Source of the DNA: a virus
Lineage: Duplodnaviria > Heunggongvirae > Uroviricota > Caudoviricetes > Crassvirales
Virus record (IMG/VR): IMGVR_UViG_3300046331_000154
Length of the DNA: 64,000 bases
Direction: 5' to 3' (one strand)
Shown: one piece after another, positions 1 to 64,000 of the stretch
Layout: every line of letters starts with the position of its first letter
Position numbering within the stretch: position 1 is the stretch's first letter
The notes under the pieces: generated by a model
The model's input: only the letters and a program-made list of their open reading frames with translations
What the model was told of the DNA's origin: nothing
Databases searched by the model: none
Position numbers and translations under genes: made by a program

Positions 1-456
1 ACGGAAGAAAATTTAGAAGAATATATAACATCTAAAAACTCTAACGAACTTAATGATGAATTATATAAATCATTAGATACAATGTTAAAATCTAAAGATG
101 CAACTACAATAGAATTAGGTATTAAAATGTTAAACAATTTTGATATTAAAAAATATGCATTACAAGTTGGTAGTTTATTGAGATTAAATTCTAGTCATAT
201 TACATACAATAAAGCTTTAACAACTGTTGGTTTTAAAAATGTATTATCACAATTAAATACTGATTGGAATAGTTTGAGTAATTCTGATAATTTAGTGTAT
301 TATGATAAATTGTACCGTTCTTCTTCTACAAATGAAGATAAATTACAAATTAAAGATTATTACAAGAAAGAAGTTAAACATAGAGTGCAAATGACTTATG
401 ATAGTTGTATTCAAAATAAATCTATACCAAGCGAATTAATATTAGAAGTTAATTAA
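1..456 (+). CDS. hypothetical protein, 5'-truncated at the window edge
   Basis: The reading frame is open from base 1 with no upstream stop. The ATG at 82 is internal. The frame ends at 456 and is followed by a strong terminator. Confidence 0.5.
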   Translation, partial: TEENLEEYITSKNSNELNDELYKSLDTMLKSKDATTIELGIKMLNNFDIKKYALQVGSLLRLNSSHITYNKALTTVGFKNVLSQLNTDWNSLSNSDNLVYYDKLYRSSSTNEDKLQIKDYYKKEVKHRVQMTYDSCIQNKSIPSELILEVN

Positions 457-459
457 AAT

Positions 460-501
460 AAAAAATCCCTATATACTTAATTGTATATAGGGATTTTTTT
501 T
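460..501. terminator. bidirectional rho-independent terminator between convergent genes
   Basis: A perfect 12-bp stem (atccctatatac / gtatatagggat) is preceded by an A-run and followed by T7. It sits between the + ORF ending at 456 and the - ORF ending at 510. Confidence 0.7.
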
Positions 502-509
502 GACTTTTA

Positions 510-3500
510 TTATCTATTACTCCAACCGTATTGCTCTTTAGGGGTTGTGTCTAAAAGATGACCATAACCTGGAATTAAATATTTAATCATTTTAGAAGAA
601 GCTTTTGTTATTTTTTCATTTCTATCTTCAGCTAAAGGATTAACATAATTACTTAATGCAGCAATAACATCGGTACTACTCTCTATAAATTTTAACGAAC
701 TAATAGGATTTTTAAGTACTCTCCAAGCTTCACGTGGATCTATAAATTGTTGAGCATCAGATTGATTTCTTCTTGTAATTGCGGCAATATACCAAAAAAC
801 ATCATTATCGTCATCATCTGAAGCTGCACCAGCGGCAAGTAATGCTAAATTTGCCATTACCATAATATATGCTAATTCTGTAAAAGTTCTAACAATATTA
901 CCTTTTTCCCACTCATCCATTTCATTAAAATCTTTAACAATTAATGAAAATTGTAATTTTGCAAGTTTAGGTGCCACACTACGTGTTAAAAATCTCAACC
1001 ATGTAACATAATTTCCTTCATCGGGTCTTAATAAATCTGATTCAAAATTTAAAATAACATCTTCTGGTTTTGAAAAAGCATTTGTACCAAGTCCTCTAAA
1101 TCTACGTAATCCTGGAGATATAATGTGTTTCTTGAAATGTGCCACAGCTTTACCTAAAGTATGACGTTGTAATTCAGATTGATATTCTGTACTATACTGA
1201 CCTTGTGATTTAATTAACGATGATTGAATATAAGATCTTAATGTTGAATTACCACCTTTATTATATTCTGTCATTCTGTCAATTGTAGTGTAAAATGGTG
1301 TTTTAATAGATGTTGTTAATTTACCATTTTCCAATACTGAAATATCTAATATACTTGCAGCGTTTTCTTTAGTTGTAACGTTACCGTTTTTATCTAAATA
1401 ATTACCTTTTTCATCTAATATTTTAGCACCATCTAATATTGTCATTGTGTGAATAGATTGAATCCAATGTTCACCACCTTCTTGCATAAAAAATAAAGGT
1501 TTTGTATTAGTTAATGCTAACGCTTTATTTTTTTCAAAATTATTTTGAATTAAATCAGATGTTACTAAACCTCCAAAAGACATTAATAATTGGTTAGGTA
1601 GTGATTTATAAATATTTCTACCTACATCATCAATAGTATTACCAAGATGTTTAAAGAAGAATATTTCCGCATTTTTAATATTTTTAACACTTAAATTTGG
1701 ATCACTTATTACTTCCAATATAGATTGAACTTTACCACCTATAGCATTTGCAGGTGCTCCAACAAAATTTATAGCTTGTGAAGTTCTTGAAACAACACCT
1801 CTAATAAAACTTTCAATTTTAGCACCATCCGCATTACCAATTTTACCTAAATATGTACTTGTTTTATCGTATAAACGATTGTTCATCATTGTTTCAAGCA
1901 TTTTTATTAAATGTGCATCTTGCTTATCCACAATAACAGGAGAAGTTGTACCATCATTGTTAAAATAAGAAACAACCCGACTACCTAAACCTTGTTTTTT
2001 AATAAAACCATTTTCTTGAATAATATCGATAAATATTTTTAAATCTGTATGTACCTTAGTTTTACTTTTAAATTTAATAGATTGTTGTATTTCCATTGCA
2101 TACATTGTGGCTAAATCTGTAGATTGTTTAGATTTTGGTATTTTACCTCTAAAATGTATAGGAATATAATCTACTTCTTTACCCGATAAATCACGACGAA
2201 CAATGTGAACATTTTTATCATCTACAAAATCTTGTTCTCCTTGTGTTGTATCATCTGTTCTTAATTTAAAAGTATCTTGCCATAATTCTTTAAAAATATC
2301 TTTATTTAAGTTTTTTAAGTGTGTTATAGTTTCTTTATGATGTGATGGTAATTGATAAAAGTCTACACCTAGTGTATTTTTTTTTAGACTTTTGACACTA
2401 ATACCATAATTATCGTTAGCTTCCTTAGCTTGAGATTGTAACACAGCTAAATAATCACGTTCTTTTTGTGTTAATTTAGAAAAATCTGTTTTCCACTGTT
2501 TAGCGGGTTTTGTGATATAATAAGGATTACCGTCTTCATCAAAGTTTTTTATACTGTCTGTATTAAGTTTAAACCAATTACGCATTTTAGATTTTTTTAA
2601 TTTTAATTTATCTTCGTCAGATAAATCTTTACCAAAATCTTCAGCATTCACAGTGTTCATTAATTCATTAAAACTATCTCTAAATCCAATTTGATATTCC
2701 CCTAATAAAAATCCTTCATCATTTTTAGACCATTCAAATAAATTTTTATAATTTTCATCAGAAGACTTAATTCTACTACCATCTAAAAATATATTTGTAG
2801 CTTCTTGAAGTTCTAATAATTTAGGTTGTATTAAATTAGTATATTCATGTTTTACTTTATCTAATATTCTAGAAAATACTCTAATAATAGGATGTGTAAA
2901 ATCTTTTTCACTATTTACTGTAGCACTTAAAGAAGTAATATCTGTTAATGGTGAATCAATTAAATCAAACCATGTTTCATCAGTTTCTTTTTGAATCAAC
3001 TCTCTATTTTCAGATAATTGTTTATTTACATATTCATCAAGTGTTGCTTTAGTTAAACCTTTAGCTTTACCTTCTTGACGAAATTTTTGTTCATATTTTA
3101 ATAATACATCTTTATATTGTTCTTGAAATATTGCAGATTTTCTATTTAATTTTTTAGCAACTTTTAATAATTTTTTATCAATTATTTTAGAATTAGATAT
3201 TAATGCCTCAATTTCTTGATTTAATTTAACATGTTCTTCAGCTGTAATGATATTATTTGTTTCTAGATCTTCAACGGCATTATCTATATGTATTTGTAAT
3301 GATTTAAATGTGTTGTTGTATACTTTTACATTTTCATATTGTTGAGATGTAATATCTACATTAGCTAATATTTTATTAGAAGAATTTAATTGTTCTTCCA
3401 TAAACTTATTAAATATTTTAATACTTTCTAAACGATATTCATCACTGTCTTTAACATATTTGTCTAATAACACATCAATTTCATTTTTAACTGTTTTTAA

Positions 3501-4748
3501 TTTTGTTAAAAACGGTGAATCTTGCATTTGACTTCTATTTGCAATAACTTCTAAATCACTAAATGTTTTTTCAATACTTATGGTAATAGATTGTAAACCT
3601 TTTTTAGCAACTAATTTCTTTTGACCATAAGTATATTTAGCTTCTAATGTATCTATTCCAGTATAATTTTCATCCGTAGTATCTATAAGTCTTAATAAAT
3701 TATTTATTAATTTATTATAGGAATTATCAAGTCCAAATAAATCTCTAAAAAATGCAGTTAACACGTCCCAAAATGATTTTTTAGCATTAATTAATTGTTC
3801 AACTTCAAATTCAAATTGCTTATTACTAAACATTCCTGCAGTAAATTCTTCTAATGAAGACATTTCGTGTGGATATTTATCTTCTAATAATGGTTTTAAG
3901 CCATCATAAACTTTTTTTAAATCATTACGTAGTTTTTGTTCAGTTGCATTCTTAGGAGTCCTTAAAACACGTAATGTTCTATCGTGATATACTTCATGTA
4001 AAAACTTTTCAACACCTTCTTTAACCGATGATACATCACCAAGATTATCTACAGACATTTCGATAGTATTATCTACAGTATTATATTGCATATAAGTATC
4101 TGTAGATTTCATATCTTTAGAATCAACTAATTTAATAGTTGCTTTTGTGGATATAATCATTCTGTGAATTTGTTCAAATTCTTTAGAATTTTTATCAAAT
4201 ATTCCAGTATTTAATATGTTTGATAAAGCTTCTTTAGCTGTTATGTTACGAGGTTCACCTGCAAATATTGTATTTTTAATTTCCTCAGAGTATTCATATC
4301 TAATTTCTTCAGGTGTTTCAATTTTAGTCTTACCAAATTTATCTGTAGTTGTACGAGATACTAAATCATTTAAATTTTTTTTAGACTCAAACAAATAACT
4401 AGGATTTTCGCCCATATCTGCTCTAGAAGTATCTTCAAGTTCTAGTTGTTTAGCTTCTTCAGTTGCTTTTTTAAGTTGGACTTTTTCAATAATTCTAATA
4501 TATTGTTCATATAAAGGTTCAGATATTTTTATTTGAATAGTTCCTGGTAAATCATTATCTGTAGATTTAATATGATTAATAACTCTTTCTTTAAATTTAT
4601 CATTTAAAATTTTAATATTTTCAAAGTCAGTTTTACCAAAGTCTTTTGTAACTTCAGCAAAACCTTCTTTATTTAATTTTGTAATGTTTTTAATATCTCT
4701 ATTTACTACATTATATATTACTTCTTCTACGTCTTTTTTACACGCCAT
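510..4748 (-). CDS. giant virion-associated protein (1412 aa), possibly an ejected cargo protein
   Basis: A long ORF directly downstream of the giant RNAP gene in the same operon. Its size and position match the large cargo proteins that accompany the virion RNAP in crAss-like phages. No catalytic motif was recognised. Confidence 0.45.
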   Translation of the reverse strand: MACKKDVEEVIYNVVNRDIKNITKLNKEGFAEVTKDFGKTDFENIKILNDKFKERVINHIKSTDNDLPGTIQIKISEPLYEQYIRIIEKVQLKKATEEAKQLELEDTSRADMGENPSYLFESKKNLNDLVSRTTTDKFGKTKIETPEEIRYEYSEEIKNTIFAGEPRNITAKEALSNILNTGIFDKNSKEFEQIHRMIISTKATIKLVDSKDMKSTDTYMQYNTVDNTIEMSVDNLGDVSSVKEGVEKFLHEVYHDRTLRVLRTPKNATEQKLRNDLKKVYDGLKPLLEDKYPHEMSSLEEFTAGMFSNKQFEFEVEQLINAKKSFWDVLTAFFRDLFGLDNSYNKLINNLLRLIDTTDENYTGIDTLEAKYTYGQKKLVAKKGLQSITISIEKTFSDLEVIANRSQMQDSPFLTKLKTVKNEIDVLLDKYVKDSDEYRLESIKIFNKFMEEQLNSSNKILANVDITSQQYENVKVYNNTFKSLQIHIDNAVEDLETNNIITAEEHVKLNQEIEALISNSKIIDKKLLKVAKKLNRKSAIFQEQYKDVLLKYEQKFRQEGKAKGLTKATLDEYVNKQLSENRELIQKETDETWFDLIDSPLTDITSLSATVNSEKDFTHPIIRVFSRILDKVKHEYTNLIQPKLLELQEATNIFLDGSRIKSSDENYKNLFEWSKNDEGFLLGEYQIGFRDSFNELMNTVNAEDFGKDLSDEDKLKLKKSKMRNWFKLNTDSIKNFDEDGNPYYITKPAKQWKTDFSKLTQKERDYLAVLQSQAKEANDNYGISVKSLKKNTLGVDFYQLPSHHKETITHLKNLNKDIFKELWQDTFKLRTDDTTQGEQDFVDDKNVHIVRRDLSGKEVDYIPIHFRGKIPKSKQSTDLATMYAMEIQQSIKFKSKTKVHTDLKIFIDIIQENGFIKKQGLGSRVVSYFNNDGTTSPVIVDKQDAHLIKMLETMMNNRLYDKTSTYLGKIGNADGAKIESFIRGVVSRTSQAINFVGAPANAIGGKVQSILEVISDPNLSVKNIKNAEIFFFKHLGNTIDDVGRNIYKSLPNQLLMSFGGLVTSDLIQNNFEKNKALALTNTKPLFFMQEGGEHWIQSIHTMTILDGAKILDEKGNYLDKNGNVTTKENAASILDISVLENGKLTTSIKTPFYTTIDRMTEYNKGGNSTLRSYIQSSLIKSQGQYSTEYQSELQRHTLGKAVAHFKKHIISPGLRRFRGLGTNAFSKPEDVILNFESDLLRPDEGNYVTWLRFLTRSVAPKLAKLQFSLIVKDFNEMDEWEKGNIVRTFTELAYIMVMANLALLAAGAASDDDDNDVFWYIAAITRRNQSDAQQFIDPREAWRVLKNPISSLKFIESSTDVIAALSNYVNPLAEDRNEKITKASSKMIKYLIPGYGHLLDTTPKEQYGWSNR

Positions 4749-4760
4749 ATTTTAAATTAT

Positions 4761-7700
4761 TTAACAATTACTAGTTGTAGGTATATCTTCTAATGTACCT
4801 GGTAAATCTTTAAATAAAGATAATTGTTCAGATTTAGCTGTTGTAGAATTTTTTATTGTAGATTGAATACTTTTAGAAATAAGTCCTGTTTTATTAAAAT
4901 TTAATTCTGTAATTAATCCATATCTATTTAGTAATTCATTTTGCAACCATTCTGCAAATCTTGTTGGTATTTTAGCTAAATTTGAAGCAAATCCTTGAGG
5001 AAATATTTTATTTTCATACTTATCTATTTTAACAAATTGTTCTAAATTTACTTTTTTAAACAATTCAAAATCAGCCGCTGTATCTTGAAAATCTTGATTC
5101 CAATCTTTAGCAACTCCTGCATTTTCAGCAGCTTTAGTTAAAGCTTTTATAAAATTATTTTCTCCAACAGATTCCCAAAACTTATCACTTATTATATTGT
5201 GTGTAGATTCTTTAATATACGCTAAACCACCTCTTTCATTTATTCCTTGGACTAAATTAGGGTGTTGTTTAAGCTTTTCTGTAAGAATATCTGTCATTAT
5301 AAACAATGTATCTCCTATTTTACCTCTTCTAACTTTACCGCCTTTTAAATCATAACCTGCTTGATTAAACTCTTCAGATTTCCAAGTTTGATAAGCATGT
5401 TCAGAATTTACATATTCTTTACCTTTATAATTTAAACCTACTGTATTTCCAACATTAGTTAATTTTTTAGCAAATTCAGAACCTTTAGAAGTAATATTTT
5501 CTCCTTTCCTATCTTCTGAATATACATAATATTTTTTAGTTACTATACCTATTGCATTTGGATTATTCCTAATGATAGCACTTCCTCCACCAATTCTTGT
5601 TGAACCAATAGAATTTATATTTTCTGTAAATATATAAGCAGTATCAAGATTTTCTTTTGGCAAATCTTTAGTCCAGTTATTTTTAACTATTGTAGATTTA
5701 TTTTCAGATTTAACTTCAGTTTCAATTTCCACAACATTATCTCTTTCAAATAATAATTGTTCAATAACAAATTCATTTTCAGTTTTACCAAACTCACTAT
5801 GTGATACTGCGGTTTGAAAAGCATCTGTGTTTTTAATTGTATTTATTGACTCTACAACTTCATTTGTCATAACATTATTACCATTGAATTTAGAAGATTG
5901 TTTATTGTCACGCATTGAATATTCGTGAAATTGTCCTTGTTTAGATTTATAACCAAGTTTATGTGTTATAAAATATACAGGTTCTGAAACAGTTTCTTTA
6001 TCTTTAACAACTTCTATATAGCTATCTAATTTATATAATAAATTGTTATAAGTTACAAATTTAGGAAAGGTTTTAACTTTTTCATTTTGATTAGAATGTC
6101 TATTAGAATCATATTTCAATCTAAATCCTGCATTATTAGCATATATTCTAGGTGTATTACTACTTGTTTGCACAATATCTTCATTTTTAATAACAGGTAC
6201 TATTGTGCTATTATTCCAATTATGACGATATATTTGATCTTGTAATACTTCGGGATCTATTTTATTTTCAACAATTCTGTTATAAACATTATCAATATAA
6301 TTATTCATTCTGTTTTTTACAAATACTTCATGAGGAATAAATTGATACATTTGATTAGCATTGTATTTAAAACCAGATTGATGATAAGAATATTTAACTA
6401 AATTATCGGATAAATCAGGATTATCTTTTTCTAAATCTCTCCAAGCATCTGCTGCTTTTTCTTTAAATCCGTTAGTACTACCCTTACGACTATCTATACC
6501 TAAAAATGCAAACTCACCATCTTCTTTTATTTCAATATTTTCTAATAAAAAATTAGGTGTTTTAGTATTTCTAAATGATTCACGTGCAAGAACCATTTGT
6601 TCTACAAGATGCATTTTGTCTTTAGGTGCTTTTTTAAATAATACATCAAATTCATTATTTTTATTATCTAATGCAAATACTTTAGATTGTGATGTAATCA
6701 TTGTATAAAATGATTGTTCAAATATTTTTCCTAAATTATCATCATCTAAATATTTTTTATTTTTATGAATTTCTGCAGACATTTCGTTCATTATGTTTGA
6801 AAAATAATTACCTGCGGTTAAAAATATTCTAGGATTAGATTGTACAAGATTTGTAAAAAATGTTTCTGAATTTTTTTGATGTACACCTAATGATGTATAA
6901 CCATTATCAATTTGTTCTTTGTTATATAACATACTAATAAAACCTTGTATAACACCTTTATTTAATACATCACTTGTTTTATTACGTTGACTTAAAAACT
7001 CTGTCAATCTTTTACCAACACCTCGCTCACCATATTTAGAAGCACTTACCATTTTAGTAAATTCTTTTACTGTAGGTTTTAAATTTTCATATTCTTTTAA
7101 AGTTAAATATTGATCTAAATAATACTGTGGTGTTTTTTCACCTGTATTAATATTAACATGTGTAGCTAATTCATTTGCGCTTCTTGTAGTTATTTTATTA
7201 TTTGATAAAACACCATCAATTAGTTTTGATTGTTTTTTTTCTTCAATTACTTTTAATAAATTATCAAAATTATCTTTATTAAAATTTAAGGATTTTTGTA
7301 ATTTATCTAAATATTCTTTCTTTAAATCATCTACAACATTAGCACTATCTTTAATTTTAGATGTGATACCTTCTTTTTCAGATATTTTAGACACCATTTC
7401 AACTAATGCTGGTTGTGCTAAGAAAGCTAAAACTTTATCTGGATGTACACCTGCTCTAATTAAAAACAGTCCTGTATTTGTAGTTTGTGTGTTCCAATTA
7501 GCTTTTGTAATATAATCATCTTTTGCAATATCTACAAATGCGTTAAGAACAGCTGTTAAACTAGCACTAATTGAATATTTATTACTTTCATCATAATAAC
7601 CTTTATCAGATTTCATTTCAAAAACAGTTTGTTTATTTTCACTAGTGTTTTTAAAATTACCCCAACCAATGTAATTATCTAATGACATTTGTACATTTTG

Positions 7701-10700
7701 ATTCATTACACTATTAACTAAATTATTAGCTACTTGTCCAATACCAAAACCACCCGCAATAAAACCATATTTTAAATCAATTTGATATAATGGTGAAAAA
7801 GCTTGTAAATCATTTAAATTTTCACTTGTTGGAAATAGTTTTTTATTAATAAAATCTTTAATGTGCGGATGATCAATAGGTGTAATTAAATTAGTATAAT
7901 TATCAGGATGTGTTAATATACCATAATACATTTCAAACAATCTATTGTTTAAAGCACCTTCAGATTGTTCTGTTATTGATAAATCATTATTATAATTTTC
8001 ATATTCAACACCAACATTTGACTTTTTAAAACTTGGTAAAAATACAAACATTTTATCAACATCAAAATCTGAACCTGTTTTAGTAGTAATACCTGTATAT
8101 GCTACAACAGTATCAATATATGTATCAGGTAATATACCTACTATTTCTAAAGCATCATTAGATGACATTGCTTGATTAGGTATTCTATATCCAAGTAATT
8201 GTAATACTTCTTTAGGAAACATTCCACCTTGTCTATCAGCACCAAATAATTCGTCTAAAGAATAATCTCTCCAATTAGGAATATAATTACTTAATAAATT
8301 ACCCGATATAAATACTTGTCCAGGTAATACCGTAGGTTTATCATCAATTAATATTTTTCTAGGTTCTGCAAGTTGTTGTTTATCTTTAATCCACAATACA
8401 CCTGTTTCATCTGCTAAATTTTGGTCTAATCCATAATTAGACATTTGTATTAATGAAGTACCGTTAGTTTTTAATTTAATAGCCGCTTTATTAATAATAC
8501 TCATAATTGTAGACAACACTTTATCTCTAGCTTGTGGTATTACATAAGGTGTTAATTCTTTTTCAACAGCTTGTATTACATTTTCATCAATTTTTTCTTT
8601 ACGTAATTGATCTGCAATATCTTTAGCAAATTCACCCCAATTATTAATTACATAATCATCACCAATTTCAAACTTTTTTCTAAAGTCTTCAATAGCTCTA
8701 TTAGATTTTTCACCTATAATGGAATGTATGTTATTATAAACTTCAGCACCAGAATATGTGTTGTTATTAAATATATAATTTGTATCAAATTTAAAATTAT
8801 CAAATATATTTTTTTGTAACTGAGAACCTAATAATGTATCTTTAATACCTTTATTTGGTAAATCCTGTTGTAATTTCCAAAATCTATTATCAATAGTAAT
8901 TGCTTTTAATTCAAACGGTTTATTATTTAAAATAGCTTCTGATACATTTTCATTAGCAAATTGAGCACCTACTTTAACTCCTGATTGCATAATTGCTTCA
9001 TCAATAGGATTATTAGGATCTCTCATTTTATCTAATAATTTCTCTAATGGAGAACCTTTAACAAAAGATTTTAATAATACAGATTGAGAATATTTTAAAT
9101 ATAAAGGATTATTTTCATCATTATTGAAATAAACACCTTTTAATGGTTTTGTAGATAAGTGTTTTAATTCATCTTTAGTAAATTCTACAGTTTTACCAGA
9201 TTCCATCAATTGAATTTTATCCCAAATATCTTTTGAAATATTATCCCATTGACCCAATCTTTCTAATAAGAATTTCCATCTTTCTGGTGTAATATATGCT
9301 TGAGCATCAGCTTGATTTATTTTATTATTACCGTAGTGTTTTGTTGCAAAATCTTTTTCATCAGTAGACAATCCCATTTCATCAATGTAAGGAGAAGATG
9401 TTTCAATGTCTTGTAATACAGCAATTTTAGAAAGATGATCATTATGTTCAAGTCCTAATAATAATCCCTTACCATCAATATATGCTTTTGCAGCACGTTT
9501 GAAATAATCTACAATATTTTTATGATTATTGATAGAACCATTATATATTTTAGAATATTCTATTTGAGCAATAACGGAATTAATTGCATAATCTGATACA
9601 ATTTGTGTCATTGTACCAATAGGACCTAAATCTTTATCAAAATATAAATCATATAATTCTTTATCAAATTTACCTCTAGCACCATTTTTTTCAAATATAC
9701 CCGCCTCAATTAATTTTTTACCGTGTTCTTTAATTACTTCACTTAATGTATTTGTTAAATAAGAATTTAAAAAAGCAATTTGTTTAGGTGTTAATGTATC
9801 GTTATTAATATTTTTAATAACATCTATATCTATTGGTGAAAAATCTTCATTATAAAATAATCCAAAAGCTTCTTTATATTTACCTTGAGATAAACTTTTA
9901 GGTGATAATGATTGAATCATGTAATTTTTAAAAGCACCACCTACATATATTTTTCTATATGAATTGTCAAGATTGTTGTCAATATATCTTTGTATATCTT
10001 GAATATTAGTTCTATCTACTTTGTCTGTAAAATTTTTATCAAATATAGATTTACCACCATGTGTTAAAATATCAAATACATTACCGTTTGCATCAGTATG
10101 TAAATATTGTACAAGATTTGAAGTGTCTACTTTACCTGTTACAGCATCTGTATTATTGTCAATATGTTTTTTAGCCTCAATTGCTACAGATAATTCATCG
10201 TTAATATAACCTCTAAATATATTTAAAGTTTCATCATTAACTATAACTTTATCATCTTCACGACGAACATTAGTATTTAAAAAGAAATCTGTTTGTGTTT
10301 TTAAAGCTGTTCCTTTATCTGATGGTACGGCTGTTGGATATAATGACTTACCATTAACTTTTTTACCTAACAATGATTCAAATACATCTCTTACAATAGC
10401 ATCTCCTTTAGATGTATTTGTATTATCAACAGACCCGTCAGCTTTATCTTTTTCCATCATACTATTAGTACGATGTAATTTAACTAATTTACCTTTTTGT
10501 AATTGTTTAAGATATACAGAATGTCTACTATAAGCTAATTTTAATCTTTTTTCAACTTCTTGTGTGGAATTATTTAAAATATTAATTGTATCTGATAATT
10601 GTGACATTAGAGAATATGCCCAAATAGATTTGTTACCAGACATCACCATATTTTCAGACATCTCTGTATCAAATTTAGCAATAGCCTCTGCTATTTGAAC

Positions 10701-12335
10701 AATAACTTTTTGACCCATAGAAGTATTACCTTCTCCCTTTAAAGGATTTTGATAAACATCTTCTTTAAATAACACACTTAATGCGTGTTTGTTTTGATTT
10801 TCAATTGAAGCCGTAGCATCTTTAACTAATCCCTTATCAAATCTATCAAAAGCTGTATTAAATTCCCCTAATCTAGCAATAATTGTTTCAGGTGTTACCT
10901 CATAAGAATTACCATTATTAGTTAAATAGTAATTAAATGAATTTTCATCTAAATTAAATCCTAAATCTGTAATAATATTGTAAAATAAATCTTGTCCCTC
11001 TTTACTTAATTGTGTGCGTTGGTCTAATAATTGTTTTGTAGGTGTTTTACCATCTGTTGTAGCTCTAGCTATTGCTAAATCAACATTGTTTAATTTAGTG
11101 TAAACACCATTTTCTGTACGAAATAAATCAAAATATTTCTGTCTTAATTTAGAATAAGCTACTAAATTAAATGAATATGTGTTTGTTTTTTCATCAAATA
11201 TAGTAAATTTAGTTTTAAATTCTACACCTGCTTGTTCTAACACTTTAGTTTTTTTAGTAGAAGATTCTGCAGAATTAGTTGATTTATAACTATTATTTGA
11301 TAAATTAACCTCCATTGTATCTTGAGTCATTTTACCTAAATTTCCAAAAGCTTGAAAAAATTGTGCTTGTAAATTTGGACTAGAAGAATTTAATGAATTT
11401 AATAAATGTATTATATAAGGTTTTGTAGAAGACATTTTATTTAATTTGTCTTTCATAACATCTAACACATTTACGGCTTGTCCATCAGAAGTTAACAACT
11501 TAGGAATACCTGCTAATTCAGACTGTACTTCATTCCATATTGTATCAAATGGAACCATACTATCACCTACAAAAAATATAGAGGTATTTGTTTTATCTGG
11601 TAATAATGACAACATTAATTTAATGTTACCAGTAGCATTATCTTTACTATTTCTTTCTACACTACCTTTACCTACAATAGCACCACTTTCTTCTTGTTGT
11701 TCTTGTGTAACACTATCGTCATCATCTTCATTTTCAGTGTATGATAAATTTACAGAATTTAAAAAGTCTTTTACTTCTAATACAAAGTCATCTGTAAATT
11801 CTTTAAACAATTCATAAACATCTGTATTATCTGGTCGTTCAATAATTTGATTATCAAAAAACGCAACTACTTCATCTTTAATATTAAATTTTAAATTATT
11901 AAAATCTGTAATATCATCTTCAGTATTTTTGTATTTGTCAAAAATATATTTAGTAATCATTACTTTAGCATCGTTTTTAATACTTGTAATTTGATTTTTA
12001 AACATATCAAAAGCATTTAATCCCTCAAAACGAGTATTGTTGATAAACATTTTGTTGTTGTCTTTATCAATAACATACATTTTGTTACTACTATCTGTAA
12101 ATAGTTTAGGACCTCCATTAAAATCAAAACGATTATCTTCAGGATATTGTGTTTGTGTCCAATCACCAAATGCTTCTTTAAAACTATCGGAAAAGAAATA
12201 ACTAACTTGTGAATCTAAAAAATTAGACATATTTTCATCTAATTCTTCATATTCATCAAGTTTATAATATTTCATTAACTGTTTAGATAATTCTAATTCG
12301 TTATTTGTATGTGGATTTATAAATTTACAACTCAT
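4761..12335 (-). CDS. virion-packaged giant DNA-dependent RNA polymerase (crAss-like, gp66-type), 2524 aa
   Basis: The very large ORF contains ...YTGITTKTGSDFDVDKMFVFLP... (residues 1423-1427, nt 8055-8069). This is a DxDxD aspartate triad of the kind used as the metal-binding site in two-barrel RNAPs and in the phi14:2 gp66-type phage RNAPs. It sits between two other giant genes, as expected for the RNAP/cargo block. Confidence 0.6.
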   Translation of the reverse strand: MSCKFINPHTNNELELSKQLMKYYKLDEYEELDENMSNFLDSQVSYFFSDSFKEAFGDWTQTQYPEDNRFDFNGGPKLFTDSSNKMYVIDKDNNKMFINNTRFEGLNAFDMFKNQITSIKNDAKVMITKYIFDKYKNTEDDITDFNNLKFNIKDEVVAFFDNQIIERPDNTDVYELFKEFTDDFVLEVKDFLNSVNLSYTENEDDDDSVTQEQQEESGAIVGKGSVERNSKDNATGNIKLMLSLLPDKTNTSIFFVGDSMVPFDTIWNEVQSELAGIPKLLTSDGQAVNVLDVMKDKLNKMSSTKPYIIHLLNSLNSSSPNLQAQFFQAFGNLGKMTQDTMEVNLSNNSYKSTNSAESSTKKTKVLEQAGVEFKTKFTIFDEKTNTYSFNLVAYSKLRQKYFDLFRTENGVYTKLNNVDLAIARATTDGKTPTKQLLDQRTQLSKEGQDLFYNIITDLGFNLDENSFNYYLTNNGNSYEVTPETIIARLGEFNTAFDRFDKGLVKDATASIENQNKHALSVLFKEDVYQNPLKGEGNTSMGQKVIVQIAEAIAKFDTEMSENMVMSGNKSIWAYSLMSQLSDTINILNNSTQEVEKRLKLAYSRHSVYLKQLQKGKLVKLHRTNSMMEKDKADGSVDNTNTSKGDAIVRDVFESLLGKKVNGKSLYPTAVPSDKGTALKTQTDFFLNTNVRREDDKVIVNDETLNIFRGYINDELSVAIEAKKHIDNNTDAVTGKVDTSNLVQYLHTDANGNVFDILTHGGKSIFDKNFTDKVDRTNIQDIQRYIDNNLDNSYRKIYVGGAFKNYMIQSLSPKSLSQGKYKEAFGLFYNEDFSPIDIDVIKNINNDTLTPKQIAFLNSYLTNTLSEVIKEHGKKLIEAGIFEKNGARGKFDKELYDLYFDKDLGPIGTMTQIVSDYAINSVIAQIEYSKIYNGSINNHKNIVDYFKRAAKAYIDGKGLLLGLEHNDHLSKIAVLQDIETSSPYIDEMGLSTDEKDFATKHYGNNKINQADAQAYITPERWKFLLERLGQWDNISKDIWDKIQLMESGKTVEFTKDELKHLSTKPLKGVYFNNDENNPLYLKYSQSVLLKSFVKGSPLEKLLDKMRDPNNPIDEAIMQSGVKVGAQFANENVSEAILNNKPFELKAITIDNRFWKLQQDLPNKGIKDTLLGSQLQKNIFDNFKFDTNYIFNNNTYSGAEVYNNIHSIIGEKSNRAIEDFRKKFEIGDDYVINNWGEFAKDIADQLRKEKIDENVIQAVEKELTPYVIPQARDKVLSTIMSIINKAAIKLKTNGTSLIQMSNYGLDQNLADETGVLWIKDKQQLAEPRKILIDDKPTVLPGQVFISGNLLSNYIPNWRDYSLDELFGADRQGGMFPKEVLQLLGYRIPNQAMSSNDALEIVGILPDTYIDTVVAYTGITTKTGSDFDVDKMFVFLPSFKKSNVGVEYENYNNDLSITEQSEGALNNRLFEMYYGILTHPDNYTNLITPIDHPHIKDFINKKLFPTSENLNDLQAFSPLYQIDLKYGFIAGGFGIGQVANNLVNSVMNQNVQMSLDNYIGWGNFKNTSENKQTVFEMKSDKGYYDESNKYSISASLTAVLNAFVDIAKDDYITKANWNTQTTNTGLFLIRAGVHPDKVLAFLAQPALVEMVSKISEKEGITSKIKDSANVVDDLKKEYLDKLQKSLNFNKDNFDNLLKVIEEKKQSKLIDGVLSNNKITTRSANELATHVNINTGEKTPQYYLDQYLTLKEYENLKPTVKEFTKMVSASKYGERGVGKRLTEFLSQRNKTSDVLNKGVIQGFISMLYNKEQIDNGYTSLGVHQKNSETFFTNLVQSNPRIFLTAGNYFSNIMNEMSAEIHKNKKYLDDDNLGKIFEQSFYTMITSQSKVFALDNKNNEFDVLFKKAPKDKMHLVEQMVLARESFRNTKTPNFLLENIEIKEDGEFAFLGIDSRKGSTNGFKEKAADAWRDLEKDNPDLSDNLVKYSYHQSGFKYNANQMYQFIPHEVFVKNRMNNYIDNVYNRIVENKIDPEVLQDQIYRHNWNNSTIVPVIKNEDIVQTSSNTPRIYANNAGFRLKYDSNRHSNQNEKVKTFPKFVTYNNLLYKLDSYIEVVKDKETVSEPVYFITHKLGYKSKQGQFHEYSMRDNKQSSKFNGNNVMTNEVVESINTIKNTDAFQTAVSHSEFGKTENEFVIEQLLFERDNVVEIETEVKSENKSTIVKNNWTKDLPKENLDTAYIFTENINSIGSTRIGGGSAIIRNNPNAIGIVTKKYYVYSEDRKGENITSKGSEFAKKLTNVGNTVGLNYKGKEYVNSEHAYQTWKSEEFNQAGYDLKGGKVRRGKIGDTLFIMTDILTEKLKQHPNLVQGINERGGLAYIKESTHNIISDKFWESVGENNFIKALTKAAENAGVAKDWNQDFQDTAADFELFKKVNLEQFVKIDKYENKIFPQGFASNLAKIPTRFAEWLQNELLNRYGLITELNFNKTGLISKSIQSTIKNSTTAKSEQLSLFKDLPGTLEDIPTTSNC

Positions 12336-12338
12336 AAT

Positions 12339-15300
12339 TTAACATTTAGTTGGTGGTTTATTATCTAAACCTTTTTTCTTTTTAAGACTTTTTAATTGAT
12401 TTAATCCTTCTTCAGTTATAGCTTCTGTTTTATAACTCTCATCCAAAGATACATTAACATTATCAGAAATCAAAATGTTTTGTGTATTATTTTCTAATGT
12501 TGTTTGGTTAGACTGTAATGCTTTTAGTTCTGCAGTAACATCTATATTTCCAACAACATCTTTAATTGTTTTTGATTTATTATCAATTAATGCATTAATA
12601 TTAGGTAATGAATAAAACTTAGAATCACCCTCAGAAGTAATTATATTTAATAAAGATTTGTTATTTTTTAAATTTTTAATTTCTCTTTCTATATTTCCTT
12701 TACTATTTACTGTTTGAGTAATTTGTAAATTACCAATTTTTACATTTTTAATAATAATCTTTTTAACATTTTCATTAACTGGAGATACTTTTACCCTCTC
12801 ACCTTCGGACGGTTTTTGTACTTTTTTAATAACAGTAACATTACTATCAACATAAACATTAATATCACCACTAAAAGGTTGTAGTGTGTCTATATTTATA
12901 CTTGTTACTTCTTCTAATAAGTACTTTTTATATTCTTGACTGTTAATAAAATCACTTGTAAGATATTCTATTTTAGTATTTTGACGTTTTTTAGTAGTTA
13001 AAAAATCTAAAAAATCTTGTTCAGACATTTTACCACCTTCAAATGATAACACACCTTCTTGACCAATTATAATTTCACCATTTTGATATTTAGTTGTGTA
13101 AGGTTTAGTTTCACCTTCTAATGTAATATTATCGTGTATAAACAATGTCATAAAATTACCTATAGAAGTTTGGTCACCATTTTTAAATAATTGAAATTCT
13201 CTTTGAAAATTTTTCTCAATTAAATCTTTTAATGTAGAATCTATTTTATATAAATCACTTAATTTAGCATTATTTTGTCCAAGTCTAATTCCTCCTTCAG
13301 GATTTTGATTATAATCATAAAGTGCTTTATACACTTTGTAAATCATTTGTGCTTGTTCTGTAGTAATTTTTCTAACATTTAATTTAACAGGTGTTGCTAT
13401 ACCACCAGGTGAGTGTATAATTGTATATACATAACCTTTTTGTTTAGATGGGTTTTTTAATGGAAATGGAAATTCTACTTTTTTATCAACAGTTGTATTT
13501 TTTTCATTGATAATATTACCATCAATATCTTGTACCCAAAATAGTTTTACATCTTTTGATTTACCATCAAATTCTTTAATATTTATTATTTTATTTTCAA
13601 CAGTTGCATCTAAATAAGTTAATTTACCACCTTTTTGATATTGTATTTTAGATGTTACATTTTCATAACCATGTTTAATAATAGCATCTACTATTAGTTT
13701 TCTAGCTTGATAGGTTGTTATATCGGGCGACGCTTGGTCTGTTAAAGACGCAATAAATGTAAATGTATTTTTATCAACATTTACTTGTAATGGTAAATGT
13801 CTATACATAAAATCTAATTGCTCATTAGTATAATTTACATATTTAGCATCTAAATATCTTAATGCTATTTTATTTGAATTATTTAAATAAGCAGGTTTAG
13901 TAAATGTTACAACTGTATCTTTTACACTTTTAAAATTATTAATAAAATTTCTAAAAGGTTCTAAAATATATTGTGAAAATTTACCAGAAGTATTACCACT
14001 TCTATCAATACCCATAGTTGCAACACCAGGAAATTGTAATTTATCACCTTTTTCTAAATTTTGCAATTCAATAGGAACTTCTATAATTTCATCTTCAACA
14101 ATCCCTTCAACAACTAAATCTGTTAAATCTTCTTGTTTAGATTCATTTGTATCTATTACTTTTTCTTTATCGAGATTATTTAATGCATCTAATTCATCTT
14201 TATGTACATATTCACCTGTTTCAGTATCTTGATACCAATCTTCCATACCTTCTAAATCAACAGCTTGATATTTACTTCTTATTTCTTCTTTAACTTCTTC
14301 ATTGTTTTTAGTTAAAGTTTCTTTATCTGCTATAACAATTTCTTTCTTTTTATCATCAGCTAATTGATTTATTACCTCTGCTGTTTGAGGATCTACGGTT
14401 GTATTATTAATACTTTCGTCAATTTCATCAATAGTTTGTGCTGCAGCAATAGCTTCTGTGATAGCATCAGCGTTAGCTACATTTTCTGCAGAATTATTAT
14501 CACGTGTTATTTTATTATCATTAACAATTTTATCAAACGCTTCTTGTTGTTTTTTAGGATTCCACAAATCTAAATTAGTTTGTTTAACATCTTCCAATAA
14601 AGAATTGTGATAATTTTCTAATTCTTGTTCTTTAGCAAATCGCATATCTCTTGTTGCTAATTGTGAACGTAATCTTTCATTTTCTAAATTAGTTCTATCT
14701 AAACCGTGTTGAGATAATAAATCATTTATTTTTTTATTGTGAACATCTAAAGCTTTTGAAGCTTCAAATTGTTTCATAGTATTCATTTTATTAGTGTTTA
14801 CAAGAGTATTATAAAATTTTTGTAAATCTTCTGGTGTAGCGTCTTTATTTTTAAGATCTAATACAGGTTGTGCATAACTAATAAATTGTTCATGAGCTTT
14901 TTGTGTAACATTAGCTTTTTCCATAATAGATTTTTTACGATCTTCTGGAAGTTTGCTGTCTTTTAAGTATTCTGATAATATATTTAGACCGTCTTGACTA
15001 TCAGCAATAAAAGAGTTTACAAGTCTTGCCTCAGCAAGTTGTTGTAAATATTCTATTGTTTCAACATCATTTTCAGCAACAGCTTTATCCCAAATTTTAC
15101 TATCATCTTCAGTGATTTTAATATTTGTTAATAGTGTATCTCTTTTTACAGGATCTATTACTTTTTTACCATTTACTAATTCATATTCATTTTCACCAGT
15201 TTCAGGATTTATTTCTTCTGTTCTTTTATAAATATCAGAATTAATTTGAGCAAAATATGCTTCTGCTTCTACACCTTTATCTAACAGTCTATTAATTCTA

Positions 15301-16721
15301 TCTATTTCTAAACCATCATCTGTTTGTCTAACTTTTGTAGGTAAACCTGTTTCAGGATCTGTAATCGTTCTACCCAATGCTAATTGTTTAGCACTTCTAG
15401 CCGCTACAGAACCATAACCTAATATACCACCTAACGCAATAGCTTTTTGTCCTTCAGTAGTAGTAACCATGTCAGCATATTCTTCACCAAATTCTTTTAA
15501 ATTAAAATCATTTAATGTATCACCTGTTAATTCTCCTTGTTTAGCTTTTCCCGATAGATAATTTTCAATTGTAGATTGTGTACCTTCTTCAACAAAACCT
15601 TCATTTAAAAACATTTTACCCGCTTTTGAGGGTATGTCTTTAAGTCTATCAACTAATGTTCTCGATGCAATAGATTTTTCAATATTACCTTCTGCATTAT
15701 GTATAGCTTGTGAACCTACTTTTTTTGTAGCTGATTCCCCCGCAAGTCCTAACATTTTAGTATTTGCAAAGTTTGTTACAGCTAATAATCCCATATTCAT
15801 CCAAAATGATTCTTTTCCTACAGAACCTTTTTGTTGATTAAATTCAGTTTCTAAATTTGCAATTTTAAATTTTGCTTGTTCAGAATTAATTTTACCAGTT
15901 TCTAATTCTTTTTGAATCTTAGAAGTTTTACTTTTTATCCAATCAGGTTTATAATTATTAAACGCTTCCATTTGACTACCTGATTCAGCTGCAGCTTCTG
16001 CAAAAGTATTAAACATTGTAATACCTATTTCATCAGCTTTTAAACCTAAATTAGCAGCATTAGTCATCATATTTGTACCAGACATAAATTCTTCACCTGC
16101 TCTAAATCCTCCTACTAAAGATTTAAATTTGTTTGCACCACCAAGTGCTTTAAAAGCAGCACCTGGGGCAAACATTGATAACATAAATCCTAATCCATCA
16201 GCACCTTCTGTAGCATAAAAATCTATAGATGATAAATTATCCCATAAGTTACCTTCAGATACTGCTTTTTTTACATATACTGGAAGTAATTCATTATTTA
16301 TATCTTCGTTTAAAGCATTTAAAGCTTTATGTCCAGCATTATTAAAAGCTGTTTCCCAACCTTGACCATCTTCAGCAAATGGTGATGCTATAATACCACC
16401 AATTGTAGGAGCTAATTTAGCAATTTCTATTCCTGCTTTTACACCTATTCTAGCAATACCTGCAGATGCTTTAGCCCCCCAAGATTGATTTTGTGCGCGG
16501 TGTTCGTTTACAGATTCTTCAATATTATCTGTATTTACTTCATATGCCCAATTTAAATCTTTATCATATTTAGATTCTCCATAAGAACCAAGATTATAAT
16601 TTACTTTATTTCGAGAAAGTTCCGTATAGTGTGATAAACCTGTTTTCTTTCTTTTAGGATTGTTAACGTGTTGTGCTATTTTTAAAAAATCAGAATTTCC
16701 ATTTATTTCTTCATCTTCCAT
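12339..16721 (-). CDS. giant virion protein (1460 aa), possibly an ejected cargo or tail-internal protein
   Basis: A long ORF with an N-proximal glycine-zipper-like hydrophobic segment (GIARIGVKAGIEIAKLAPTIGGIIASPF). It is translationally coupled to the RNAP gene with a 3-nt gap. Confidence 0.45.
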   Translation of the reverse strand: MEDEEINGNSDFLKIAQHVNNPKRKKTGLSHYTELSRNKVNYNLGSYGESKYDKDLNWAYEVNTDNIEESVNEHRAQNQSWGAKASAGIARIGVKAGIEIAKLAPTIGGIIASPFAEDGQGWETAFNNAGHKALNALNEDINNELLPVYVKKAVSEGNLWDNLSSIDFYATEGADGLGFMLSMFAPGAAFKALGGANKFKSLVGGFRAGEEFMSGTNMMTNAANLGLKADEIGITMFNTFAEAAAESGSQMEAFNNYKPDWIKSKTSKIQKELETGKINSEQAKFKIANLETEFNQQKGSVGKESFWMNMGLLAVTNFANTKMLGLAGESATKKVGSQAIHNAEGNIEKSIASRTLVDRLKDIPSKAGKMFLNEGFVEEGTQSTIENYLSGKAKQGELTGDTLNDFNLKEFGEEYADMVTTTEGQKAIALGGILGYGSVAARSAKQLALGRTITDPETGLPTKVRQTDDGLEIDRINRLLDKGVEAEAYFAQINSDIYKRTEEINPETGENEYELVNGKKVIDPVKRDTLLTNIKITEDDSKIWDKAVAENDVETIEYLQQLAEARLVNSFIADSQDGLNILSEYLKDSKLPEDRKKSIMEKANVTQKAHEQFISYAQPVLDLKNKDATPEDLQKFYNTLVNTNKMNTMKQFEASKALDVHNKKINDLLSQHGLDRTNLENERLRSQLATRDMRFAKEQELENYHNSLLEDVKQTNLDLWNPKKQQEAFDKIVNDNKITRDNNSAENVANADAITEAIAAAQTIDEIDESINNTTVDPQTAEVINQLADDKKKEIVIADKETLTKNNEEVKEEIRSKYQAVDLEGMEDWYQDTETGEYVHKDELDALNNLDKEKVIDTNESKQEDLTDLVVEGIVEDEIIEVPIELQNLEKGDKLQFPGVATMGIDRSGNTSGKFSQYILEPFRNFINNFKSVKDTVVTFTKPAYLNNSNKIALRYLDAKYVNYTNEQLDFMYRHLPLQVNVDKNTFTFIASLTDQASPDITTYQARKLIVDAIIKHGYENVTSKIQYQKGGKLTYLDATVENKIINIKEFDGKSKDVKLFWVQDIDGNIINEKNTTVDKKVEFPFPLKNPSKQKGYVYTIIHSPGGIATPVKLNVRKITTEQAQMIYKVYKALYDYNQNPEGGIRLGQNNAKLSDLYKIDSTLKDLIEKNFQREFQLFKNGDQTSIGNFMTLFIHDNITLEGETKPYTTKYQNGEIIIGQEGVLSFEGGKMSEQDFLDFLTTKKRQNTKIEYLTSDFINSQEYKKYLLEEVTSINIDTLQPFSGDINVYVDSNVTVIKKVQKPSEGERVKVSPVNENVKKIIIKNVKIGNLQITQTVNSKGNIEREIKNLKNNKSLLNIITSEGDSKFYSLPNINALIDNKSKTIKDVVGNIDVTAELKALQSNQTTLENNTQNILISDNVNVSLDESYKTEAITEEGLNQLKSLKKKKGLDNKPPTKC

Positions 16722-16723
16722 AA

Positions 16724-18484
16724 TTATCTGTTATTACTTATAATTAATGCTTCTTGGAATTTATTTTCATCCATGTTATTAATACTTACAGTTTTTTTAT
16801 TACTAACATCGTAATAATTAATATCATATGTTTTTTTAGTAGAATTATATTTTACTTCAAAATCTTTTATATTTTTTCCTTGATTTCCTGAAATTAAATC
16901 ATCTCTAAATTGAGCATATATTCCAGGTCTGTTTTTTACAGTATTTGCAATATTATAAAAATCAACACCTCCTTTATACTCTGATTTATCAAAATCATTA
17001 ATACTTCTAGATACATATACAGGTACATGTACAACTTTATCTCCATCTTTTTTTGTAATATAACCTGTATGTGCAAGTTTGTTAGATCTTGAATCGTAAG
17101 CGCTAAATGCAGTAATTGTAGATTCTGCCGTTAAATCACCTGTGTAAGTAAAAGATTCCATATCTTCAGCTTCAATTTTTTCTCCATTTTCAGTTACTGC
17201 TAAAAGTTCATTTCTTTTTAATTTATCTGTTAAATTTTCAGAAGCTTTTGTCTTATCCTTAGGTATTGATTTATTAGCAAATAAATTTCCTGAAACACTC
17301 ACATTGGGATCTATTCTTGCATTTTGAATTCCAACACCTGTATTATTTGTTAAGTATTCTACAACGGCTTTTCTTTCTTCTATACTTCCAGGTTTAAAAT
17401 TCTTACCATTTTTTCTATTTAATCCGTAAGCAATAGCTTTATAATCAGGATCTTGTATTATATCACTATTTTTAGTCCACACATTTGTTGAATTACCATT
17501 ACGTCCAGTATTTAAATCTAAATATTTTGGTGAACCAGATGAAGAATTTCCTAATGTTAATTTTTCTAATAAATTTTTATTTTTATTTTGAACAGTAATT
17601 TCAGGTAGTGGTACATTTTCACCATCTAAAGTGTTATTTGTTTTATTACCAATAAAAGTAGCACTTGTATTAGAATCTTTAGTAACACCAGATTCACGTT
17701 GTGAATACATTGTGTTAGTAAAATAATTTTTAAATTCTTCAGCGTTTTTACCTGCTTCAATATTAAATAAAGTACCTTCTCCTGTAGGTTGTATCCATTT
17801 TGAATTTAGTGCTTTTTCTGCATTTTTAAGTTGTTCAAAATTATTATTTGTAACTGTTTTACCAGAACTGTTTACCATTACTAATCCTTCAGGTCTTTCT
17901 ATAATTTGATAACCAGATCCAGCAATACTGCTTGTTGTTTTACCCATTAAATCATGAAACTCTTTAACATCTTTCATAAAATCTTGATTTGCTACAATAC
18001 CTTTAGGGTCAATATTTACTATTTCATTTTTATCATTAACACCTGTATAATTTTTTCTATGCTGATTCCATAAATTTAATGCTTGTGTACTACCATATTG
18101 TTTAGACGCGGCTTCTAAAAATCTTGTTTTTTCTGCAGCTTCTGCAACATATGCATTATTAATTTTAGAAACTTCTCCCATAGGATCATTTAACTTTTTA
18201 TATTCTCTTTGTAAATCTAAAAATTTACTTTTAGAACCTTGTATATCTCCTGTTTTAGTTTGATAATTTGCAAGCGCATCAACTTTAGACATGTATTCAT
18301 CATTAAGTTTTTTAGCTCTTTCTGTATGAACATCTAAGGGATTAACCTTAAACATTTCTGCTTGTTTAACACGTGCTTCTTCTAAAGCATCATAAACTTT
18401 TTGCTTGTAAAGTGGTGCCGCAATTATTTCTTGCATAGATAACGGATCATACTGTGCAACGTTGTATTGACTATATCTATTCAT
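16724..18484 (-). CDS. virion structural protein (586 aa), hypothetical
   Basis: An ORF in the structural operon with tight spacing. Confidence 0.4.
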   Translation of the reverse strand: MNRYSQYNVAQYDPLSMQEIIAAPLYKQKVYDALEEARVKQAEMFKVNPLDVHTERAKKLNDEYMSKVDALANYQTKTGDIQGSKSKFLDLQREYKKLNDPMGEVSKINNAYVAEAAEKTRFLEAASKQYGSTQALNLWNQHRKNYTGVNDKNEIVNIDPKGIVANQDFMKDVKEFHDLMGKTTSSIAGSGYQIIERPEGLVMVNSSGKTVTNNNFEQLKNAEKALNSKWIQPTGEGTLFNIEAGKNAEEFKNYFTNTMYSQRESGVTKDSNTSATFIGNKTNNTLDGENVPLPEITVQNKNKNLLEKLTLGNSSSGSPKYLDLNTGRNGNSTNVWTKNSDIIQDPDYKAIAYGLNRKNGKNFKPGSIEERKAVVEYLTNNTGVGIQNARIDPNVSVSGNLFANKSIPKDKTKASENLTDKLKRNELLAVTENGEKIEAEDMESFTYTGDLTAESTITAFSAYDSRSNKLAHTGYITKKDGDKVVHVPVYVSRSINDFDKSEYKGGVDFYNIANTVKNRPGIYAQFRDDLISGNQGKNIKDFEVKYNSTKKTYDINYYDVSNKKTVSINNMDENKFQEALIISNNR

Positions 18485-18485
18485 A

Positions 18486-20363
18486 TTATTTATTATTACG
18501 TTTTGTATACATTGTGTTTATGTGATCTAACACATTTTGATTAAGATAACCACCTTTAGCTGATTTATTTACAACTTCTTTTCCATCTTTGTCATAAATC
18601 ATAACACCTTCTTTATTAAAAGTGTTACCTTGTTTATCTTTATAAGCACCATTTATAGGATTTCCTTTGTAATCATATATTAAACCCATTCTTTCAGGAG
18701 CTTTTTTATAAAATTCTTCTTTACCAATACCATTTAAATTTTGTGCAATACCAGAAATTAAATTAGATTTTTGAGTGTCATATGCTCCCATATTTCTATC
18801 ATTAATATCTTGTTGACTATTGGATTGTTGTAAATTAACTTGATCAACACCTAAGTTAAATTGTTGTGCTGCAGCATCTTGTTGTGCATTTTGTTGTTCA
18901 GCATTCATATAAGCATTAGATAAAGCCTTAGTTTTATTTAATTGTGATGCTAACATTGCGGCTCTAGATTGTCCTTGTGATGCACCAGATTGTTGTATTG
19001 CACTGTTAACATTATTTAATTCTTGATTAACAATATTTTGTTGTTGTGCTAAATCTACATAATTTGGTTTATATCTATTACCGAGTTTATCTAAAGATAC
19101 ATTTGTTGGTTTTTTAAGATTTTTTAATTGTAATGCATTTGTGACTGCTGGAGCATAACGAAGTAAATCTGAATTATTTTTTAAAAAATCTAAAGGATTT
19201 GTTTTAGTTGATTTTTTTTTTAATACATCTTTACTATTTACAACACCGTTTAAATCTGCATCACCAATTTTATAATTGTGATACCCTAATTTTTTAGAAT
19301 CTTGAATACTTTGAATTGTGTTAGGATCTTCACCATAATTATTTAAAATATTTAAATCTTTATAGTTTTTTGGAAATGGTCCACCATCAACATATTTATT
19401 TATTTCACCACCATAACTTAATTGTTCAATAGGTTGATTAGTTTGTGTATTTAAATTACGTCTATATTGTTGACCTTGTGGTGAATTCATATATGTATTA
19501 TATCCATTTTGATTAACAAATTCTCTATTTATATTTGGATTAAATCCAGCATCTCCAGGTTTTTTACCATAATATAAATAATGTCCTGCTTCACCAGATG
19601 TACCATGTTGTACACCACCTTGTTCTCCTACAGCATATTTAAATCTATCTGATTGTACAGTAGGATTAGTATTTGACACAATAGAATTGTTTATTGATTG
19701 ATTTTTAGTAATTTTAAGAGGATCTATTTCACCACCCATTGCAAAATAATTATCAGACAGTCTTCTATTTGTAACTGTAGCAAAATTATTTGTATTTTCA
19801 TTAGTAGCTTTTTTAGCTTTATTTGAACCTAATACTCCTGCAATTCCTCCAACTAACGCTCCTACACCTGCACCAATTGGACCAAATGCCATTCCTGCAC
19901 TAGCTCCCTTTAATGCTGCTCCCCCAATCATTGCACCAGAGTCTACAGATGTCGATGCAAATTGTCCAGAAGTGTCTATGTTAGATTTACCAAAAGCTGT
20001 TTTTGCAAGATCTACACCTGAAAGAAGTGTGTTTACTCCTGCACCAAGTGCCGCTGTTTTTTGTGCACCAGTTGATTCATCACCAAATGCTTGACCTATA
20101 GTACTATCTGCAAAACCACCTCCAGCCATTTGATTAGATTGTTCTGGTTGTGTTTTAGAATACTCTTGTGCGTCAGCTAATCTTTTTAACAATTCATTTT
20201 TAGTATTGTTAGAAATCATATCATTACGTCCTTTAAATTTGTCAGATATAGCTTTTGAAGCATCTGCAAACGATTTTCCTTGTATATATAAAGGAAGTTT
20301 AAAACGATTTATTAATTCTTTATTATTTGTGTTCATAGTTATATATTTATATATGAAAAACAT
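18486..20363 (-). CDS. Gly/Asn/Gln-rich structural protein (625 aa)
   Basis: Low-complexity Gly/Ala stretches (GAGVGALVGGIAGVLG) and N/Q-rich segments, typical of tail or injection proteins. Confidence 0.4.
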   Translation of the reverse strand: MFFIYKYITMNTNNKELINRFKLPLYIQGKSFADASKAISDKFKGRNDMISNNTKNELLKRLADAQEYSKTQPEQSNQMAGGGFADSTIGQAFGDESTGAQKTAALGAGVNTLLSGVDLAKTAFGKSNIDTSGQFASTSVDSGAMIGGAALKGASAGMAFGPIGAGVGALVGGIAGVLGSNKAKKATNENTNNFATVTNRRLSDNYFAMGGEIDPLKITKNQSINNSIVSNTNPTVQSDRFKYAVGEQGGVQHGTSGEAGHYLYYGKKPGDAGFNPNINREFVNQNGYNTYMNSPQGQQYRRNLNTQTNQPIEQLSYGGEINKYVDGGPFPKNYKDLNILNNYGEDPNTIQSIQDSKKLGYHNYKIGDADLNGVVNSKDVLKKKSTKTNPLDFLKNNSDLLRYAPAVTNALQLKNLKKPTNVSLDKLGNRYKPNYVDLAQQQNIVNQELNNVNSAIQQSGASQGQSRAAMLASQLNKTKALSNAYMNAEQQNAQQDAAAQQFNLGVDQVNLQQSNSQQDINDRNMGAYDTQKSNLISGIAQNLNGIGKEEFYKKAPERMGLIYDYKGNPINGAYKDKQGNTFNKEGVMIYDKDGKEVVNKSAKGGYLNQNVLDHINTMYTKRNNK

Positions 20364-21217
20364 TCTGTTAAACCATTGAAAAATTTTAATGGATTATAAG
20401 AATATAATTTATGTTGTTTGTGTAATAATTTTTCTAATTCAAATATTTCTTGTGGCGTACCTAAAATTTCTTTTATAATTTTATAATTATATGGTAATTT
20501 AGTATTACCATAAAATCTAAAATTAGTAGTTGTGAAAGTTCTACCTATTTTATAAAACTTTTCATTACTATCCCAGATTTCAATAATATATAATTTAAAA
20601 TTGTCAAAGTTTTTGGAATTTTTAGCAGTATTTTCCCAATTAGTTAAATTATAACCACCTTTTCTTTTTACACATTTTATGCAACCTGAACCATTTATGT
20701 GAGCGTTTAATTGCTGTTTAAATTCACCATGTATTGGACAAATAATAGATAATTTTGTTTTAGCATTTTTATAATCTAAATTAGTATAATTATATTTATT
20801 ATCATGAATAGTATTACCTTTAGTTTTAATATATTCATTTTTTGATATTGCACTATCAATAGTTGGACATCTCCCTTGTAATAAAGAATCTTGAGATATT
20901 TTATAACGAATATTGTGTTGATCACTAACTATAATATAATCTTTAATATTATCTGAAAAAGTCAATAACATTAAAGTAGGATGTAATTGTTTTATTCTAT
21001 GAGATAATATTTCTGATTTATTAACAGCACTTTTTATAGAAGGTTTGTTTCCAATCAATAATTTTTCAGTATTACAGTTGTATAATAATTTTGTACATTT
21101 ACATTTTATTAATAGTTTTTGTTTACATCCTTTATAGTCTTCTAATATGTCGTAATTATTTTTAATATTATCTGGTAATTTTTTAATAAATTCTAAATTT
21201 GTTAATATTTTACCCAT
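20339..21217 (-). CDS. T5orf172 (GIY-YIG-like) domain nuclease with an N-terminal Cys-cluster zinc ribbon; putative homing endonuclease-like gene
   Basis: The C-terminus reads LYIIEIWDSNEKFYKIGRTFTTTNFRFYGN...ELEKLLHKQHK...NGLTECF, matching the T5orf172/MUG113 signature (YKIGxT ... ExxLH ... EWF). The N-terminus carries CKCTKLLYNCN and CPIHGEF...CIKC cysteine pairs. Confidence 0.55.
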   Translation of the reverse strand: MGKILTNLEFIKKLPDNIKNNYDILEDYKGCKQKLLIKCKCTKLLYNCNTEKLLIGNKPSIKSAVNKSEILSHRIKQLHPTLMLLTFSDNIKDYIIVSDQHNIRYKISQDSLLQGRCPTIDSAISKNEYIKTKGNTIHDNKYNYTNLDYKNAKTKLSIICPIHGEFKQQLNAHINGSGCIKCVKRKGGYNLTNWENTAKNSKNFDNFKLYIIEIWDSNEKFYKIGRTFTTTNFRFYGNTKLPYNYKIIKEILGTPQEIFELEKLLHKQHKLYSYNPLKFFNGLTECFSYINI

Positions 21218-22050
21218 TATTTTTTATTTAAAGGATGATCTCTATAACTACCGTCTAACATAATTCTATTTGAGAAAATAAATTTTTTACCGCTAATATT
21301 AAAAGACGACTCGTTTTGCTCTACAGTATTTAATTTATTATTGACTCCCATACCTTGAGGTATTCCAGAATACTTTTTATTTTGTTCATGTGTACCACCC
21401 ACATCAAAACGATTTAAATTACCACCACCTTCATATGATTTACCAGTGTAACCACCGTGTGCCATTTGTTGTATTGGATTTATAGCGTCTAATTGTTGTG
21501 TAGAATTATTACTTTGAACTTGTTGATCAGAATAATTTCTTTCATAAACACTTTGTGCTTGTTGTGGTTGAAATTGTATGTTATTTTGTGGTTGTTGTAA
21601 TTCTTGTGATTGTTGAGGTTCTTGTGATAATTCTTGTTGAACAAATTGTTCTTCAGGAACTTGTTGTGTTTGTGCTAAATTATCAATTTCTTGTTCTTGG
21701 GCAAGTTGTTGATTATTTAATTCTTGTATATGTTGTTCATATTGTTTAGACATTGGTATTTCAACAGTAGAATAATCTCTATATTTAATACCGTTTTTAA
21801 TAGTTCCAGGTTGTGATTTAGTTGCCAAATCTCCAAATGGATTATTTTTACCATAAGATATTTGTGTTTTAGTTGCTGCATTTAAAGCAAAATCTTTAGG
21901 TGATGGATCATTATTTTTTGTAGCATACGATAAAGCATTATCATATATTTTCTTTTGATAAGAAGTAAGTGTTTCTTTATTCAAAGAACCCCCAGATGAT
22001 GTTTCAAAAGGGGGTTGAATGTTAGAAACTATGTCATTAGTATTTTCCAT
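21217..22050 (-). CDS. Gln-rich low-complexity protein (277 aa)
   Basis: Long Q/E-rich tract (QELSQEPQQSQELQQPQNNIQFQPQQAQ). Confidence 0.4.
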   Translation of the reverse strand: MENTNDIVSNIQPPFETSSGGSLNKETLTSYQKKIYDNALSYATKNNDPSPKDFALNAATKTQISYGKNNPFGDLATKSQPGTIKNGIKYRDYSTVEIPMSKQYEQHIQELNNQQLAQEQEIDNLAQTQQVPEEQFVQQELSQEPQQSQELQQPQNNIQFQPQQAQSVYERNYSDQQVQSNNSTQQLDAINPIQQMAHGGYTGKSYEGGGNLNRFDVGGTHEQNKKYSGIPQGMGVNNKLNTVEQNESSFNISGKKFIFSNRIMLDGSYRDHPLNKK

Positions 22051-22118
22051 AGTGTAAATATAATCTTTTTTTAATGTAAAGTCAAGTTTTTTTAATGTTA
22101 TTTTCTAATATTAAATCG

Positions 22119-25100
22119 TTATGTTGTATAACTTACAGACATATCGTGAAGTGTTAAATTTTTATTTGAGCTATTTTCAAATTTTAATTTTAAAAATACC
22201 CAAGGGTTTCTGATTCTATCTCTAGAATTTGCATTTCGAGGTAATGTTATTCTCCAATTTCTAAATTTACGAGATAGATTTGAATTTAACAATAAAGATT
22301 TTTCACCACTATTTTGATACTCGTTCCATATTTGAATACTTGTTAATGTACTTGTGGGTTGATCTACACCATTAATATATATTTCTGATTTATATTCTAA
22401 ATTATTGAAAATACAATCTTTATCAGCTTCTGGATTTACGTGTAAAGTTACATGTGAGGGATATAAATTTAGATTATTATAATAACTACCACAAACACCA
22501 TTACCGTGCTTAAACACGTTATTTTCACTAAATGAGGGTATTGTTAAAAAATGAAATCCTTTACTAACATAAAGAGAAGGTATAAAACTATAAAAAGATA
22601 CAAATTCATTAAACAACTCATTGTATGAAAGTGTAAAAGAAGATTTATTCAATTGTCTAAATGTAATAAATAAATCATTATTTATATTATCATAACCCAT
22701 TGTGATACCTTTACCTATTAAAGGATTATCTGTAATTATAGTTTCAGAGTCTGTATTATTACTAAAGAAACTATTCATTCCTTTAATTTTTGATAAATTT
22801 ATAAGTTGATTGTTAAACAACATTAAAGATTTATTTAAAAAATCATAATAATATAATCCACTTGGTGTAGATATAACACTCCATTTATTTAGTGTTCCAG
22901 AAGTTGTAGATATGTAGTTATAATCATTAAGTAATTGTCCAGTACCTAATTGTACACTTATACCATCATTACCTTGAATTTGTACACGAGGATTAATAGA
23001 TATTCGTGCTAAAGCTTGTTCTTGTATAGCATATATTTCATCATTAAAATTATTAATTGCTTTTATGGCTCCATATTTACCATCTAACGTCATTACTTCA
23101 TTAATTGAAATATCTGACCAACTGTCAATTAATTCGCCTACATTTTTTTTCTTAGTTGCTATAATATTAGCATCAAAATTATTTATTTTTTTAATGTTAT
23201 AATCTAAATTTCTTTTTGCTATTAATGTTGGTTGTTGTGAATAAACTTTATTGTATTTATGATATTCCGTATATAAAGGTTGAAACTTGGTATCCCATTC
23301 TTGAAAACTTAAATCTTTTCTATTTTTTAAATCTAATGTAGTTTCACACAACACTGAAACAAGTTCTTCTAAAACATGAACTCCATCTTTAACAACTGCG
23401 TTATCTGCTTTTATAATTCTTATAAAGCTAAATGTATTTACAAAAGTATCTCCTGGAGAATTAATTGTAATTGTAGGAGTTAAACTGTTAATATTTTTAT
23501 ATTCTCCAACTTCAACGTAATTAGTACGTCTTTTATCACTGTATTTGTTTCCACCATAAATACCAGATAAATAAATATCATTTTTAGTTTTTACTAGTTC
23601 TCCAATTAATCCATTATTATCACCAGTAACACTGACAAATCCTAAATATTCATGATTTAATCTGTCATAATGAGATGTTTCTTCATTAGAGCCCATAACA
23701 ATAGTTACACATCTGTTATTTTCACTATTAATAGAAACAATGGATCTGTTGTAATCACCATCATGTTTAAGATCTGCATTACCATCCGTTAAAATATCTA
23801 TTAAATTATTTTGATATCTATAATTAGGATCGTTATTGTAATTTTTAGCATTTTGACCACGTTCTGTTATTTCAGGTTTATTATAAATGTCGTGTTCTGT
23901 ATTTCTCGAAGATTTAAAGTAATTAAAATGACGTTTTGTAAAATCATTATTCACTCCATATTTTCTATCAATCATAACATGTGAAACTCTTGACATATAG
24001 CGATCCCTACTACCTACAATTGCTTGACTTATTAAACCTTCATATAAAGCCGCTTCCGCACCTTGATTCGATATTTTTTTATGTACTGAATTTGACTGAT
24101 TAAAATAAGGAGAAATAGCACCTGTAACAGTACCTTCATCTAAAAGATTACCACCCTCAACAAAGTTATCATAATTTCTTGCCCAACAATTATTAGTATT
24201 GTTTTGTACACGACCTTTAATTTTTAACTTTAAATTACTTGGGAATTTAATATTTTCACCAAATAAAACTTCAGGAGAATACATTTGCATCATTGAATTA
24301 AATTGGTAACATCTACCTTTTACAAAACCATCGTAAACAACATACGCTGTACCCGCATTTCGAACGTAACCACTTCTTTGTATTTCACTATTATATGGAC
24401 TGTTAGAGGTACTATTTGTATTCATTTCTGCCAAATGTTGAGACGATCTTAAAGGCATTGTAACATCATTTGTAAAATCTACTTGATTGTAATTTCTAAT
24501 TAAAATATTTGGCATTTTTACAATTGTATCAGCTTTATCACGAACATACAACTTGTCTTCAGGTTTTGAATATTGAACATCTTTACTAGATTTATCGTTA
24601 ATCATCATTGTTGATAATAAACCACTAGAAAGAATTGTTTTGTCATTTGTGGTTCTTTCAGCAACAAGAATTTTATAACCTACTGGTTTGTAGTATTCTG
24701 ATTCAAAATTTTGTGTATTTAACCATGTAAAAAACTCATTTTTAAGTGTAACTTTTAACGTGTTATATCTTCCTCTTAAATTTCCATCCGTAGATTTAAA
24801 GTCTGCAATCCAATTTGGTAAAGTAGACTGTCCATAATTATTATAAAAACTTATTCCAAGTCTATAAATTTCATCATCTTTAAAATATTTATCTTTATCA
24901 CTTGCCTCGACTTCTAAAATATAAGACTGTTCGTATTTTAAATACTTTCCTTCTCCACCTAAAGTTGTTCCATTTTTTTGAAATTTATAAGAGTCATAGT
25001 TTAAATTAATACTATCGTGTTTAATTAAAGCTATGTTATCATAATCTCCATCATTAATTATAATTACTGGAGCTTCGTCACTAATTAATAGCTCAGAATT

Positions 25101-26237
25101 AATATCTAATTTTATATCTTTATATACTTTAGATTGTCGCAAACTATTAAAAGAATAAGCACGAGTGTCTAAATCTATTTCAAAATTAATTTCTTTATAG
25201 TTTGCTAAAAAAAGTACACTATCCTTACTTACTATATTTTCTGGAATTATTATATCAGAACCTAAAAATAAAAATTCCTCTAAAGAAATTGTATTTATAA
25301 TTGTACCACTATCTGCAATTTGTATATTTTTAGAATCTGGTATTTTTTGATCTACAATTAGTGAAATAGAGGGTATCTGATTAAATGATGTATATTTTAC
25401 AGCATATATTTTTATATGTGTATAATTTGAATCGATATTGTTGATTTCAACAATAGGTGTTGAATTAACAATTTCGTTTAAATCACCACCTCCAAATTCC
25501 TGATTATCTAAAGATATTAATTTACTTAATGGTCCTATTTTAGTTTGAGCAGCGTTTAAAGAATATAAGTTGTAAGCATATTGAATCATACCTGCAGTGT
25601 GACTACCTCCAGATACTATTTCTACAATATTTGGAAAAGATATTTTGTATTTTCCAACAATTTCTAATATGTTTTGTGAAACATCAATAAGTTCTTCAGA
25701 GTCACCATTTAAAATAGAATGTTTTAAATTTAAAAATCTTATTTGATGTTTACTATCAACCCAATATATTTTATCTATTTTTTCATTTTCAAAATTATTA
25801 ATTATTTGAATCGGATTTTCTGGAGAAAGATTTAAATTTCTTAAATACAATAGTGTTAATACTACATTTGTATAATCATAATTCCAAATACAGTCAAAAC
25901 CATTATTATCTGTTGAAATAAAAACAATAGAATCTCTCGTTGGACATTGTGCAATAATTTTTTGATCACCACTTTGAATGGTATAATTTATTTCATTATT
26001 TTTAAATTTTAATATTTTATTGGAATAAGTTATTATTTTACCATTGTAATCAATATTAATATTTGGTATATTTAATAATTTAGCATTTCCTTTTTCATTA
26101 GAAATAGTACCTAATTTTTGAGAATCTGTAGAATTTAATCTTATGTTTAAAGCATCAAAATAATATTCATTAGAAAATTTAGATTTACCTGTATCTTGAT
26201 TTAATCCTTTAAAACTATGTTTAATTTGTTTTTCCAT
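22119..26237 (-). CDS. large tail protein (1372 aa), possibly a tail hub, muzzle or spike
   Basis: A long ORF in the tail module. No recognisable enzymatic motif. Confidence 0.45.
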   Translation of the reverse strand: MEKQIKHSFKGLNQDTGKSKFSNEYYFDALNIRLNSTDSQKLGTISNEKGNAKLLNIPNINIDYNGKIITYSNKILKFKNNEINYTIQSGDQKIIAQCPTRDSIVFISTDNNGFDCIWNYDYTNVVLTLLYLRNLNLSPENPIQIINNFENEKIDKIYWVDSKHQIRFLNLKHSILNGDSEELIDVSQNILEIVGKYKISFPNIVEIVSGGSHTAGMIQYAYNLYSLNAAQTKIGPLSKLISLDNQEFGGGDLNEIVNSTPIVEINNIDSNYTHIKIYAVKYTSFNQIPSISLIVDQKIPDSKNIQIADSGTIINTISLEEFLFLGSDIIIPENIVSKDSVLFLANYKEINFEIDLDTRAYSFNSLRQSKVYKDIKLDINSELLISDEAPVIIINDGDYDNIALIKHDSINLNYDSYKFQKNGTTLGGEGKYLKYEQSYILEVEASDKDKYFKDDEIYRLGISFYNNYGQSTLPNWIADFKSTDGNLRGRYNTLKVTLKNEFFTWLNTQNFESEYYKPVGYKILVAERTTNDKTILSSGLLSTMMINDKSSKDVQYSKPEDKLYVRDKADTIVKMPNILIRNYNQVDFTNDVTMPLRSSQHLAEMNTNSTSNSPYNSEIQRSGYVRNAGTAYVVYDGFVKGRCYQFNSMMQMYSPEVLFGENIKFPSNLKLKIKGRVQNNTNNCWARNYDNFVEGGNLLDEGTVTGAISPYFNQSNSVHKKISNQGAEAALYEGLISQAIVGSRDRYMSRVSHVMIDRKYGVNNDFTKRHFNYFKSSRNTEHDIYNKPEITERGQNAKNYNNDPNYRYQNNLIDILTDGNADLKHDGDYNRSIVSINSENNRCVTIVMGSNEETSHYDRLNHEYLGFVSVTGDNNGLIGELVKTKNDIYLSGIYGGNKYSDKRRTNYVEVGEYKNINSLTPTITINSPGDTFVNTFSFIRIIKADNAVVKDGVHVLEELVSVLCETTLDLKNRKDLSFQEWDTKFQPLYTEYHKYNKVYSQQPTLIAKRNLDYNIKKINNFDANIIATKKKNVGELIDSWSDISINEVMTLDGKYGAIKAINNFNDEIYAIQEQALARISINPRVQIQGNDGISVQLGTGQLLNDYNYISTTSGTLNKWSVISTPSGLYYYDFLNKSLMLFNNQLINLSKIKGMNSFFSNNTDSETIITDNPLIGKGITMGYDNINNDLFITFRQLNKSSFTLSYNELFNEFVSFYSFIPSLYVSKGFHFLTIPSFSENNVFKHGNGVCGSYYNNLNLYPSHVTLHVNPEADKDCIFNNLEYKSEIYINGVDQPTSTLTSIQIWNEYQNSGEKSLLLNSNLSRKFRNWRITLPRNANSRDRIRNPWVFLKLKFENSSNKNLTLHDMSVSYTT

Positions 26238-26239
26238 AT

Positions 26240-26935
26240 TTATTTATTAAACGTTTGCCATCCAGTACTATGAAAATCTGTATTTTGAAAAAGTCTAACA
26301 ATACCATTTTCTAAAGATTTCATTCTATCAGGTGTTAACATATTAAATGAATTTGACGCTTGTCCTACATACCAAAAATAATTTTGTTTAATATCTTCAT
26401 AAATATCTCGTGTAATTTCGTTTCTATATCTTGCAGGTTCACCATATTGCCATAAAATATAATATTTTAAAGCTTGTTTAAATGAAGCATTGTCGGGAAT
26501 CATAGGTAACCCCTCTTCATCTGTAACAATGCCTTGGTAAGCCATTTCTAAAATACCTTCTGAGAAAGAAGTGTAAATAACTCCATTATTTATAGAATAA
26601 CTGTTATCAGACACACAAGTTAAATCAGGACTATTTACACAATGATATTTAGAATGATATATGTCTGATGCGTATTTTAAAGCTGTATAAGCGTCACTAT
26701 TATTATATTTGTATCTTGTACCATCAATAGTAATTAAATCACACGGTAACAACGCTTTATTATTTACAATTTTTATTTCAGCATATTTTTTATCAAACAA
26801 AAAAGGACTACCTACAAGAGATAACAAACTATTTAAATATATTGCAATATCTTCTGCTTGGATTCCTTCAACAAAAGGATATTTAGATATATCATATAAT
26901 ATTGTTTTTATAGATACATATTTTGAATTATTCAT
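26240..26935 (-). CDS. hypothetical structural-module protein (231 aa)
   Basis: ORF with operon context. Confidence 0.4.
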   Translation of the reverse strand: MNNSKYVSIKTILYDISKYPFVEGIQAEDIAIYLNSLLSLVGSPFLFDKKYAEIKIVNNKALLPCDLITIDGTRYKYNNSDAYTALKYASDIYHSKYHCVNSPDLTCVSDNSYSINNGVIYTSFSEGILEMAYQGIVTDEEGLPMIPDNASFKQALKYYILWQYGEPARYRNEITRDIYEDIKQNYFWYVGQASNSFNMLTPDRMKSLENGIVRLFQNTDFHSTGWQTFNK

Positions 26936-26940
26936 AATTT

Positions 26941-27474
26941 TTAATATTTGATTTCGTGAGCGTTATATTTTTCTTTAGAATAATTATTTATTCTTTTAGC
27001 TAAAGATCTATTAAAATCTCTAGCAGGTTTAAATAAATATACTGTTTTATTTTTAAAATTAGCATTATATTTATCATGTTTAATATTATAAACATATCCC
27101 CCAGTATGACTATTTTTATGTCTTACTATAATTTTTTTTAATTTAGCTTCTTCGTCTATTTTCCACAAATCATTTGTAGCTTTCCAATCAGGAGGTGCAT
27201 TATTATATACTACATTATTTGGTAATAATTTAACACCTTGCTTTCTTTTAACAACTTTAATATATCCTATTCTATGTGGTAATGCGAAAGTATCTGCTTT
27301 ATCAACAACTTCATCTACTATAAATTTATTTAAATCTGTTATAATATTGTTGTATGTTATTTTTGCAATTTTATAAGGATAGTTTTTATTGTAAAATTTA
27401 TAATAATCCACCATACCAAATTGAGCGGGTATTTTTTTAGAACTTCTAGTTACTACTTGAGTTGTTTTGTTCAT
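26941..27474 (-). CDS. hypothetical basic protein (177 aa)
   Basis: ORF, Lys-rich. Confidence 0.4.
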   Translation of the reverse strand: MNKTTQVVTRSSKKIPAQFGMVDYYKFYNKNYPYKIAKITYNNIITDLNKFIVDEVVDKADTFALPHRIGYIKVVKRKQGVKLLPNNVVYNNAPPDWKATNDLWKIDEEAKLKKIIVRHKNSHTGGYVYNIKHDKYNANFKNKTVYLFKPARDFNRSLAKRINNYSKEKYNAHEIKY

Positions 27475-28132
27475 CGGGTTTAATTTGTTCTTTAGTACCT
27501 AATAATAACTTAATAATTTCATCACGAGCTAAATCAATAATATATGCTGGTGCAGGATATTCTGTATCTAATGTGAAACATGATTCTTGAACTGTTTCAC
27601 AATTACAAGAATTTGTGTAATTTTCTAAATCTGAAGGAGTGCTAAATACGCCAATTACGTTAACAGAATTAATCAATTTATGTTCTGGAATTTTAGAAAA
27701 TAAATAAAGATATCCTTCTGAATCAAAAGTTACATATATACTATTACTATAAGGTCTTTCTAATATTGTAGAAGCTTGAAAAAAGTCTATAATCTTAAAA
27801 GAACCTGACAACATTATTGGTGCAGTTACAGAAATTAAAGTTTCTCTATTTCTAACCGCTAATAATGTGGGAAGAGTTTGTGTACTACGTAATACAGTAC
27901 AATCTGCAGTAATACCACACAATCCTTTATCTATTTCTTTAAGAGATAAACATAAAGATTGCGTACATAATTTATCAAAATTACGTGATTTATCGTCGTA
28001 TAATCTACGTAATCCAACCTCTCGTTTCATATTAAACAAATGTAAAATAAAACGATCATCATATAAAGAATCATCCGAATACTCATTTAATAATTCTCTA
28101 ACACTATATATAATTTCTTTTGTTGTTGCCAT
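27446..28132 (-). CDS. hypothetical protein (228 aa)
   Basis: ORF abutting the GIY-YIG gene. Confidence 0.4.
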   Translation of the reverse strand: MATTKEIIYSVRELLNEYSDDSLYDDRFILHLFNMKREVGLRRLYDDKSRNFDKLCTQSLCLSLKEIDKGLCGITADCTVLRSTQTLPTLLAVRNRETLISVTAPIMLSGSFKIIDFFQASTILERPYSNSIYVTFDSEGYLYLFSKIPEHKLINSVNVIGVFSTPSDLENYTNSCNCETVQESCFTLDTEYPAPAYIIDLARDEIIKLLLGTKEQIKPDEQNNSSSN

Positions 28133-28909
28133 TTATTTTAAAATTTCATTAATTTTTTTTACTCTTGCTAAATAAGCTTCTTCTTCATTGTCAAAATATC
28201 CAAGAAAATATTTTTTACCCGCTCTTTCTAAACTAGATTTCCATTTAGAATAATTTTTATACCAATAAACACCTTTATATTTTGATATAATATTGTGAGT
28301 GCTATTTTTATTTGTTGTTTTAATATTGTTTAATAACACCTCTTTAGAATTATATGAACCTTTCATAGAATTTGACATATTTAATTTAGCTTCAATAGAT
28401 CTTTTTTTACCAATTAATGATAATTTTCTTTTTTCTATTAATGCTGCAGATTGTTTTTTTCCAATTTGAATTTGTGATATTTTTATTTTAGTTTCTTCTG
28501 AGTGTTTTCTACCAGTAGCTAATTCTGACAATCTTTTTTTACATTCTTCTGTTCTTTTTTGACCAATTATTTTAAGTCTTCTTTTTTGTATTGTTTCTAT
28601 AGAAATAATTGCGTTAAATCCACCATCGCCACCATCTGTCATGTTTACCAATATTCCAGTTTTTAAATCTTTTCTACCATATTCTTGAATTAAAAACGTT
28701 TCTAATTCACAAGCATCACACCAAGATAAATTATCAGCAATTATTTCAATTTGATATTTTGTTTTATTAATAATATTATTCCAAAAATTACTTCTTTTAG
28801 TTTTTACATATGCTCGTCCATAATTTTTAGCTCGACCAATACCAATATAAAATATTTGATTATTGTCTAGTCTTCTATGTCTATATACGTACGATATATT
28901 TTGTTCCAT
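28133..28909 (-). CDS. GIY-YIG homing endonuclease with NUMOD3 repeats and a C-terminal AP2-like DNA-binding domain
   Basis: The N-terminus reads SYVYRHRRLDNNQIFYIGIGRAKNYGRAY, the GIY-(10)-YIG motif. The middle has repeated RRLKIIGQKRTEE / KRKLSLIGKKRSIEAK NUMOD3-like units. The C-terminus reads KYKGVYWYKNYSKWKSSLERAGKKYFLGYFDNEEEAYLARVKK, which is AP2-like. Confidence 0.8.
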   Translation of the reverse strand: MEQNISYVYRHRRLDNNQIFYIGIGRAKNYGRAYVKTKRSNFWNNIINKTKYQIEIIADNLSWCDACELETFLIQEYGRKDLKTGILVNMTDGGDGGFNAIISIETIQKRRLKIIGQKRTEECKKRLSELATGRKHSEETKIKISQIQIGKKQSAALIEKRKLSLIGKKRSIEAKLNMSNSMKGSYNSKEVLLNNIKTTNKNSTHNIISKYKGVYWYKNYSKWKSSLERAGKKYFLGYFDNEEEAYLARVKKINEILK

Positions 28910-28920
28910 ATTTTAAAATT

Positions 28921-28953
28921 AAAAAACCCCCTCTGTTGTAAGAGAGGGTTTGT
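28921..28953 (-). terminator. rho-independent terminator between the exonuclease gene and the GIY-YIG gene
   Basis: On the minus-strand RNA: CCCUCUC-uuacaaca-GAGGGGG followed by U6. Confidence 0.5.
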
Positions 28954-28960
28954 GTTTGTT

Positions 28961-29878
28961 TTATATTATTTTTAAATATTCTGTGTTTGATAAATAAAAA
29001 TATCTATCAGTATCGTTACATTTCATCATTCTTTTAATTGTTCCTAAAGAAGATACTTCTGTTTTATGAAGAGAAATATTAGAACTTCCTGTGTATGGTG
29101 ATGTATCTTTTGATAATCCATTCATAACCCCCACATGCATTGTTGGTAAATCGTAAGTTACTAGTTTATTGTACACTTCTTCAGTTAATACAACATCTTT
29201 TTCACAATAATTAACCATTTCTTCCATTGCTAAAGGACATTTACGAAGGATGATATCATCCCACATATCTAATCCTCTATGTTTAAGTTTGTTACCAAGT
29301 CCTAAAAATTCAGCAATATAATCTAATTTATTACTATTAAAGTTAAATTTACTACGAGCTTTTAAAAGAGTATCGTAAACTTTATATTTTGGTAATGCTA
29401 ATATTCCGTGTTTAATACACCTAGTCATTAACCATTTTTCATCAAAGCGTTTTAAATTGTGACCAACACATTCATCTGCTTGTGACACAATTTTTACAAA
29501 TTCTTTAACAATATTTTTATCACATCCATTTTTCCATCTAATTGTGTGAACTTTATCATCATGTTGCCATTTATATGATAAACAAATAATTGCTCTTTCG
29601 TGAATAATATCGGAAGGATTTAAGTTTAAGTTATATCCTATTCTCCACGATTTAACAATATTATAACTTGTTTCAATATCCCAAAATAATCTTTTAGTTT
29701 TATGAATAACAGGTTGTATTGGATTTAATTCACTTTTAACATTTTTAATTGACTGTTTACACAAATTAATATTTGTAGTATTTATTTTTAAATTTAATCT
29801 AATACACAATCTACCCCCACCTTCTTTTAAATAACCTTTTTTATTTTTTAAAAATTCTTCAATTTTTTCCCCAGTCAT
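28961..29878 (-). CDS. DEDDy-type 3'-5' exonuclease (DnaQ/PolB-exonuclease-like), stand-alone
   Basis: Exo I is LFWDIETS (D, E). Exo II is VGHNLKRFDEKWL (N...FD). Exo III is YCEKDVVLTEEVY (YxxxD). Order and spacing are as in DEDDy proofreading domains. Confidence 0.65.
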   Translation of the reverse strand: MTGEKIEEFLKNKKGYLKEGGGRLCIRLNLKINTTNINLCKQSIKNVKSELNPIQPVIHKTKRLFWDIETSYNIVKSWRIGYNLNLNPSDIIHERAIICLSYKWQHDDKVHTIRWKNGCDKNIVKEFVKIVSQADECVGHNLKRFDEKWLMTRCIKHGILALPKYKVYDTLLKARSKFNFNSNKLDYIAEFLGLGNKLKHRGLDMWDDIILRKCPLAMEEMVNYCEKDVVLTEEVYNKLVTYDLPTMHVGVMNGLSKDTSPYTGSSNISLHKTEVSSLGTIKRMMKCNDTDRYFYLSNTEYLKII

Positions 29879-29944
29879 ATATTATTTTTTTATAATTAGA
29901 ACAAATATATGTTATATTTTTATAAATTCCAAATATTTAGTCAA

Positions 29945-30550
29945 TTATTTTCTAATATTTATTAATCTAACCTTATAACCTAAATATATGTTTTTATTAG
30001 TATCATATCCGCCTGTAACAATATCACCTTTTTTATTTTGTATTCCTAAGTCTACTTTAACACCTGGATTATTAAATTGTAAATTGTTATATACTTCAAG
30101 TCCTGTATATAATGCAAAGACTGTTTCAACTTTTTTAACTTGTTTTGTATGTACTGTAGCAACTATTTTGAGCAGTTCTCCTTTAGTTTCTGTATAAACT
30201 GATACATCTGCAACACTATCATTAAATTCGTTCTTATATGACCTTATTTTAGTTGCATTTGTAAACATATTAAATTGTGCACTATCTGTAGCTTTTTCAA
30301 AAGTTTTAATTTCAATTGTATCAACTTTTCCAGCAATTAAAATATCGTCACCTTTTAATGTTTTATATTTAGTAACAATTTTAGTTTTTATTTCTGCAGG
30401 TTTAAACACAGTATCATATTGAACAATAGTGTTTATCTTTTGAAAAGATTTGTTATTGTTATTACAACTTCTTTGTAAAAATAAACTAGATATTAACAAC
30501 ATTATAATAATATATAGTGTTGTTAAATGTTTTTTTTGATTATTATACAT
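29945..30550 (-). CDS. N-terminally membrane-anchored protein next to the endolysin; possible spanin or lysis accessory
   Basis: The N-terminal hydrophobic helix YIIIMLLISSLFL is followed by a Cys. Its start overlaps the endolysin stop. Confidence 0.35.
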   Translation of the reverse strand: MYNNQKKHLTTLYIIIMLLISSLFLQRSCNNNNKSFQKINTIVQYDTVFKPAEIKTKIVTKYKTLKGDDILIAGKVDTIEIKTFEKATDSAQFNMFTNATKIRSYKNEFNDSVADVSVYTETKGELLKIVATVHTKQVKKVETVFALYTGLEVYNNLQFNNPGVKVDLGIQNKKGDIVTGGYDTNKNIYLGYKVRLINIRK

Positions 30551-30986
30551 TTACAAAAATTACATTTTTATTAATACGTTTTCGCAACATCACATTACCA
30601 CCATTACTATCGTTACCAACAGCTGTATTACCCTCAATAGATTCAAATGTGTTTTTGTCAATCCATTTAACAAATAAACCTGTGTGATCATATCTTCCGT
30701 CAGCATTCCAATCAAAAAAAACAATATTTCCCTCTACAGGTTTTGTAGTAATCATATTGTTTTTTTTAAAATATGCAACAGCTGTCTGACATCCTGCAAA
30801 TCCTTTAGTAAATCCAATTTTAGGTAGTTGAAAATTTGCTTCTGCATAACACCAACTAACAAACATTCCACACCAAGCCACACCGTCAAAACCAAACCAT
30901 TTACCATATTTCGTTTTGTTACTGTTTAATGGTTTTTCACCCTGACCAATTTCTTTTCTAGCAATATTTATAATTTTATTTTCCAT
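30543..30986 (-). CDS. CHAP-domain peptidoglycan hydrolase (endolysin)
   Basis: GVAWCGMFVSWCYAE supplies the catalytic Cys context. DHTGLFVKW...IEGNTA supplies the His and the eGN motif of CHAP/NlpC-like peptidases. It lies next to holin-like membrane proteins. Confidence 0.7.
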   Translation of the reverse strand: MENKIINIARKEIGQGEKPLNSNKTKYGKWFGFDGVAWCGMFVSWCYAEANFQLPKIGFTKGFAGCQTAVAYFKKNNMITTKPVEGNIVFFDWNADGRYDHTGLFVKWIDKNTFESIEGNTAVGNDSNGGNVMLRKRINKNVIFVNV

Positions 30987-31194
30987 TATTTTTTTTTATT
31001 TGTTTTATATAATAAATATGTTTTATATAGTGTGTAACTAATTGTTGCTAACAATGCTGTTAATTTTAAAAAATTATCTATGTTTGTAAATGTAAAAGTT
31101 AATGTCGCTATATTTATTAACCATATTTTCAATTCTGTGTAATCCATTAAGTTTGAGGCTTTTTTAATTGTTATTTTTTTTAAAGTATTTTAAT

Positions 31195-31614
31195 TTAATA
31201 TTTTGCAAACACACTACAATTATATTTATTTTTTGTATAATTTCCAACATGTGTGTGTTCAATGTTTAATATATTTTCTTTATGACTTTTACTATTCATA
31301 TACGCTTTAATTAATAATGAATCTGTAGCATACCCATAGGCTAAATTTTCTGAAAAATAAATAGCTTTTGATTTTTCAGAACGTGTTATAAATCCATCAT
31401 GATTTATTTCATTTTTTAAAATCATGTCTTCTACTTTTTCTTTTGCTATTTCCGTTAATAATTTTTCAGAAATTAAATTTTGTAATTGTAAATTACTTCT
31501 TTCTTTATTTATTTCTATAACTAATTCTTTTTCTTCTATTTTTATTGGTTGATATTTTACAATCTCGACAGTATTACAAGAAAACATTAAAATTAAAATT
31601 ATTAATTTTTTCAT
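31195..31614 (-). CDS. secreted CAP/SCP (YkwD-like) domain protein with a lipoprotein-type signal
   Basis: The signal peptide is MKKLIILILMFSC. The motif SENLAYGYATDSLLIKAYMNSKSHKENILNIEHTHVGN resembles the CAP/YkwD GENIA.G...W..S..H..NIL...G signature. Confidence 0.45.
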   Translation of the reverse strand: MKKLIILILMFSCNTVEIVKYQPIKIEEKELVIEINKERSNLQLQNLISEKLLTEIAKEKVEDMILKNEINHDGFITRSEKSKAIYFSENLAYGYATDSLLIKAYMNSKSHKENILNIEHTHVGNYTKNKYNCSVFAKY

Positions 31615-31626
31615 TTAATAAATATT

Positions 31627-31818
31627 TTAAATTTTATCTTTTAATTTTAATATTGTTTCTGTTGCTTTTGTACTTCCCAAATATATAGCGGATATTATTG
31701 TCCATTCTGAACCTGAAAGTACACCTACAAATAATGCAATTGTTGCTATAATAAATACTGTAAATGTTTTACTTATTGCTTTACCAAAATATCTATCAAC
31801 TATTTCTTGTCTACTCAT
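31627..31818 (-). CDS. holin-like small membrane protein (63 aa)
   Basis: One or two transmembrane segments (FTVFIIATIALFVGVLSGSEWTIISAIYLG) with a charged C-terminus. It is adjacent to the endolysin. Confidence 0.45.
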   Translation of the reverse strand: MSRQEIVDRYFGKAISKTFTVFIIATIALFVGVLSGSEWTIISAIYLGSTKATETILKLKDKI

Positions 31819-32153
31819 TTTTTTAATGTGTCATTTATACTTTTAAAACAATGGTTTTTATCTATTTTATCTAATAACCAAACTAATGTCTTACCATAAT
31901 TTGTAAGAGTTTTATCTCTTTCATTTTTGCCTAAAGCACTTGAAATAGTTTCTTCAATATTCCCAAATTTATGCCCTTTGTTGGTTCTTAAAACTTTATT
32001 CCAAAGTGTTCTAAACTCTCTATTTGCAAATTTATCTAAATTTAGTGCTGAACTTAAAAAATAACCTTTTTTATTATCTACAAAAAAGTAATTCGATAAA
32101 CTCAAAGGCAAAAATAAAACATAAGCAACGAAAAATAATATTATTTGTATCAT
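31815..32153 (-). CDS. small membrane-anchored protein (112 aa)
   Basis: N-terminal transmembrane segment MIQIILFFVAYVLFLPLSL. Overlaps the holin-like gene by 4 nt. Confidence 0.4.
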   Translation of the reverse strand: MIQIILFFVAYVLFLPLSLSNYFFVDNKKGYFLSSALNLDKFANREFRTLWNKVLRTNKGHKFGNIEETISSALGKNERDKTLTNYGKTLVWLLDKIDKNHCFKSINDTLKK

Positions 32154-32572
32154 TATATAGGCTCTTCATTTGGAGTTAGTTTTTCAACTACAAACTCTTC
32201 AATTACAGGCTCAGGTGTAAGTTCCCAATCTGTCGGTTCTAATCTATAAATAGTTTTACCACTAGATAATAAATTTGTCGTTGTGTCTATCAACAACCCA
32301 ATTTGTAATTTTTTCCAATCTTTAGCTGTTTTTGATAATCCTTTTAAATCAAAATTAGCATCGATATAATCTGACAATTGATTTATTTGTTCATTGAAAT
32401 ATCTTACTATTCTAGTTTCGTGGCAAACTTTAAATTCATCTATAAGCACATAGTCTTTAACCGTTAATAAATAACCGTCTTTGTCTACTATGTAAGATTC
32501 TACTTCTACGGTAACTATAGACTGTTTATCGCCTCTTTTTTCGTAAAATATTGGTTGTTTTGTTTGTACCAT
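32153..32572 (-). CDS. hypothetical protein (139 aa)
   Basis: ORF, acidic. Confidence 0.4.
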   Translation of the reverse strand: MVQTKQPIFYEKRGDKQSIVTVEVESYIVDKDGYLLTVKDYVLIDEFKVCHETRIVRYFNEQINQLSDYIDANFDLKGLSKTAKDWKKLQIGLLIDTTTNLLSSGKTIYRLEPTDWELTPEPVIEEFVVEKLTPNEEPI

Positions 32573-32584
32573 TTTTATTTTTAT

Positions 32585-34261
32585 TTATTGATTAAACCAT
32601 TGACAAAATATAATTCCACCTGAACCATTACCTCCAGCAGAAGCGTGACCACCACTACCCCCCCCACCATTACCTGTTGCATTACTACCTGCTATAGCAT
32701 TTCTTACACTAGCACCTCCTAGTCCCCAACCTTTAGCTGTATCTCCACCTTTAGCACTAGGTGCACTAGGACCAGCTGTAAGTGAATCACCTCCGTTTTG
32801 ACCAGAGTAGTTTAAATCTCCGTTAATAGCAGTACCGCCTACACCACCAGCTAAAGTACCACCAGTTAATCCACCACCTCCACCATTAGCGGTATATGTA
32901 ACACCTAGTATAGTAAGAGTTGTAGCTGTTCCTGCGTTGCCATTTACACCTAAAGCAGAACCAACCCCAGCAGCACCAATAGCACAAGTATATGTTGTAC
33001 TTGGAGACAATCCTGTAATCCTTTTAAAACAATAACCACCACCACCACCAGCCGAACTTTTAGCTCCCGAAGTTGTGTTTAAAGCCCCAGCTCCACCTCC
33101 TCCAGCTCCTACTAATTCTATATTTAATACGGTATTTACAGTTATATTCGCTGGGGTTGTAAAGGACACACCACTTGTTACAATGATTTGTCCCGTTTGT
33201 GGTGCAACACCGCTACCACTAGGCGCATCAACTTCCACATAGTTTGTTCCATTCCCTTGTAGTATCTTACCGTTTGTGGCTGTACTTGGGTATTTATCTA
33301 ATTTAGTTTCGTCTGCTGTTGTGAATGATGCTGTTGTATTTGTTAATACCGTTGTTAGGGGTTGTTTATTGATTAATTGTGTTTGAATGGCACTTGTAAC
33401 GCCTTTTACGTGTGCTATTTCATCTGGACTTGCATAACTTGTAGGCGATAGAGGCGATATATCTCCACTTGTACCAATACTTAATATTGAAGGAACTCCT
33501 ATTGATGGAATTCTAACCGTTCCTGTAAAAGTAGGACTTGCTAATGGTGCTTTTAAAGCCAAAGCATCAAAAACGGCATCTTGACTTGGAGCAGTTTCAG
33601 TTACGCCATTTGTAATTATTTGAACAACCTTTGCATCAGCAATAGTCTGAACTTGACTAGCTGTTTGATAGCCACTAGGATTAGAAATATCATATTTATC
33701 TAGCCATTTGGAAGCATTTTCAAATGTAAATGGTGTAATCCATTTATTTGTAACTGTTCCAGCATCAACTTCTAATTGTGATGCTTGATATGAATCTTTA
33801 TGATAAACCCATTTTGTTCCATCTGAAGCATAGCCCCCTTCAGGATAATATGTACCACCTAAACTTCCTGGTAACCAAGAAGTTCCTTCTGAATTTTTAA
33901 CAATCCATATTTGATATATTACAGTTGTTGGATCTGGTAAATCCGAATATGTTTCTACAAATTGATCTGCAGGTATAGCGCCCGTATCTCCACCACCATC
34001 ACCTCCTACATTAAAAAAAAAACCTGTATTAACAGTATAAAATGTTTCCCATTCTTCTTGAGTGTAGGGTGTATCGTTTTCTTTTAATATATTAGGTACA
34101 TTTACAATAGCTACACATTTACTTGTAACACTATTAAAATATATATAATATTCATTTGTTAATTCTTTTTTATCTACATATATATTTGTAATAGGAAACT
34201 CAGAAATAATATCTGGACCTGTTATAATTATATAATTATTTTTTTTATATATTTTATTCAT
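32585..34261 (-). CDS. tail fibre protein with a glycine-rich C-terminal domain (558 aa)
   Basis: The C-terminal half is packed with GGGG / GxGG tracts (GGGGAGALNTTSGAKSSAGGGGGY ... GNGGGGSGGHASAGGNGSGG). An internal A10/T10 homopolymer encodes FFF. Confidence 0.55.
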   Translation of the reverse strand: MNKIYKKNNYIIITGPDIISEFPITNIYVDKKELTNEYYIYFNSVTSKCVAIVNVPNILKENDTPYTQEEWETFYTVNTGFFFNVGGDGGGDTGAIPADQFVETYSDLPDPTTVIYQIWIVKNSEGTSWLPGSLGGTYYPEGGYASDGTKWVYHKDSYQASQLEVDAGTVTNKWITPFTFENASKWLDKYDISNPSGYQTASQVQTIADAKVVQIITNGVTETAPSQDAVFDALALKAPLASPTFTGTVRIPSIGVPSILSIGTSGDISPLSPTSYASPDEIAHVKGVTSAIQTQLINKQPLTTVLTNTTASFTTADETKLDKYPSTATNGKILQGNGTNYVEVDAPSGSGVAPQTGQIIVTSGVSFTTPANITVNTVLNIELVGAGGGGAGALNTTSGAKSSAGGGGGYCFKRITGLSPSTTYTCAIGAAGVGSALGVNGNAGTATTLTILGVTYTANGGGGGLTGGTLAGGVGGTAINGDLNYSGQNGGDSLTAGPSAPSAKGGDTAKGWGLGGASVRNAIAGSNATGNGGGGSGGHASAGGNGSGGIIFCQWFNQ

Positions 34262-34297
34262 TTAATTATGCTATTAAATTTGCCATTTTTTATTTTA

Positions 34298-37279
34298 TTA
34301 AGTTATCCAATTTGTACCGTTAAAAAATACCTTGCAAACTACTGCACCACCACCAACGGCTGTTCCTAAATAAGTAGGTGTCAAAGCATCTGTAACGTAA
34401 GCTAAATCCCCTTGTGCTCCTGTTGGTAAAGTTGCTACTGTGTACTGTGCTAATCTTTGTATTTGTTTAGCTTCTACAAATTCTTTAGTTGCTATCGCTT
34501 TTCCTGTAACCTCTGCCACTATCAAAGCATTGGTAACACTAGGTAAGGTCGCTAAACCGTTTTTTAATACAACAAAAGCGTTACTTCTCGATGCTGTTGA
34601 TATTCCATTCCCTAGTGTAAAAGCTCTATCAGTACTTACCGCTACTGTTGTTGAGGATGGTGTTGTTTGTAAAGCAAACTCCCCCATTACAACCTCACCG
34701 CAAGATGGATTTATATGCCCTATTCCTTGCAGGAATGCCCTAACTGCGTTAACTGTAAGGAAGTTACCTAACGCAAAAGCATTTAATCCACTTACCACAT
34801 TTAAACTGCCAAGTACATAAGATTGTTGACCACTTGCTGTGTTACCACTACCATTTAAAATTACTGAATTAGCACCACTTGCTGTGTTACCACTACCATT
34901 TAAAATTACTGAATTAGCACCACTTGCTGTATTTGAACCTCCTCCTAAAATTACTGAACTACCACCACTTGCTGTGTTACCACTACCATTTAAAATTACT
35001 GAATCTTGTCCAGAACCTATATTGTCAGTTCCTGTAACAAACGATCTTGATCCAGTCGCGCCTCGTGTTGAAGATGCTCCTGTTGACCTTGAAAAATCAA
35101 AAGCGTCTAAACCTACATTCCCAAAATTAGCAGCAGTACGACCATTTATAACATAACCTATTCCGTTTCCTTCGTTTAAAGGAACTAAAACAGAATTTAA
35201 ACTAACCACATCCAACTGTCCTTTATTAACCGCTTGTGTGCTTGTTGTTGCATTTGGAACAATAACCGAGCCTGTAAAAGTAGGATTTTCTAGATTGGCT
35301 TTTAAATTTAAATCAGTTGTTAAGTTTGTTACTTTTGCTTGTCCTAATGTAGGAATATCCGATTCAATTAAATCTGCACCAGCTATAACAATTCCTTCAT
35401 TGTTATATGTAATTTTAGTTTTTGTTGCACCAGTAATAAAAGATCTATCTGCTTTTGAGTTATCTAAAATTGTAGTTTGTTCAGAAACATAATCAATTAC
35501 CGCTTGTTCACTAGGTGCTGTTTCTGTAATACCTACTCTAACTTCTTGACTTACTTGGTTTAATAATAAAGGTATTTCTTCTTCAAAATCTGTATCACCA
35601 ACATTTAATAAAAAAGCCTGTAATTTATTTGTTGGAACTGTTGGAGATATTGCAGTACCTGTTGTTTCAACACCTAAAATTAATTCTGCAGTGTTTAATT
35701 GATTTAAAACAATTAAATCTGTCCTACTAAATCCATTTTCACATAATGGTACTGTGATATTTTGAACAACGGTATTGTTATATAATTCTCTATTAATTTT
35801 CCAATTCCAGTTTGAATCTATTCGTAAATTTGTAGAACTTGTTTTTTCATAAGTACCAACAGTTACAATATAACTATTTCTATTTAATAAACTTTCAATT
35901 TCTTCAAATCTAAAATCAATAGTTGTTTTATAATCTTCACTTAAATTAGCAGTAATTGAAGGTGTTAATGGATTATAAGAAAATTCAATATTGTCACTAT
36001 TTTGTAAAATAGTACCGACTGCTTCTTGAGCAAGTGTGTCAGTATATTGTGTTATATTATCATTATTTGAAGATATAGTATACGGTGAATCAATTGTACC
36101 TAATCCTGTAATACTAATATTTGTACCAGCCTCTAGTATAGTTTCAGAACCATCAGATATTGATGGTAAAACACTTTCTAAATATTCTTTTGTTATAACT
36201 GATTTACCTGTTATATCTGCAGTAATTAACGCATTAGTAACACTTGGTAATGTTAAAAAACCATTTTTTAATAATTTTAATGCATCACTACGACTAAAAT
36301 CAGACCATCTTCCAGAAGTTGTAACAACTGTACCATTACCAATTATAAATAAAGGTGTTGTTGAATCATTTACAACATCGGATGTATTTATGTAATCAAG
36401 ATTTGCTTGACCCAACACTGTTGTACCAAAACTTTTGTTAATTAATGCTGCTCCTGCAGTTAAACTTGCAGAACCAAACACATAATTTCCTTGACCAAAA
36501 ACAGCACTATTACCTAAAGTGTTATTATTTATTTCATTAAATGAACCAGATAAGAAATTATATTTTGATTGGTTAAAATTATTTTTACCAGTTAAAAAAG
36601 AATAATTACTTTGATTTGTCGAACGACTATATTTTGCAAAAATTGAATCACCCTCACCTTCTGCGGATACATTATAACCTTTTGTGAAAGTATAATCGCC
36701 TAAAGCACCATATACTTCTTGAGGATGTACACCATTTTGACTAGTTTGACCATCAACATCACCATCCGCACCAATTAAAGCGTTACTAAAATCATAAGAA
36801 TATGCACCAATATCTCCAAATTGAGATTCGTTTCTATTTCTTGGAAAATAACTATTATTTGTAGTATTAAATGGTGAAGATAATCCTGTTATAACATAGG
36901 GGTCTTCAGTAGTTCCAATTCCTCCAAGTGTAATATAATCACCTTCTTCTATAAATGTAGAAATTAAAGGTATTTCAACTTGAAAAAAGTTATATTTTTT
37001 ATTAGAATAATCAATTTCAAAAGTTTCAATTCCATTTGGATATTGAAAGTCTGTAGTTAACAATCCTGTATTTTCTTGACCAACAAGAACTTCTTCCCAC
37101 TTCCAAGAAGTTTTTTCTTCCGCACAGTATACAACTAATCCTTTATAATAAGAATAAGCCAAATTAGAACCTGTTCCTAAATTAGAAAGTGTATTTTCAT
37201 CTTTAGAGTATGTTTTAATATCTAAAGGTATTTGGGAAAGAATGTTTAACCCCCCTAATATATTACTATAATCAGACAT
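34298..37279 (-). CDS. tail fibre or tailspike protein (993 aa) with 15-aa tandem repeats
   Basis: Repeats of NSVILNGSGNTASGA are encoded by 45-bp units. The protein is Ser/Thr/Asn/Gly-rich, as fibres are. Confidence 0.55.
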   Translation of the reverse strand: MSDYSNILGGLNILSQIPLDIKTYSKDENTLSNLGTGSNLAYSYYKGLVVYCAEEKTSWKWEEVLVGQENTGLLTTDFQYPNGIETFEIDYSNKKYNFFQVEIPLISTFIEEGDYITLGGIGTTEDPYVITGLSSPFNTTNNSYFPRNRNESQFGDIGAYSYDFSNALIGADGDVDGQTSQNGVHPQEVYGALGDYTFTKGYNVSAEGEGDSIFAKYSRSTNQSNYSFLTGKNNFNQSKYNFLSGSFNEINNNTLGNSAVFGQGNYVFGSASLTAGAALINKSFGTTVLGQANLDYINTSDVVNDSTTPLFIIGNGTVVTTSGRWSDFSRSDALKLLKNGFLTLPSVTNALITADITGKSVITKEYLESVLPSISDGSETILEAGTNISITGLGTIDSPYTISSNNDNITQYTDTLAQEAVGTILQNSDNIEFSYNPLTPSITANLSEDYKTTIDFRFEEIESLLNRNSYIVTVGTYEKTSSTNLRIDSNWNWKINRELYNNTVVQNITVPLCENGFSRTDLIVLNQLNTAELILGVETTGTAISPTVPTNKLQAFLLNVGDTDFEEEIPLLLNQVSQEVRVGITETAPSEQAVIDYVSEQTTILDNSKADRSFITGATKTKITYNNEGIVIAGADLIESDIPTLGQAKVTNLTTDLNLKANLENPTFTGSVIVPNATTSTQAVNKGQLDVVSLNSVLVPLNEGNGIGYVINGRTAANFGNVGLDAFDFSRSTGASSTRGATGSRSFVTGTDNIGSGQDSVILNGSGNTASGGSSVILGGGSNTASGANSVILNGSGNTASGANSVILNGSGNTASGQQSYVLGSLNVVSGLNAFALGNFLTVNAVRAFLQGIGHINPSCGEVVMGEFALQTTPSSTTVAVSTDRAFTLGNGISTASRSNAFVVLKNGLATLPSVTNALIVAEVTGKAIATKEFVEAKQIQRLAQYTVATLPTGAQGDLAYVTDALTPTYLGTAVGGGAVVCKVFFNGTNWIT
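34830..35009. repeat. 4 x 45-bp in-frame tandem repeat inside the tail-fibre gene
   Basis: The unit ccacttgctgtgttaccactaccatttaaaattactgaattagca recurs at 34830, 34875, 34920 (variant) and 34965. It accounts for the mirror + strand ORF at 34839-35156. Confidence 0.85.
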
Positions 37280-37281
37280 AG

Positions 37282-37935
37282 TTATTCTTGTTTTATTATT
37301 TTAATATATATATCTCCGTAAGCATATATATTTTTTGACATTATTACTTTGTATCTGTTATCATAATCAGAATACACATCAAACATTTCTGTAATATCGT
37401 TATTTAAAATATCATATATTTTAAAACGTTCAAAAGAATCATTATCTGGTAAATAAAAACAAATTCTACCAAAATTATTAAAAATTAAATTTAAACCTTT
37501 TGAAAAATTACTAAATGTGTTTTTTGATTTAGGTGTTAAATAATTAGAATCTTGAACTAAAACTTTTAATTCTTCAAAATCAATTGTTAAATCTGTTTCT
37601 TTCCAATAACTAATATAATTAATTGATGGTGTTGTATTTGTAGATATTGATGAATTTTGAAATTTAGATGTTTTAGATTGATTACTAATTGTTATTTTTG
37701 GATATGTTTTACATATATCCATAGATTTATAAAAAAGATCATTGTATAATAATGTCAACATATCAATTTCTGAAGTAGTTAAACTTTCCTTGCATCTTGT
37801 TAATAATTTATACATTGCATCTAATACATAAATATCTGTAGAATTTAATTTTCCAAAAACAATAGCATTATTAAAAGATTTATTTAAACTACCATAGGTT
37901 GTTAGTGTGTGTTCTTTTTGATTATTTCTTAACAT
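37282..37935 (-). CDS. hypothetical structural-module protein (217 aa)
   Basis: ORF. Confidence 0.4.
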   Translation of the reverse strand: MLRNNQKEHTLTTYGSLNKSFNNAIVFGKLNSTDIYVLDAMYKLLTRCKESLTTSEIDMLTLLYNDLFYKSMDICKTYPKITISNQSKTSKFQNSSISTNTTPSINYISYWKETDLTIDFEELKVLVQDSNYLTPKSKNTFSNFSKGLNLIFNNFGRICFYLPDNDSFERFKIYDILNNDITEMFDVYSDYDNRYKVIMSKNIYAYGDIYIKIIKQE

Positions 37936-38511
37936 TTATATTTGTATAAAATTATTACAGCTAATACACTCAATAGATTTACAAGTATTGCAATTATTTA
38001 ATCCACACAATTGTTTTAATTTTTTTACCATTGAAATAGCTTCTGTATAATATGCAATATCTATTGATTTAACTATTGTGTCAATTAACATATTTATTGT
38101 AATTACTTTTTGATTTATTTTATCAGTATTACAAGAAGTACAATCTAGAGGTATTTCTAATAAACTCGCAAGTAAACATCCATAGTATTGTGATAAATCA
38201 TAAGTTATACCTATTGAAGGAGATAGTAAATTACCACAATCATCTAAATCTTCAAAAGAACTTGTAATTTCTATAAAACATATATCTTCAAATTTTTCAA
38301 GACCTATTGATTCTGCAGTAATTACTAAATCTTCAACATTAGAAGACTGTTCTAAATATTCCGATAGGTCAATAGCAACTTCTGTTTTTTTAAAATCATT
38401 CATTTTCCAAAAGAAAATAGAAGATATAATGTGTCCTATATTTGTAGTAACATTAATATTTAAATTTAAACCATTGTCAGTTATTTTTAAATTATTTATT
38501 AGTATTGACAT
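37936..38511 (-). CDS. Cys-rich hypothetical protein (191 aa)
   Basis: C-terminal CxxC pairs (CNTCKSIECISCN). Confidence 0.4.
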   Translation of the reverse strand: MSILINNLKITDNGLNLNINVTTNIGHIISSIFFWKMNDFKKTEVAIDLSEYLEQSSNVEDLVITAESIGLEKFEDICFIEITSSFEDLDDCGNLLSPSIGITYDLSQYYGCLLASLLEIPLDCTSCNTDKINQKVITINMLIDTIVKSIDIAYYTEAISMVKKLKQLCGLNNCNTCKSIECISCNNFIQI

Positions 38512-38520
38512 ATTTTTGAT

Positions 38521-38560
38521 ATAAAAAAAGGGAAAAGAAAATTTTAGTCTCTTTTCCCTT
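38521..38560 (-). terminator. strong rho-independent terminator after the 337-aa structural gene
   Basis: On the minus-strand RNA, a perfect 10-bp stem AAGGGAAAAG / CUUUUCCCUU is followed by U7. Confidence 0.65.
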
Positions 38561-38587
38561 TAAGGTTAATTTTTTAATAATTTAAGA

Positions 38588-39601
38588 TTATACTACTGCT
38601 AAGTTTGCAGGAATTGTAGCATTTGGAGCTACAACTCTAAGTTTAGCAAGATAACCATTAATTGCAGCGTTTGTAGCAATAGTACCAACTGTAAAAGGCA
38701 TAACTACCGTTAATTCTTTAAATTGTCTTTCTACATTAACACCGTCACGATCTTTATGAAATCCTATAACAACTGTGTTATAAGTACCAGTTTTGTTAGC
38801 TTTATAATCTACATTAAAGTTGTTTGGATAACCCATTTCTCTACCATAGTCTGCATTTTCATATCCTTTTAATGAATATTCTGCAAGAGCAACTTGTTTA
38901 CCTGTACCAACACCTGGTTTAGGTGCTTGTGTAGTAGCAATAGTTAAAATACTATAAGAACTACCAGATACTGCTAATGATGCTGGAGAATTGTCTACAA
39001 CGTTTTCTTCAACTTCAAATTGTGTAGCATCACCAGAATCTTTACCTAAGATAAAAGATTGATTTGTTGCTGTAACTACAAGAGTTGTACCAGACACTGC
39101 CGCTGAAATAAAATCAATTTCACCTGAACGTTTTAGTGAACTGTTTAAGCTTCTTACTAATTCTGTTAATACAGTTGCATGTGTAACAGTTCCTACTGCA
39201 GGAGTTACATAAAATCCATGTACATGTCTAAAGTTTTCAGGAGATTGAATTGCATCAAACAATTTTATAGATACTCTATAAGTAGCATTTACTGTAGCAT
39301 TTCCTGTAAATCCAGATACTGTTACAATCTTAGGCACTTCTGCACTATATGCACCAAGTTTAACATAATCAATTTGTAATGGATCAACTGTATCACTAGC
39401 ATCAATACCTGTTGAAGTTGTGTTGTTTTTTACTACAACTTTAAATGGTAAATTAGCAGCTGCTGCTGAACCATCTGCTTTAACTACAACTATCTCACCG
39501 ATAGAACCTGTTGCAACAAATGTTGAATTTGTAGTTTCTGAAGCTACTGCGTCAGCAATAATTAATTTACCTACATTTTTTGGAGAAATTATACTCGCCA
39601 T
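38588..39601 (-). CDS. abundant virion structural protein, Ala/Val/Thr-rich and beta-rich (337 aa); head decoration, ring or tail-tube candidate
   Basis: The composition (AAAANLPFKVVVKNNTTSTG...) is typical of Ig-like or beta-sandwich structural proteins. A strong terminator directly downstream suggests high expression. Confidence 0.45.
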   Translation of the reverse strand: MASIISPKNVGKLIIADAVASETTNSTFVATGSIGEIVVVKADGSAAAANLPFKVVVKNNTTSTGIDASDTVDPLQIDYVKLGAYSAEVPKIVTVSGFTGNATVNATYRVSIKLFDAIQSPENFRHVHGFYVTPAVGTVTHATVLTELVRSLNSSLKRSGEIDFISAAVSGTTLVVTATNQSFILGKDSGDATQFEVEENVVDNSPASLAVSGSSYSILTIATTQAPKPGVGTGKQVALAEYSLKGYENADYGREMGYPNNFNVDYKANKTGTYNTVVIGFHKDRDGVNVERQFKELTVVMPFTVGTIATNAAINGYLAKLRVVAPNATIPANLAVV

Positions 39602-39613
39602 ATTTTTAATTTT

Positions 39614-40354
39614 TTAATTGTTTCTATTATTTAATTGAACTTTATTTTGTAAAGTGTTTTCTTTATAATCTCTGTGTGCTAATTCAACAGCACGATCTAA
39701 TATTTCTCTATGAATTTCATCATTTAAACGACAACTATCTTCAATTTGTCTACCATCTATTGACAAGTTCATTCCTGCAAATTCAGGATCTGTAGATAAA
39801 TTGGTTAATATAATTGGTGTTGGATATTTTAAATATCTTAGGTGATATGTTTCTACAGGTCTATCTGTAATTATTTCTACTTGATAATTCCCCGAAGATG
39901 AACTAATATCTACTCTCCAAGCTATGTCTTTATTAGGTTTTTTAAAAGGGTTTTTAACATCACTATTAAAAAAATCTAAAGGAATAGGTTTTACAGGTAT
40001 TTCGTAGTTACAATTGTTTTGAACATATCTAACACTTTCGTATTTTATTAAAAATACATCATTTGGTAATTTAAAAAATTTAGAATGTAAATTATCTGTA
40101 ATTTTTGCTTCTAAATTATACCCTTTTGTTGTTTTATAATCAACAATTAACTCTTTTAGATCTGTTCTTCTTTTGTCAGACGCATCAAATCCTTTTTGAT
40201 ATTTGTTTACAACACCGTTGTATTCTTTGACTATCTCATATTGTGCCTTTGTTAAATAAACACTTATTTCATATTTGTCTAAACCAGGTGCAGAATTTGA
40301 ACTTATATTGTTATAAAGAATGTTAAACTCGTTGTAAAATTCAGACGTTATCAT
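39614..40354 (-). CDS. hypothetical structural protein (246 aa)
   Basis: ORF between capsid-associated genes. Confidence 0.4.
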   Translation of the reverse strand: MITSEFYNEFNILYNNISSNSAPGLDKYEISVYLTKAQYEIVKEYNGVVNKYQKGFDASDKRRTDLKELIVDYKTTKGYNLEAKITDNLHSKFFKLPNDVFLIKYESVRYVQNNCNYEIPVKPIPLDFFNSDVKNPFKKPNKDIAWRVDISSSSGNYQVEIITDRPVETYHLRYLKYPTPIILTNLSTDPEFAGMNLSIDGRQIEDSCRLNDEIHREILDRAVELAHRDYKENTLQNKVQLNNRNN

Positions 40355-40357
40355 AAA

Positions 40358-41236
40358 TTATTTACTTGTCTTTACTCTCGCTTCAATTAAATCTCGAACT
40401 TCGTGATTTTTAGGATCTATTAAATATTTAACAGCGTTTACTAAAGAAGCAATTTCACCTTGTTTTGCAAGAGTTAAACCATCTACAGTTTCGTATTTAC
40501 CATTTTTCTTTAATACAATTCCAACATTTTCAGCTAAGGCAATTAATGTTTTAGTTTCAAAATTAGGATCTTCAACTAACGCTAAGAAATCTTTTGTTCT
40601 TGTATCTACTAAAGTTTCAACTTCAGTATTTATAAATTTCATTGTTGAATTTTCTGAAAGTTTTTTACCAGTCATTAAATAAACAATTGAAACTAAAGCA
40701 TCTCTATTATCTTCTAACTTGTAGTATTCTTTCCAAGCGGCTTTAATTAAATCTAATTTTTTAGATCTGTCTTTAAGTTCTTCACCATCTTTAGTAATAT
40801 AAAATTGGTAAGTTCCTTTATTTTCTAATTTATATTGTTGTAATGTTGGAGCAATAACATCATCCCAAGCTAACAATATTTTATATTTTAAATAATCTTC
40901 AGGTACCGACAAGTCTAATATTGTATCTAATTTTTCTAGAGACACATATTGTGTTTTCCAGAAGTCACTATATATAGACATTTTGACACCATTGAAATGT
41001 CCATTTTCAAAAAATTCTTTTTCTTCATTAGTAAGAACATTTTTCAAACCGCCATTTCTTAAAAGTGGAACACAAAATTTTCTTGTTGCTCCTTCAATCA
41101 TACCTCCAGAAATAACATGATTATCGCTCACATCTGCGGCTAAACCTTTATTTCTTTTAATAAATCTTATTGTAATCTTTTCATTTGGTAATGTAAACCC
41201 CTTTACAATTTCCTTAACTTCTTCTTTTACCGTCAT
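40358..41236 (-). CDS. hypothetical capsid-associated protein (292 aa)
   Basis: ORF immediately downstream of the major capsid gene. Confidence 0.4.
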   Translation of the reverse strand: MTVKEEVKEIVKGFTLPNEKITIRFIKRNKGLAADVSDNHVISGGMIEGATRKFCVPLLRNGGLKNVLTNEEKEFFENGHFNGVKMSIYSDFWKTQYVSLEKLDTILDLSVPEDYLKYKILLAWDDVIAPTLQQYKLENKGTYQFYITKDGEELKDRSKKLDLIKAAWKEYYKLEDNRDALVSIVYLMTGKKLSENSTMKFINTEVETLVDTRTKDFLALVEDPNFETKTLIALAENVGIVLKKNGKYETVDGLTLAKQGEIASLVNAVKYLIDPKNHEVRDLIEARVKTSK

Positions 41237-41254
41237 ATTGAATTTTTAATATTT

Positions 41255-41288
41255 ATAAAAATAAGGAATGTTTTTGGGCACATTCCTT
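41255..41288 (-). terminator. rho-independent terminator after the major capsid gene
   Basis: A 9-bp stem aaggaatgt / acattcctt with a U-run on the minus-strand RNA. Confidence 0.5.
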
Positions 41289-41306
41289 AAAGCCTTATGT
41301 ATTTAA

Positions 41307-42827
41307 TTAATACTGATAAATGATACTTGGAATCAACGATGCTGTTCTAGAAGGATCTTTTACCATTGCACCTTGCATACAATATGCAGTGATTGTGGCA
41401 CTATCTTCCATTCTTCCCATATTACCAGAACCTCTTTCTCCTGTAAAAGGATTTCTAAAACCTGCTTGATATCCACGAATTTCTTCATTTTCTTTTACAG
41501 CAACTTTTTGAATGTTTGGCTCTTCTGTAGATCCGATATAAAGAATATCATATCTGTAAGATTCAGCAACTCCACCGTCTGGGTGTATAATTTTGTTACG
41601 AACTTTATCATCATACATTGGATCAACTTCAACACTTACGTGGATAGAGTTTGCAAATTCGTATTCTGTAAATTGGTAACCCGCTTTAAATGAGTTACTA
41701 TGTAATTGAGAACTAGTTTTTTGAACTACAGCTGGATTGTTTTGAGACAATTCTTTCCACGCAGTACCTTCACGGTTAATTGCTTGAGAAAATTGTTTAG
41801 CTCCACGCTCACCTGTACGAAGTACAAATTTTCTTTCACTAAAATCTAATTTACCTTCAGAAAGTTCATGCAACATATCTTCCAAAATTCTCAATGAGAA
41901 CAAGTTATATGTAACAATATTTGAAACTTCCATTTGCTCTCTAATACCAGAACCTGATTCAATTTTAAATCCTGATTTACCAGTATTCATAAATGTACCA
42001 TCTTCAGCTCTGTTTGTTTTACCAAACATAATATTATAAGCTTTTAATCTAGAAATGTGTTGTTCAAATCTCCAGTAAATTTCTTGCATCCAAGTATTAG
42101 AAGATCTAATTTTACCTTCATTATCTAATGATTCAATTTTAGCATAAAATACATCCGTAGCATTTAATTTACAATTGATCATATTACCTGGTACAGTTGT
42201 TTCAACACGAAGCTGAGACATTGTATTTTTCAATGTGTAAGGAGAACTGAAATTAATATCAGCACCTTTATTAGACATTGTTCTTTCAACAGGAGCACCT
42301 TCAATAGAGAATCTTTCACCTGTCAATAATTCAGAACCTGGTACACCCGCAAATGTTTCAGAACCACCCCATACTTCTGCAGTATAAACATAAGGACCAT
42401 TTGGTCCTTCTGATTTAGGATCTGCTAAAATACGATATTGATAAATATCTGGTTTAGAACCTGCAATTACATGCACGTCTGTAAAATATTTTTCTGCAAA
42501 CACAAGTTCAATTTCTGTACGATTGGCTCCTACATTTGTAGTACCACTTGTTACAGTTGAACCTTGATAACGAGCTTCTACCAAAGGAATGTTGCGTTCA
42601 TGTGAACCAATCATTTTCCAAGTAAAATCACCTTCGTCTTCAATATATTTTACAGGAAACATATTTAGAACAGTGTCTAAATTTTTCATACCTGCTTTAG
42701 CAAGTAAAACACCTGTAATTTGAGAAGCTACTTGTGGTCTTGTTGCGTAAATTTGTCCAAGGTGATTACGAGTAGTTAAACCGCTCCAATACTGTCCCTT
42801 AGTCATTACATTTTTTCCTAATGACAT
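41307..42827 (-). CDS. major capsid protein (506 aa, crAss-like size class)
   Basis: The position follows the canonical terminase, portal, scaffold-like, MCP order. The size matches crAss-like MCPs of about 500 aa. It is followed by a terminator. Confidence 0.55.
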   Translation of the reverse strand: MSLGKNVMTKGQYWSGLTTRNHLGQIYATRPQVASQITGVLLAKAGMKNLDTVLNMFPVKYIEDEGDFTWKMIGSHERNIPLVEARYQGSTVTSGTTNVGANRTEIELVFAEKYFTDVHVIAGSKPDIYQYRILADPKSEGPNGPYVYTAEVWGGSETFAGVPGSELLTGERFSIEGAPVERTMSNKGADINFSSPYTLKNTMSQLRVETTVPGNMINCKLNATDVFYAKIESLDNEGKIRSSNTWMQEIYWRFEQHISRLKAYNIMFGKTNRAEDGTFMNTGKSGFKIESGSGIREQMEVSNIVTYNLFSLRILEDMLHELSEGKLDFSERKFVLRTGERGAKQFSQAINREGTAWKELSQNNPAVVQKTSSQLHSNSFKAGYQFTEYEFANSIHVSVEVDPMYDDKVRNKIIHPDGGVAESYRYDILYIGSTEEPNIQKVAVKENEEIRGYQAGFRNPFTGERGSGNMGRMEDSATITAYCMQGAMVKDPSRTASLIPSIIYQY

Positions 42828-42863
42828 AAATTTATTGTTTTTTAATTATTATTTATTGTTTAT

Positions 42864-43955
42864 TTAATATAAAATTTTATTTCCGATTTCAAAATCAGAA
42901 GCATTTGGATCATCTAGAAAACTAGCATCACCACCTTGTAATACATGTTGATTATTTTTTAAAGCTTTTTCAATATTTTTTATTTCATTAGCTTTTTCTT
43001 TTTTACCAAAATAACTAAAATCTGTAAAACCTTTACTTAATGTATATACTGTATATAACTTTTGTGAAAAATCTTTATTTTCACGCTGATCTTTCATTAA
43101 CTGATTTTCATCAACACCTGTAACTGGATTTTTACCAACAGGATTCATCATAGTTGTAAGAATCTGTTTTCTTGCAGTTTCGTTGAGTTTGATACCTTTT
43201 AATGGTTCTTCTGTTTCTAATATATTTTTTTCTATTAGTTTTTGAGAAGCAACATAATCATCTTGCTCTTTTTGTTTTTGTGTAGACTTATATGTTTGTT
43301 CTTCAACATATCTATCTTTAACACCTTTTTTAATATTTTCTAATGCTTCTTTAGCATCTTCAATATCATCATCTGCTTGTACACTTCTATCTGTAAGACG
43401 TTGTGCTTTTTGTTCTGAAAAACCTTGATTTATAAAATCTTGATAAATTAATTGACTTCTTAATTCTTGGTCACTATTAATAATATCTTCCGTTATACTA
43501 TCAAGATTATTCTCGACTATTTTTTGTTGTTTGAAAGTTTCAACATCTACACCATTTTTAAAAGCTTCAATTGCTTCTTGTTGTAGTGGTGTAAAATTTC
43601 TTAAAACTCTTGCATCAGCTTCTTCATTAATAAGTTCTGCTAATGCTTCAATTGTTTCTACTTTTTCTAATTTAGAAGAGTCTACAGAGGTGAGAACACC
43701 TTCAGTTTGTAAATAAGATGCTAAGGACTTATATAAAGGGGGAGAAGAAGTATCATCATTATTTTCATCAATGTCTTCATCATCCTCTGTATCATCCTCA
43801 ACTACTTCATCTAGGTTATTCCCCTCGTCGAGTTCTTCTATTATTTCGTTTGTATTTACTACAATATTATCATCTTCGTTTTGATTTGGATTTGAATCTT
43901 CTTCATAAAATTCATCACCTAAATCAAAATTTATCATTCCTAATTCTTCTTCCAT
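42864..43955 (-). CDS. extremely acidic protein (363 aa); scaffold-like candidate
   Basis: The N-terminal roughly 70 aa are almost entirely D/E/N (EDDNIVVNTNEIIEELDEGNNLDEVVEDDTEDDEDIDENNDD). The C-terminal half is a Lys/Glu-rich helix. It lies between the portal and the MCP. Confidence 0.4.
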   Translation of the reverse strand: MEEELGMINFDLGDEFYEEDSNPNQNEDDNIVVNTNEIIEELDEGNNLDEVVEDDTEDDEDIDENNDDTSSPPLYKSLASYLQTEGVLTSVDSSKLEKVETIEALAELINEEADARVLRNFTPLQQEAIEAFKNGVDVETFKQQKIVENNLDSITEDIINSDQELRSQLIYQDFINQGFSEQKAQRLTDRSVQADDDIEDAKEALENIKKGVKDRYVEEQTYKSTQKQKEQDDYVASQKLIEKNILETEEPLKGIKLNETARKQILTTMMNPVGKNPVTGVDENQLMKDQRENKDFSQKLYTVYTLSKGFTDFSYFGKKEKANEIKNIEKALKNNQHVLQGGDASFLDDPNASDFEIGNKILY

Positions 43956-44034
43956 TTAATTTCCCCTTTTAAATATTTAACAAATATAGTGTATATTTTT
44001 AAAAAATATTAAAATAATTTAATATCCAGTATAG

Positions 44035-46404
44035 CTAAGATGTAGCTTTTTTCTGTTTAGATACTGCTATTTTCTTATCTTCTTTTTCCATTTTATCTGT
44101 ATGCATTTTCATTTGATTATCTAACGCTTTTATTTTAAGCATTAATTCATCTTTATGTTTTTGATAATCAAAATCAGTAGGTTCGTTGTCTTCAGTTTCT
44201 GTATTTTCTAAAGCAAGTTGTTTATCGTTAGAATGAATTATTGCTTTTTGTATTTCCGTATCTGAACGTTTATCTATTTCATAAACTTTTAACTCCCTAT
44301 CTAATTGTGCAGTTTCAGATTGTGATTGTATTTGTTGTTGAGCAACAGCATTTCTATCTTCTTCAATTTTAGCATTACGAGCATTGGTTTGTTCTTCACT
44401 ATCTTCAATTTTTCTACGTATATCCGCTAATGATTGTGATGTTAAAATGTCTATAACTGTTGTATAAGAACCACCATTTTGTAAAAACGCTTGAGCTAGT
44501 GTTTCTAATGTTTGATGTACTTTTTTAATATTAGCACTTGAACTCACAACAAGTCCATAATCAGCTTCATTAATTTCATTACCATCAATATCTATAATTT
44601 GCATAGACATATCGTCAGTAATAAATTGAAGTTTTTTAGTATTGTCTTTTAATGCTATTTTTGCAGTTTCTAAAAACACACTTAAACATCTACGTTTAAC
44701 TTCTTCGTGTTTCATAAACCACCATTCGGTAATATGAGAAGATTGTGTGACACCTCTTTCAACACCACCTACAGTTTCTCTATTGGAAATATTACCTTCA
44801 CGTTGTTTAGATATACCTGCAATTTCACCCATTTCAGTTTTAATAAATTCTAAAAGCTGAATATGTTGTTGTATATAATTACCAGTTTCTAAATCAATAG
44901 CACGTGTATTAGTACCATTCATTTGTCCTGCAAGTTTACCTTGGGCAGCACCAGCATTACCTTCTTTAAAACCATCTATTACACCAATACCTAATTTAGT
45001 AGCTTGAGCAATCCATTTTTCTGGCTCCCAACCTGCAGGTATTAACGATATATCTAATAATAATATTTTACCTAAATTTTTAGCAATTGCTGTGTTAAGT
45101 CTATCCCAAATAACATCATATAAATATTGATAATTTTTCATTTTATCAACCATCGATACAGCTCTACCTTGTGTAGTGTTATAAACCTCTCCAACAATTC
45201 CAGGTCCACATACTGAAGGATTACTAAGTCTGTTATATTGTACAGGTTTTGGACGCATTCTAATATAGATATCTTTACCTATTTTAGTACCTTCCCACCA
45301 TTCATTAACCCAATATGTAGTTACTTCTTCACCTAAATCTTCATTAGGTATATATTCTTCCGATACATATTTATAATCAACCTCACCGTATTCATCATAA
45401 AATTTTAATTTGAATATTTTCTTTTGTGAACGCCAATACACTCTAAGTATTCTAACATTCCCTGCAGAATCTATAAATGATGATGAAAACTGATGTCCGT
45501 TAATTTCAGCAATACCAATATAATCATTTAAAACTTCTGAATGTTGATCTCTTAATAATAAATGATTTTCATCATCTGTAGTATATTTAGAAGAACCTGT
45601 AGATGTAGAATACTCTGTAATTGTGTCAATATCCGCAGATTTAAGCTCATCATAAAAAACATCTATAATTTTACCTGGTGACCAATGATCTTCAATTACT
45701 ATCAAATCAGAATCTTCTATTTTAGAAGAATTACCCGATCTAACACTATGTACTTTAATAGGATTTAATTTTTCAAAAGTTGGTTCTCCAGATACTATAT
45801 CACACTGATATATTTCTTCCGCCATTATGAAAACATCTTTAAGACCCGCATTAAGTTTATTTTCAAAACCCAATTCTTCGTAATAATGTTTTAATAAATG
45901 ATTAACCATTCTTTCACGAGAATCTTGAAAATTATATTTTAAATATTTATTATGTTTTTCTAATTCTTGTTGAGCTTCTTCTTCAGATAAACCTTGTTGT
46001 AAAATAGATATTAATTTTTCTTTTACAAGTTTAGATTTTTCTTCTTCTTTTTTAGAAATAGCATCTTTATTTACAACTGTAAAAAACCAATCAAAAGGTC
46101 TGTTAATTTCTTCACCAACTAACACATCAATTTTAGGAACCATTATTGGTTTGTGAGGTATTTTTTTAGTTATAAATTCAGCATCTATTTGTTGAGGATT
46201 TAATGTTTGTATCATGTCTTCTGAAGATACAATCCCATTATAAAGATTTAAATTAATTACTCTATTTTGAACAGTTTGTCGAACTCTTTCGTTATTATAA
46301 AAAGAATACTTATCTGCAGCATCAACATTACTAACTCTCCACGCTTTACCTTTTTGTTTATAAGGCAACTTCTGTCTAGGCATTTTTGATGTTATACCAC
46401 TCAT
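44035..46404 (-). CDS. portal protein (789 aa)
   Basis: Immediately downstream of the terminase large subunit, with a size typical of crAss-like portals. Confidence 0.55.
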   Translation of the reverse strand: MSGITSKMPRQKLPYKQKGKAWRVSNVDAADKYSFYNNERVRQTVQNRVINLNLYNGIVSSEDMIQTLNPQQIDAEFITKKIPHKPIMVPKIDVLVGEEINRPFDWFFTVVNKDAISKKEEEKSKLVKEKLISILQQGLSEEEAQQELEKHNKYLKYNFQDSRERMVNHLLKHYYEELGFENKLNAGLKDVFIMAEEIYQCDIVSGEPTFEKLNPIKVHSVRSGNSSKIEDSDLIVIEDHWSPGKIIDVFYDELKSADIDTITEYSTSTGSSKYTTDDENHLLLRDQHSEVLNDYIGIAEINGHQFSSSFIDSAGNVRILRVYWRSQKKIFKLKFYDEYGEVDYKYVSEEYIPNEDLGEEVTTYWVNEWWEGTKIGKDIYIRMRPKPVQYNRLSNPSVCGPGIVGEVYNTTQGRAVSMVDKMKNYQYLYDVIWDRLNTAIAKNLGKILLLDISLIPAGWEPEKWIAQATKLGIGVIDGFKEGNAGAAQGKLAGQMNGTNTRAIDLETGNYIQQHIQLLEFIKTEMGEIAGISKQREGNISNRETVGGVERGVTQSSHITEWWFMKHEEVKRRCLSVFLETAKIALKDNTKKLQFITDDMSMQIIDIDGNEINEADYGLVVSSSANIKKVHQTLETLAQAFLQNGGSYTTVIDILTSQSLADIRRKIEDSEEQTNARNAKIEEDRNAVAQQQIQSQSETAQLDRELKVYEIDKRSDTEIQKAIIHSNDKQLALENTETEDNEPTDFDYQKHKDELMLKIKALDNQMKMHTDKMEKEDKKIAVSKQKKATS

Positions 46405-46482
46405 GTATTTTTGAATTTGATTAATTTATAAATATACAACATTTTTAATAGATATATTAAAATAATTAATTTCTTAAAATAG

Positions 46483-49400
46483 CTAATCATTGAATATTGT
46501 TTTATATTTTTCTTGTGAAGATATTGATTTATTACCGTAGAGTTTTTCAAAAAATTTACTATCCGTCCAAGAATTTTTAGTTTTAACTTCTTGTTTACGT
46601 AATGATTGTTGTTGTCTAAGTCTATCTTCTCTTAATATAAACAACATACCCATTGCAGAAACTCTGTCAAAGTTACCATCAGCATTCCACACAATACACT
46701 CTTCTAAATAACCTAACGATCTAATAGTGTGTAAATTAAGTTTTTTAGTTTCACCATCTACGTGATATGCTTCACTTAACATCCAACTTACTTGTAGTTG
46801 TCTACCCCAAGCATTAACTGGTTTAGTTGCTCTAGTACCTTTAGGATTAGACATAGATGGTTTTAACATATCCATATCTTTAAGTATTTCTGGTGTATCT
46901 GCTAAATAATGTAACGCATTTTTATGTTTAAAATATGTATGCAATCCTTTTAGATTGTTTTCATAATTTATTTGTGCATTATAAAAAATACTTAATTTAA
47001 GTGCTATTTCGTAACACTGTTCTGCTTTAGGATATCTACCTGTATATTCCGCAACGATCCTATCTGTTAACATATCCATTATTTGAATACTAAATAATGA
47101 TGTTCCATCATCTGCATCAATAGGGTCAATACCTCCAATATATCTACCTGTTTGTATTCTATTATCTGCACCACGCTTAGGGAGTTCAAATATTTCTACA
47201 GCACCTATTCTATTTTTTCCGGGATCATTTGTTCTAATAGGTCTTAAATCAGCATTGGGAATCCACTTAACACCTTCAACTTGATCGTGTACTAATTCAC
47301 CAACATAATGTTGTGATAAAAATCTTTGTTCTTCAGGTTTAATACTATTTAAATAATCCACTAAGTCTGCTACAGGAAATATTGTACCCTCTACACGCAT
47401 TATTGCTTCTTGTGGTGTAATAGGTTTCTCCGCTCTAGCTTGTGTTAATGCTGCAGGGTCAGATGCATTTTTAGCAATCTTGTGTCTATTTTCTATAATT
47501 TCAATTAATGCTTTAATAACATCTGGTTCACCAGATTCCATATCATAACATCTATGTCTATTCATATAAGCTCCCCAAAAGAATCCACATTTATTAGAAC
47601 TTTGTACGTTTTTATCATATACATTTTCTACTGAATAAATATTATAAGCATCGGGATTATAAAATAATTTTTTAGAACCTTCAAATGAAGCACCTTCCGT
47701 ACCTCCTGTATTATGTGTAATTATACCATTTCCAATATAGGTGTTTGTTTTACCCGCAGTTAAATTATATACAGGTTGTGATCCAATATTTTCAATTTTA
47801 ATAATTTTTTCAAAACATATACCTTTTAAATGAGACGCTTTTCCAGATTTTTTATTTTTATATAATTCTTTAAAAGAATTTAACCTTGTTTGCTTTTCTT
47901 TAGGATATAATGATATATGTTTTACAAAATTCAACACACTATCTTTATCTTTTATTTCTAATTCATAATGACCATTTTTACTTTTAATATTATTTAAATT
48001 AGGTTTTTTAAAATTAATATTTCCATGAATACCTAATTTTTGTAATAAAAGTTGCATTTCTAATAAAAGATTTTTATATGCACAACTTAAAGATATAACT
48101 CCATTTTTAGATATATATCCATCAGTATCAAAAAATCCACCTATTAGTTCGGTAATTGTTTTATATGAATAAGAATGAATATTGACAGGTAGTGTTTTTC
48201 TATTACAAGTTTGACCGTATATTCCAATGTCTCTAAGTTTTTTACAAATACCTTTTATTCTATTTTCTTCATAAGTTTTATTTAATTTTGTAACATATGT
48301 TTTTTCTGTTATAACATCTTCACTTAAATTATAGTGTAAATAATTATTAATTTCAGACTCACAATTAGCCAACACAGGTGTTTTATTAATACCGTAACTA
48401 CCATCTCCAATTAACCACCCTACAACACGAGGTTCCCACATTTTTTTATTTGAAAAAATAGGTACTTCTTCAATTGTTGCAACTTGATCATTTAATTGTA
48501 ATAAACCAGCTTTTTTAAATTCTATTTTTTTTAAAGATTGTCTTTTTCTTACACCATTTACATATCCTAATTCTTTCATTTTTTTTAAAGATTTATGACT
48601 ATATAGTATAGGATGATCTAAACTGCATTCTATAAAACGCCCAGTATTAGTTTCAATTCTTAGACATTCTTTATTTGTTGGTGGTTGCCAATAAGTAATA
48701 TTTTCTTGAGAAATTATACCGTCTTTTTCATTAAAACCTAAAATATTATTTTTAATATTTAAATCTTTAATACTTACCAAATTACCTAAACCATCCCACA
48801 CTTGATTATTTTCTGTTAAACATCCTCCTGCCATCATAAATCCAAATGATGAACTACCCGATTCTACAGCTTCTCTATTAACTCCCCAAGCTGTTTCTAA
48901 ATCAGGAAACAAACCATCTTCCTCATATTGTATAAAAGGTCCACGAATACCCCTAGCTTTCTCAGGATTATCTTTTAATGATATTGCATTAACAGACGAT
49001 AACAATCCTTTACGATTACCAAATTTATCTACATACCCTAATTGAACTTCCATCGATCTTAACGAATTTGTAAGTCTAATTCTAGGAAGAGGTGTATTGT
49101 CTGCAATCCAGTCAAGATTATCAATAACTTTACCAAACATTCCTTTATCTCCTAATAAAAATGTTTTTTCAGAAGCTAAATGAAAATTAACATTACCTGA
49201 ACCTGGAAAAATATACATATTACATGGTGATATAGCACCTGCTTTAAAACTCCAACCACAACCCCTTGTCTTTAATAATTTACCGTGTTGACCCTCTTGT
49301 CTTGCCTGATCTACATAATGATAAAATAAATAATCACCTAACCAAGGTTTAGGAAAATCTTTCTTACGTTCAGATTTTTGACGACGTTTATTTTGATTAT

Positions 49401-49872
49401 TGTTAGCATTTTCTTCTACAAGCCATATTTTAGAATAGTTCCAATAGAAATATAAATATCCAGGAATCCATTCTCCATCAATAGGTCTAACTAACCCCTC
49501 TTTCCAACGTCTACACTCTTCTTTCCAAAATAATGCATATTCAGATCTAGGATTAGGGTTAGGTGTTATATTTGTATATCTATTATTTTTTTCATAAAAT
49601 ATAGCACGTTCTCTAAAAAAATCTAAATCTTCTAATATGTGAGGCTTAGTTATATCTACAATAATTCTATCGTCATCATATGTTTTAGTTTCGTCAGAAT
49701 CATCTAAACTAGAATATCTAATTTTATCTTTAGCATAACCACGTTGTGATTCAGACGATACAAGATGTTTAATAAAAGGTATAGTTTCTATATATTCTAT
49801 TAATTCGTCTCGTACTTTTTCTGGTAAATCTTCAGGAATATTAGATTGATATTTGTTAAAAACCATCTTCAA
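46483..49872 (-). CDS. terminase large subunit interrupted by an intein (1129 aa precursor)
   Basis: The C-terminal extein carries the terminase nuclease-type motif YIGGIDPIDADDGTSLFSIQIMD. The internal 371-aa element has the intein hallmarks described under feature 47710-48822. Confidence 0.7.
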   Translation of the reverse strand: MKMVFNKYQSNIPEDLPEKVRDELIEYIETIPFIKHLVSSESQRGYAKDKIRYSSLDDSDETKTYDDDRIIVDITKPHILEDLDFFRERAIFYEKNNRYTNITPNPNPRSEYALFWKEECRRWKEGLVRPIDGEWIPGYLYFYWNYSKIWLVEENANNNQNKRRQKSERKKDFPKPWLGDYLFYHYVDQARQEGQHGKLLKTRGCGWSFKAGAISPCNMYIFPGSGNVNFHLASEKTFLLGDKGMFGKVIDNLDWIADNTPLPRIRLTNSLRSMEVQLGYVDKFGNRKGLLSSVNAISLKDNPEKARGIRGPFIQYEEDGLFPDLETAWGVNREAVESGSSSFGFMMAGGCLTENNQVWDGLGNLVSIKDLNIKNNILGFNEKDGIISQENITYWQPPTNKECLRIETNTGRFIECSLDHPILYSHKSLKKMKELGYVNGVRKRQSLKKIEFKKAGLLQLNDQVATIEEVPIFSNKKMWEPRVVGWLIGDGSYGINKTPVLANCESEINNYLHYNLSEDVITEKTYVTKLNKTYEENRIKGICKKLRDIGIYGQTCNRKTLPVNIHSYSYKTITELIGGFFDTDGYISKNGVISLSCAYKNLLLEMQLLLQKLGIHGNINFKKPNLNNIKSKNGHYELEIKDKDSVLNFVKHISLYPKEKQTRLNSFKELYKNKKSGKASHLKGICFEKIIKIENIGSQPVYNLTAGKTNTYIGNGIITHNTGGTEGASFEGSKKLFYNPDAYNIYSVENVYDKNVQSSNKCGFFWGAYMNRHRCYDMESGEPDVIKALIEIIENRHKIAKNASDPAALTQARAEKPITPQEAIMRVEGTIFPVADLVDYLNSIKPEEQRFLSQHYVGELVHDQVEGVKWIPNADLRPIRTNDPGKNRIGAVEIFELPKRGADNRIQTGRYIGGIDPIDADDGTSLFSIQIMDMLTDRIVAEYTGRYPKAEQCYEIALKLSIFYNAQINYENNLKGLHTYFKHKNALHYLADTPEILKDMDMLKPSMSNPKGTRATKPVNAWGRQLQVSWMLSEAYHVDGETKKLNLHTIRSLGYLEECIVWNADGNFDRVSAMGMLFILREDRLRQQQSLRKQEVKTKNSWTDSKFFEKLYGNKSISSQEKYKTIFND
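47710..48822 (-). mobile_element. intein (371 aa) with a LAGLIDADG homing endonuclease, inserted in the terminase large subunit
   Basis: The N-terminal splice junction is ...FMMAGG|CLTENNQ and the C-terminal junction is ...GIITHN|TGGTEGA, giving Cys1 and His-Asn followed by Thr+1. Two dodecapeptide motifs are present: VGWLIGDGSYG and IGGFFDTDGYIS. Confidence 0.75.
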
Positions 49873-50398
49873 ATAATGCTTTTTCTTGAGAACCTACATT
49901 ACTAGATTTCTCAGATTGTTCTTTAATAACTGTTTGCTCAAGTTTTTGCAATGCTGTTACAATACCTGGCATTTTAGACAATCCTTCAGATATATTTTTT
50001 ATTTCTGTAATAGACAATACTGTTTCTTCGTCTGTTACAAGCTTTCTCATTTTGTTAGAAAGAGTGTTTGCAATAAATAAACTATTTTCGAGTATTGTAG
50101 AAGATACAGTTTTACTACGATCTTTATAAAAACTAATTGCAGTTTGTACATCTTTGTTTAATTTCCATCCTTTTGGAAAATTTAAATCTTTAATAATTTC
50201 TTCTTCTTTATCTTTAGGGTTTAAAATATAATTATAATCTGATTTAATATCTGACATAAAAAATACTAAAGAAAGTTCTTTTATTGCAACTTCTTTATCT
50301 TTAGATTTATCATTATCTAATAATTTTTTAAAAGGTGTTAGTGAATATGCCTCTTCAGATATATGTAAATTATACTCTATTAATTGGAATAAATTCAT
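49856..50398 (-). CDS. hypothetical protein (180 aa)
   Basis: ORF overlapping the terminase start. Confidence 0.4.
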   Translation of the reverse strand: MNLFQLIEYNLHISEEAYSLTPFKKLLDNDKSKDKEVAIKELSLVFFMSDIKSDYNYILNPKDKEEEIIKDLNFPKGWKLNKDVQTAISFYKDRSKTVSSTILENSLFIANTLSNKMRKLVTDEETVLSITEIKNISEGLSKMPGIVTALQKLEQTVIKEQSEKSSNVGSQEKALFEDGF

Positions 50399-50643
50399 TT
50401 GTATCCTATTTTAATTGCTGGTTTTTCTAAATTATTTATTATTTCTTTGTAATTACCCACTACTCTGTGGTAAGTTCCGCGGGTGTCTTCAATTATTGTT
50501 ACATTTTTAAACAAAGAACCACTATTAGAAAACATTGGACTAATAGTGGCGATATTTTTATCTATAATATGTGTTGGTACAATAATTGTTTTTGTTTCAC
50601 AGGTGTTAGTGTTTTCAAAAGTTATGTACTTCATTATTAACAT
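50395..50643 (-). CDS. hypothetical protein (82 aa)
   Basis: ORF, translationally coupled. Confidence 0.35.
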   Translation of the reverse strand: MLIMKYITFENTNTCETKTIIVPTHIIDKNIATISPMFSNSGSLFKNVTIIEDTRGTYHRVVGNYKEIINNLEKPAIKIGYK

Positions 50644-50644
50644 G

Positions 50645-51181
50645 TTAATACATTTTAATTTTATGAGAACCTGTTTCTGTAATAAGACCTACACCTTGTG
50701 TAGATTCTACATCTGCAAACTTCATACCCTTAGACATTGCTGATTTAGCAGAAACATCAATTGCTTCTTGTTTTAATGTAAACTCTTTAAGTGTTTTAAA
50801 TGATTTAACAGAATCTGGTAAAGCATTGTAATCAGGAATAACTCCTTCTATTTCTCTTGAATTGATTTTAATATAAACTTCTTCTGAACCAGGTACACTA
50901 AAGAAAGGTATTATAATTTGTTCTGTAATCATATCTTGACCACCAATACCCGCCCTAATCGTTGATTGTTTTTTTACAGTTTGAATAAAGTTGTTCATGT
51001 TCATAAAAACCCAATCTCCAACATTTACACCAACTGTATCAGGACCAACAGCTAACACTTGTTGTACTTCTTTAATTTCAGGTGTTTGTTTACCTAAAAA
51101 TAAATTATTATCTTCTTTTTTTACTAAATTACTTGTTACAAGGATATATGATCCTCGTGGTATAAAATTAATCTTCTCCAT
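50645..51181 (-). CDS. hypothetical protein (178 aa)
   Basis: ORF. Confidence 0.4.
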   Translation of the reverse strand: MEKINFIPRGSYILVTSNLVKKEDNNLFLGKQTPEIKEVQQVLAVGPDTVGVNVGDWVFMNMNNFIQTVKKQSTIRAGIGGQDMITEQIIIPFFSVPGSEEVYIKINSREIEGVIPDYNALPDSVKSFKTLKEFTLKQEAIDVSAKSAMSKGMKFADVESTQGVGLITETGSHKIKMY

Positions 51182-51458
51182 TATCTTTATTTAATTTATT
51201 ATTTTTTATTTCTGTAACCTTTTTAATATATTTTATTTTTCTCCAATCTGTATAAAATTTACCCAAGTATTTAAAACAAAACGTTGTTTTTAATTCACTA
51301 AGTTCTTCTTCTGTGGTTATTTCTTTAATTGGTATATTTTCAACAATAGTTCTAAAACATTTAAACTGACTATTAAAAACATCTTCAACAACACTTTCTG
51401 GTAAATTATATTTTCTAGAAATTTCTTTAATCTTGTATTTAAATTTTGTATTAATCAT
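51168..51458 (-). CDS. hypothetical protein (96 aa)
   Basis: ORF. Confidence 0.35.
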   Translation of the reverse strand: MINTKFKYKIKEISRKYNLPESVVEDVFNSQFKCFRTIVENIPIKEITTEEELSELKTTFCFKYLGKFYTDWRKIKYIKKVTEIKNNKLNKDNGED

Positions 51459-51831
51459 TTACAATTTCAAATTTAAATATTAGTGAATATGTATTAGATG
51501 ATTCTAAATTTAATATTGGAACAAAAGATTTATTTATTTTACCTTCTGTAATTATTTTCTTTTTACGTAAACTATATATTACATTATTAAAAGAAGCTTC
51601 AATTATATTTAATTCTGTTCTTATTTTAAGTTTTGTATCATAATCAAAGGTTAACTTCCAAGATAAATCATCATTTGTTATTTGTTTTTTTAATTCAAAA
51701 TAATTATATAACAATAATGCTAAAACATTAATTTCTTGAGATTTTAACTTATGTAATGGTTTAGTTAATATTAACCAGTGTTTAAAAAAGTTTTTAGAAT
51801 TAGTTTTTATTAATGCTTGTTTAGTGTTCAT
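51451..51831 (-). CDS. hypothetical protein (126 aa)
   Basis: ORF. Confidence 0.35.
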   Translation of the reverse strand: MNTKQALIKTNSKNFFKHWLILTKPLHKLKSQEINVLALLLYNYFELKKQITNDDLSWKLTFDYDTKLKIRTELNIIEASFNNVIYSLRKKKIITEGKINKSFVPILNLESSNTYSLIFKFEIVND

Positions 51832-52126
51832 TTTTATCAGGATATTTATTTAAATAATGAAATATTGTAGCATGTGTTTCTGTTTCATTTAAACTATTTC
51901 TACATACAACACACTCATCATTGTCTTCATTATCAGTTATTAAATATAAACTTTTACAATGTTTACAACACTCTACAGGTTCATTATCATAATCTATATT
52001 ATCAATCATTATTCTATTTTCTAAATTCATAATATGTTCTGTATCTATTAAAGGAAAGGCTGACATTAAATTTTTATATTTAAAATACTGTAATGTTTTG
52101 TTTAATTGTGATTGTAATTTATTCAT
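51821..52126 (-). CDS. Cys-rich zinc-finger-like small protein (101 aa)
   Basis: CCKHCKS...CVVCRN cysteine pairs. Confidence 0.35.
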   Translation of the reverse strand: MNKLQSQLNKTLQYFKYKNLMSAFPLIDTEHIMNLENRIMIDNIDYDNEPVECCKHCKSLYLITDNEDNDECVVCRNSLNETETHATIFHYLNKYPDKNEH

Positions 52127-52283
52127 GAGTTACAGTTATTGTCAGTTTCCATTCGTTATTAATAAATTCTTTTTTAGTAATAACATTTATAGGTGTTGTT
52201 AATTTAAAAATGTTAATAACTATTTCATTTCTTTTTTCTATTAAACCATTTAAGGATTTAAAATTATTTATATAATAAACCAT

Positions 52284-52472
52284 TTATATATTGTCTACAC
52301 TTAATCCTTCTGTTACATTTAACGATATTTCAAGTTCTTTACCACACCAACTTTTTCTAAATGGTAAATGAATATAATTCACTTTATTAATATCGTCTTT
52401 AATTTCATTAATAAATTTTAAAAGATTTATTACCTGATCTCCTGTTAAATTTTCTAAATTAATTTTTTCCAT
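52284..52472 (-). CDS. hypothetical protein (62 aa)
   Basis: ORF. Confidence 0.3.
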   Translation of the reverse strand: MEKINLENLTGDQVINLLKFINEIKDDINKVNYIHLPFRKSWCGKELEISLNVTEGLSVDNI

Positions 52473-52747
52473 TATATGTTATTATTTTTTTTAAATTGAT
52501 TCCATTCATTTTCTTTTAATATATCAGGAAATCTATCGTGATTACAAGATATTATTGTAAACGCTCTATCTGGAAATGTACAACCACAATGAATACATTC
52601 TCCAGATATTGCACAATCTTTTTTACATTTATCTAATCTATAATCAATTTGTTCTTTTTGATATATTGGTAATCCTATATATTTATCATAATAAAATCTA
52701 GAATAACCTTGTAAAAAGTTTTTAATATTTGTTAAATTATATCTCAC
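52472..52747 (-). CDS. Cys-rich small protein (91 aa)
   Basis: CKKDCAISGECIHCGC...SCNH cluster. Confidence 0.35.
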   Translation of the reverse strand: MRYNLTNIKNFLQGYSRFYYDKYIGLPIYQKEQIDYRLDKCKKDCAISGECIHCGCTFPDRAFTIISCNHDRFPDILKENEWNQFKKNNNI

Positions 52748-52965
52748 GTGATTACTTTTATAAAATTATTATCTTTATCATAAAGGATGTGTAGTTCAAA
52801 TTTATGATCTAAAAATTCTAAAATTTCTCCTAAATTAATAAAATTAAAAACATTTTGAAATGATTGAACAGAATCAATCTTACCTCCATTTTGAATAAAA
52901 TAATTATAAAACCAATTTAGATCATATTGTTTTAAATTCCTCATGTGTATATACTGTTCAATCAT
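52744..52965 (-). CDS. hypothetical protein (73 aa)
   Basis: ORF. Confidence 0.3.
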   Translation of the reverse strand: MIEQYIHMRNLKQYDLNWFYNYFIQNGGKIDSVQSFQNVFNFINLGEILEFLDHKFELHILYDKDNNFIKVIT

Positions 52966-52980
52966 TTCTAAATATTTAAA

Positions 52981-53250
52981 TTAGTTTAGTTTTGGTAAAT
53001 CAACAATTTCTGTATCGTTGCCGTCATTGTTACACGCTACTGGATATGCACAATCGCTATGACAAACATCTTCTATTTCACTTGTAGATGTTGTAATTGT
53101 TTGTTCAGGTTGTTTTACAACACTAAGCGCTTTACCTATAACACCAATACTATTAACAATAACTCCCGCATCATTAATATCGTACAAACCTTCTTTAAAG
53201 TTTTCATTAATTTTTTCAACAATTACTTTAAAAGCTTCGTTTAATTCCAT
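52981..53250 (-). CDS. hypothetical acidic small protein (89 aa)
   Basis: ORF; the first gene of the long minus-strand block. Confidence 0.35.
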   Translation of the reverse strand: MELNEAFKVIVEKINENFKEGLYDINDAGVIVNSIGVIGKALSVVKQPEQTITTSTSEIEDVCHSDCAYPVACNNDGNDTEIVDLPKLN

Positions 53251-53297
53251 TTTATTTAAGTTTAAATTTATAATGAAACAAATATATATATAATAAA

Positions 53298-53311
53298 TGA
53301 CAATTCCTAAT
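53298..53311 (+). promoter_or_regulatory. conserved 14-mer TGACAATTCCTAAT (copy 1), candidate promoter or operator
   Basis: An identical 14-mer recurs at 54490. This copy lies about 90 bp upstream of an ORF-free GC-elevated region. A -35-like TGACA is followed by a TAATTA -10-like box 17 nt downstream. Confidence 0.3.
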
Positions 53312-53715
53312 AAAATGTTAATTATTTTACAAAAAAAATAGCTTAGCTACTATATTAGGTAACTAAGCTATTGTATGGTATTAATTTTTTGTTATTAACA
53401 AGATATAAAATGCCCTAGAGAATCTAAATAGTTCTCTGAAGGGGTATTGTTTTAATAATATAAATCAAACAGCCAGTGTGCGTATTACTACGTGGCAAGA
53501 TAGTTTCTTTGTAGAGTTAAACTTTTACAACTCCCCCTCCCCTATCAAACTGTTCAAACAACATTATATGGTGACCCTGGGTAACAGACATTAACTTCGC
53601 AACCAAGATTATAAGCAATGATTCCAGTTGCAAGTTGGCGCACATCGAGTTATAATCACAAGAAGTTAAAATGAAATACAAATATAATACATATTTGTTA
53701 AAAATATTGAAATAA

Positions 53716-53958
53716 TTACTTTTCTTGTATAGCTAACATATTCATTATTTCTTGTGCTAATATTAAATCTTCGTATAATTCTGATTTAATAAGTGTTAGT
53801 AAGTTATTATAATATTTATGTTCTTTATATTTTAATATTAAATCAGATGTTAATTTACATCTTAAATTAAATGTAAAATCGTCATAATATTTTTCATCAA
53901 GATTATTCATTATCTTAGTGTTAATAATGCGTGACGTGATGGATCTTTTATAAAACAT
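53716..53958 (-). CDS. hypothetical protein (80 aa)
   Basis: ORF; third gene of a three-gene mini-operon. Confidence 0.35.
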   Translation of the reverse strand: MFYKRSITSRIINTKIMNNLDEKYYDDFTFNLRCKLTSDLILKYKEHKYYNNLLTLIKSELYEDLILAQEIMNMLAIQEK

Positions 53959-54182
53959 TGATTTGGTGTCAGCGGATGTGAAAAAATATTTTTATTTAGG
54001 AATATAAAACGGTCAAACGGAAATAATATTTTTATTATTTCTTCCGCAAGTTTTAAATTGTAATTATCTTCAGATAAAAACAAAACTTTTAATTTTTTTT
54101 TATATTCTATCGGTAATATGGATATTTTTTCAATATCTTCCATTATATTTTCAGATATTATAACATAGTATGTTTTATTCAA
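53910..54182 (-). CDS. hypothetical protein (90 aa)
   Basis: ORF. Confidence 0.35.
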   Translation of the reverse strand: MNKTYYVIISENIMEDIEKISILPIEYKKKLKVLFLSEDNYNLKLAEEIIKILFPFDRFIFLNKNIFSHPLTPNQCFIKDPSRHALLTLR

Positions 54183-54453
54183 TTGCTTTACCTGTTAAAA
54201 TTTGTCTTAATAATTCTAATGTATCATTGTCATTTGAATTTAACATTGATAGCATGTTTTTGTGTTGTTCTTCTGATATAGTATCTTTACCAAACTTTTT
54301 AAGATTATACCAGAGTAGTTGTTTATATATCTCTGTACAACTCTCTTTAATTGTTATCGGAGAATTATATGAATTTTGTGCATAAGAAATATCTGCTGTA
54401 TTACAAGGATTAGAAGTTCCAGTATTTACTAATGTTGACATGTTTAAGCTCAT
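54175..54453 (-). CDS. hypothetical protein (92 aa)
   Basis: ORF. Confidence 0.35.
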   Translation of the reverse strand: MSLNMSTLVNTGTSNPCNTADISYAQNSYNSPITIKESCTEIYKQLLWYNLKKFGKDTISEEQHKNMLSMLNSNDNDTLELLRQILTGKAIE

Positions 54454-54489
54454 AGTTTTTTATTAAGTAGTAAAGATAAGATATATATT

Positions 54490-54503
54490 TGACAATTCCT
54501 AAT
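54490..54503 (+). promoter_or_regulatory. conserved 14-mer TGACAATTCCTAAT (copy 2), in the divergent intergenic region
   Basis: Identical to 53298-53311 and preceded by TATATTTG. It is 150 bp upstream of the + strand ORF at 54653. Confidence 0.3.
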
Positions 54504-54652
54504 TTTTTTAAAAATTTTTTTAAAAATTATTTTTATTGATGTATACGTAGGATAAACCATCAAACCCACCCCACTCTTTTGTAGAATTGGTACATACCCC
54601 GCCATAAGTATGCCAAAATATAATTGGATTATTTCCATAAAAACTTATTATT

Positions 54653-55057
54653 ATGTCAACAACTGCCAAATTATTTGAAAAAGACGGAATTACTGAATTT
54701 GCTAACGGAGAAGTTATCTCTATGTGTGCAGATATTACAGATGAATCATTAGATTTGTCTAATGGATTTGTACGTGAAGAGCGTATGTTATTCTGGGTTA
54801 AAGGTAAAACTGTTGAATCAGTTACTAAAAACACTAACCAATTGATATCTAATATCAATAAAGGTGTGTTACGTGCATACAGAGCATTCAGCAATACACC
54901 GTTCTATGTAGGACAAGCGAGTGATATCAATCCTTCTACTAACGTAGTATTGAACAGATATTCACAAGTTAGATTGTGTCCTACCGACAAGTTTGACTCA
55001 TTGCATAGACAATATGTAGTGAATGAAGTAATATCTAAAGAGATAGTTACTGCCTAA
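54653..55057 (+). CDS. hypothetical protein (134 aa)
   Basis: ORF followed by a hairpin with a T-run. The overlapping minus-strand ORFs are judged spurious. Confidence 0.45.
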   Translation: MSTTAKLFEKDGITEFANGEVISMCADITDESLDLSNGFVREERMLFWVKGKTVESVTKNTNQLISNINKGVLRAYRAFSNTPFYVGQASDINPSTNVVLNRYSQVRLCPTDKFDSLHRQYVVNEVISKEIVTA

Positions 55058-55077
55058 AAGTATTTACCGCACATTAT

Positions 55078-55105
55078 AGAGATATAGTGTGTGGTATCTT
55101 TTTAT
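55078..55105 (+). terminator. weak rho-independent terminator
   Basis: An AT-rich stem of about 7 bp (agagata / tatcttt) followed by T5, just after the stop at 55057. Confidence 0.35.
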
Positions 55106-55173
55106 GTCTCAAGTACGTAGTGGTCTCATACCATCGTAACGAAAATATATTTATTAATTTAACATAACATACA

Positions 55174-55371
55174 ATGTCAACATATTCAAATGATCCAAAA
55201 CACACCATATGGGAAATGTGGTTTATAACATCAGTAATATTGTTTTTAGGTACTATATTTATAGGTACAACTCCAGGTAGTATACAAATGTTTCCACATT
55301 TTGATATGTGGTTAGGTTTAATATTTGTAAATCTTGTGTTTTGTATATTTAATGGTCTGAAACAGAGATAG
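55174..55371 (+). CDS. small two-transmembrane membrane protein (65 aa)
   Basis: Two hydrophobic helices (WFITSVILFLGTIFIGT and WLGLIFVNLVFCIF). Confidence 0.35.
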   Translation: MSTYSNDPKHTIWEMWFITSVILFLGTIFIGTTPGSIQMFPHFDMWLGLIFVNLVFCIFNGLKQR

Positions 55372-55376
55372 TTGTG

Positions 55377-55420
55377 ATGTGATTTGATGTGGTGTGTGGT
55401 GTATAAAATCACATCACATC
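55377..55420. repeat. inverted repeat (12-bp arms) embedded in a GT-rich / CA-rich imperfect palindrome
   Basis: gtgatgtgattt ... aaatcacatcac. The flanking GT-rich region (gatgtggtgtgtggtg) and CA-rich region (caatcacacacaattcacaca) are mutually complementary. Confidence 0.6.
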
Positions 55421-55478
55421 ATTCATCATCAAATCAATCACACACAATTCACACAATATTAATATAAATATAGCTATT

Positions 55479-55712
55479 GTGAAACAATCAATCTTATATT
55501 TCTTATTAGGAATATTCATTACAATATCAATTGCCTCAACAACAAACATAATAACAACAATTAAACCATCTATTCCAAAAGATGTATATATTCAAGAATT
55601 TAGTAGTTATTCAGAATTATATAATATTATTCAACAAAAAAATAAAGAAAGATATATTGTAAAAACAACAACAATGAAATATTCAGGATGTATAATAATG
55701 GAAAAATATTAA
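55479..55712 (+). CDS. small secreted or membrane protein (77 aa)
   Basis: The N-terminal signal or transmembrane segment is ILYFLLGIFITISIAST. A strong terminator follows. Confidence 0.4.
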   Translation: MKQSILYFLLGIFITISIASTTNIITTIKPSIPKDVYIQEFSSYSELYNIIQQKNKERYIVKTTTMKYSGCIIMEKY

Positions 55713-55766
55713 AACAATCTAAAACACAAATAAACACTATTCACCGAAGTAGAGTAAGTGTGTGTT

Positions 55767-55806
55767 AAAACAGTCAGTGATAATTATTATTGACTGTTTT
55801 TTTTAA
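55767..55806 (+). terminator. rho-independent terminator
   Basis: aaaacagtca-(loop)-tgactgtttt stem followed by T8. Confidence 0.65.
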
Positions 55807-56060
55807 ATAATACAAATCACTTGCTTGAAGATAAACAATAATATCCAAAACTTAAAAATAAGTACATCCATATATCAATTGGTAGATTTGGGGATATTAT
55901 AAAACTGTACTAGCAGTTGTGTTTATTGTAAAGATATTTATATCCCAACGCTCCGATATGTAGGAGATTGATATTATAAGTTAATTACTTATAATTGATA
56001 GTATGAATATTCCACTAGAATTTGGACAAGTGATTTTTTAATAATTAAACAAACAATATT

Positions 56061-56192
56061 ATGAACAGAAATAAAATAGAACAATTTATTCTTTCACAAG
56101 AACATTGTAAACATCCAAATAGAATATTTGTAATAACAATATTATTTGTAGTATTATTTACTATATTAATATTAATACTAAACAAATATTAA
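56061..56192 (+). CDS. tiny membrane protein (43 aa), speculative
   Basis: ATG...TAA encoding MNRNKIEQF...ITILFVVLFTILILILNKY with a C-terminal transmembrane helix. Below the ORF-track length cut-off. Confidence 0.2.
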   Translation: MNRNKIEQFILSQEHCKHPNRIFVITILFVVLFTILILILNKY

Positions 56193-56923
56193 AATATCCT
56201 GTTCTTTTATGGTGTGAACAAAAAGCAAACCGTTGACTTATTGGTTAAAGTAATCATTTGTTTTAGTTATTTATCAGATAAATAACGGATAATACACAAA
56301 TCATCAGTAATTAGTTGATATGTATTATAACATATTATTATGACGGAAAAATAATAATATTTAAATATTATGAGTGATAATTATATTATAAATGTGTACA
56401 AACCTGTTATATGTAATTATCTAAACCTTTGAAAAGCCTTTAACGCTAAGTAAATCTTATAATATTGTGAAATTCAAAACTATAACAATAGGTATTGTTA
56501 TAACTGTATAGTCAGTTATTATTATAGGTTAAACATTGAATACCTTTGTAAATAGGCTGGTACTGCAACCTGAATATCAGTGGAGAGCGTAGTAATTTAT
56601 ATAAAGATACTATCAGTAATGGTAGATGTGTTGTTCCCTTGAGAAAGGAATAATTAAAGTAATAGGTGGGCGACATAATGTTATAAGGGTAATAGAGATA
56701 TTATCTAATGAGCCATAATAAGAGAATGTCTATCAACATAAATGAGTTCTCAGCAAGTAGTTAATGAAAAGTTACGGAACAAAAGATATATTGACCTATT
56801 AACTACGTGACCCTACTCTTATTAGTATTAAACGCATCAGAAATGGTTCCCCAAAAGCGTGATGGGTATTAATAAGAAAGAGGGTGCTAATAAAACAAAT
56901 TAACAATTTTAAAAACAGATGTC

Positions 56924-57805
56924 ATGGACAACGTAAAAAGAGCACAGGTAATAATGTTACCAACTATAACTGGTATATTATATAAATCACCTAAAAATAA
57001 TTCTAAATGTAATGGTTTATTACAAAAGACTTCTAATTTTGATAAAGAGCATTTTATAAGAGTAGATGGTTTTAATAAAGCACAACATTTATATATTATT
57101 TCAGATGATAAAATAAAAGAAGGTGATTGGTGTATATCTATAGATAAAAATTCTAAATTACATAAAACATTTAAATGTATTTCTAAACAATCTTTTATTA
57201 ATCCTGAATTTTTAAATAGTATTGATGCTAAAGATATTAAAAAAATTATAGCTACAACAGATACTTCATTATTTACAAAAATACAAGTAAATATCAAACA
57301 TACAGATAGTATTAATTTTTATTTACCTCAACCATCACAACAGTTCATTGAAAAATATATTGAATCTTATAATAAAGGTGAAGTTATTACTGATGTATTA
57401 GTTGAGTATGAAATTCTATATGATATAGAACTTTTAATTGATACTAATGATTTTCCTAAAGGAAGTCTTATTAGAGGTAAATGTGCTAATACTACTGATT
57501 TTAGTAAATCTAAAAGAAGATTTCTAGAATTATACACTGATGGTAATTATTTAGCACAGGCAGATGCAACTAATACCATTAAAGAGTTAAATAAAAACTA
57601 TTTTAAAACAGTAGAATTTATTCAACTCAAAGTAAATCCTAAAGACAAAACTATTACAATTAAGAAATTAAAAGATAGTTGGGATAGGGAAGAATTAAAA
57701 TCACTATTTAAAAAACATGAACAAGATGTTATTAAATACATTAATAGTTCAGGACCTACTAGTACACCATCTTTTAATGATAAATGGATTAAAGAAAACC
57801 TATAA
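56924..57805 (+). CDS. hypothetical protein (293 aa)
   Basis: ORF; first gene of a + strand cluster. Confidence 0.45.
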   Translation: MDNVKRAQVIMLPTITGILYKSPKNNSKCNGLLQKTSNFDKEHFIRVDGFNKAQHLYIISDDKIKEGDWCISIDKNSKLHKTFKCISKQSFINPEFLNSIDAKDIKKIIATTDTSLFTKIQVNIKHTDSINFYLPQPSQQFIEKYIESYNKGEVITDVLVEYEILYDIELLIDTNDFPKGSLIRGKCANTTDFSKSKRRFLELYTDGNYLAQADATNTIKELNKNYFKTVEFIQLKVNPKDKTITIKKLKDSWDREELKSLFKKHEQDVIKYINSSGPTSTPSFNDKWIKENL

Positions 57806-57816
57806 AACTTAAAATC

Positions 57817-58338
57817 ATGAAAAAACTATTAATCATTTTATTATTATTTAGTAATACAATATTTGCTCAATTCATTAAAATTCCAGATAAAGAATACACT
57901 ACTGCTACTGTAGGTGTAGACCCAACAGCATCATTTAAAGAACACGGATTAAACTTTATTACAGAGCTTACATTAGTATCTTATTGGGGTTATGTAAAAG
58001 CTGGAATTCAAATGTTTCCTGGATTAACAGGAAATTATTATGATATTACAGGTGGTGCTGGATTTAATCAAGAGTCATCTATATTTAATATAGAAACTAG
58101 ACTTTATCAAGGCATAAGATTAGGATTTAATCACAGAAATCAAACTGCGGATTTTAAAAAATACACAGGTCCTCATTTTGGGATGGATTTTGGCGTAGAG
58201 TTTAAACTATCTGAAAATTCATCAATAGGTGGTAGATTTACTAATGATTGGAGAGAAGATATGTTATATTCAGGAGCTATTCCTAAATTCGTACAATCAG
58301 GATTTTTAACTTACACATGTAAATTATCAACATTATGA
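57817..58338 (+). CDS. signal-peptide protein with beta-barrel (small outer-membrane-protein-like) character (173 aa)
   Basis: Signal peptide MKKLLIILLLFSNTIFAQ, followed by alternating hydrophobic/polar strands with aromatic girdle residues and Gly-rich turns. Confidence 0.4.
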   Translation: MKKLLIILLLFSNTIFAQFIKIPDKEYTTATVGVDPTASFKEHGLNFITELTLVSYWGYVKAGIQMFPGLTGNYYDITGGAGFNQESSIFNIETRLYQGIRLGFNHRNQTADFKKYTGPHFGMDFGVEFKLSENSSIGGRFTNDWREDMLYSGAIPKFVQSGFLTYTCKLSTL

Positions 58339-58398
58339 AAAAAAAAAGATTTTATAGTAGGAAAATGGTATAAATGTTTTGAATGGGATACAAACGTT

Positions 58399-59019
58399 AT
58401 GGCTGCAAAATTTTCAGGTTTTAATGATTGGACTGGTGAATTTAATTATTCTGAAATTATTGATAATCCTATACATTCAGATGAGAATGGTAATTCAAGT
58501 AATCAAAAATGGGAAAATTACAAAGAAATACAAACATCAGAAATTCAACATTTGTTACCCGTAAAACATCCTGATTTAATAAATAACATTAATGATTTTC
58601 CCGAAGAAAGTTGTTATTTTGATGATGATGATGTTTTACTTAATTATTTAATTAAAAATAATTACACACGAAAGTATATATCTCCTGAAAAATCTAAAAT
58701 TAATCAATATTTAAAATGGGATTGCTTTCAATATTGGTATATTACACTTGAATCTTTATATGTTAAAAATTACACAACACGACAAATAAATCAATTAATT
58801 AATTATAACACAAATCAAAATGGAAAAAACACTTTACAGTCAGTTGAGACAGAAAACTCAAGACCAAATCACATTGGAACAATTGCAATACGACGAGGAA
58901 AACAACAAATTACAGTTGGAAACAGACCTAACGGCAACAAAACGGTCGTTAAAATTGGAAGAACAGAAATTAATTCAATTAAAATCTGCAAAAACATTGT
59001 CCAGTCAGCAAATTATTAA
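58399..59019 (+). CDS. hypothetical protein, upstream frame of a probable frameshifted gene (206 aa)
   Basis: ORF in frame 1. Its last roughly 200 nt overlap the frame-2 ORF 58820-59092. Confidence 0.35.
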   Translation: MAAKFSGFNDWTGEFNYSEIIDNPIHSDENGNSSNQKWENYKEIQTSEIQHLLPVKHPDLINNINDFPEESCYFDDDDVLLNYLIKNNYTRKYISPEKSKINQYLKWDCFQYWYITLESLYVKNYTTRQINQLINYNTNQNGKNTLQSVETENSRPNHIGTIAIRRGKQQITVGNRPNGNKTVVKIGRTEINSIKICKNIVQSANY

Positions 59020-59092
59020 TCAATTAGATTTAATTGAAGGTTTAGAAAAAGGTATTATTACTTTAGAATCTTTAATTAAAGAGTTGTTTTAA
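58820..59092 (+). CDS. coiled-coil segment; downstream frame of a probable frameshifted gene
   Basis: Heptad-like sequence (LEQLQYDEENNKLQLETDLTATKRSLKLEEQKLIQLKSAK). It ends 11 nt before a perfect hairpin. Confidence 0.35.
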   Translation: MEKTLYSQLRQKTQDQITLEQLQYDEENNKLQLETDLTATKRSLKLEEQKLIQLKSAKTLSSQQIINQLDLIEGLEKGIITLESLIKELF

Positions 59093-59101
59093 ATAATATA
59101 A

Positions 59102-59138
59102 AATTCACCATTTGTTAATTAATGATAAATGGTGAATT
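59102..59138. terminator. perfect 12-bp hairpin (aattcaccattt / aaatggtgaatt), a terminator-like structure
   Basis: Perfect inverted repeat with a 13-nt loop. It is flanked by an A-run on + and so a U-run on the minus-strand RNA. Confidence 0.45.
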
Positions 59139-59335
59139 AAAAAATATATAACTATGAATTGGAAACTATTTGGAATTACTATTTACAATGTAACTATAAT
59201 TCCTTGTTATTATGACATAATTAGATATAAAAAAAATATAAATGTATTTGCAATAAAACATTTAAATATTATTAGATTTACAACAATAATACACAGATAC
59301 AAACAAATATTTGATCCATATTTAATTTAAACATT

Positions 59336-59617
59336 ATGACAATAAACAAATTAGGGTATAATATACCAAGCACATTTCAAATTATTAAATCTATTGATAA
59401 TAATTCACCAAAAATGTTACAAGTACATAAAGATGAATTTAATAGAACAAAGCAATTATTTGAAAGTAAAACATACTTGTCAAAACCATACACGGATTAC
59501 ATTCAAATGTTATATATTAAATATATAGCAAATGATATTAAAATTATTCAATCAAATGTTAATGTTATTCATCAACATATTGGTATAAAAATGTTAAACA
59601 AAATAGCACTGACATAG
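59336..59617 (+). CDS. hypothetical protein (93 aa)
   Basis: ORF followed by a strong terminator. Confidence 0.4.
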   Translation: MTINKLGYNIPSTFQIIKSIDNNSPKMLQVHKDEFNRTKQLFESKTYLSKPYTDYIQMLYIKYIANDIKIIQSNVNVIHQHIGIKMLNKIALT

Positions 59618-59674
59618 ACAGAAGTTTTTGAAGAAGCGTATCATATAGTAAGTTTTAGTTTGATGCAAAAATAA

Positions 59675-59709
59675 ACCACTGGAATTAATAATTAGTTCTA
59701 GTGGTTTTT
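59675..59709 (+). terminator. rho-independent terminator
   Basis: A 10-bp stem accactggaa / ttctagtggt (one G-U pair) followed by T5. Confidence 0.65.
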
Positions 59710-59719
59710 AATAATTAAG

Positions 59720-60174
59720 GGGGTGACTGGTATTGATCAGTGCATAATAAGTATATAATTCAGCAGAAGTAGGTGAAAGATAGTTAAATCTATCAAATTG
59801 AAATGACAAAAATCAAATCGTTACCAATATGCAAGTAGTTCATAACATCTTAAATGGTGGAATTGGAGTTAAAACAGAAATGTTGATTGCTGCATAATTA
59901 AATGATGAAAAAAGCATCGTAGTAGTCACAATTAAAATTACATCAGGATGCTTGAAAGACCCGAAACAACGTAACTATGTAAGGTATCGCCCTGTAGTAA
60001 AGCCTCTTGTAGTGAAGCTGTAATGTAATTTTAACTCATATTAAGAGTATAAAAAGTACAGTCCACATTTAGTATTATTTAAGGGACATTAAAGATTAAA
60101 ATATACAAAAAGCTGTATAAAATTATATATTAAAAGTAAATGAGAAAGGAGTTCGACTCTCCTCACCTCCACTA
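59720..60174 (+). ncRNA. ssrA: candidate tmRNA (transfer-messenger RNA)
   Basis: The 5' GGGGGUG (59720-59726) can pair with the 3' CACCUCC (60164-70), giving a 7-bp acceptor stem with a G3:U70 wobble and discriminator A. A T-arm AGGAG-UUCGACU-CUCCU lies immediately 5' of the acceptor strand. The 5' segment UAUAUAAUUCAGC (59762-74) is complementary to GCUG and AAUUAUAUA (60105-31), as a P2 helix would be. An internal frame ...GGA AUU GGA GUU AAA ACA GAA AUG UUG AUU GCU GCA UAA (59858-99) ends in LIAA-stop like a proteolysis tag. CCA is not encoded. Confidence 0.45.
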
Positions 60175-60177
60175 AAG

Positions 60178-60221
60178 CATAAATAGTTCCTATTAACAAA
60201 CGGTGTGTATTACTATTCGCT
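60178..60221 (+). repeat. 44-bp direct repeat, copy A (cataaatagttcctattaacaaacggtgtgtattactattcgct)
   Basis: Matches 60432-60475 at 41/44 positions. It begins 4 nt after the candidate tmRNA 3' end. Confidence 0.8.
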
Positions 60222-60293
60222 TTAACAAATGACATAAAAACTTCCTAATCTAAAATTTCTAATTTAATTAGTTTTCGTCATTTATTTCAACCT

Positions 60294-60321
60294 TAAATAG
60301 TATTTCCTATTTAAACAAATC
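60294..60321 (+). repeat. degenerate third copy of the repeat core (taaatagtatttcctatttaaacaaatc)
   Basis: Shares the aaatag-TTCCTATT-aacaaa core with copies A and B. Confidence 0.45.
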
Positions 60322-60431
60322 AATTTAAAAAGTATAAAATATTTATTTTATAAATTATCATTATTAGCATTTATTAATACTCGCTAGATAATAAAGGTAT
60401 TAAATATTTATATTTTGCTTAAACTTAAATC

Positions 60432-60475
60432 TTAATTATGACATAAATAGTTCCTATTAACAAACAATGTGTATT
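60432..60475 (+). repeat. 44-bp direct repeat, copy B (cataaatagttcctattaacaaacaatgtgtattactattcgtt); candidate promoter of the 573-aa gene
   Basis: It ends 51 bp upstream of the ATG at 60527. An upstream TGACA resembles the TGACA...TTCCTAAT motifs at 53298, 54490 and 60236. Confidence 0.8.
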
Positions 60476-60526
60476 ACTATTCGTTATAATTAAGATTTTT
60501 TATTATTTAACTAAAAACAAAATCAT

Positions 60527-62248
60527 ATGTCCACAATTAAATTATTTAACAAAGCTATTCAAGGAAATGAAATATCATTTTCAGAATTAAATAAAATTGC
60601 AACACCATTAGGATATTTAATACATCCTGATTGTTGTACAAATCAAGTTCTTGAATTTTTAAAAGAACAGCCTAAAAACTATAATGCAACATTTTATAGT
60701 TCTTGGAATGATATAATATCTAAAAATAAATTTGAATTATATTTAGATCAAATTAGACATTATTCATCAACTTACGGTACAGATTTTCAAGATACACCTT
60801 GGATACCAAATAATAATATTGAAATAATATCATTTAAAGATTTAAAAATAATATTACCTATTACAATTGAAGAACTAAATGATAAATGTTGTCAAATGTT
60901 ATATTCGGGTATTGCATTAAATCAAGATACATTAAATATTTTAATTGAAAATATTACAAATATTGATATTTCTAAAATTAAAAATAAAGAATCTTTAATG
61001 TATTTTTGTAAAGCTAAAAATGAATTACCTTTAAATAATGTTGAATTTGTTAGATATTTAATATATTTAGCAACAAATAAAACATTGTTAATTAAAGATA
61101 AATCTACAATTGATAGTTTAAAATTATCAAACTTAAAAATATCAGAAATGATAAATAAATTTGGTATTAAATCATTATCTGAAATATTCTTTAGATTTAA
61201 ACCTATATTTTTAGCATTAAAAAAAGGTAATGAATCTACTATTAACTCTTTACGTAAATTAGCTAATACTAATCACAAACCTATGAAATTAGGATTTTTT
61301 GAAGAAATATTATCTAATCTAGATCTTATTCAATACTTACCAGAAAAATTAAAAGAATGTAATAATTTTAAAAAAATACAATTATTACAAACAATATCTA
61401 TTCGTCGTAAAAAATTAGATTTAAAATTTTTTGGAATAAGAAATGGTAAACTATTTGTCAAAGAAGAAAAATCTAAATATCTTCAGCAATACAGTATAAT
61501 ATATGATATTGTTTATAAGTCATTAATTGAATCTTTAAAATCTAAAGCTACTTCAATTAAAATACCTAATAATATCGATATTACACTACCTATTAGTGAA
61601 AAATCATTTATTGGTAATTATCCATTAGGTACATCTTTTGATTTATCAAATAAAGATGCTATTGTAGGTATTCATTGGGATAATAATAGTGGTGCAAATG
61701 ATTTAGATTTGAGTTTAACAGATTTATCTGGTTATAAAATAGGATGGAATAGTGATTATAAAAATGATAACAATTCTATCATATATTCTGGTGATGTGAC
61801 ATCACCTCAACCAGAAGCAGTTGAATTAATGTATGCTTCAAATGGATTTGAACCATCTATTGTAAAAGTTAATTTATATTCAGGAAATAATAATTCTAAA
61901 TTTAAATTATTTTTAGCTACAGAATTTATAACAAATATGAAAAAAAATTATATGGTCAATCCAAATAATATTCAATTTTCAATTGATTGTGTTATGGATA
62001 GTAAAGAAAAATCTGTTGCTATAATTACAGAAAATAAATTAATTCTTGCACAATTTCGTACAGGAAATAAAATTGTAGCTGGTGATTCTATTACTAACAA
62101 ATATATTGAATATTCTTTAAATATTCAAGATTGTTATTTAAATTTAAAAACTGTTTTAACAGATGCTGGATTTACAATTAACAAAGGTAATGAATTAATA
62201 GATTTAACAAATTTATCTAAAGATACATTAATAAATTTGTTAAATTAA
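60527..62248 (+). CDS. hypothetical protein (573 aa)
   Basis: A long ORF with no recognisable NTPase, integrase or reverse-transcriptase motifs. Confidence 0.5.
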   Translation: MSTIKLFNKAIQGNEISFSELNKIATPLGYLIHPDCCTNQVLEFLKEQPKNYNATFYSSWNDIISKNKFELYLDQIRHYSSTYGTDFQDTPWIPNNNIEIISFKDLKIILPITIEELNDKCCQMLYSGIALNQDTLNILIENITNIDISKIKNKESLMYFCKAKNELPLNNVEFVRYLIYLATNKTLLIKDKSTIDSLKLSNLKISEMINKFGIKSLSEIFFRFKPIFLALKKGNESTINSLRKLANTNHKPMKLGFFEEILSNLDLIQYLPEKLKECNNFKKIQLLQTISIRRKKLDLKFFGIRNGKLFVKEEKSKYLQQYSIIYDIVYKSLIESLKSKATSIKIPNNIDITLPISEKSFIGNYPLGTSFDLSNKDAIVGIHWDNNSGANDLDLSLTDLSGYKIGWNSDYKNDNNSIIYSGDVTSPQPEAVELMYASNGFEPSIVKVNLYSGNNNSKFKLFLATEFITNMKKNYMVNPNNIQFSIDCVMDSKEKSVAIITENKLILAQFRTGNKIVAGDSITNKYIEYSLNIQDCYLNLKTVLTDAGFTINKGNELIDLTNLSKDTLINLLN

Positions 62249-62453
62249 TTTCAAAATAAACAGTCCGTGTAAACTGTGGTTAAATAACATTTAGTGCAAA
62301 TGTCTAGCACCCCATCCGTGTGGATAACAATTATAAGCAGCAATAGCATAAGATTTAAAACTTATAATTGGGGAAATGTAGATTGACAACCTACAGTGTT
62401 ATTTTATATTATTACATATAATAAAAACAAATTATAATTTTAAATTAATAAAT

Positions 62454-62609
62454 ATGACAATAACTAAAAACTGTACATGTAAACACGATTATCAAGACAA
62501 AGAATACGGTAAACAACAGCGTATTTTTAATTTATCAGAAGATGGTAAAAAAGCAAAATGTACTGTTTGTGATAATAGTATAAATGTAGGAACAACAACT
62601 AAAAAATAA
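62454..62609 (+). CDS. small zinc-ribbon protein (51 aa)
   Basis: ATG at 62454 to TAA at 62607. It encodes MTITKNCTCKHDYQDKEYGKQQRIFNLSEDGKKAKCTVCDNSINVGTTTKK, with CxC...CxxC. Not in the ORF track because it is shorter than 60 aa. Confidence 0.4.
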   Translation: MTITKNCTCKHDYQDKEYGKQQRIFNLSEDGKKAKCTVCDNSINVGTTTKK

Positions 62610-62627
62610 CAATTAATTATTAAAACT

Positions 62628-62876
62628 ATGGGATTACTCGTATTATTGGGTTTGACAAAAAAAACCTCTGTTGAATTTAATCAACAAAAATCAAAAGTAT
62701 TTAATATATTTTTAGAAACTCGTGATAAACTTGTAAAGTTAATTACAGAGCAACAAATTTATGTTGATGAGCAAGTAGAAATTAAAGTAAAAGCTCAAAA
62801 AGAAATAGATTTAACAAAAGAATCTATGAGATCTAGTGATGAAATGATTTTAAAACTTGAAAACTTTATAAACTAA
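62628..62876 (+). CDS. hypothetical protein (82 aa)
   Basis: ORF. Confidence 0.4.
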   Translation: MGLLVLLGLTKKTSVEFNQQKSKVFNIFLETRDKLVKLITEQQIYVDEQVEIKVKAQKEIDLTKESMRSSDEMILKLENFIN

Positions 62877-62879
62877 ATT

Positions 62880-63146
62880 ATGATATATTTATATATAATA
62901 TTGTGGTTGATATTTGGAATATTGGGAACAATGAACATTTACTATTCTTCTTTAAAAAGTTGGTATTTAACTTTTAATGAAGATTATAGACTTTGGAACA
63001 ATGGTTCGGGAGTAATAAATAAGATTGGTTTTTACGCAATACTATTTATTCCTGGTGGGTTATTATCGTTTTTAATTATTATGTGTATGATTCTTATACT
63101 AGAAGGCACTAAATCTTTTACTTATTATTTTAAAATTCCAAACTAA
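62880..63146 (+). CDS. small membrane protein (88 aa)
   Basis: Two transmembrane helices (IYLYIILWLIFGILGT and FYAILFIPGGLLSFLIIMCMILIL). Confidence 0.4.
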   Translation: MIYLYIILWLIFGILGTMNIYYSSLKSWYLTFNEDYRLWNNGSGVINKIGFYAILFIPGGLLSFLIIMCMILILEGTKSFTYYFKIPN

Positions 63147-63367
63147 TGAACAAATCACTAACTGCAATTGAAAGACTTGAAATTGTAAAAAACAACGACT
63201 CAGGTATTATTACATATCATTTTGAAGATGGTGGTAAACAACGACAACCCATAAATAAAAAAATATTTATGGATGATAAGGGGAAACATTTATCCTTAGA
63301 AAAAGTAGCTATTAAAATTAATGAAATAGCTCATGATCTCGGTGCTAAATATTATATTATAAACTAA
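63146..63367 (+). CDS. hypothetical protein (73 aa)
   Basis: ORF with overlapping stop/start (TAATG) on both sides. Confidence 0.4.
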   Translation: MNKSLTAIERLEIVKNNDSGIITYHFEDGGKQRQPINKKIFMDDKGKHLSLEKVAIKINEIAHDLGAKYYIIN

Positions 63368-63549
63368 TGAAATATTTATTAACCATATTGTGTTTCTTCA
63401 TAAGTATTATTATATTTATGAAATCACTATCTTTATTAAATAAAGGTAGTCTTATATTACCAATATTAGGTATATCAATTATATATTTAATATTTTATAC
63501 AATTATTAAAACAAAATTATTTACAAAACTTAAATTTAAAAAAAATTAA
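63367..63549 (+). CDS. small membrane protein (60 aa)
   Basis: Two hydrophobic helices. Confidence 0.35.
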   Translation: MKYLLTILCFFISIIIFMKSLSLLNKGSLILPILGISIIYLIFYTIIKTKLFTKLKFKKN

Positions 63550-63554
63550 AACAA

Positions 63555-64000
63555 TGAAAAAATTATTAGGGTTATTCGCAATTACATTATTATTAGTATT
63601 ATCATCTTGCACAACAGCAGATTCATCAGAAGTAGCATTAGTCGTCGATCAAATTGGAAATGATAAAGGTATTCCAAACATTGAAATGAAATCAGGATTT
63701 ATATTTTATTTTCCTCCAACACAAGATGTTTATATGTATCCAACATCAGTACAACATAAAGTGTGGACTGCAGCATTAGATGAAGATAGTCCAACAGATG
63801 AACATATTGATGTAACTTCTGCTGATGGTGCAACATTTGGACTTGACGTAGCAATTAATTTACAATTAGAACGTTCTGCGGCACCTTCACTATTTACAAA
63901 ATATCGTGTTGAAATGAATGAATTAATAAACACAAGAGTTCGTAATATTGTGAGAAAAGAATTATTAGATAATGCTGTAGGATTTGCATCAGATAGTTTG
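63555..64000 (+). CDS. SPFH/band-7-like lipoprotein, 3'-truncated at the window edge
   Basis: Signal peptide with lipobox MKKLLGLFAITLLLVLSSC. This is followed by ALVVDQIGNDKGI...MKSGFIFYFPPTQDVYMYPTSVQ...TSADGATFGLDVAINLQLERS..., which resembles the SPFH (stomatin/HflK/C) fold signature. The minus-strand ORF 63730-63933 is an antisense artefact. Confidence 0.45.

What the first reader, a model, noticed from the sequence alone, without database searches (positions are those of the whole stretch)
4761..12335. Giant virion RNA polymerase candidate with a DFDVD triad, flanked by two more giant genes (1460 aa and 1412 aa)
The 2524-aa ORF carries the DxDxD motif (nt 8055-8069) in a Gly/Thr-rich context in its central third. 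This is the arrangement in the two-barrel virion RNAPs of crAss-like phages, but the protein is about 350 aa longer than the phi14:2 enzyme. The three consecutive giant genes total about 16 kb, a quarter of the window. They presumably form the ejected cargo that initiates early transcription. The extra length and the two partner proteins have no assigned domains.
Basis: partly seen in the sequence, partly recalled or inferred. Interest (0 to 1): 0.6.

Follow-up and report, generated by a model that had tools for sequence, protein, structure and literature searches.

The report
Virion RNA polymerase with NADAR module
The giant gene is a clear relative of the RNA polymerase that crAss-like phages inject with their DNA; its extra C-terminal length is an add-on predicted to strip ADP-ribose from nucleic acids, and the injected giant proteins carry cysteines almost only at their ends, as if linked head-to-tail.

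Summary
ORF 4761-12335 (minus strand, 2524 aa) has one DFDVD, at nt 8055-8069.

The protein matches the solved phi14:2 gp66 virion RNA polymerase (PDB 6VR4, E=2.6e-178). DFDVD aligns with the catalytic DFDID. The flanking giants are gp67-like (1460 aa) and gp65-like (1412 aa, HExxH), in phi14:2 gene order.

New points:
2. An exhaustive search shows the same modules in dozens of giant crAss-like polymerase proteins, or as separate genes between the polymerase and gp65-like genes. The fusion is therefore widespread. I found no paper describing it.
3. The three giants hold 4 cysteines in 5396 aa (48 expected). All sit at position 3 or at the last residue, pairing across each protein junction. The rule holds in phi14:2, crAss001 and cr1_1, in about 25 metagenomic loci, and in 56 of 67 giant representatives. 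Fully fused polyproteins have none.

Enzyme activity, packaging and disulfide linkage are inferred, not shown.

The parts
4761..12335 (-). Virion RNA polymerase gene, 2524 aa: orthologue of phi14:2 gp66 and crAss001 gp50 plus a C-terminal accessory module
   Evidence: ORF. PDB 6VR4 E=2.6e-178. tblastn best hit phi14:2 g066, 29.6% identity over 75% of the query. 32.6% identity over 1988 aligned columns.
12327..12329 (-). Cys3, one of only two cysteines in the polymerase
   Evidence: Cys positions are 3 and 2524. Equivalent N-terminal Cys in phi14:2 gp66 (MACK), crAss001 gp50 (Cys5) and many loci.
11634..11750 (-). Equivalent of the gp66 cleft-blocking domain (aa 196-234), followed by the conserved NSKDNATGNIKLMLSLLP
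   Evidence: MAFFT mapping onto gp66 residues 196-233, 17 of 38 identical. Role of this domain taken from the phi14:2 paper.
8451..8885 (-). Equivalent of the connector between the two barrel domains (aa 1151-1295)
   Evidence: Maps onto gp66 1095-1238, 51 of 144 identical.
8055..8069 (-). Catalytic motif DFDVD (aa 1423-1427)
   Evidence: Each Asp of the gp66 DFDID motif is needed for RNA synthesis, and Ile or Val at position 4 is typical of crAss-like vRNAPs.
7704..7796 (-). Equivalent of the bridge helix (aa 1514-1544)
   Evidence: Maps onto gp66 1529-1559, 13 of 31 identical.
7458..7574 (-). Equivalent of the trigger loop (aa 1588-1626)
   Evidence: Maps onto gp66 1598-1636, 19 of 39 identical.
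5508..5699 (-). DUF7831 domain, N-terminal half (aa ~2213-2276; FTEN, GGGSAIIR and NAIGIVTKK motifs)
   Evidence: Pfam PF25176 E=8.3e-9, 35.8 bits against a cut-off of 27. Uninterrupted homologues match aa 2205-2282 and 2408-2490 contiguously.
5115..5507 (-). NADAR-fold domain nested in a loop of DUF7831 (aa ~2277-2407). Candidate catalytic residues: E2312 (5400-5402), K2319 (5379-5381), H2379 (5199-5201), D2384 (5184-5186), W2387 (5175-5177)
4836..5114 (-). DUF7831 domain, C-terminal half (aa ~2408-2500; IFPQGFASNLAKIP, FAEWLQNEL)
   Evidence: This half has pLDDT 81-93 in the window model. The stand-alone DUF7831 model has pLDDT 96.5.
4764..4835 (-). Low-confidence C-terminal tail ending in Cys2524, the last residue
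   Evidence: pLDDT below 50. Cys position.
12339..16721 (-). gp67-like giant virion protein, 1460 aa. Its only Cys is the last residue
   Evidence: BLASTP to phi14:2 g067 E=2.3e-58 (aa 33-741) and E=1.7e-12 (aa 965-1311); crAss001 gp47 E=5e-8. Cys position.
510..4748 (-). gp65-like RNAP-associated protein, 1412 aa, with HEVYH (aa 251-255, nt 3984-3998). Its only Cys is Cys3
   Evidence: BLASTP to phi14:2 g065 E=1e-90, with LHEVYHD aligned to LHEIMHD. crAss001 gp49 E=2e-29 and HExxH position. Zincin-like assignment from the phi14:2 paper. Cys position.
16724..20363 (-). Two upstream cysteine-free genes: 625 aa (cargo-protein-1-like, g069-like) and 586 aa (g068-like)
   Evidence: BLASTP to g069 E=2e-44 and to g068 E=6e-6. 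Weak Pfam crAss_CARG1 hit, below the cut-off. Zero Cys in both.

Best explanation
The 2524-aa ORF is the virion-packaged, two-barrel, single-subunit DNA-dependent RNA polymerase of a divergent crAss-like (Crassvirales) phage.

**Gene block.** The order is cargo-1-like, g068-like, gp67-like, vRNAP, gp65-like (zincin HExxH), as in phi14:2. By analogy with phi14:2 and crAss001, these proteins are loaded into the capsid, ejected ahead of or with the DNA, and the polymerase transcribes early genes. This step is inferred.

**Extra residues.** The roughly 310 extra residues are an accessory module fused to the polymerase C-terminus. It is a DUF7831 domain whose surface loop carries a nested NADAR domain of the histidine ('phage') type.

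**Most likely role.** NADAR enzymes remove ADP-ribose from guanine bases in DNA and RNA. Delivered with the polymerase, this one would be present from the first moment of infection. It could clear host ADP-ribosyltransferase lesions (DarT1-type) from the incoming template or from early transcripts. I put this at about 0.5.

**DUF7831.** It is probably a nucleotide- or ADP-ribose-handling partner domain. Its fold resembles macrodomains only weakly.

**Cysteines.** Each cargo giant carries cysteines essentially only at its ends. A C-terminal Cys on one protein is matched by a Cys at position 3-6 of the next. This fits a head-to-tail, reducible disulfide chain gp67-like ~ vRNAP ~ gp65-like, replacing the peptide bond of the polyprotein versions. 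I put this at about 0.45.
For: **Orthology (shown).**
- E=2.6e-178 to 6VR4, DFDVD aligned with DFDID, and the cleft-blocking, connector, bridge-helix and trigger-loop segments all align.
- Synteny and partner homology.
- crAss-type capsid, portal and terminase genes lie in the window.

**Packaging and early transcription in relatives (literature).**

**Module anatomy (shown).**
- Pfam DUF7831.
- Split halves versus contiguous homologues.
- NADAR fold.
- NADAR HMM hits in close homologues.
- Invariant catalytic-type residues aligned with YbiA.
- The histidine variant is described for phage NADARs.

**NADAR activities and phage anti-DarTG1 role (literature).**

**Recurrent linkage to the cargo block (shown).**
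- Stand-alone NADAR or DUF7831 genes sit between the vRNAP and gp65-like genes in L027, L034, L035 and L036.
- cr1_1 gp076 ends in DUF7831.
- 67 giant representatives carry these modules, and 52 of them have D[FY]DxDK.

**Cysteine rule (shown).**
- 4 Cys in 5396 aa against 48.5 expected, P=1.8e-16.
- Same pattern in phi14:2, L027, 25 IMG/VR loci and cr1_1.
- It holds in crAss001, where gp47 is encoded on the other strand.
- A fully fused 5515-aa polyprotein has zero Cys.
- 56 of 67 giants have a Cys in their last 8 residues, against about 0.8% expected per protein by chance.
- Functional inter-subunit disulfides exist in crAss001 virions.
Against: - No activity, packaging or redox data exist for this phage.
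- The window's own NADAR segment does not reach any Pfam threshold.
- Profiles of the module find no solved NADAR by sequence.
- hhalign to T4 gp30.3 is null.
- The AF2 model of the module is only moderate: mean pLDDT 69, with the N-terminal half of DUF7831 poor.
- T4 and YbiA NADARs did not protect against DarT1 in one in vivo assay, so activity does not guarantee counter-defence.
- Whether the host lineage has DarT-like toxins is unknown.
- For the cysteines, no experiment shows a disulfide. The cytoplasm and the anaerobic gut are reducing. Several gut lineages keep additional internal Cys.
Confidence: 0.85

Rival explanations
1. The C-terminal module is not an ADP-ribose hydrolase for nucleic acids. 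It acts on small molecules. Possibilities are a YbiA-type N-glycosidase on reactive nucleotide intermediates, or cleavage or sequestration of NAD-derived immune signals. DUF7831 would act as the binding partner.
For: YbiA-family NADARs are N-glycosidases of riboflavin intermediates, and the targets of most stand-alone NADARs are unknown. DUF7831 also occurs alone in giant viruses and unrelated phages. A related contig carries NAD-salvage genes next to the cargo block.
Against: All NADARs tested so far hydrolyse guanine-ADP-ribose on DNA or RNA. The domain is covalently tied to an enzyme that works on DNA and RNA. No evidence here points to a small-molecule substrate.
Confidence: 0.15
2. The extension is a non-catalytic appendage. 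It might be a packaging, spacing or docking element, or a decayed domain picked up by recombination. It would add nothing enzymatic to the polymerase.
For: The window's NADAR segment misses the Pfam threshold. The modules appear at many different positions in giant cargo proteins: N-terminal, internal or C-terminal. That suggests position-independent passenger domains.
Against: E, K, H, D and W at the NADAR active-site positions are invariant in 10 homologues of 56-77% identity. NADAR modules are 72-84% identical between phages whose polymerases barely align. That points to strong purifying selection on a mobile, functional module.
Confidence: 0.12
3. The terminal cysteines do not form inter-protein disulfides. 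They would serve another purpose, such as metal-bridged clasps, a signal for capsid loading or proteolytic trimming, or covalent attachment to another virion component. The general lack of cysteine would merely reflect selection on proteins that must unfold to pass through the tail.
For: Some termini have His next to Cys (MAHC, MTHC..THC..LHCNK), which would suit metal binding. The two smaller upstream cargo-like proteins are also Cys-free yet have no terminal Cys. A conserved N-terminal motif around the Cys (M-x-C-x-[IF]-x-Y-x-G-K-x-Y) could be a targeting signal.
Against: The pattern is complementary. The first protein of the chain lacks an N-terminal Cys and the last lacks a C-terminal Cys. 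Inserted 'bead' proteins have exactly two Cys, one at each end. Fused versions lose the Cys at the former junction. An anchoring or targeting signal would not be expected to vanish on fusion.
Confidence: 0.3
4. The ORF is not a polymerase. DFDVD is a chance DxDxD in a large structural protein.
For: About one DxDxD is expected by chance in a protein of this size and Asp content. PHROGs and Pfam give no polymerase family hit.
Against: End-to-end homology to a biochemically and structurally characterised RNA polymerase, with the motif in register.
Confidence: 0.01

Closest known systems
Cellulophaga phage phi14:2 gp66 virion RNA polymerase (PDB 6VR4), with gp65 and gp67
   Same: Homologous over aa 46-2204, with about 33% identity over aligned columns. 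DFDxD has a branched aliphatic residue at position 4. The cleft-blocking, connector, bridge-helix and trigger-loop segments align. Gene order is the same (g069, g068, g067, g066, g065). The terminal Cys pattern is the same: g067 ends ..TIC, g066 runs MACK...QECK, g065 starts MSCK.
   Different: gp66 stops where the window protein continues for about 310 aa (DUF7831 with nested NADAR). The C-terminal Cys has moved to the end of the added module. The gp67-like partner is 337 aa shorter.
Bacteroides phage crAss001 gp47, gp50 and gp49 (RNA-polymerase-associated cargo proteins)
   Same: The same three protein families, detected in virions by mass spectrometry. The same terminal cysteines: gp47 has a single Cys at -3, gp50 has Cys5 and Cys at -9, gp49 has a single Cys5.
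   Different: gp47 is encoded on the opposite strand. I did not scan crAss001 gp50 for these modules. It was not among the five phage records that matched the window's C-terminal module by tblastn at E<=1e-3. The family-level relationship to the window is distant.
Phage NADAR proteins: AdfN, T4 gp30.3, AdfN-Bas32, AdfN-Bas60; and the DarG1 antitoxin
   Same: NADAR fold. Glu and Lys seven residues apart. Histidine in place of the third catalytic acid, as described for phage NADARs. These proteins are known to remove ADP-ribose from guanine and to counter DarTG1.
   Different: Those are small, free, expressed proteins. Here the domain is nested inside DUF7831 and fused to a virion-packaged polymerase. 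No detectable sequence similarity to T4 gp30.3. Activity is untested.
cr1_1 / cr55_1 (Suoliviridae) gp076, and metagenomic giants such as P0153, P0151 and P0148
   Same: vRNAP-containing giants that end in DUF7831 (cr1_1 gp076, P0153) or carry NADAR nested in DUF7831 (P0151, P0148). They also have the terminal Cys.
   Different: All are below about 30% identity to the window polymerase. In cr1_1 and P0153 the DUF7831 is uninterrupted. In P0148 the nested module lies in the gp67-like part.
T4 Alt and internal proteins; N4 gp50 virion RNA polymerase
   Same: Works alike: enzymes packed in the capsid and injected with the DNA to act before phage gene expression. Alt is an ADP-ribosyltransferase (annotation). 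N4 gp50 is an ejected polymerase.
   Different: Unrelated protein families. Alt writes ADP-ribose on host proteins, whereas NADAR erases it from bases.

Membership tests
crAss-like virion RNA polymerase (phi14:2 gp66 family) | Sequence homology along the whole gp66 chain | tested here: met
   phmmer E=2.6e-178, query 46-2204 against chain 53-2183. 32.6% identity over 1988 columns.
crAss-like virion RNA polymerase (phi14:2 gp66 family) | Catalytic DFDxD with Ile or Val at position 4, in register with gp66 1361-1365 | tested here: met
   DFDVD aa 1423-1427 aligns with DFDID. The rule is stated in the paper.
crAss-like virion RNA polymerase (phi14:2 gp66 family) | Two double-psi beta-barrels joined by a connector, plus a bridge helix and a trigger loop | tested here: inconclusive
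   The connector, bridge-helix and trigger-loop segments align at 35-49% identity.
crAss-like virion RNA polymerase (phi14:2 gp66 family) | Genomic association with a gp65-like (zincin) gene and a gp67-like gene | tested here: met
   HEVYH aligns with the gp65 HEIMH.
crAss-like virion RNA polymerase (phi14:2 gp66 family) | Presence in virions, and Mg-dependent, rifampicin-resistant RNA synthesis | not testable with these tools
   Known for gp66 only.
NADAR superfamily (PF08719) | YbiA-like alpha-helical core fold | tested here: met
NADAR superfamily (PF08719) | Match to the family HMM | tested here: inconclusive
   The window segment has no hit even at E<=10. 8 of 10 homologues at 56-77% identity hit PF08719, best E=1.5e-5.
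NADAR superfamily (PF08719) | Conserved Glu and Lys seven residues apart (YbiA E48/K55; PnNADAR E43/K50; T4 E36/K43) | tested here: met
   E2312 and K2319 in NSEHAYQTWK are invariant in homologues and align with YbiA SEHYFQAQK. Roles.
NADAR superfamily (PF08719) | Third catalytic residue (Glu in YbiA, Asp in the BC4488 family, His in phage NADARs) followed by D-x-x-W | tested here: met
   Invariant H2379, D2384 and W2387 have the YbiA E125/D130/W133 spacing. MAFFT itself places a non-conserved Glu (E2376) under E125 with a 4-residue gap, so the His assignment rests on conservation.
NADAR superfamily (PF08719) | Hydrolysis of guanine-linked ADP-ribose | not testable with these tools
DUF7831 (PF25176) | Match to the family HMM above the gathering score | tested here: met
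   35.8 bits on the isolated C-terminus and 29.1 bits on the full protein, against a cut-off of 27. The HMM matches only the N-terminal half because of the insertion. The C-terminal half matches homologues.
Macrodomain (considered as the fold of DUF7831) | Three-layer alpha/beta/alpha macro fold with significant structural similarity | tested here: inconclusive
Macrodomain (considered as the fold of DUF7831) | Sequence-profile similarity to macrodomains | tested here: not met
   hhalign of 88 DUF7831 sequences against E. coli YmdB gives probability 0.2%. The profile finds nothing in PDB sequences. No member hits Pfam Macro.
gp65-type zincin-like cargo protein | Homology to gp65 and an HExxH motif in register | tested here: met
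   E=1e-90 over 1247 aa, with LHEVYHD aligned to LHEIMHD. HEVYH at aa 251-255.

The most novel reading that the evidence does not exclude
Crassvirales inject their giant cargo proteins as one covalent string. Where the gp67-like, polymerase and gp65-like parts are separate polypeptides, a cysteine at the very C-terminus of one is disulfide-bonded to a cysteine at position 3-6 of the next. The bond would break in the reducing cytoplasm. All other cysteines have been purged.

Accessory anti-defence 'beads' such as NADAR and DUF7831 modules are added in one of two ways. Some are extra links with one Cys at each end. Others, as in this window, are fused to the polymerase with the Cys moved to the new C-terminus.

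This would be a previously unrecognised principle for ordered protein ejection and for delivering counter-defence enzymes before any phage gene is expressed.
Probability: 0.4. Interest if true: 0.85.

Novelty: new variant of a known kind. Interest (0 to 1): 0.62.

Why it matters
The polymerase itself is a new, very divergent member of a known family: at most about 33% identity to anything found.

Two things go beyond that.

- **A delivered eraser.** An ADP-ribose-erasing domain riding on the injected polymerase would be a counter-defence enzyme present at time zero. That is exactly when DNA- or RNA-ADP-ribosylating toxins act. The exhaustive search shows this is common in crAss-like phages, yet it is absent from the papers I could search. 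NADAR counter-defence has so far been described only for free, expressed proteins.

- **A testable ejection model.** How crassviruses organise and eject several megadaltons of cargo is an open question. The terminal-cysteine rule gives a simple hypothesis that can be tested directly by non-reducing gels or MS and by Cys-to-Ser mutants. It is also a practical marker for recognising cargo proteins and their order in metagenomic crAss-like genomes.

Tried and rejected
- PHROGs and Pfam scans of the three giants gave no informative family other than DUF7831.
- An IMG/VR scan with the polymerase found only relatives at 24% identity or less, not the source genome. The 'phages' collection has nothing closer than phi14:2.
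- Profile searches of PDB sequences with the NADAR-module alignment and the DUF7831 alignments found nothing meaningful.
- hhalign of the NADAR module against T4 gp30.3 and against the NADAR half of P0030 was null or weak. The NADAR call therefore rests on fold, homologue HMM hits and motifs.
- The AFDB Foldseek library was unavailable.
- I considered that the Cys pattern might be a DNA-level junction signal (TGT TAA ... ATG nnn TGT). This is rejected because crAss001 gp47 keeps its C-terminal Cys although it is encoded on the other strand, away from gp50.
- I considered a polyprotein cleavage site. This is unlikely because fused versions have no Cys at the junction.
The motif occurs only there.
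- Rfam and tRNA scans of the window were empty.
- The third homologous-protein search and the genome and metagenome contig scans were not used.
Full report
**1. Observation**

The window has a minus-strand run of genes. It includes ORFs 12339..16721 (1460 aa), 4761..12335 (2524 aa) and 510..4748 (1412 aa). The 2524-aa product has one DxDxD, DFDVD at aa 1423-1427 (nt 8055-8069), in the context AYTGITTKTGSDFDVDKMF. About one such motif is expected by chance, so the motif alone is not evidence.

**2. Identity of the giant ORF**

phmmer against all PDB sequences returns a single hit: 6VR4, the DNA-dependent RNA polymerase gp66 of Cellulophaga phage phi14:2. E=2.6e-178, in three stretches covering query 46-2204 and chain 53-2183. 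BLASTP gives 34% identity over 954 residues, and TKTGSDFDVDKMF aligns with TKTGSDFDIDKMY. A MAFFT pairwise alignment gives 32.6% identity over 1988 columns.

The alignment maps the gp66 elements named in the structure paper onto the window protein:

| gp66 element | Window aa |
|---|---|
| Cleft-blocking domain | 196-234 |
| Connector | 1151-1295 |
| Catalytic motif | 1423-1427 |
| Bridge helix | 1514-1544 |
| Trigger loop | 1588-1626 |

The paper shows three things. Each Asp of the motif is essential. gp66 is in virions and makes the early, rifampicin-resistant transcripts. All crAss-like vRNAPs have Ile or Val at motif position 4.

tblastn against 50,697 phage records finds phi14:2 first (29.6% identity over 75% of the query), then 75 other crAss-like records. 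Major capsid, portal and terminase genes of crAss type lie further along the window. I did not model the barrels. Their presence is inferred from identity to a crystal structure.

**3. The neighbours**

- The 1412-aa protein matches phi14:2 gp65 (E=1e-90, 24% identity over 1247 aa) and crAss001 gp49. Its HEVYH (aa 251-255) aligns with the gp65 HEIMH. gp65 is the zincin-like protein of the phi14:2 paper.
- The 1460-aa protein matches gp67 (E=2e-58) and, weakly, crAss001 gp47.
- The next two genes upstream (586 and 625 aa) match g068 and g069. The latter has a sub-threshold hit to the Pfam crassvirus cargo-protein-1 domain.
- Gene order equals that of phi14:2. In phi14:2 and crAss001 these proteins were detected in virions.

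**4. Where the extra length is, and what it is**

gp66 ends opposite query aa ~2205-2212, so the surplus is one C-terminal block. Pfam places DUF7831 at aa 2217-2271, above its gathering score.

A search of 5.8 billion proteins with aa 2181-2524 found 35 small proteins. BLAST mapping showed two classes.
- One class matches aa ~2205-2282 and ~2408-2500 contiguously. These are uninterrupted DUF7831 domains, up to 84% identical.
- The other class matches only aa ~2277-2406, at 55-84% identity, in unrelated contexts.

So a ~130-aa module is inserted in a DUF7831 loop, between IVTKKYYVYSEDR and WNQDFQDT.

The window segment itself misses Pfam NADAR, but 8 of 10 close homologues hit it, best E=1.5e-5. 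E2312, K2319, H2379, D2384 and W2387 are invariant in the homologues. They align with YbiA E48, K55 and D130, W133. His sits five residues before the Asp, where YbiA has E125. The literature assigns exactly this histidine variant to phage NADARs, and shows that the Glu and Lys are needed for activity.

NADARs remove ADP-ribose from guanine in DNA and RNA. Free phage NADARs (AdfN) defeat the DarTG1 defence.

**5. DUF7831**

Foldseek against viral models finds DUF7831 in giant viruses, in Caulobacter and Rhizobium phages, and inside giant proteins of gut crAss-like phages cr130_1, cr131_1 and cr272_1.

**6. The module belongs to the cargo block, and the fusion is common**

- In cr1_1 and cr55_1 (Suoliviridae) the 4551-aa gp67-plus-vRNAP fusion ends in an uninterrupted DUF7831.
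- In four metagenomic contigs, small genes carrying NADAR and/or DUF7831 lie directly between the vRNAP gene and the gp65-like gene: L027, L034, L035 and L036.
- In a TAG-recoded contig (L028), a NADAR module lies inside a read-through polyprotein of at least 5399 aa, about 740 aa before DFDVD.
- An exhaustive phmmer search of 1.84 billion cluster representatives gave 326 hits. Of the 114 new proteins among the 150 best hits listed, 67 are at least 1800 aa, and 52 of those carry D[FY]DxDK.
- P0153 (2499 aa) aligns with the window polymerase over aa 25-2280 at 29% identity and ends in DUF7831. P0151 and P0148 carry the nested DUF7831[NADAR].

The window's architecture is thus one instance of a widespread design. 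NADAR modules are 72-84% identical between phages whose polymerases barely align, so the module moves between genomes. I found no paper in the searchable library that links crAss-like phages to NADAR/YbiA or mentions DUF7831.

**7. Terminal cysteines (found in passing, possibly the most interesting point)**

The three giants contain 4 Cys in 5396 residues:
- the last residue of the 1460-aa protein;
- residue 3 and the last residue of the polymerase;
- residue 3 of the 1412-aa protein.

The other 36 ORFs of the window have 0.90% Cys, so 48.5 are expected (binomial P=1.8e-16).

The same complementary pattern appears widely: Cys within the last few residues of the upstream protein and Cys at position 3-6 of the downstream one. 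It is seen in phi14:2, L027, cr1_1 and all of about 25 IMG/VR loci that have separate genes.

| Test | Result |
|---|---|
| First protein of the chain | No N-terminal Cys |
| Last protein of the chain | No C-terminal Cys |
| Inserted small cargo genes | Exactly two Cys, one per end |
| Fully fused 5515-aa polyprotein | No Cys at all |
| crAss001 gp47, encoded on the other strand | Single Cys at -3 of 2341 aa, so the feature is in the protein, not in a DNA junction |
| 67 independent giants | 56 have a Cys in the last 8 residues (about 0.8% expected per protein); 50 have three Cys or fewer |

[quoted passage not shown] Neither those papers nor a 2026 paper that calls crassvirus ejection proteins unresolved mentions these cysteines.

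The simplest reading is a reducible head-to-tail disulfide chain that replaces the peptide bonds of the polyprotein forms. This is inference only.

**8. Mechanism proposed**

- *Shown:* orthology, domain anatomy, conservation, genomic linkage, cysteine statistics.
- *Inferred from relatives:* packaging, ejection, early transcription.
- *Inferred from family knowledge:* the NADAR domain hydrolyses base-linked ADP-ribose. Being tethered to the injected polymerase, it can act on the incoming template or on nascent RNA before any phage gene is expressed (about 0.5).
- *Speculative:* DUF7831 as an ADP-ribose-binding or -processing partner, and the disulfide chain (about 0.4-0.45).

**9. Verdict**

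As a polymerase this is a new, divergent member of a known family. The C-terminal DUF7831[NADAR] module makes it a new variant that is widespread in sequence data but, as far as I could find, undescribed. The terminal-cysteine rule is a separate lead that can be tested directly.

Noticed in passing
window 510-16721 (Cys codons at 12327-12329, 4764-4766, 12342-12344 and 4740-4742); also L001, L002-L027, L031, L033-L036: The giant cargo proteins carry cysteines almost only at their termini. A C-terminal Cys on one protein pairs with a Cys at position 3-6 of the next. Fused polyproteins lack them. This holds across Crassvirales, including phi14:2, crAss001 and cr1_1, and in 56 of 67 metagenomic giants.
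   Followed up: yes
window 12291-12335; L001 g066; L027; P0018, P0029, P0098: Many polymerase and 'bead' proteins share an N-terminal motif around the Cys, M-x-C-x-[IF]-x-Y-x-G-K-x-Y-[ST]-x-x-[ED]-[FL]. It might be a capsid-loading signal. The window polymerase has only a loose version (MSCKFINPHTNNELELSKQLMKYY).
   Followed up: partly
window 46483-49872 (-): The large terminase gene is 1129 aa. It holds an intein (Pfam Intein_splicing, aa 366-721) with a LAGLIDADG homing-endonuclease domain (aa 574-653). The terminase match is split into two stretches.
   Followed up: partly
window 60177-60489 (+), upstream of ORF 60527-62248: A 48-nt direct repeat (60178-60225 and 60442-60489, 92% identical), and three copies of ACATAAAWASTTCCTA confined to this intergenic region. 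Function unknown. There is no precedent for a vRNAP promoter motif in phi14:2.
   Followed up: partly
L028 (JGI 3300033463 contig, 102 kb), locus 101-16298: A crAss-like contig with 96 in-frame TAG codons in the polymerase reading frame, implying TAG reassignment. Its read-through polyprotein of at least 5399 aa has a NADAR module inserted about 740 aa upstream of DFDVD, and its last residue is Cys.
   Followed up: partly
L034 15672-20921: In a related 97-kb contig, the genes just beyond the cargo block include NAPRTase/NAMPT-like, phosphoribosyltransferase, metallophosphatase and RNA ligase genes. This is an NAD-salvage-like set next to an ADP-ribose-related cargo module.
   Followed up: no
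window 16724-20363 (-): The two genes upstream of the gp67-like gene (586 and 625 aa, g068- and g069-like) contain no cysteine at all. crAss001 gp46 likewise has none.
   Followed up: partly
P0251 (2769 aa), P0029, P0018, P0149, P0158: Other accessory domains ride on or next to crAss-like polymerases together with DUF7831. Examples are a faint ART-PolyVal hit, an RNase H domain, and long unassigned inserts. This suggests a varied repertoire of injected effector domains.
   Followed up: no
window ~54000-56000: GC and AT skew change sign, and gene orientation switches from minus to plus. This is probably the boundary between the structural/cargo module and a divergently transcribed module.
   Followed up: no

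What the first reader, a model, noticed from the sequence alone, without database searches (positions are those of the whole stretch)
59720..60174. Candidate phage-encoded tmRNA with a G3:U70 acceptor stem and an atypical tag (...LIAA*)
The sequence shows four tmRNA hallmarks at the right spacing: an acceptor stem GGGGGUG/CACCUCC with the alanine-identity G3:U70 pair, a canonical T-arm abutting the 3' acceptor strand, a long-range P2-like helix, and an internal tag frame ending Ala-Ala-stop. It sits in an ORF-free stretch immediately after a strong terminator. tmRNA genes are rare in phages. The tag (GIGVKTEMLIAA) differs from the Bacteroidota ...NYALAA type, which argues for a divergent, phage-adapted ssrA rather than a captured host copy.
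Basis: partly seen in the sequence, partly recalled or inferred. Interest (0 to 1): 0.7.

Follow-up and report, generated by a model that had tools for sequence, protein, structure and literature searches.

The report
Divergent tmRNA gene in crAss-like phage
The flagged stretch is a real but very divergent transfer-messenger RNA (ribosome-rescue RNA) gene in a crAss-like phage; it belongs to a phage-only lineage with an unusually long, conserved tag peptide, which standard detectors miss in about a third of members.

Summary
Confirmed. Window 59719-60171 (+) is a 453-nt one-piece tmRNA gene in a crAss-like phage; its major capsid protein is 59.6% identical to that of Cellulophaga phage phi14:2. 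ARAGORN finds nothing. Rfam RF00023 scores only 18.7 bits against a cutoff of 47, and only on the 3' T-arm. However, a profile of more than 70 distinct phage tmRNAs, built without the window, matches it end to end (E=1e-17 to 1e-21). Typical family members pass both ARAGORN and the Rfam cutoff. In 64 distinct sequences the acceptor stem, T-stem and P2 helices covary, and G3:U70 is invariant. The tag frame shows coding constraint. The usual PK1 pseudoknot is replaced by a covarying hairpin, and a PK4-like pseudoknot is supported. The lineage's PK1 motif occurs in one contig among 185,579 bacterial species genomes, so this is not a captured host copy or an att remnant. Phage tmRNAs are known, including in Crassvirales (cr106_1 is annotated; phi14:2 is not). 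I rate it a new, divergent member of a known kind. In passing I found a conserved structured non-coding RNA at 56520-56906. It is homologous to a phi14:2 intergenic region reported as an abundant lncRNA of unknown function.

The parts
59719..60171 (+). Whole tmRNA gene: 453 nt up to the discriminator A. The next bases are CUA, so CCA is not encoded.
   Evidence: A family HMM built without the window matches 59719-60171 over HMM positions 1-352, E=9.6e-21. Coordinates. GC is 31%, against about 26% locally.
59719..59725 (+). Acceptor stem, 5' strand, GGGGGUG. G3 forms the alanine-identity G3:U70 pair.
   Evidence: It pairs with 60164-60170. In 64 distinct family sequences, pairs 4-7 covary (GC/CG/AU/UA) and G3:U70 is present 64/64.
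59728..59736 (+). D-loop-like segment UGGUAUUGA. It carries the GG that normally contacts the T-loop.
   Evidence: G11, G12, U15 and U16 are invariant or nearly invariant in alignment A1. It matches the Rfam consensus GGaUUCGA in relatives.
59737..59743 (+). P2a helix, 5' strand (UCA..UGC). It pairs with 60136-60143 (GUAAAUGA).
   Evidence: The three base pairs at the foot of the helix covary among the closest relatives: UCA/UGA (window), UAC/GUA (L198), UUC/GAA (L194). Family-wide, helix 2 is 77% paired and all 9 pairs show changes on both sides.
59750..59764 (+). P2 main helix, 5' strand: AGUAUAUAAUU followed by CAGC.
   Evidence: It pairs with 60121-60131 and 60112-60115. The main helix is 81% paired and all 14 pairs covary. 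CAGC/GCUG is 100% paired, with CAGU/ACUG in 4 sequences. The minimum-free-energy fold recovers it.
59771..59778 (+). Conserved single-stranded AGGUGAAA motif (family consensus CUAAGGUGAA). Its role is unknown; it resembles a Shine-Dalgarno sequence.
   Evidence: Nearly invariant in A1. It stays the same while acceptor stems vary, so it does not pair with the acceptor.
59779..59794 (+). Hairpin GAUAG-UUAAAU-CUAUC just upstream of the resume codon. It takes the place of PK1 in this sub-lineage.
   Evidence: The stem covaries: GAUAG/CUAUC (window), GUUAC/GUAAC (L194, L210, L197), GUUCA/UGAAC (L198). The minimum-free-energy fold recovers it.
59802..59897 (+). Messenger part. The -1 triplet AAU is 59802-59804 and the resume codon GAC is 59805-59807. 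Thirty codons encode DKNQIVTNMQVVHNILNGGIGVKTEMLIAA. The stop UAA is 59895-59897.
   Evidence: The frame is open from the conserved (U/A)AAU|G(G/A)C site to AA-stop in all 73 distinct members. Rfam aligns its consensus resume site UAAuU|GCa to UAAAU|GGC of L073. ARAGORN calls the same start in L210 and L123. Third-codon-position entropy is 16.2, against 10.0 and 7.9 for positions 1 and 2. Synonymous codon differences are 39% in frame, against 12% and 7% in the other frames.
59912..59953 (+). Predicted hairpin (AAGCAUC...GAUGCUU) in the variable central domain, the region where PK2/PK3 normally lie.
   Evidence: Supported only by the energy-based fold. This 59899-60033 stretch has no homologue in relatives, and on its own it is no more stable than shuffled sequence (z=-0.8).
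60034..60048 (+). Conserved hairpin ACUC-AUAUUAA-GAGU.
   Evidence: The same position holds ACUC/GAGU in L198, ACUCUA/UAGAGU in L194 and AUUC/GAAU in L210.
60061..60106 (+). PK4-like H-type pseudoknot. Stem 1 is GUCC 60061-60064 with GGAC 60084-60087. Stem 2 is GUAUUAUUUAA 60072-60082 with UUAAAAUAUAC 60096-60106.
   Evidence: In 7 distinct sequences, 92.4% of cells are paired, against 33-50% when the partner is slid. Four pairs have changes on both sides.
60112..60143 (+). 3' strands of P2: GCUG, a UAUAA bulge, AAUUAUAUAUU, then GUAAAUGA.
   Evidence: See the 5' strands above. AAGCUGUAUAAA is invariant in A1.
60144..60171 (+). Spacer GAA, T-arm AGGAG-UUCGACU-CUCCU (60147-60163), acceptor 3' strand CACCUCC (60164-60170), discriminator A (60171).
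   Evidence: Rfam RF00023 aligns this part (18.7 bits). The T-stem is 100% paired in 64 sequences and all 5 pairs covary. The spacer is GAA here, whereas its last base is C in the other 63 sequences.
59640..59718 (+). Conserved upstream region: a covarying hairpin (GUAUCA...UGAUGC, about 59639-59665), then a terminator-like hairpin 59673-59707 with a U-run, ending 11 nt before the tmRNA.
   Evidence: 86-92% identical over 111-120 nt to L210, L192, L217 and L197; L198 matches 72 nt at 89%. Both stems covary. The fold gives -18.4 kcal/mol, z=-6.7. Whether it is a terminator, a leader or a small RNA is not resolved.

Best explanation
Window 59719-60171 (+) is a functional one-piece tmRNA (ssrA) gene carried by a lytic crAss-like phage of Flavobacteriia-type hosts. 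It belongs to a phage-specific tmRNA lineage.

What the sequence and comparisons show:
- an alanine-type tRNA-like domain (G3:U70, A73, T-arm);
- P2 helices and a PK4-like pseudoknot, all with covariation;
- an internal reading frame under amino-acid-level constraint.

Inferred mechanism, from the established trans-translation pathway:
1. The precursor is cut by host RNase P at G59719 and trimmed at the 3' end.
2. The host CCA-adding enzyme adds CCA, and host AlaRS charges the RNA with alanine.
3. Host SmpB and EF-Tu deliver it to ribosomes stalled on broken or stop-less mRNAs.
4. Translation resumes on GAC 59805. The nascent chain receives Ala plus DKNQIVTNMQVVHNILNGGIGVKTEMLIAA, and the ribosome is released at UAA 59895.
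5. The C-terminal hydrophobic-Ala-Ala end then probably targets the product to host proteases.

The likely benefit to the phage is extra ribosome-rescue capacity during infection, when host mRNA decay or RNA-cutting defences stall ribosomes. The conserved 13-residue core, Q-(V/I)-x-A-N-M-x-x-V-(F/H)-(S/N)-(L/I)-(L/I), suggests recognition by a specific partner such as a protease or adaptor. That partner is unknown.
For: Homology:
- A family HMM built without the window matches it end to end, E=9.6e-21, or 2.5e-17 without L125 as well.
- Typical members pass Rfam RF00023 (L073 84 bits, L022 83.6, L030 81.4, FpV4 58.2; cutoff 47).
- ARAGORN of 73 distinct members.

Structure:
- In 64 distinct sequences, 87.9% of cells are paired, against 69.3% in shuffles and 38-48% when slid.
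- The acceptor and T-stems are 100% paired with many compensatory changes, and G3:U70 is 64/64.
- The PK4-like pseudoknot is supported.
- The pre-resume hairpin and the base of P2a covary among the closest relatives.
- The full-length fold recovers the acceptor stem, T-arm, P2 and the hairpin, z=-2.06.

Tag:
- The frame is open in all 73 members.
- The resume site agrees with the Rfam alignment and with ARAGORN calls in L210 and L123.
- The codon-position pattern and the excess of synonymous differences are specific to this frame.

Phage origin:
- The window encodes a Crass_capsid protein (E=1.5e-168), a portal protein and a large terminase.
- Its major capsid protein is 59.6% identical to that of phi14:2.
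- tmRNA-bearing contigs encode crAss-type portal and terminase proteins and show local synteny.
- The family motif is found once in 185,579 bacterial species genomes.

Expression of a homologue (inference):
- The phi14:2 tmRNA (4031-4502, + strand) lies in the CDS-free stretch between g004 and g006.
Against: - ARAGORN finds nothing, even at lowered thresholds.
- Rfam gives no hit at the gathering score, and only an 18.7-bit partial hit.
- The canonical PK1 is absent. It is replaced by a simple hairpin, a change shared with L194 and L198.
- The base just before the T-stem is A, whereas all 63 other sequences have C. This could weaken the tRNA-like fold.
- The central 59899-60033 domain has no homologue and is no more stable than shuffled sequence.
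- No near-identical copy was found in the viral or metagenome collections, so window-specific features cannot be checked for conservation.
- No promoter was identified, and a strong terminator-like hairpin ends 11 nt upstream.
- No SmpB gene was found among the neighbouring ORFs tested, so the RNA must rely on the host protein.
- Expression, alanine charging and tagging have not been tested for this phage.
Confidence: 0.87

Rival explanations
1. It is an att-site remnant: only the 3' tRNA-like fragment of a host ssrA gene, left by or used for integration, with the rest resembling tmRNA by chance.
For: Rfam aligns only the 3' T-arm and acceptor strand. Many viral contigs carry tmRNA 3' ends. 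A 48-nt direct repeat starts 7 nt after the 3' end.
Against: Homology runs the full length, HMM positions 1-352. The 5' acceptor strand covaries with the 3' strand across the family. The tag frame is conserved. The window is a crAss-like phage, and no integrase was seen among the ORFs scanned. The 48-nt repeat is not found in any related locus.
Confidence: 0.01
2. It is a recently captured host ssrA copy, so the tag and structure simply reflect the host's own tmRNA.
For: The 5' end, the resume context AAU|G(G/A)C and the group I intron site in relatives (T-loop subsite 3, reported only from class Bacteroidia; PMC11915505) point to a Bacteroidota origin for the lineage.
Against: The family's PK1 motif occurs in one contig among 185,579 bacterial species genomes; that contig is a 4.9-kb piece of a MAG from the same metagenome as viral locus L162. 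More than 100 viral contigs carry the lineage. Tags are 29-50 aa with a conserved core, whereas the commonest tmRNA tag length is 10 aa (PMC11915505). Bacteroidota host tags are about 9 aa by my recollection (unverified). Local synteny is conserved in related phages.
Confidence: 0.03
3. It is a decaying or non-tagging tmRNA. It may act as a decoy that competes with host tmRNA, as reported for the CDS-less tmRNA of mycobacteriophage DS6A, or it may be a pseudogene.
For: It departs from every other member at the base before the T-stem. PK1 is lost. It carries a unique 135-nt central insert with no detectable structure. Both detectors fail. The DS6A precedent is described in PMC11915505.
Against: The acceptor stem, G3:U70, A73, T-arm, P2, PK4, resume context, 30 open codons and the AA-stop are all intact. 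The PK1-to-hairpin change is shared with L194 and L198, and that hairpin covaries. Differences from L198 inside the tag are mostly synonymous.
Confidence: 0.08
4. It is an ordinary small protein-coding gene (MQVVHNILNGG... starting at the conserved AUG) that lies next to a tRNA-like element by chance.
For: A conserved in-frame AUG lies at 59829-59831. An AGGUGA motif lies upstream at 59771-59776.
Against: Amino-acid-level constraint extends upstream of the AUG, over the Q-(V/I)-x-A-N codons. The AGGUGA motif is 52 nt from that AUG. The frame lies inside a covarying long-range helix system that closes with a tRNA-like domain.
Confidence: 0.01

Closest known systems
Standard one-piece bacterial tmRNA (Rfam RF00023; trans-translation with SmpB)
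   Same: Alanine-type acceptor stem with G3:U70 and A73. T-arm with a UUCGA loop. D-loop-like GG. Long P2 helix. A resume codon preceded by an A-rich (U)AAAU context. A tag ending in hydrophobic-Ala-Ala plus stop. A pseudoknot just before the 3' strand of P2.
   Different: It scores 18.7 bits against the gathering score of 47, and ARAGORN misses it. PK1 is replaced by a hairpin. The tag is 30 aa, against a commonest length of 10 aa (PMC11915505). GC is 31%. The central domain is unique. CCA is not encoded. The gene is carried by a lytic-type phage.
tmRNAs of flavobacterial phages: Cellulophaga phage Calle (annotated; PMC8776804), phi38:1 and phi40:1, Flavobacterium psychrophilum phages of the FpV4 group, Cellulophaga phage phi14:2
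   Same: Same lineage by sequence. They share the 5' domain, the AAGCUGUAUAAA/P2 arrangement and the long tag with the ANM..V..(L/I)(L/I) core. phi14:2 and the FpV4 group also share crAss-type capsid proteins with the window phage.
   Different: The window copy is only about 70-87% identical to its nearest relatives. Together with L194 and L198 it lacks the CAGAGAGAUAACUG hairpin and carries a different pre-resume hairpin. In GenBank the FpV4-group and phi14:2 copies are unannotated or overlaid by 'hypothetical protein' ORFs.
tmRNAs of human-gut Crassvirales (cr106_1, annotated 'transfer-messenger RNA, SsrA'; cr128_1; Kehishuvirus 'tikkala')
   Same: Same viral order and, to judge by the capsid protein, the same Steigviridae/Asinivirinae neighbourhood. 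The 3' half is homologous to the family profile (E=1.9e-13 and 4.5e-12).
   Different: The gut copies have short tags: DNTYRVAA (ARAGORN call for cr106_1) and GNTYRAAA (my reading of cr128_1). cr128_1 carries a group I intron in the T-loop (86 bits).
Other phage-encoded tmRNAs (for example two-piece tmRNAs of pelagiphages and phage Melnitz; mycobacteriophage tmRNAs)
   Same: A rare accessory translation gene in virulent phages: 402 of 18,146 phage genomes (PMC9004378). The roles proposed there also apply here: keeping the hijacked translation machinery running, or tagging proteins for recycling.
   Different: Those copies resemble the tmRNA type of their hosts' lineages (permuted two-piece, or actinobacterial). 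This one is one-piece, and its lineage is essentially absent from bacterial genomes.
Long ssrA tags of Mollicutes, recognised by Lon rather than ClpXP (recalled from memory: Gur and Sauer 2008; not checked here)
   Same: A long tag (about 27 aa) that begins with Asp-Lys-Asn and is AT-rich. It is a precedent for long tags carrying a recognition element for a particular protease.
   Different: There is no sequence homology beyond the first residues. The Mollicute tags end in FA, not AA. This comparison is a lead, not a test.

Membership tests
tmRNA (ssrA), standard one-piece form | A 7-bp acceptor stem joining the 5' and 3' ends, with the alanine identity pair G3:U70 and discriminator A73 | tested here: met
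   GGGGGUG pairs with CACCUCC, followed by A. G3:U70 is 64/64, and pairs 4-7 covary across the family.
tmRNA (ssrA), standard one-piece form | A T-arm (5-bp stem, 7-nt UUCGAnU-type loop) directly 5' of the acceptor 3' strand, and a D-loop-like GG segment | tested here: met
   AGGAG-UUCGACU-CUCCU at 60147-60163. The stem is 100% paired and all 5 pairs covary. UGGUAUUGA lies at 59728-59736. The spacer base before the stem is A instead of the otherwise universal C.
tmRNA (ssrA), standard one-piece form | A long-range P2 helix connecting the tRNA-like domain to the rest of the molecule | tested here: met
   Three helix segments; 77%, 81% and 100% of cells are paired, and 24 of 27 pairs change on both sides.
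tmRNA (ssrA), standard one-piece form | An internal tag reading frame with no start codon, entered at a resume codon after an A-rich context, ending in a hydrophobic-Ala-Ala degron and a stop | tested here: met
   UGAAAU|GAC ... UUG AUU GCU GCA UAA. The frame is open in 73/73 members. Coding-type substitution pattern. The resume site agrees with the Rfam alignment of L073.
tmRNA (ssrA), standard one-piece form | Pseudoknot PK1 between P2 and the resume codon | tested here: not met
   The window, L194 and L198 have a single covarying hairpin (59779-59794) and no second stem. Most family members have only a 3-4-bp hairpin (CAG...CUG) here, and I found no pairing partner for a second stem. From memory, PK1 of E. 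coli can be replaced by a hairpin (Tanner et al. 2006; not checked here).
tmRNA (ssrA), standard one-piece form | Pseudoknots PK2-PK4 downstream of the tag | tested here: inconclusive
   A PK4-like pseudoknot at 60061-60106 is supported. The region 59899-60033 gives only energy-based hairpins, with no homologues and z=-0.8.
tmRNA (ssrA), standard one-piece form | Score at or above the Rfam RF00023 gathering threshold, or detection by ARAGORN | tested here: not met
   18.7 bits against 47, and no ARAGORN call. Relatives pass, at 58-84 bits. phi14:2 scores 46.0.
tmRNA (ssrA), standard one-piece form | Charging with alanine, SmpB and EF-Tu binding, and tagging of stalled nascent chains | not testable with these tools
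   This needs biochemistry or proteomics. No SmpB gene was found among 18 window ORFs scanned against Pfam.
Flavobacterial/crAss-like phage tmRNA lineage (defined here) | Full-length profile homology, the AAGCUGUAUAAA/CAGC P2b motif, the AAGGUGAA motif, and a long tag with the Q(V/I)xANMxxV(F/H)(S/N)(L/I)(L/I) core | tested here: met
   The window tag contains QIVTNMQVVHNIL.

The most novel reading that the evidence does not exclude
The long, conserved tag (29-50 aa, phage-specific core ANMxxV(F/H)x(L/I)(L/I)) may not be just a generic degradation signal. It may be a phage-evolved address that hands tagged nascent chains to a particular partner, either a specific host protease or a phage factor. 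The tmRNA may also work with the conserved structured RNA that usually lies 90-230 nt upstream of it (56520-56906 in this window), as a two-RNA early and persistent 'translation takeover' module of aquatic crAss-like phages. If so, the two abundant phi14:2 'long non-coding RNAs of unknown function' would be this pair.
Probability: 0.2. Interest if true: 0.75.

Novelty: new member of a known kind. Interest (0 to 1): 0.45.

Why it matters
1. It shows that ARAGORN and Rfam miss about a third of a widespread phage tmRNA lineage. The missed copies include those of cultured, experimentally tractable phages (the FpV4 group). The phi14:2 copy falls just below the Rfam threshold and is overlaid by 'hypothetical protein' ORFs in GenBank. 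Counts of phage tmRNAs are therefore too low for AT-rich phages.

2. It defines a phage-only tmRNA lineage whose tag is three to five times the usual length and is under purifying selection. That makes a concrete question testable: what does a virulent phage gain from tagging stalled chains with its own peptide? phi14:2 in Cellulophaga and FpV4 in Flavobacterium psychrophilum are ready experimental systems.

3. It probably identifies one of the two abundant phi14:2 'lncRNAs of unknown function' as the tmRNA. It also provides homologues and a covariation-supported core structure for the other.

Tried and rejected
- ARAGORN in default mode and with thresholds lowered to 95, 80 and 60% gave nothing, or at 60% only meaningless permuted calls.
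- Rfam at gathering thresholds gave nothing. In E-value mode it gave only a partial 3' hit.
- BLAST of 59000-61000 against GenBank phages found no match.
- Exact-pattern scans for near-identical copies of the window's 5' and 3' ends found none in the viral or metagenome collections.
- A canonical PK1: I looked for a second stem involving the AGAGAUAA loop or the AAGGUGAA motif and found no covarying partner. AAGGUGAA does not pair with the acceptor 3' strand, because it stays constant while acceptor stems change.
- A D-arm-like hairpin ACUGGU/AUCAGU predicted by the energy fold was rejected, because it is not conserved in L198 or L194.
- The tag peptides have no Pfam or PHROG match.
- The 48-nt direct repeat after the gene was considered as an att or target-site duplication. 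It occurs only here and not in relatives, so it gives no support for integration.
- I did not build a covariance model of the full family. The alignment exceeds the 400-column limit, and a 320-position model would exceed the calibration time limit.
- Literature searches found no description of Crassvirales tmRNA beyond tool mentions and annotation counts. The 2023 Crassvirales review held in the library does not contain the word tmRNA.
Full report
**1. The observation**

- A 7-bp acceptor stem, GGGGGUG with CACCUCC, carrying G3:U70, G2:C71 and discriminator A.
- A T-arm, AGGAG-UUCGACU-CUCCU, directly before the 3' acceptor strand.
- A long-range helix: AGUAUAUAAUU+CAGC pairs with GCUG+(UAUAA bulge)+AAUUAUAUAUU.
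- An internal frame ending GCU GCA UAA.

The hairpin just upstream (59673-59707) folds at -18.4 kcal/mol, z=-6.7, and is followed by a U-run. The stretch 59618-60526 has no ORF of 40 aa or more apart from a 48-aa ORF on the opposite strand.

The standard detectors fail.
- ARAGORN finds no tRNA or tmRNA in the whole window, and none in the region even at relaxed thresholds.
- Rfam has no hit at gathering scores.
- In E-value mode RF00023 aligns only the T-arm and 3' acceptor strand (60083-60174, 18.7 bits against a cutoff of 47).

**2. What the window is**

The window has 21-37% GC in 2-kb windows, mostly about 25%. It encodes a Crassvirus major capsid protein (PF23898, E=1.5e-168), a crAss-type portal protein and a large terminase. 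It also has a run of very large ORFs (1412, 2524 and 1460 aa).

The closest GenBank capsid protein is that of Cellulophaga phage phi14:2 (59.6% identity). Gut crAss-like phages and the Flavobacterium psychrophilum FpV4 group follow. The window is therefore part of an aquatic crAss-like phage that probably infects Flavobacteriia.

**3. Relatives**

A scan of viral contigs for the 3' end returned many tmRNA 3' ends. Among the low-GC contigs, ARAGORN called standard tmRNAs whose tags (ENAQVRANMTVVHNILNGEVSASREVELAVAA, DNAQIEANMNKVFSLLREEVAVAA and others) are clearly homologous to the window's frame ...NQIVTNMQVVHNILNGG....

Two family-specific scans brought in more.
- A P2/T-arm pattern found 74 loci.
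- A degenerate tag-core pattern found 46 loci.

These loci held full-length copies wherever the contig end allowed, 317-474 nt long and 73 distinct in all.

Evidence that links the window to accepted tmRNAs:
- An HMM of the family built without the window hits only 59719-60171 in the 64-kb window, end to end, with E=9.6e-21. Without the closest relative L125 as well, E=2.5e-17.
- Typical members pass the Rfam tmRNA gathering score over the full model: L073 84 bits, L022 83.6, L030 81.4, FpV4 58.2.
- ARAGORN recognises 49 of the 73 and misses 24. The misses include the window, FpV4, L125, L194 and L198.

The window copy is therefore a divergent member of a bona fide tmRNA lineage. Its nearest relatives (L198, L125, L192, L194) are about 70-87% identical. 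No near-identical copy exists in the viral or metagenome collections. A further metagenome scan found three more copies of the family, two of them identical.

**4. Structure**

I cut each sequence at fixed anchors into the acceptor, P2a, P2 main, CAGC/GCUG and T-arm modules and counted pairs on 64 distinct sequences (alignment A3).

| Measure | Value |
|---|---|
| Cells forming standard pairs | 87.9% |
| Same, column shuffles | 69.3% (0 of 500 shuffles reach the observed value) |
| Same, 3' partner slid 1-3 columns | 38-48% |
| Pairs with changes on both sides | 33 of 39 |
| Acceptor stem, T-stem | 100% paired |
| G3:U70 | invariant (64/64) |

Acceptor pairs 4-7 switch among GC, CG, AU and UA. 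Examples are GGGGCUA/UAGCUCC, GGGCUCG/CGAGUCC and GGGAGUG/CACUUCC.

Caveat: for the loci found through the tag pattern, I located the 3' acceptor strand by requiring complementarity to the 5' strand. I chose a 6- or 7-nt T-loop by best pairing. The 100% figures therefore partly follow from how the alignment was built. The position of the 3' strand immediately after the T-stem was not forced.

Features specific to the window's sub-lineage also covary.
- Base of P2a: UCA/UGA in the window, UAC/GUA in L198, UUC/GAA in L194.
- Hairpin before the resume codon: GAUAG/CUAUC, GUUAC/GUAAC, GUUCA/UGAAC.
- H-type pseudoknot at 60061-60106, just before the 3' strand of P2: 92.4% paired in seven distinct sequences, against 33-50% when slid, with four pairs changing on both sides.

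The full-length energy fold recovers the acceptor stem, T-arm, the 11-bp P2 helix and the pre-resume hairpin (z=-2.06).

Some features are not canonical.
- PK1 is absent. Most of the family has a short CAG...CUG hairpin plus a conserved single-stranded CUAAGGUGAA. The window, L194 and L198 have lost that hairpin and carry a different one.
- The 135 nt at 59899-60033 have no homologue, and the post-tag region containing them (59896-60112) is not unusually stable (z=-0.8).
- The base before the T-stem is A, where the other 63 sequences have C.

**5. The tag**

In every member the frame is open from a conserved (U/A)AAU|G(G/A)C site to Ala-Ala-stop. Rfam aligns its consensus resume site to exactly this position in L073. 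ARAGORN picks it in L210 and L123.

In the window the -1 triplet is AAU 59802-59804 and the resume codon is GAC 59805-59807. The tag is DKNQIVTNMQVVHNILNGGIGVKTEMLIAA (30 aa) and the stop is UAA 59895-59897.

To test for coding constraint I used only the members that were found through their 3' ends, so the test set was chosen without reference to the tag. A 16-codon block gave these values.

| Measure | Tag frame | Other frames |
|---|---|---|
| Summed entropy at codon positions 1, 2, 3 | 10.0, 7.9, 16.2 | not computed |
| Differing codons that are synonymous | 39% | 12% and 7% |

The constraint extends upstream of the conserved AUG. This argues for entry at the resume codon rather than ordinary initiation.

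Tag lengths measured from the resume site are mostly 29-50 aa, with a median of 35. The commonest tmRNA tag is 10 aa (PMC11915505). The homologous tmRNAs of gut crAss-like phages have short tags: DNTYRVAA in cr106_1 and GNTYRAAA in cr128_1. The long tag is therefore a feature of the aquatic branch.

**6. Phage gene, host copy or att remnant?**

- The family's PK1 motif occurs in one contig among 185,579 bacterial and archaeal species genomes. That contig is a 4.9-kb piece of a Flavobacteriales MAG from the same metagenome as viral locus L162.
- tmRNA-bearing contigs encode crAss-type portal and terminase proteins next to the gene. The small ORF upstream of the window's tmRNA (59336-59617) has homologues in several related loci; in L197 its homologue lies about 250 nt upstream of the tmRNA.
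- Full-length conservation excludes an att fragment.
- None of the 18 window ORFs scanned against Pfam matched SmpB, so the RNA must use host SmpB, AlaRS, EF-Tu, RNase P and the CCA-adding enzyme (inference).

**7. What is already known**

- Phage tmRNAs are rare but known: 402 of 18,146 phage genomes (PMC9004378).
- Within this lineage, Cellulophaga phage Calle is annotated with one tmRNA (PMC8776804).
- Maribacter phage Panino also has an annotated tmRNA, but it matches the family only over 34 nt at the 3' end.
- Gut crAss-like phage cr106_1 carries an annotated 'transfer-messenger RNA, SsrA'.
- phi14:2, the crAss-like model phage, has a copy at 4031-4502. ARAGORN finds it and Rfam scores it 46.0, just under the cutoff. 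GenBank overlays it with hypothetical ORFs, which RefSeq has since removed.
- The FpV4-group copies are unannotated, and ARAGORN misses them.
- I found no paper in the library that discusses tmRNA as a feature of Crassvirales.

I therefore class the window's gene as a new, divergent member of a known kind.

**8. Link to published expression data (inference)**

Drobysheva et al. (bioRxiv 10.1101/2020.03.07.982082) report two long intergenic regions of phi14:2, the g004-g005 and g005-g006 junctions. [quoted passage not shown] They are present from the earliest time point and do not decline later. [quoted passage not shown]

In RefSeq, g004 ends at 2904 and g006 starts at 4602, and there is no CDS between them. 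The tmRNA occupies 4031-4502 on the + strand. The coordinates of g005 are not available to me, so the assignment is probable rather than proven.

**9. Mechanism and rivals**

The best-supported reading is a working tmRNA that adds ribosome-rescue capacity during infection and tags the rescued chains with a phage-specific peptide ending in a ClpXP-type hydrophobic-Ala-Ala terminus. The conserved core of the tag implies a specific binding partner, which is unknown.

| Rival | My confidence |
|---|---|
| att remnant | 0.01 |
| Recently captured host copy | 0.03 |
| Decaying or decoy tmRNA | 0.08 |
| Ordinary small ORF | 0.01 |

The decoy/decay rival is the only one the data leave seriously open. 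The reasons are the unique C-to-A change before the T-stem, the loss of PK1 and the lack of close relatives to test conservation.

**10. Side findings**

- A conserved structured RNA lies at 56520-56906 (+), inside an ORF-free stretch. It has blocks of 25-57 nt at 92-100% identity in many tmRNA-bearing phages. In most of them it lies 90-230 nt upstream of the tmRNA. In phi14:2 the blocks map to 2906-3364, directly after g004, which is the other reported lncRNA region. RNAalifold finds helices, 14 of 31 pairs with compensatory changes. Rfam has no match at E up to 1.
- About 110-120 nt upstream of the tmRNA are 86-92% identical in L210, L192, L217 and L197; L198 matches a shorter stretch (72 nt, 89%). 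The region contains two covarying hairpins.
- Relatives L203 and cr128_1 carry group I introns in the tmRNA T-loop after the second loop base (95 and 86 bits). This matches the subsite reported only for class Bacteroidia (PMC11915505).

Noticed in passing
window 56520-56906 (+), within the ORF-free stretch 55713-56923: A conserved structured non-coding element. Five blocks (56520-56554, 56596-56652, 56734-56765, 56797-56826, 56870-56906) are 92-100% identical to many tmRNA-bearing phage loci. In most loci the element lies 90-230 nt upstream of the tmRNA on the same strand. In phi14:2 the blocks map to 2906-3364, the g004-g005 junction reported as a highly expressed lncRNA of unknown function. 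RNAalifold finds covarying helices (14 of 31 pairs with compensatory changes), and the loops UAAACAUUGA and CCUUGAGAAAG are invariant. Rfam has no match at E up to 1. It is a candidate new RNA class.
   Followed up: partly
window 59600-59718 (+): About 110-120 nt upstream of the tmRNA are 86-92% identical in L210, L192, L217 and L197; L198 matches 72 nt at 89%. This is more conserved than the tmRNA itself. The region holds two hairpins with compensatory changes: GUAUCA...UGAUGC, and the terminator-like 59673-59707. It could be a small RNA, a leader or processing signal, or a terminator. No tmRNA promoter was identified.
   Followed up: partly
window 60178-60225 and 60442-60489 (+): A 48-nt direct repeat (92% identical, 264 nt apart) starts 7 nt after the tmRNA 3' end, in the ORF-free gap before the 573-aa ORF at 60527. 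It occurs nowhere else in the window and in none of the related loci. Its function is unknown.
   Followed up: partly
window 46483-49872 (-): The large terminase ORF (1129 aa) contains an intein with a LAGLIDADG endonuclease (Pfam Intein_splicing and LAGLIDADG_3, roughly residues 366-721). The homologue in L199 aligns to residues 5-337 and 729-1129 only, so it lacks the insert.
   Followed up: partly
L203 10151-10375; L219 (cr128_1, MT774392) 1599-1868; also L187, L197, L207: The tmRNA genes of several related phages, including the human-gut crAss-like phage cr128_1, are interrupted after the second T-loop base. In L203 and cr128_1 the insert is a group I intron (Rfam RF00028, 95.3 and 86.1 bits). 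In L187, L197 and L207 the T-loop is interrupted at the same point, but no intron hit was obtained. The cr128_1 tmRNA is unannotated in GenBank.
   Followed up: partly
L220/L222 (Cellulophaga phage phi14:2, KC821624/NC_021806) 4031-4502; L121 (Flavobacterium phage FpV4, KT876724) locus 4001-4412: Cultured phages carry unannotated members of this tmRNA family. In phi14:2 the gene is overlaid by three 'hypothetical protein' ORFs in GenBank. In FpV4 and 28 related records nothing is annotated, and ARAGORN misses the gene.
   Followed up: yes
L194/L206 and L208/L216 tmRNA T-loops: Two sub-lineages have the T-loop GGCAGAG or GGCAGUA instead of UUCGAnU. They also have an altered D-loop-like segment (GAAACAGUAUUGA instead of GACUGGUUUUGA). 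This looks like a coupled change in the tertiary D-loop/T-loop contact.
   Followed up: no
window 59771-59778 and the family consensus CUAAGGUGAA: A nearly invariant, apparently unpaired AAGGUGA motif lies 13 nt before the resume codon, or 26 nt with the intervening hairpin in the window. It is complementary to the 3' end of 16S rRNA (anti-Shine-Dalgarno sequence). Its role is unknown.
   Followed up: no
window 60144-60146: The spacer before the T-stem is GAA. The other 63 distinct family sequences end this spacer with C (GAC, CAC, UAC or AAC). This is either a lineage-specific change or a mildly damaging one.
   Followed up: no
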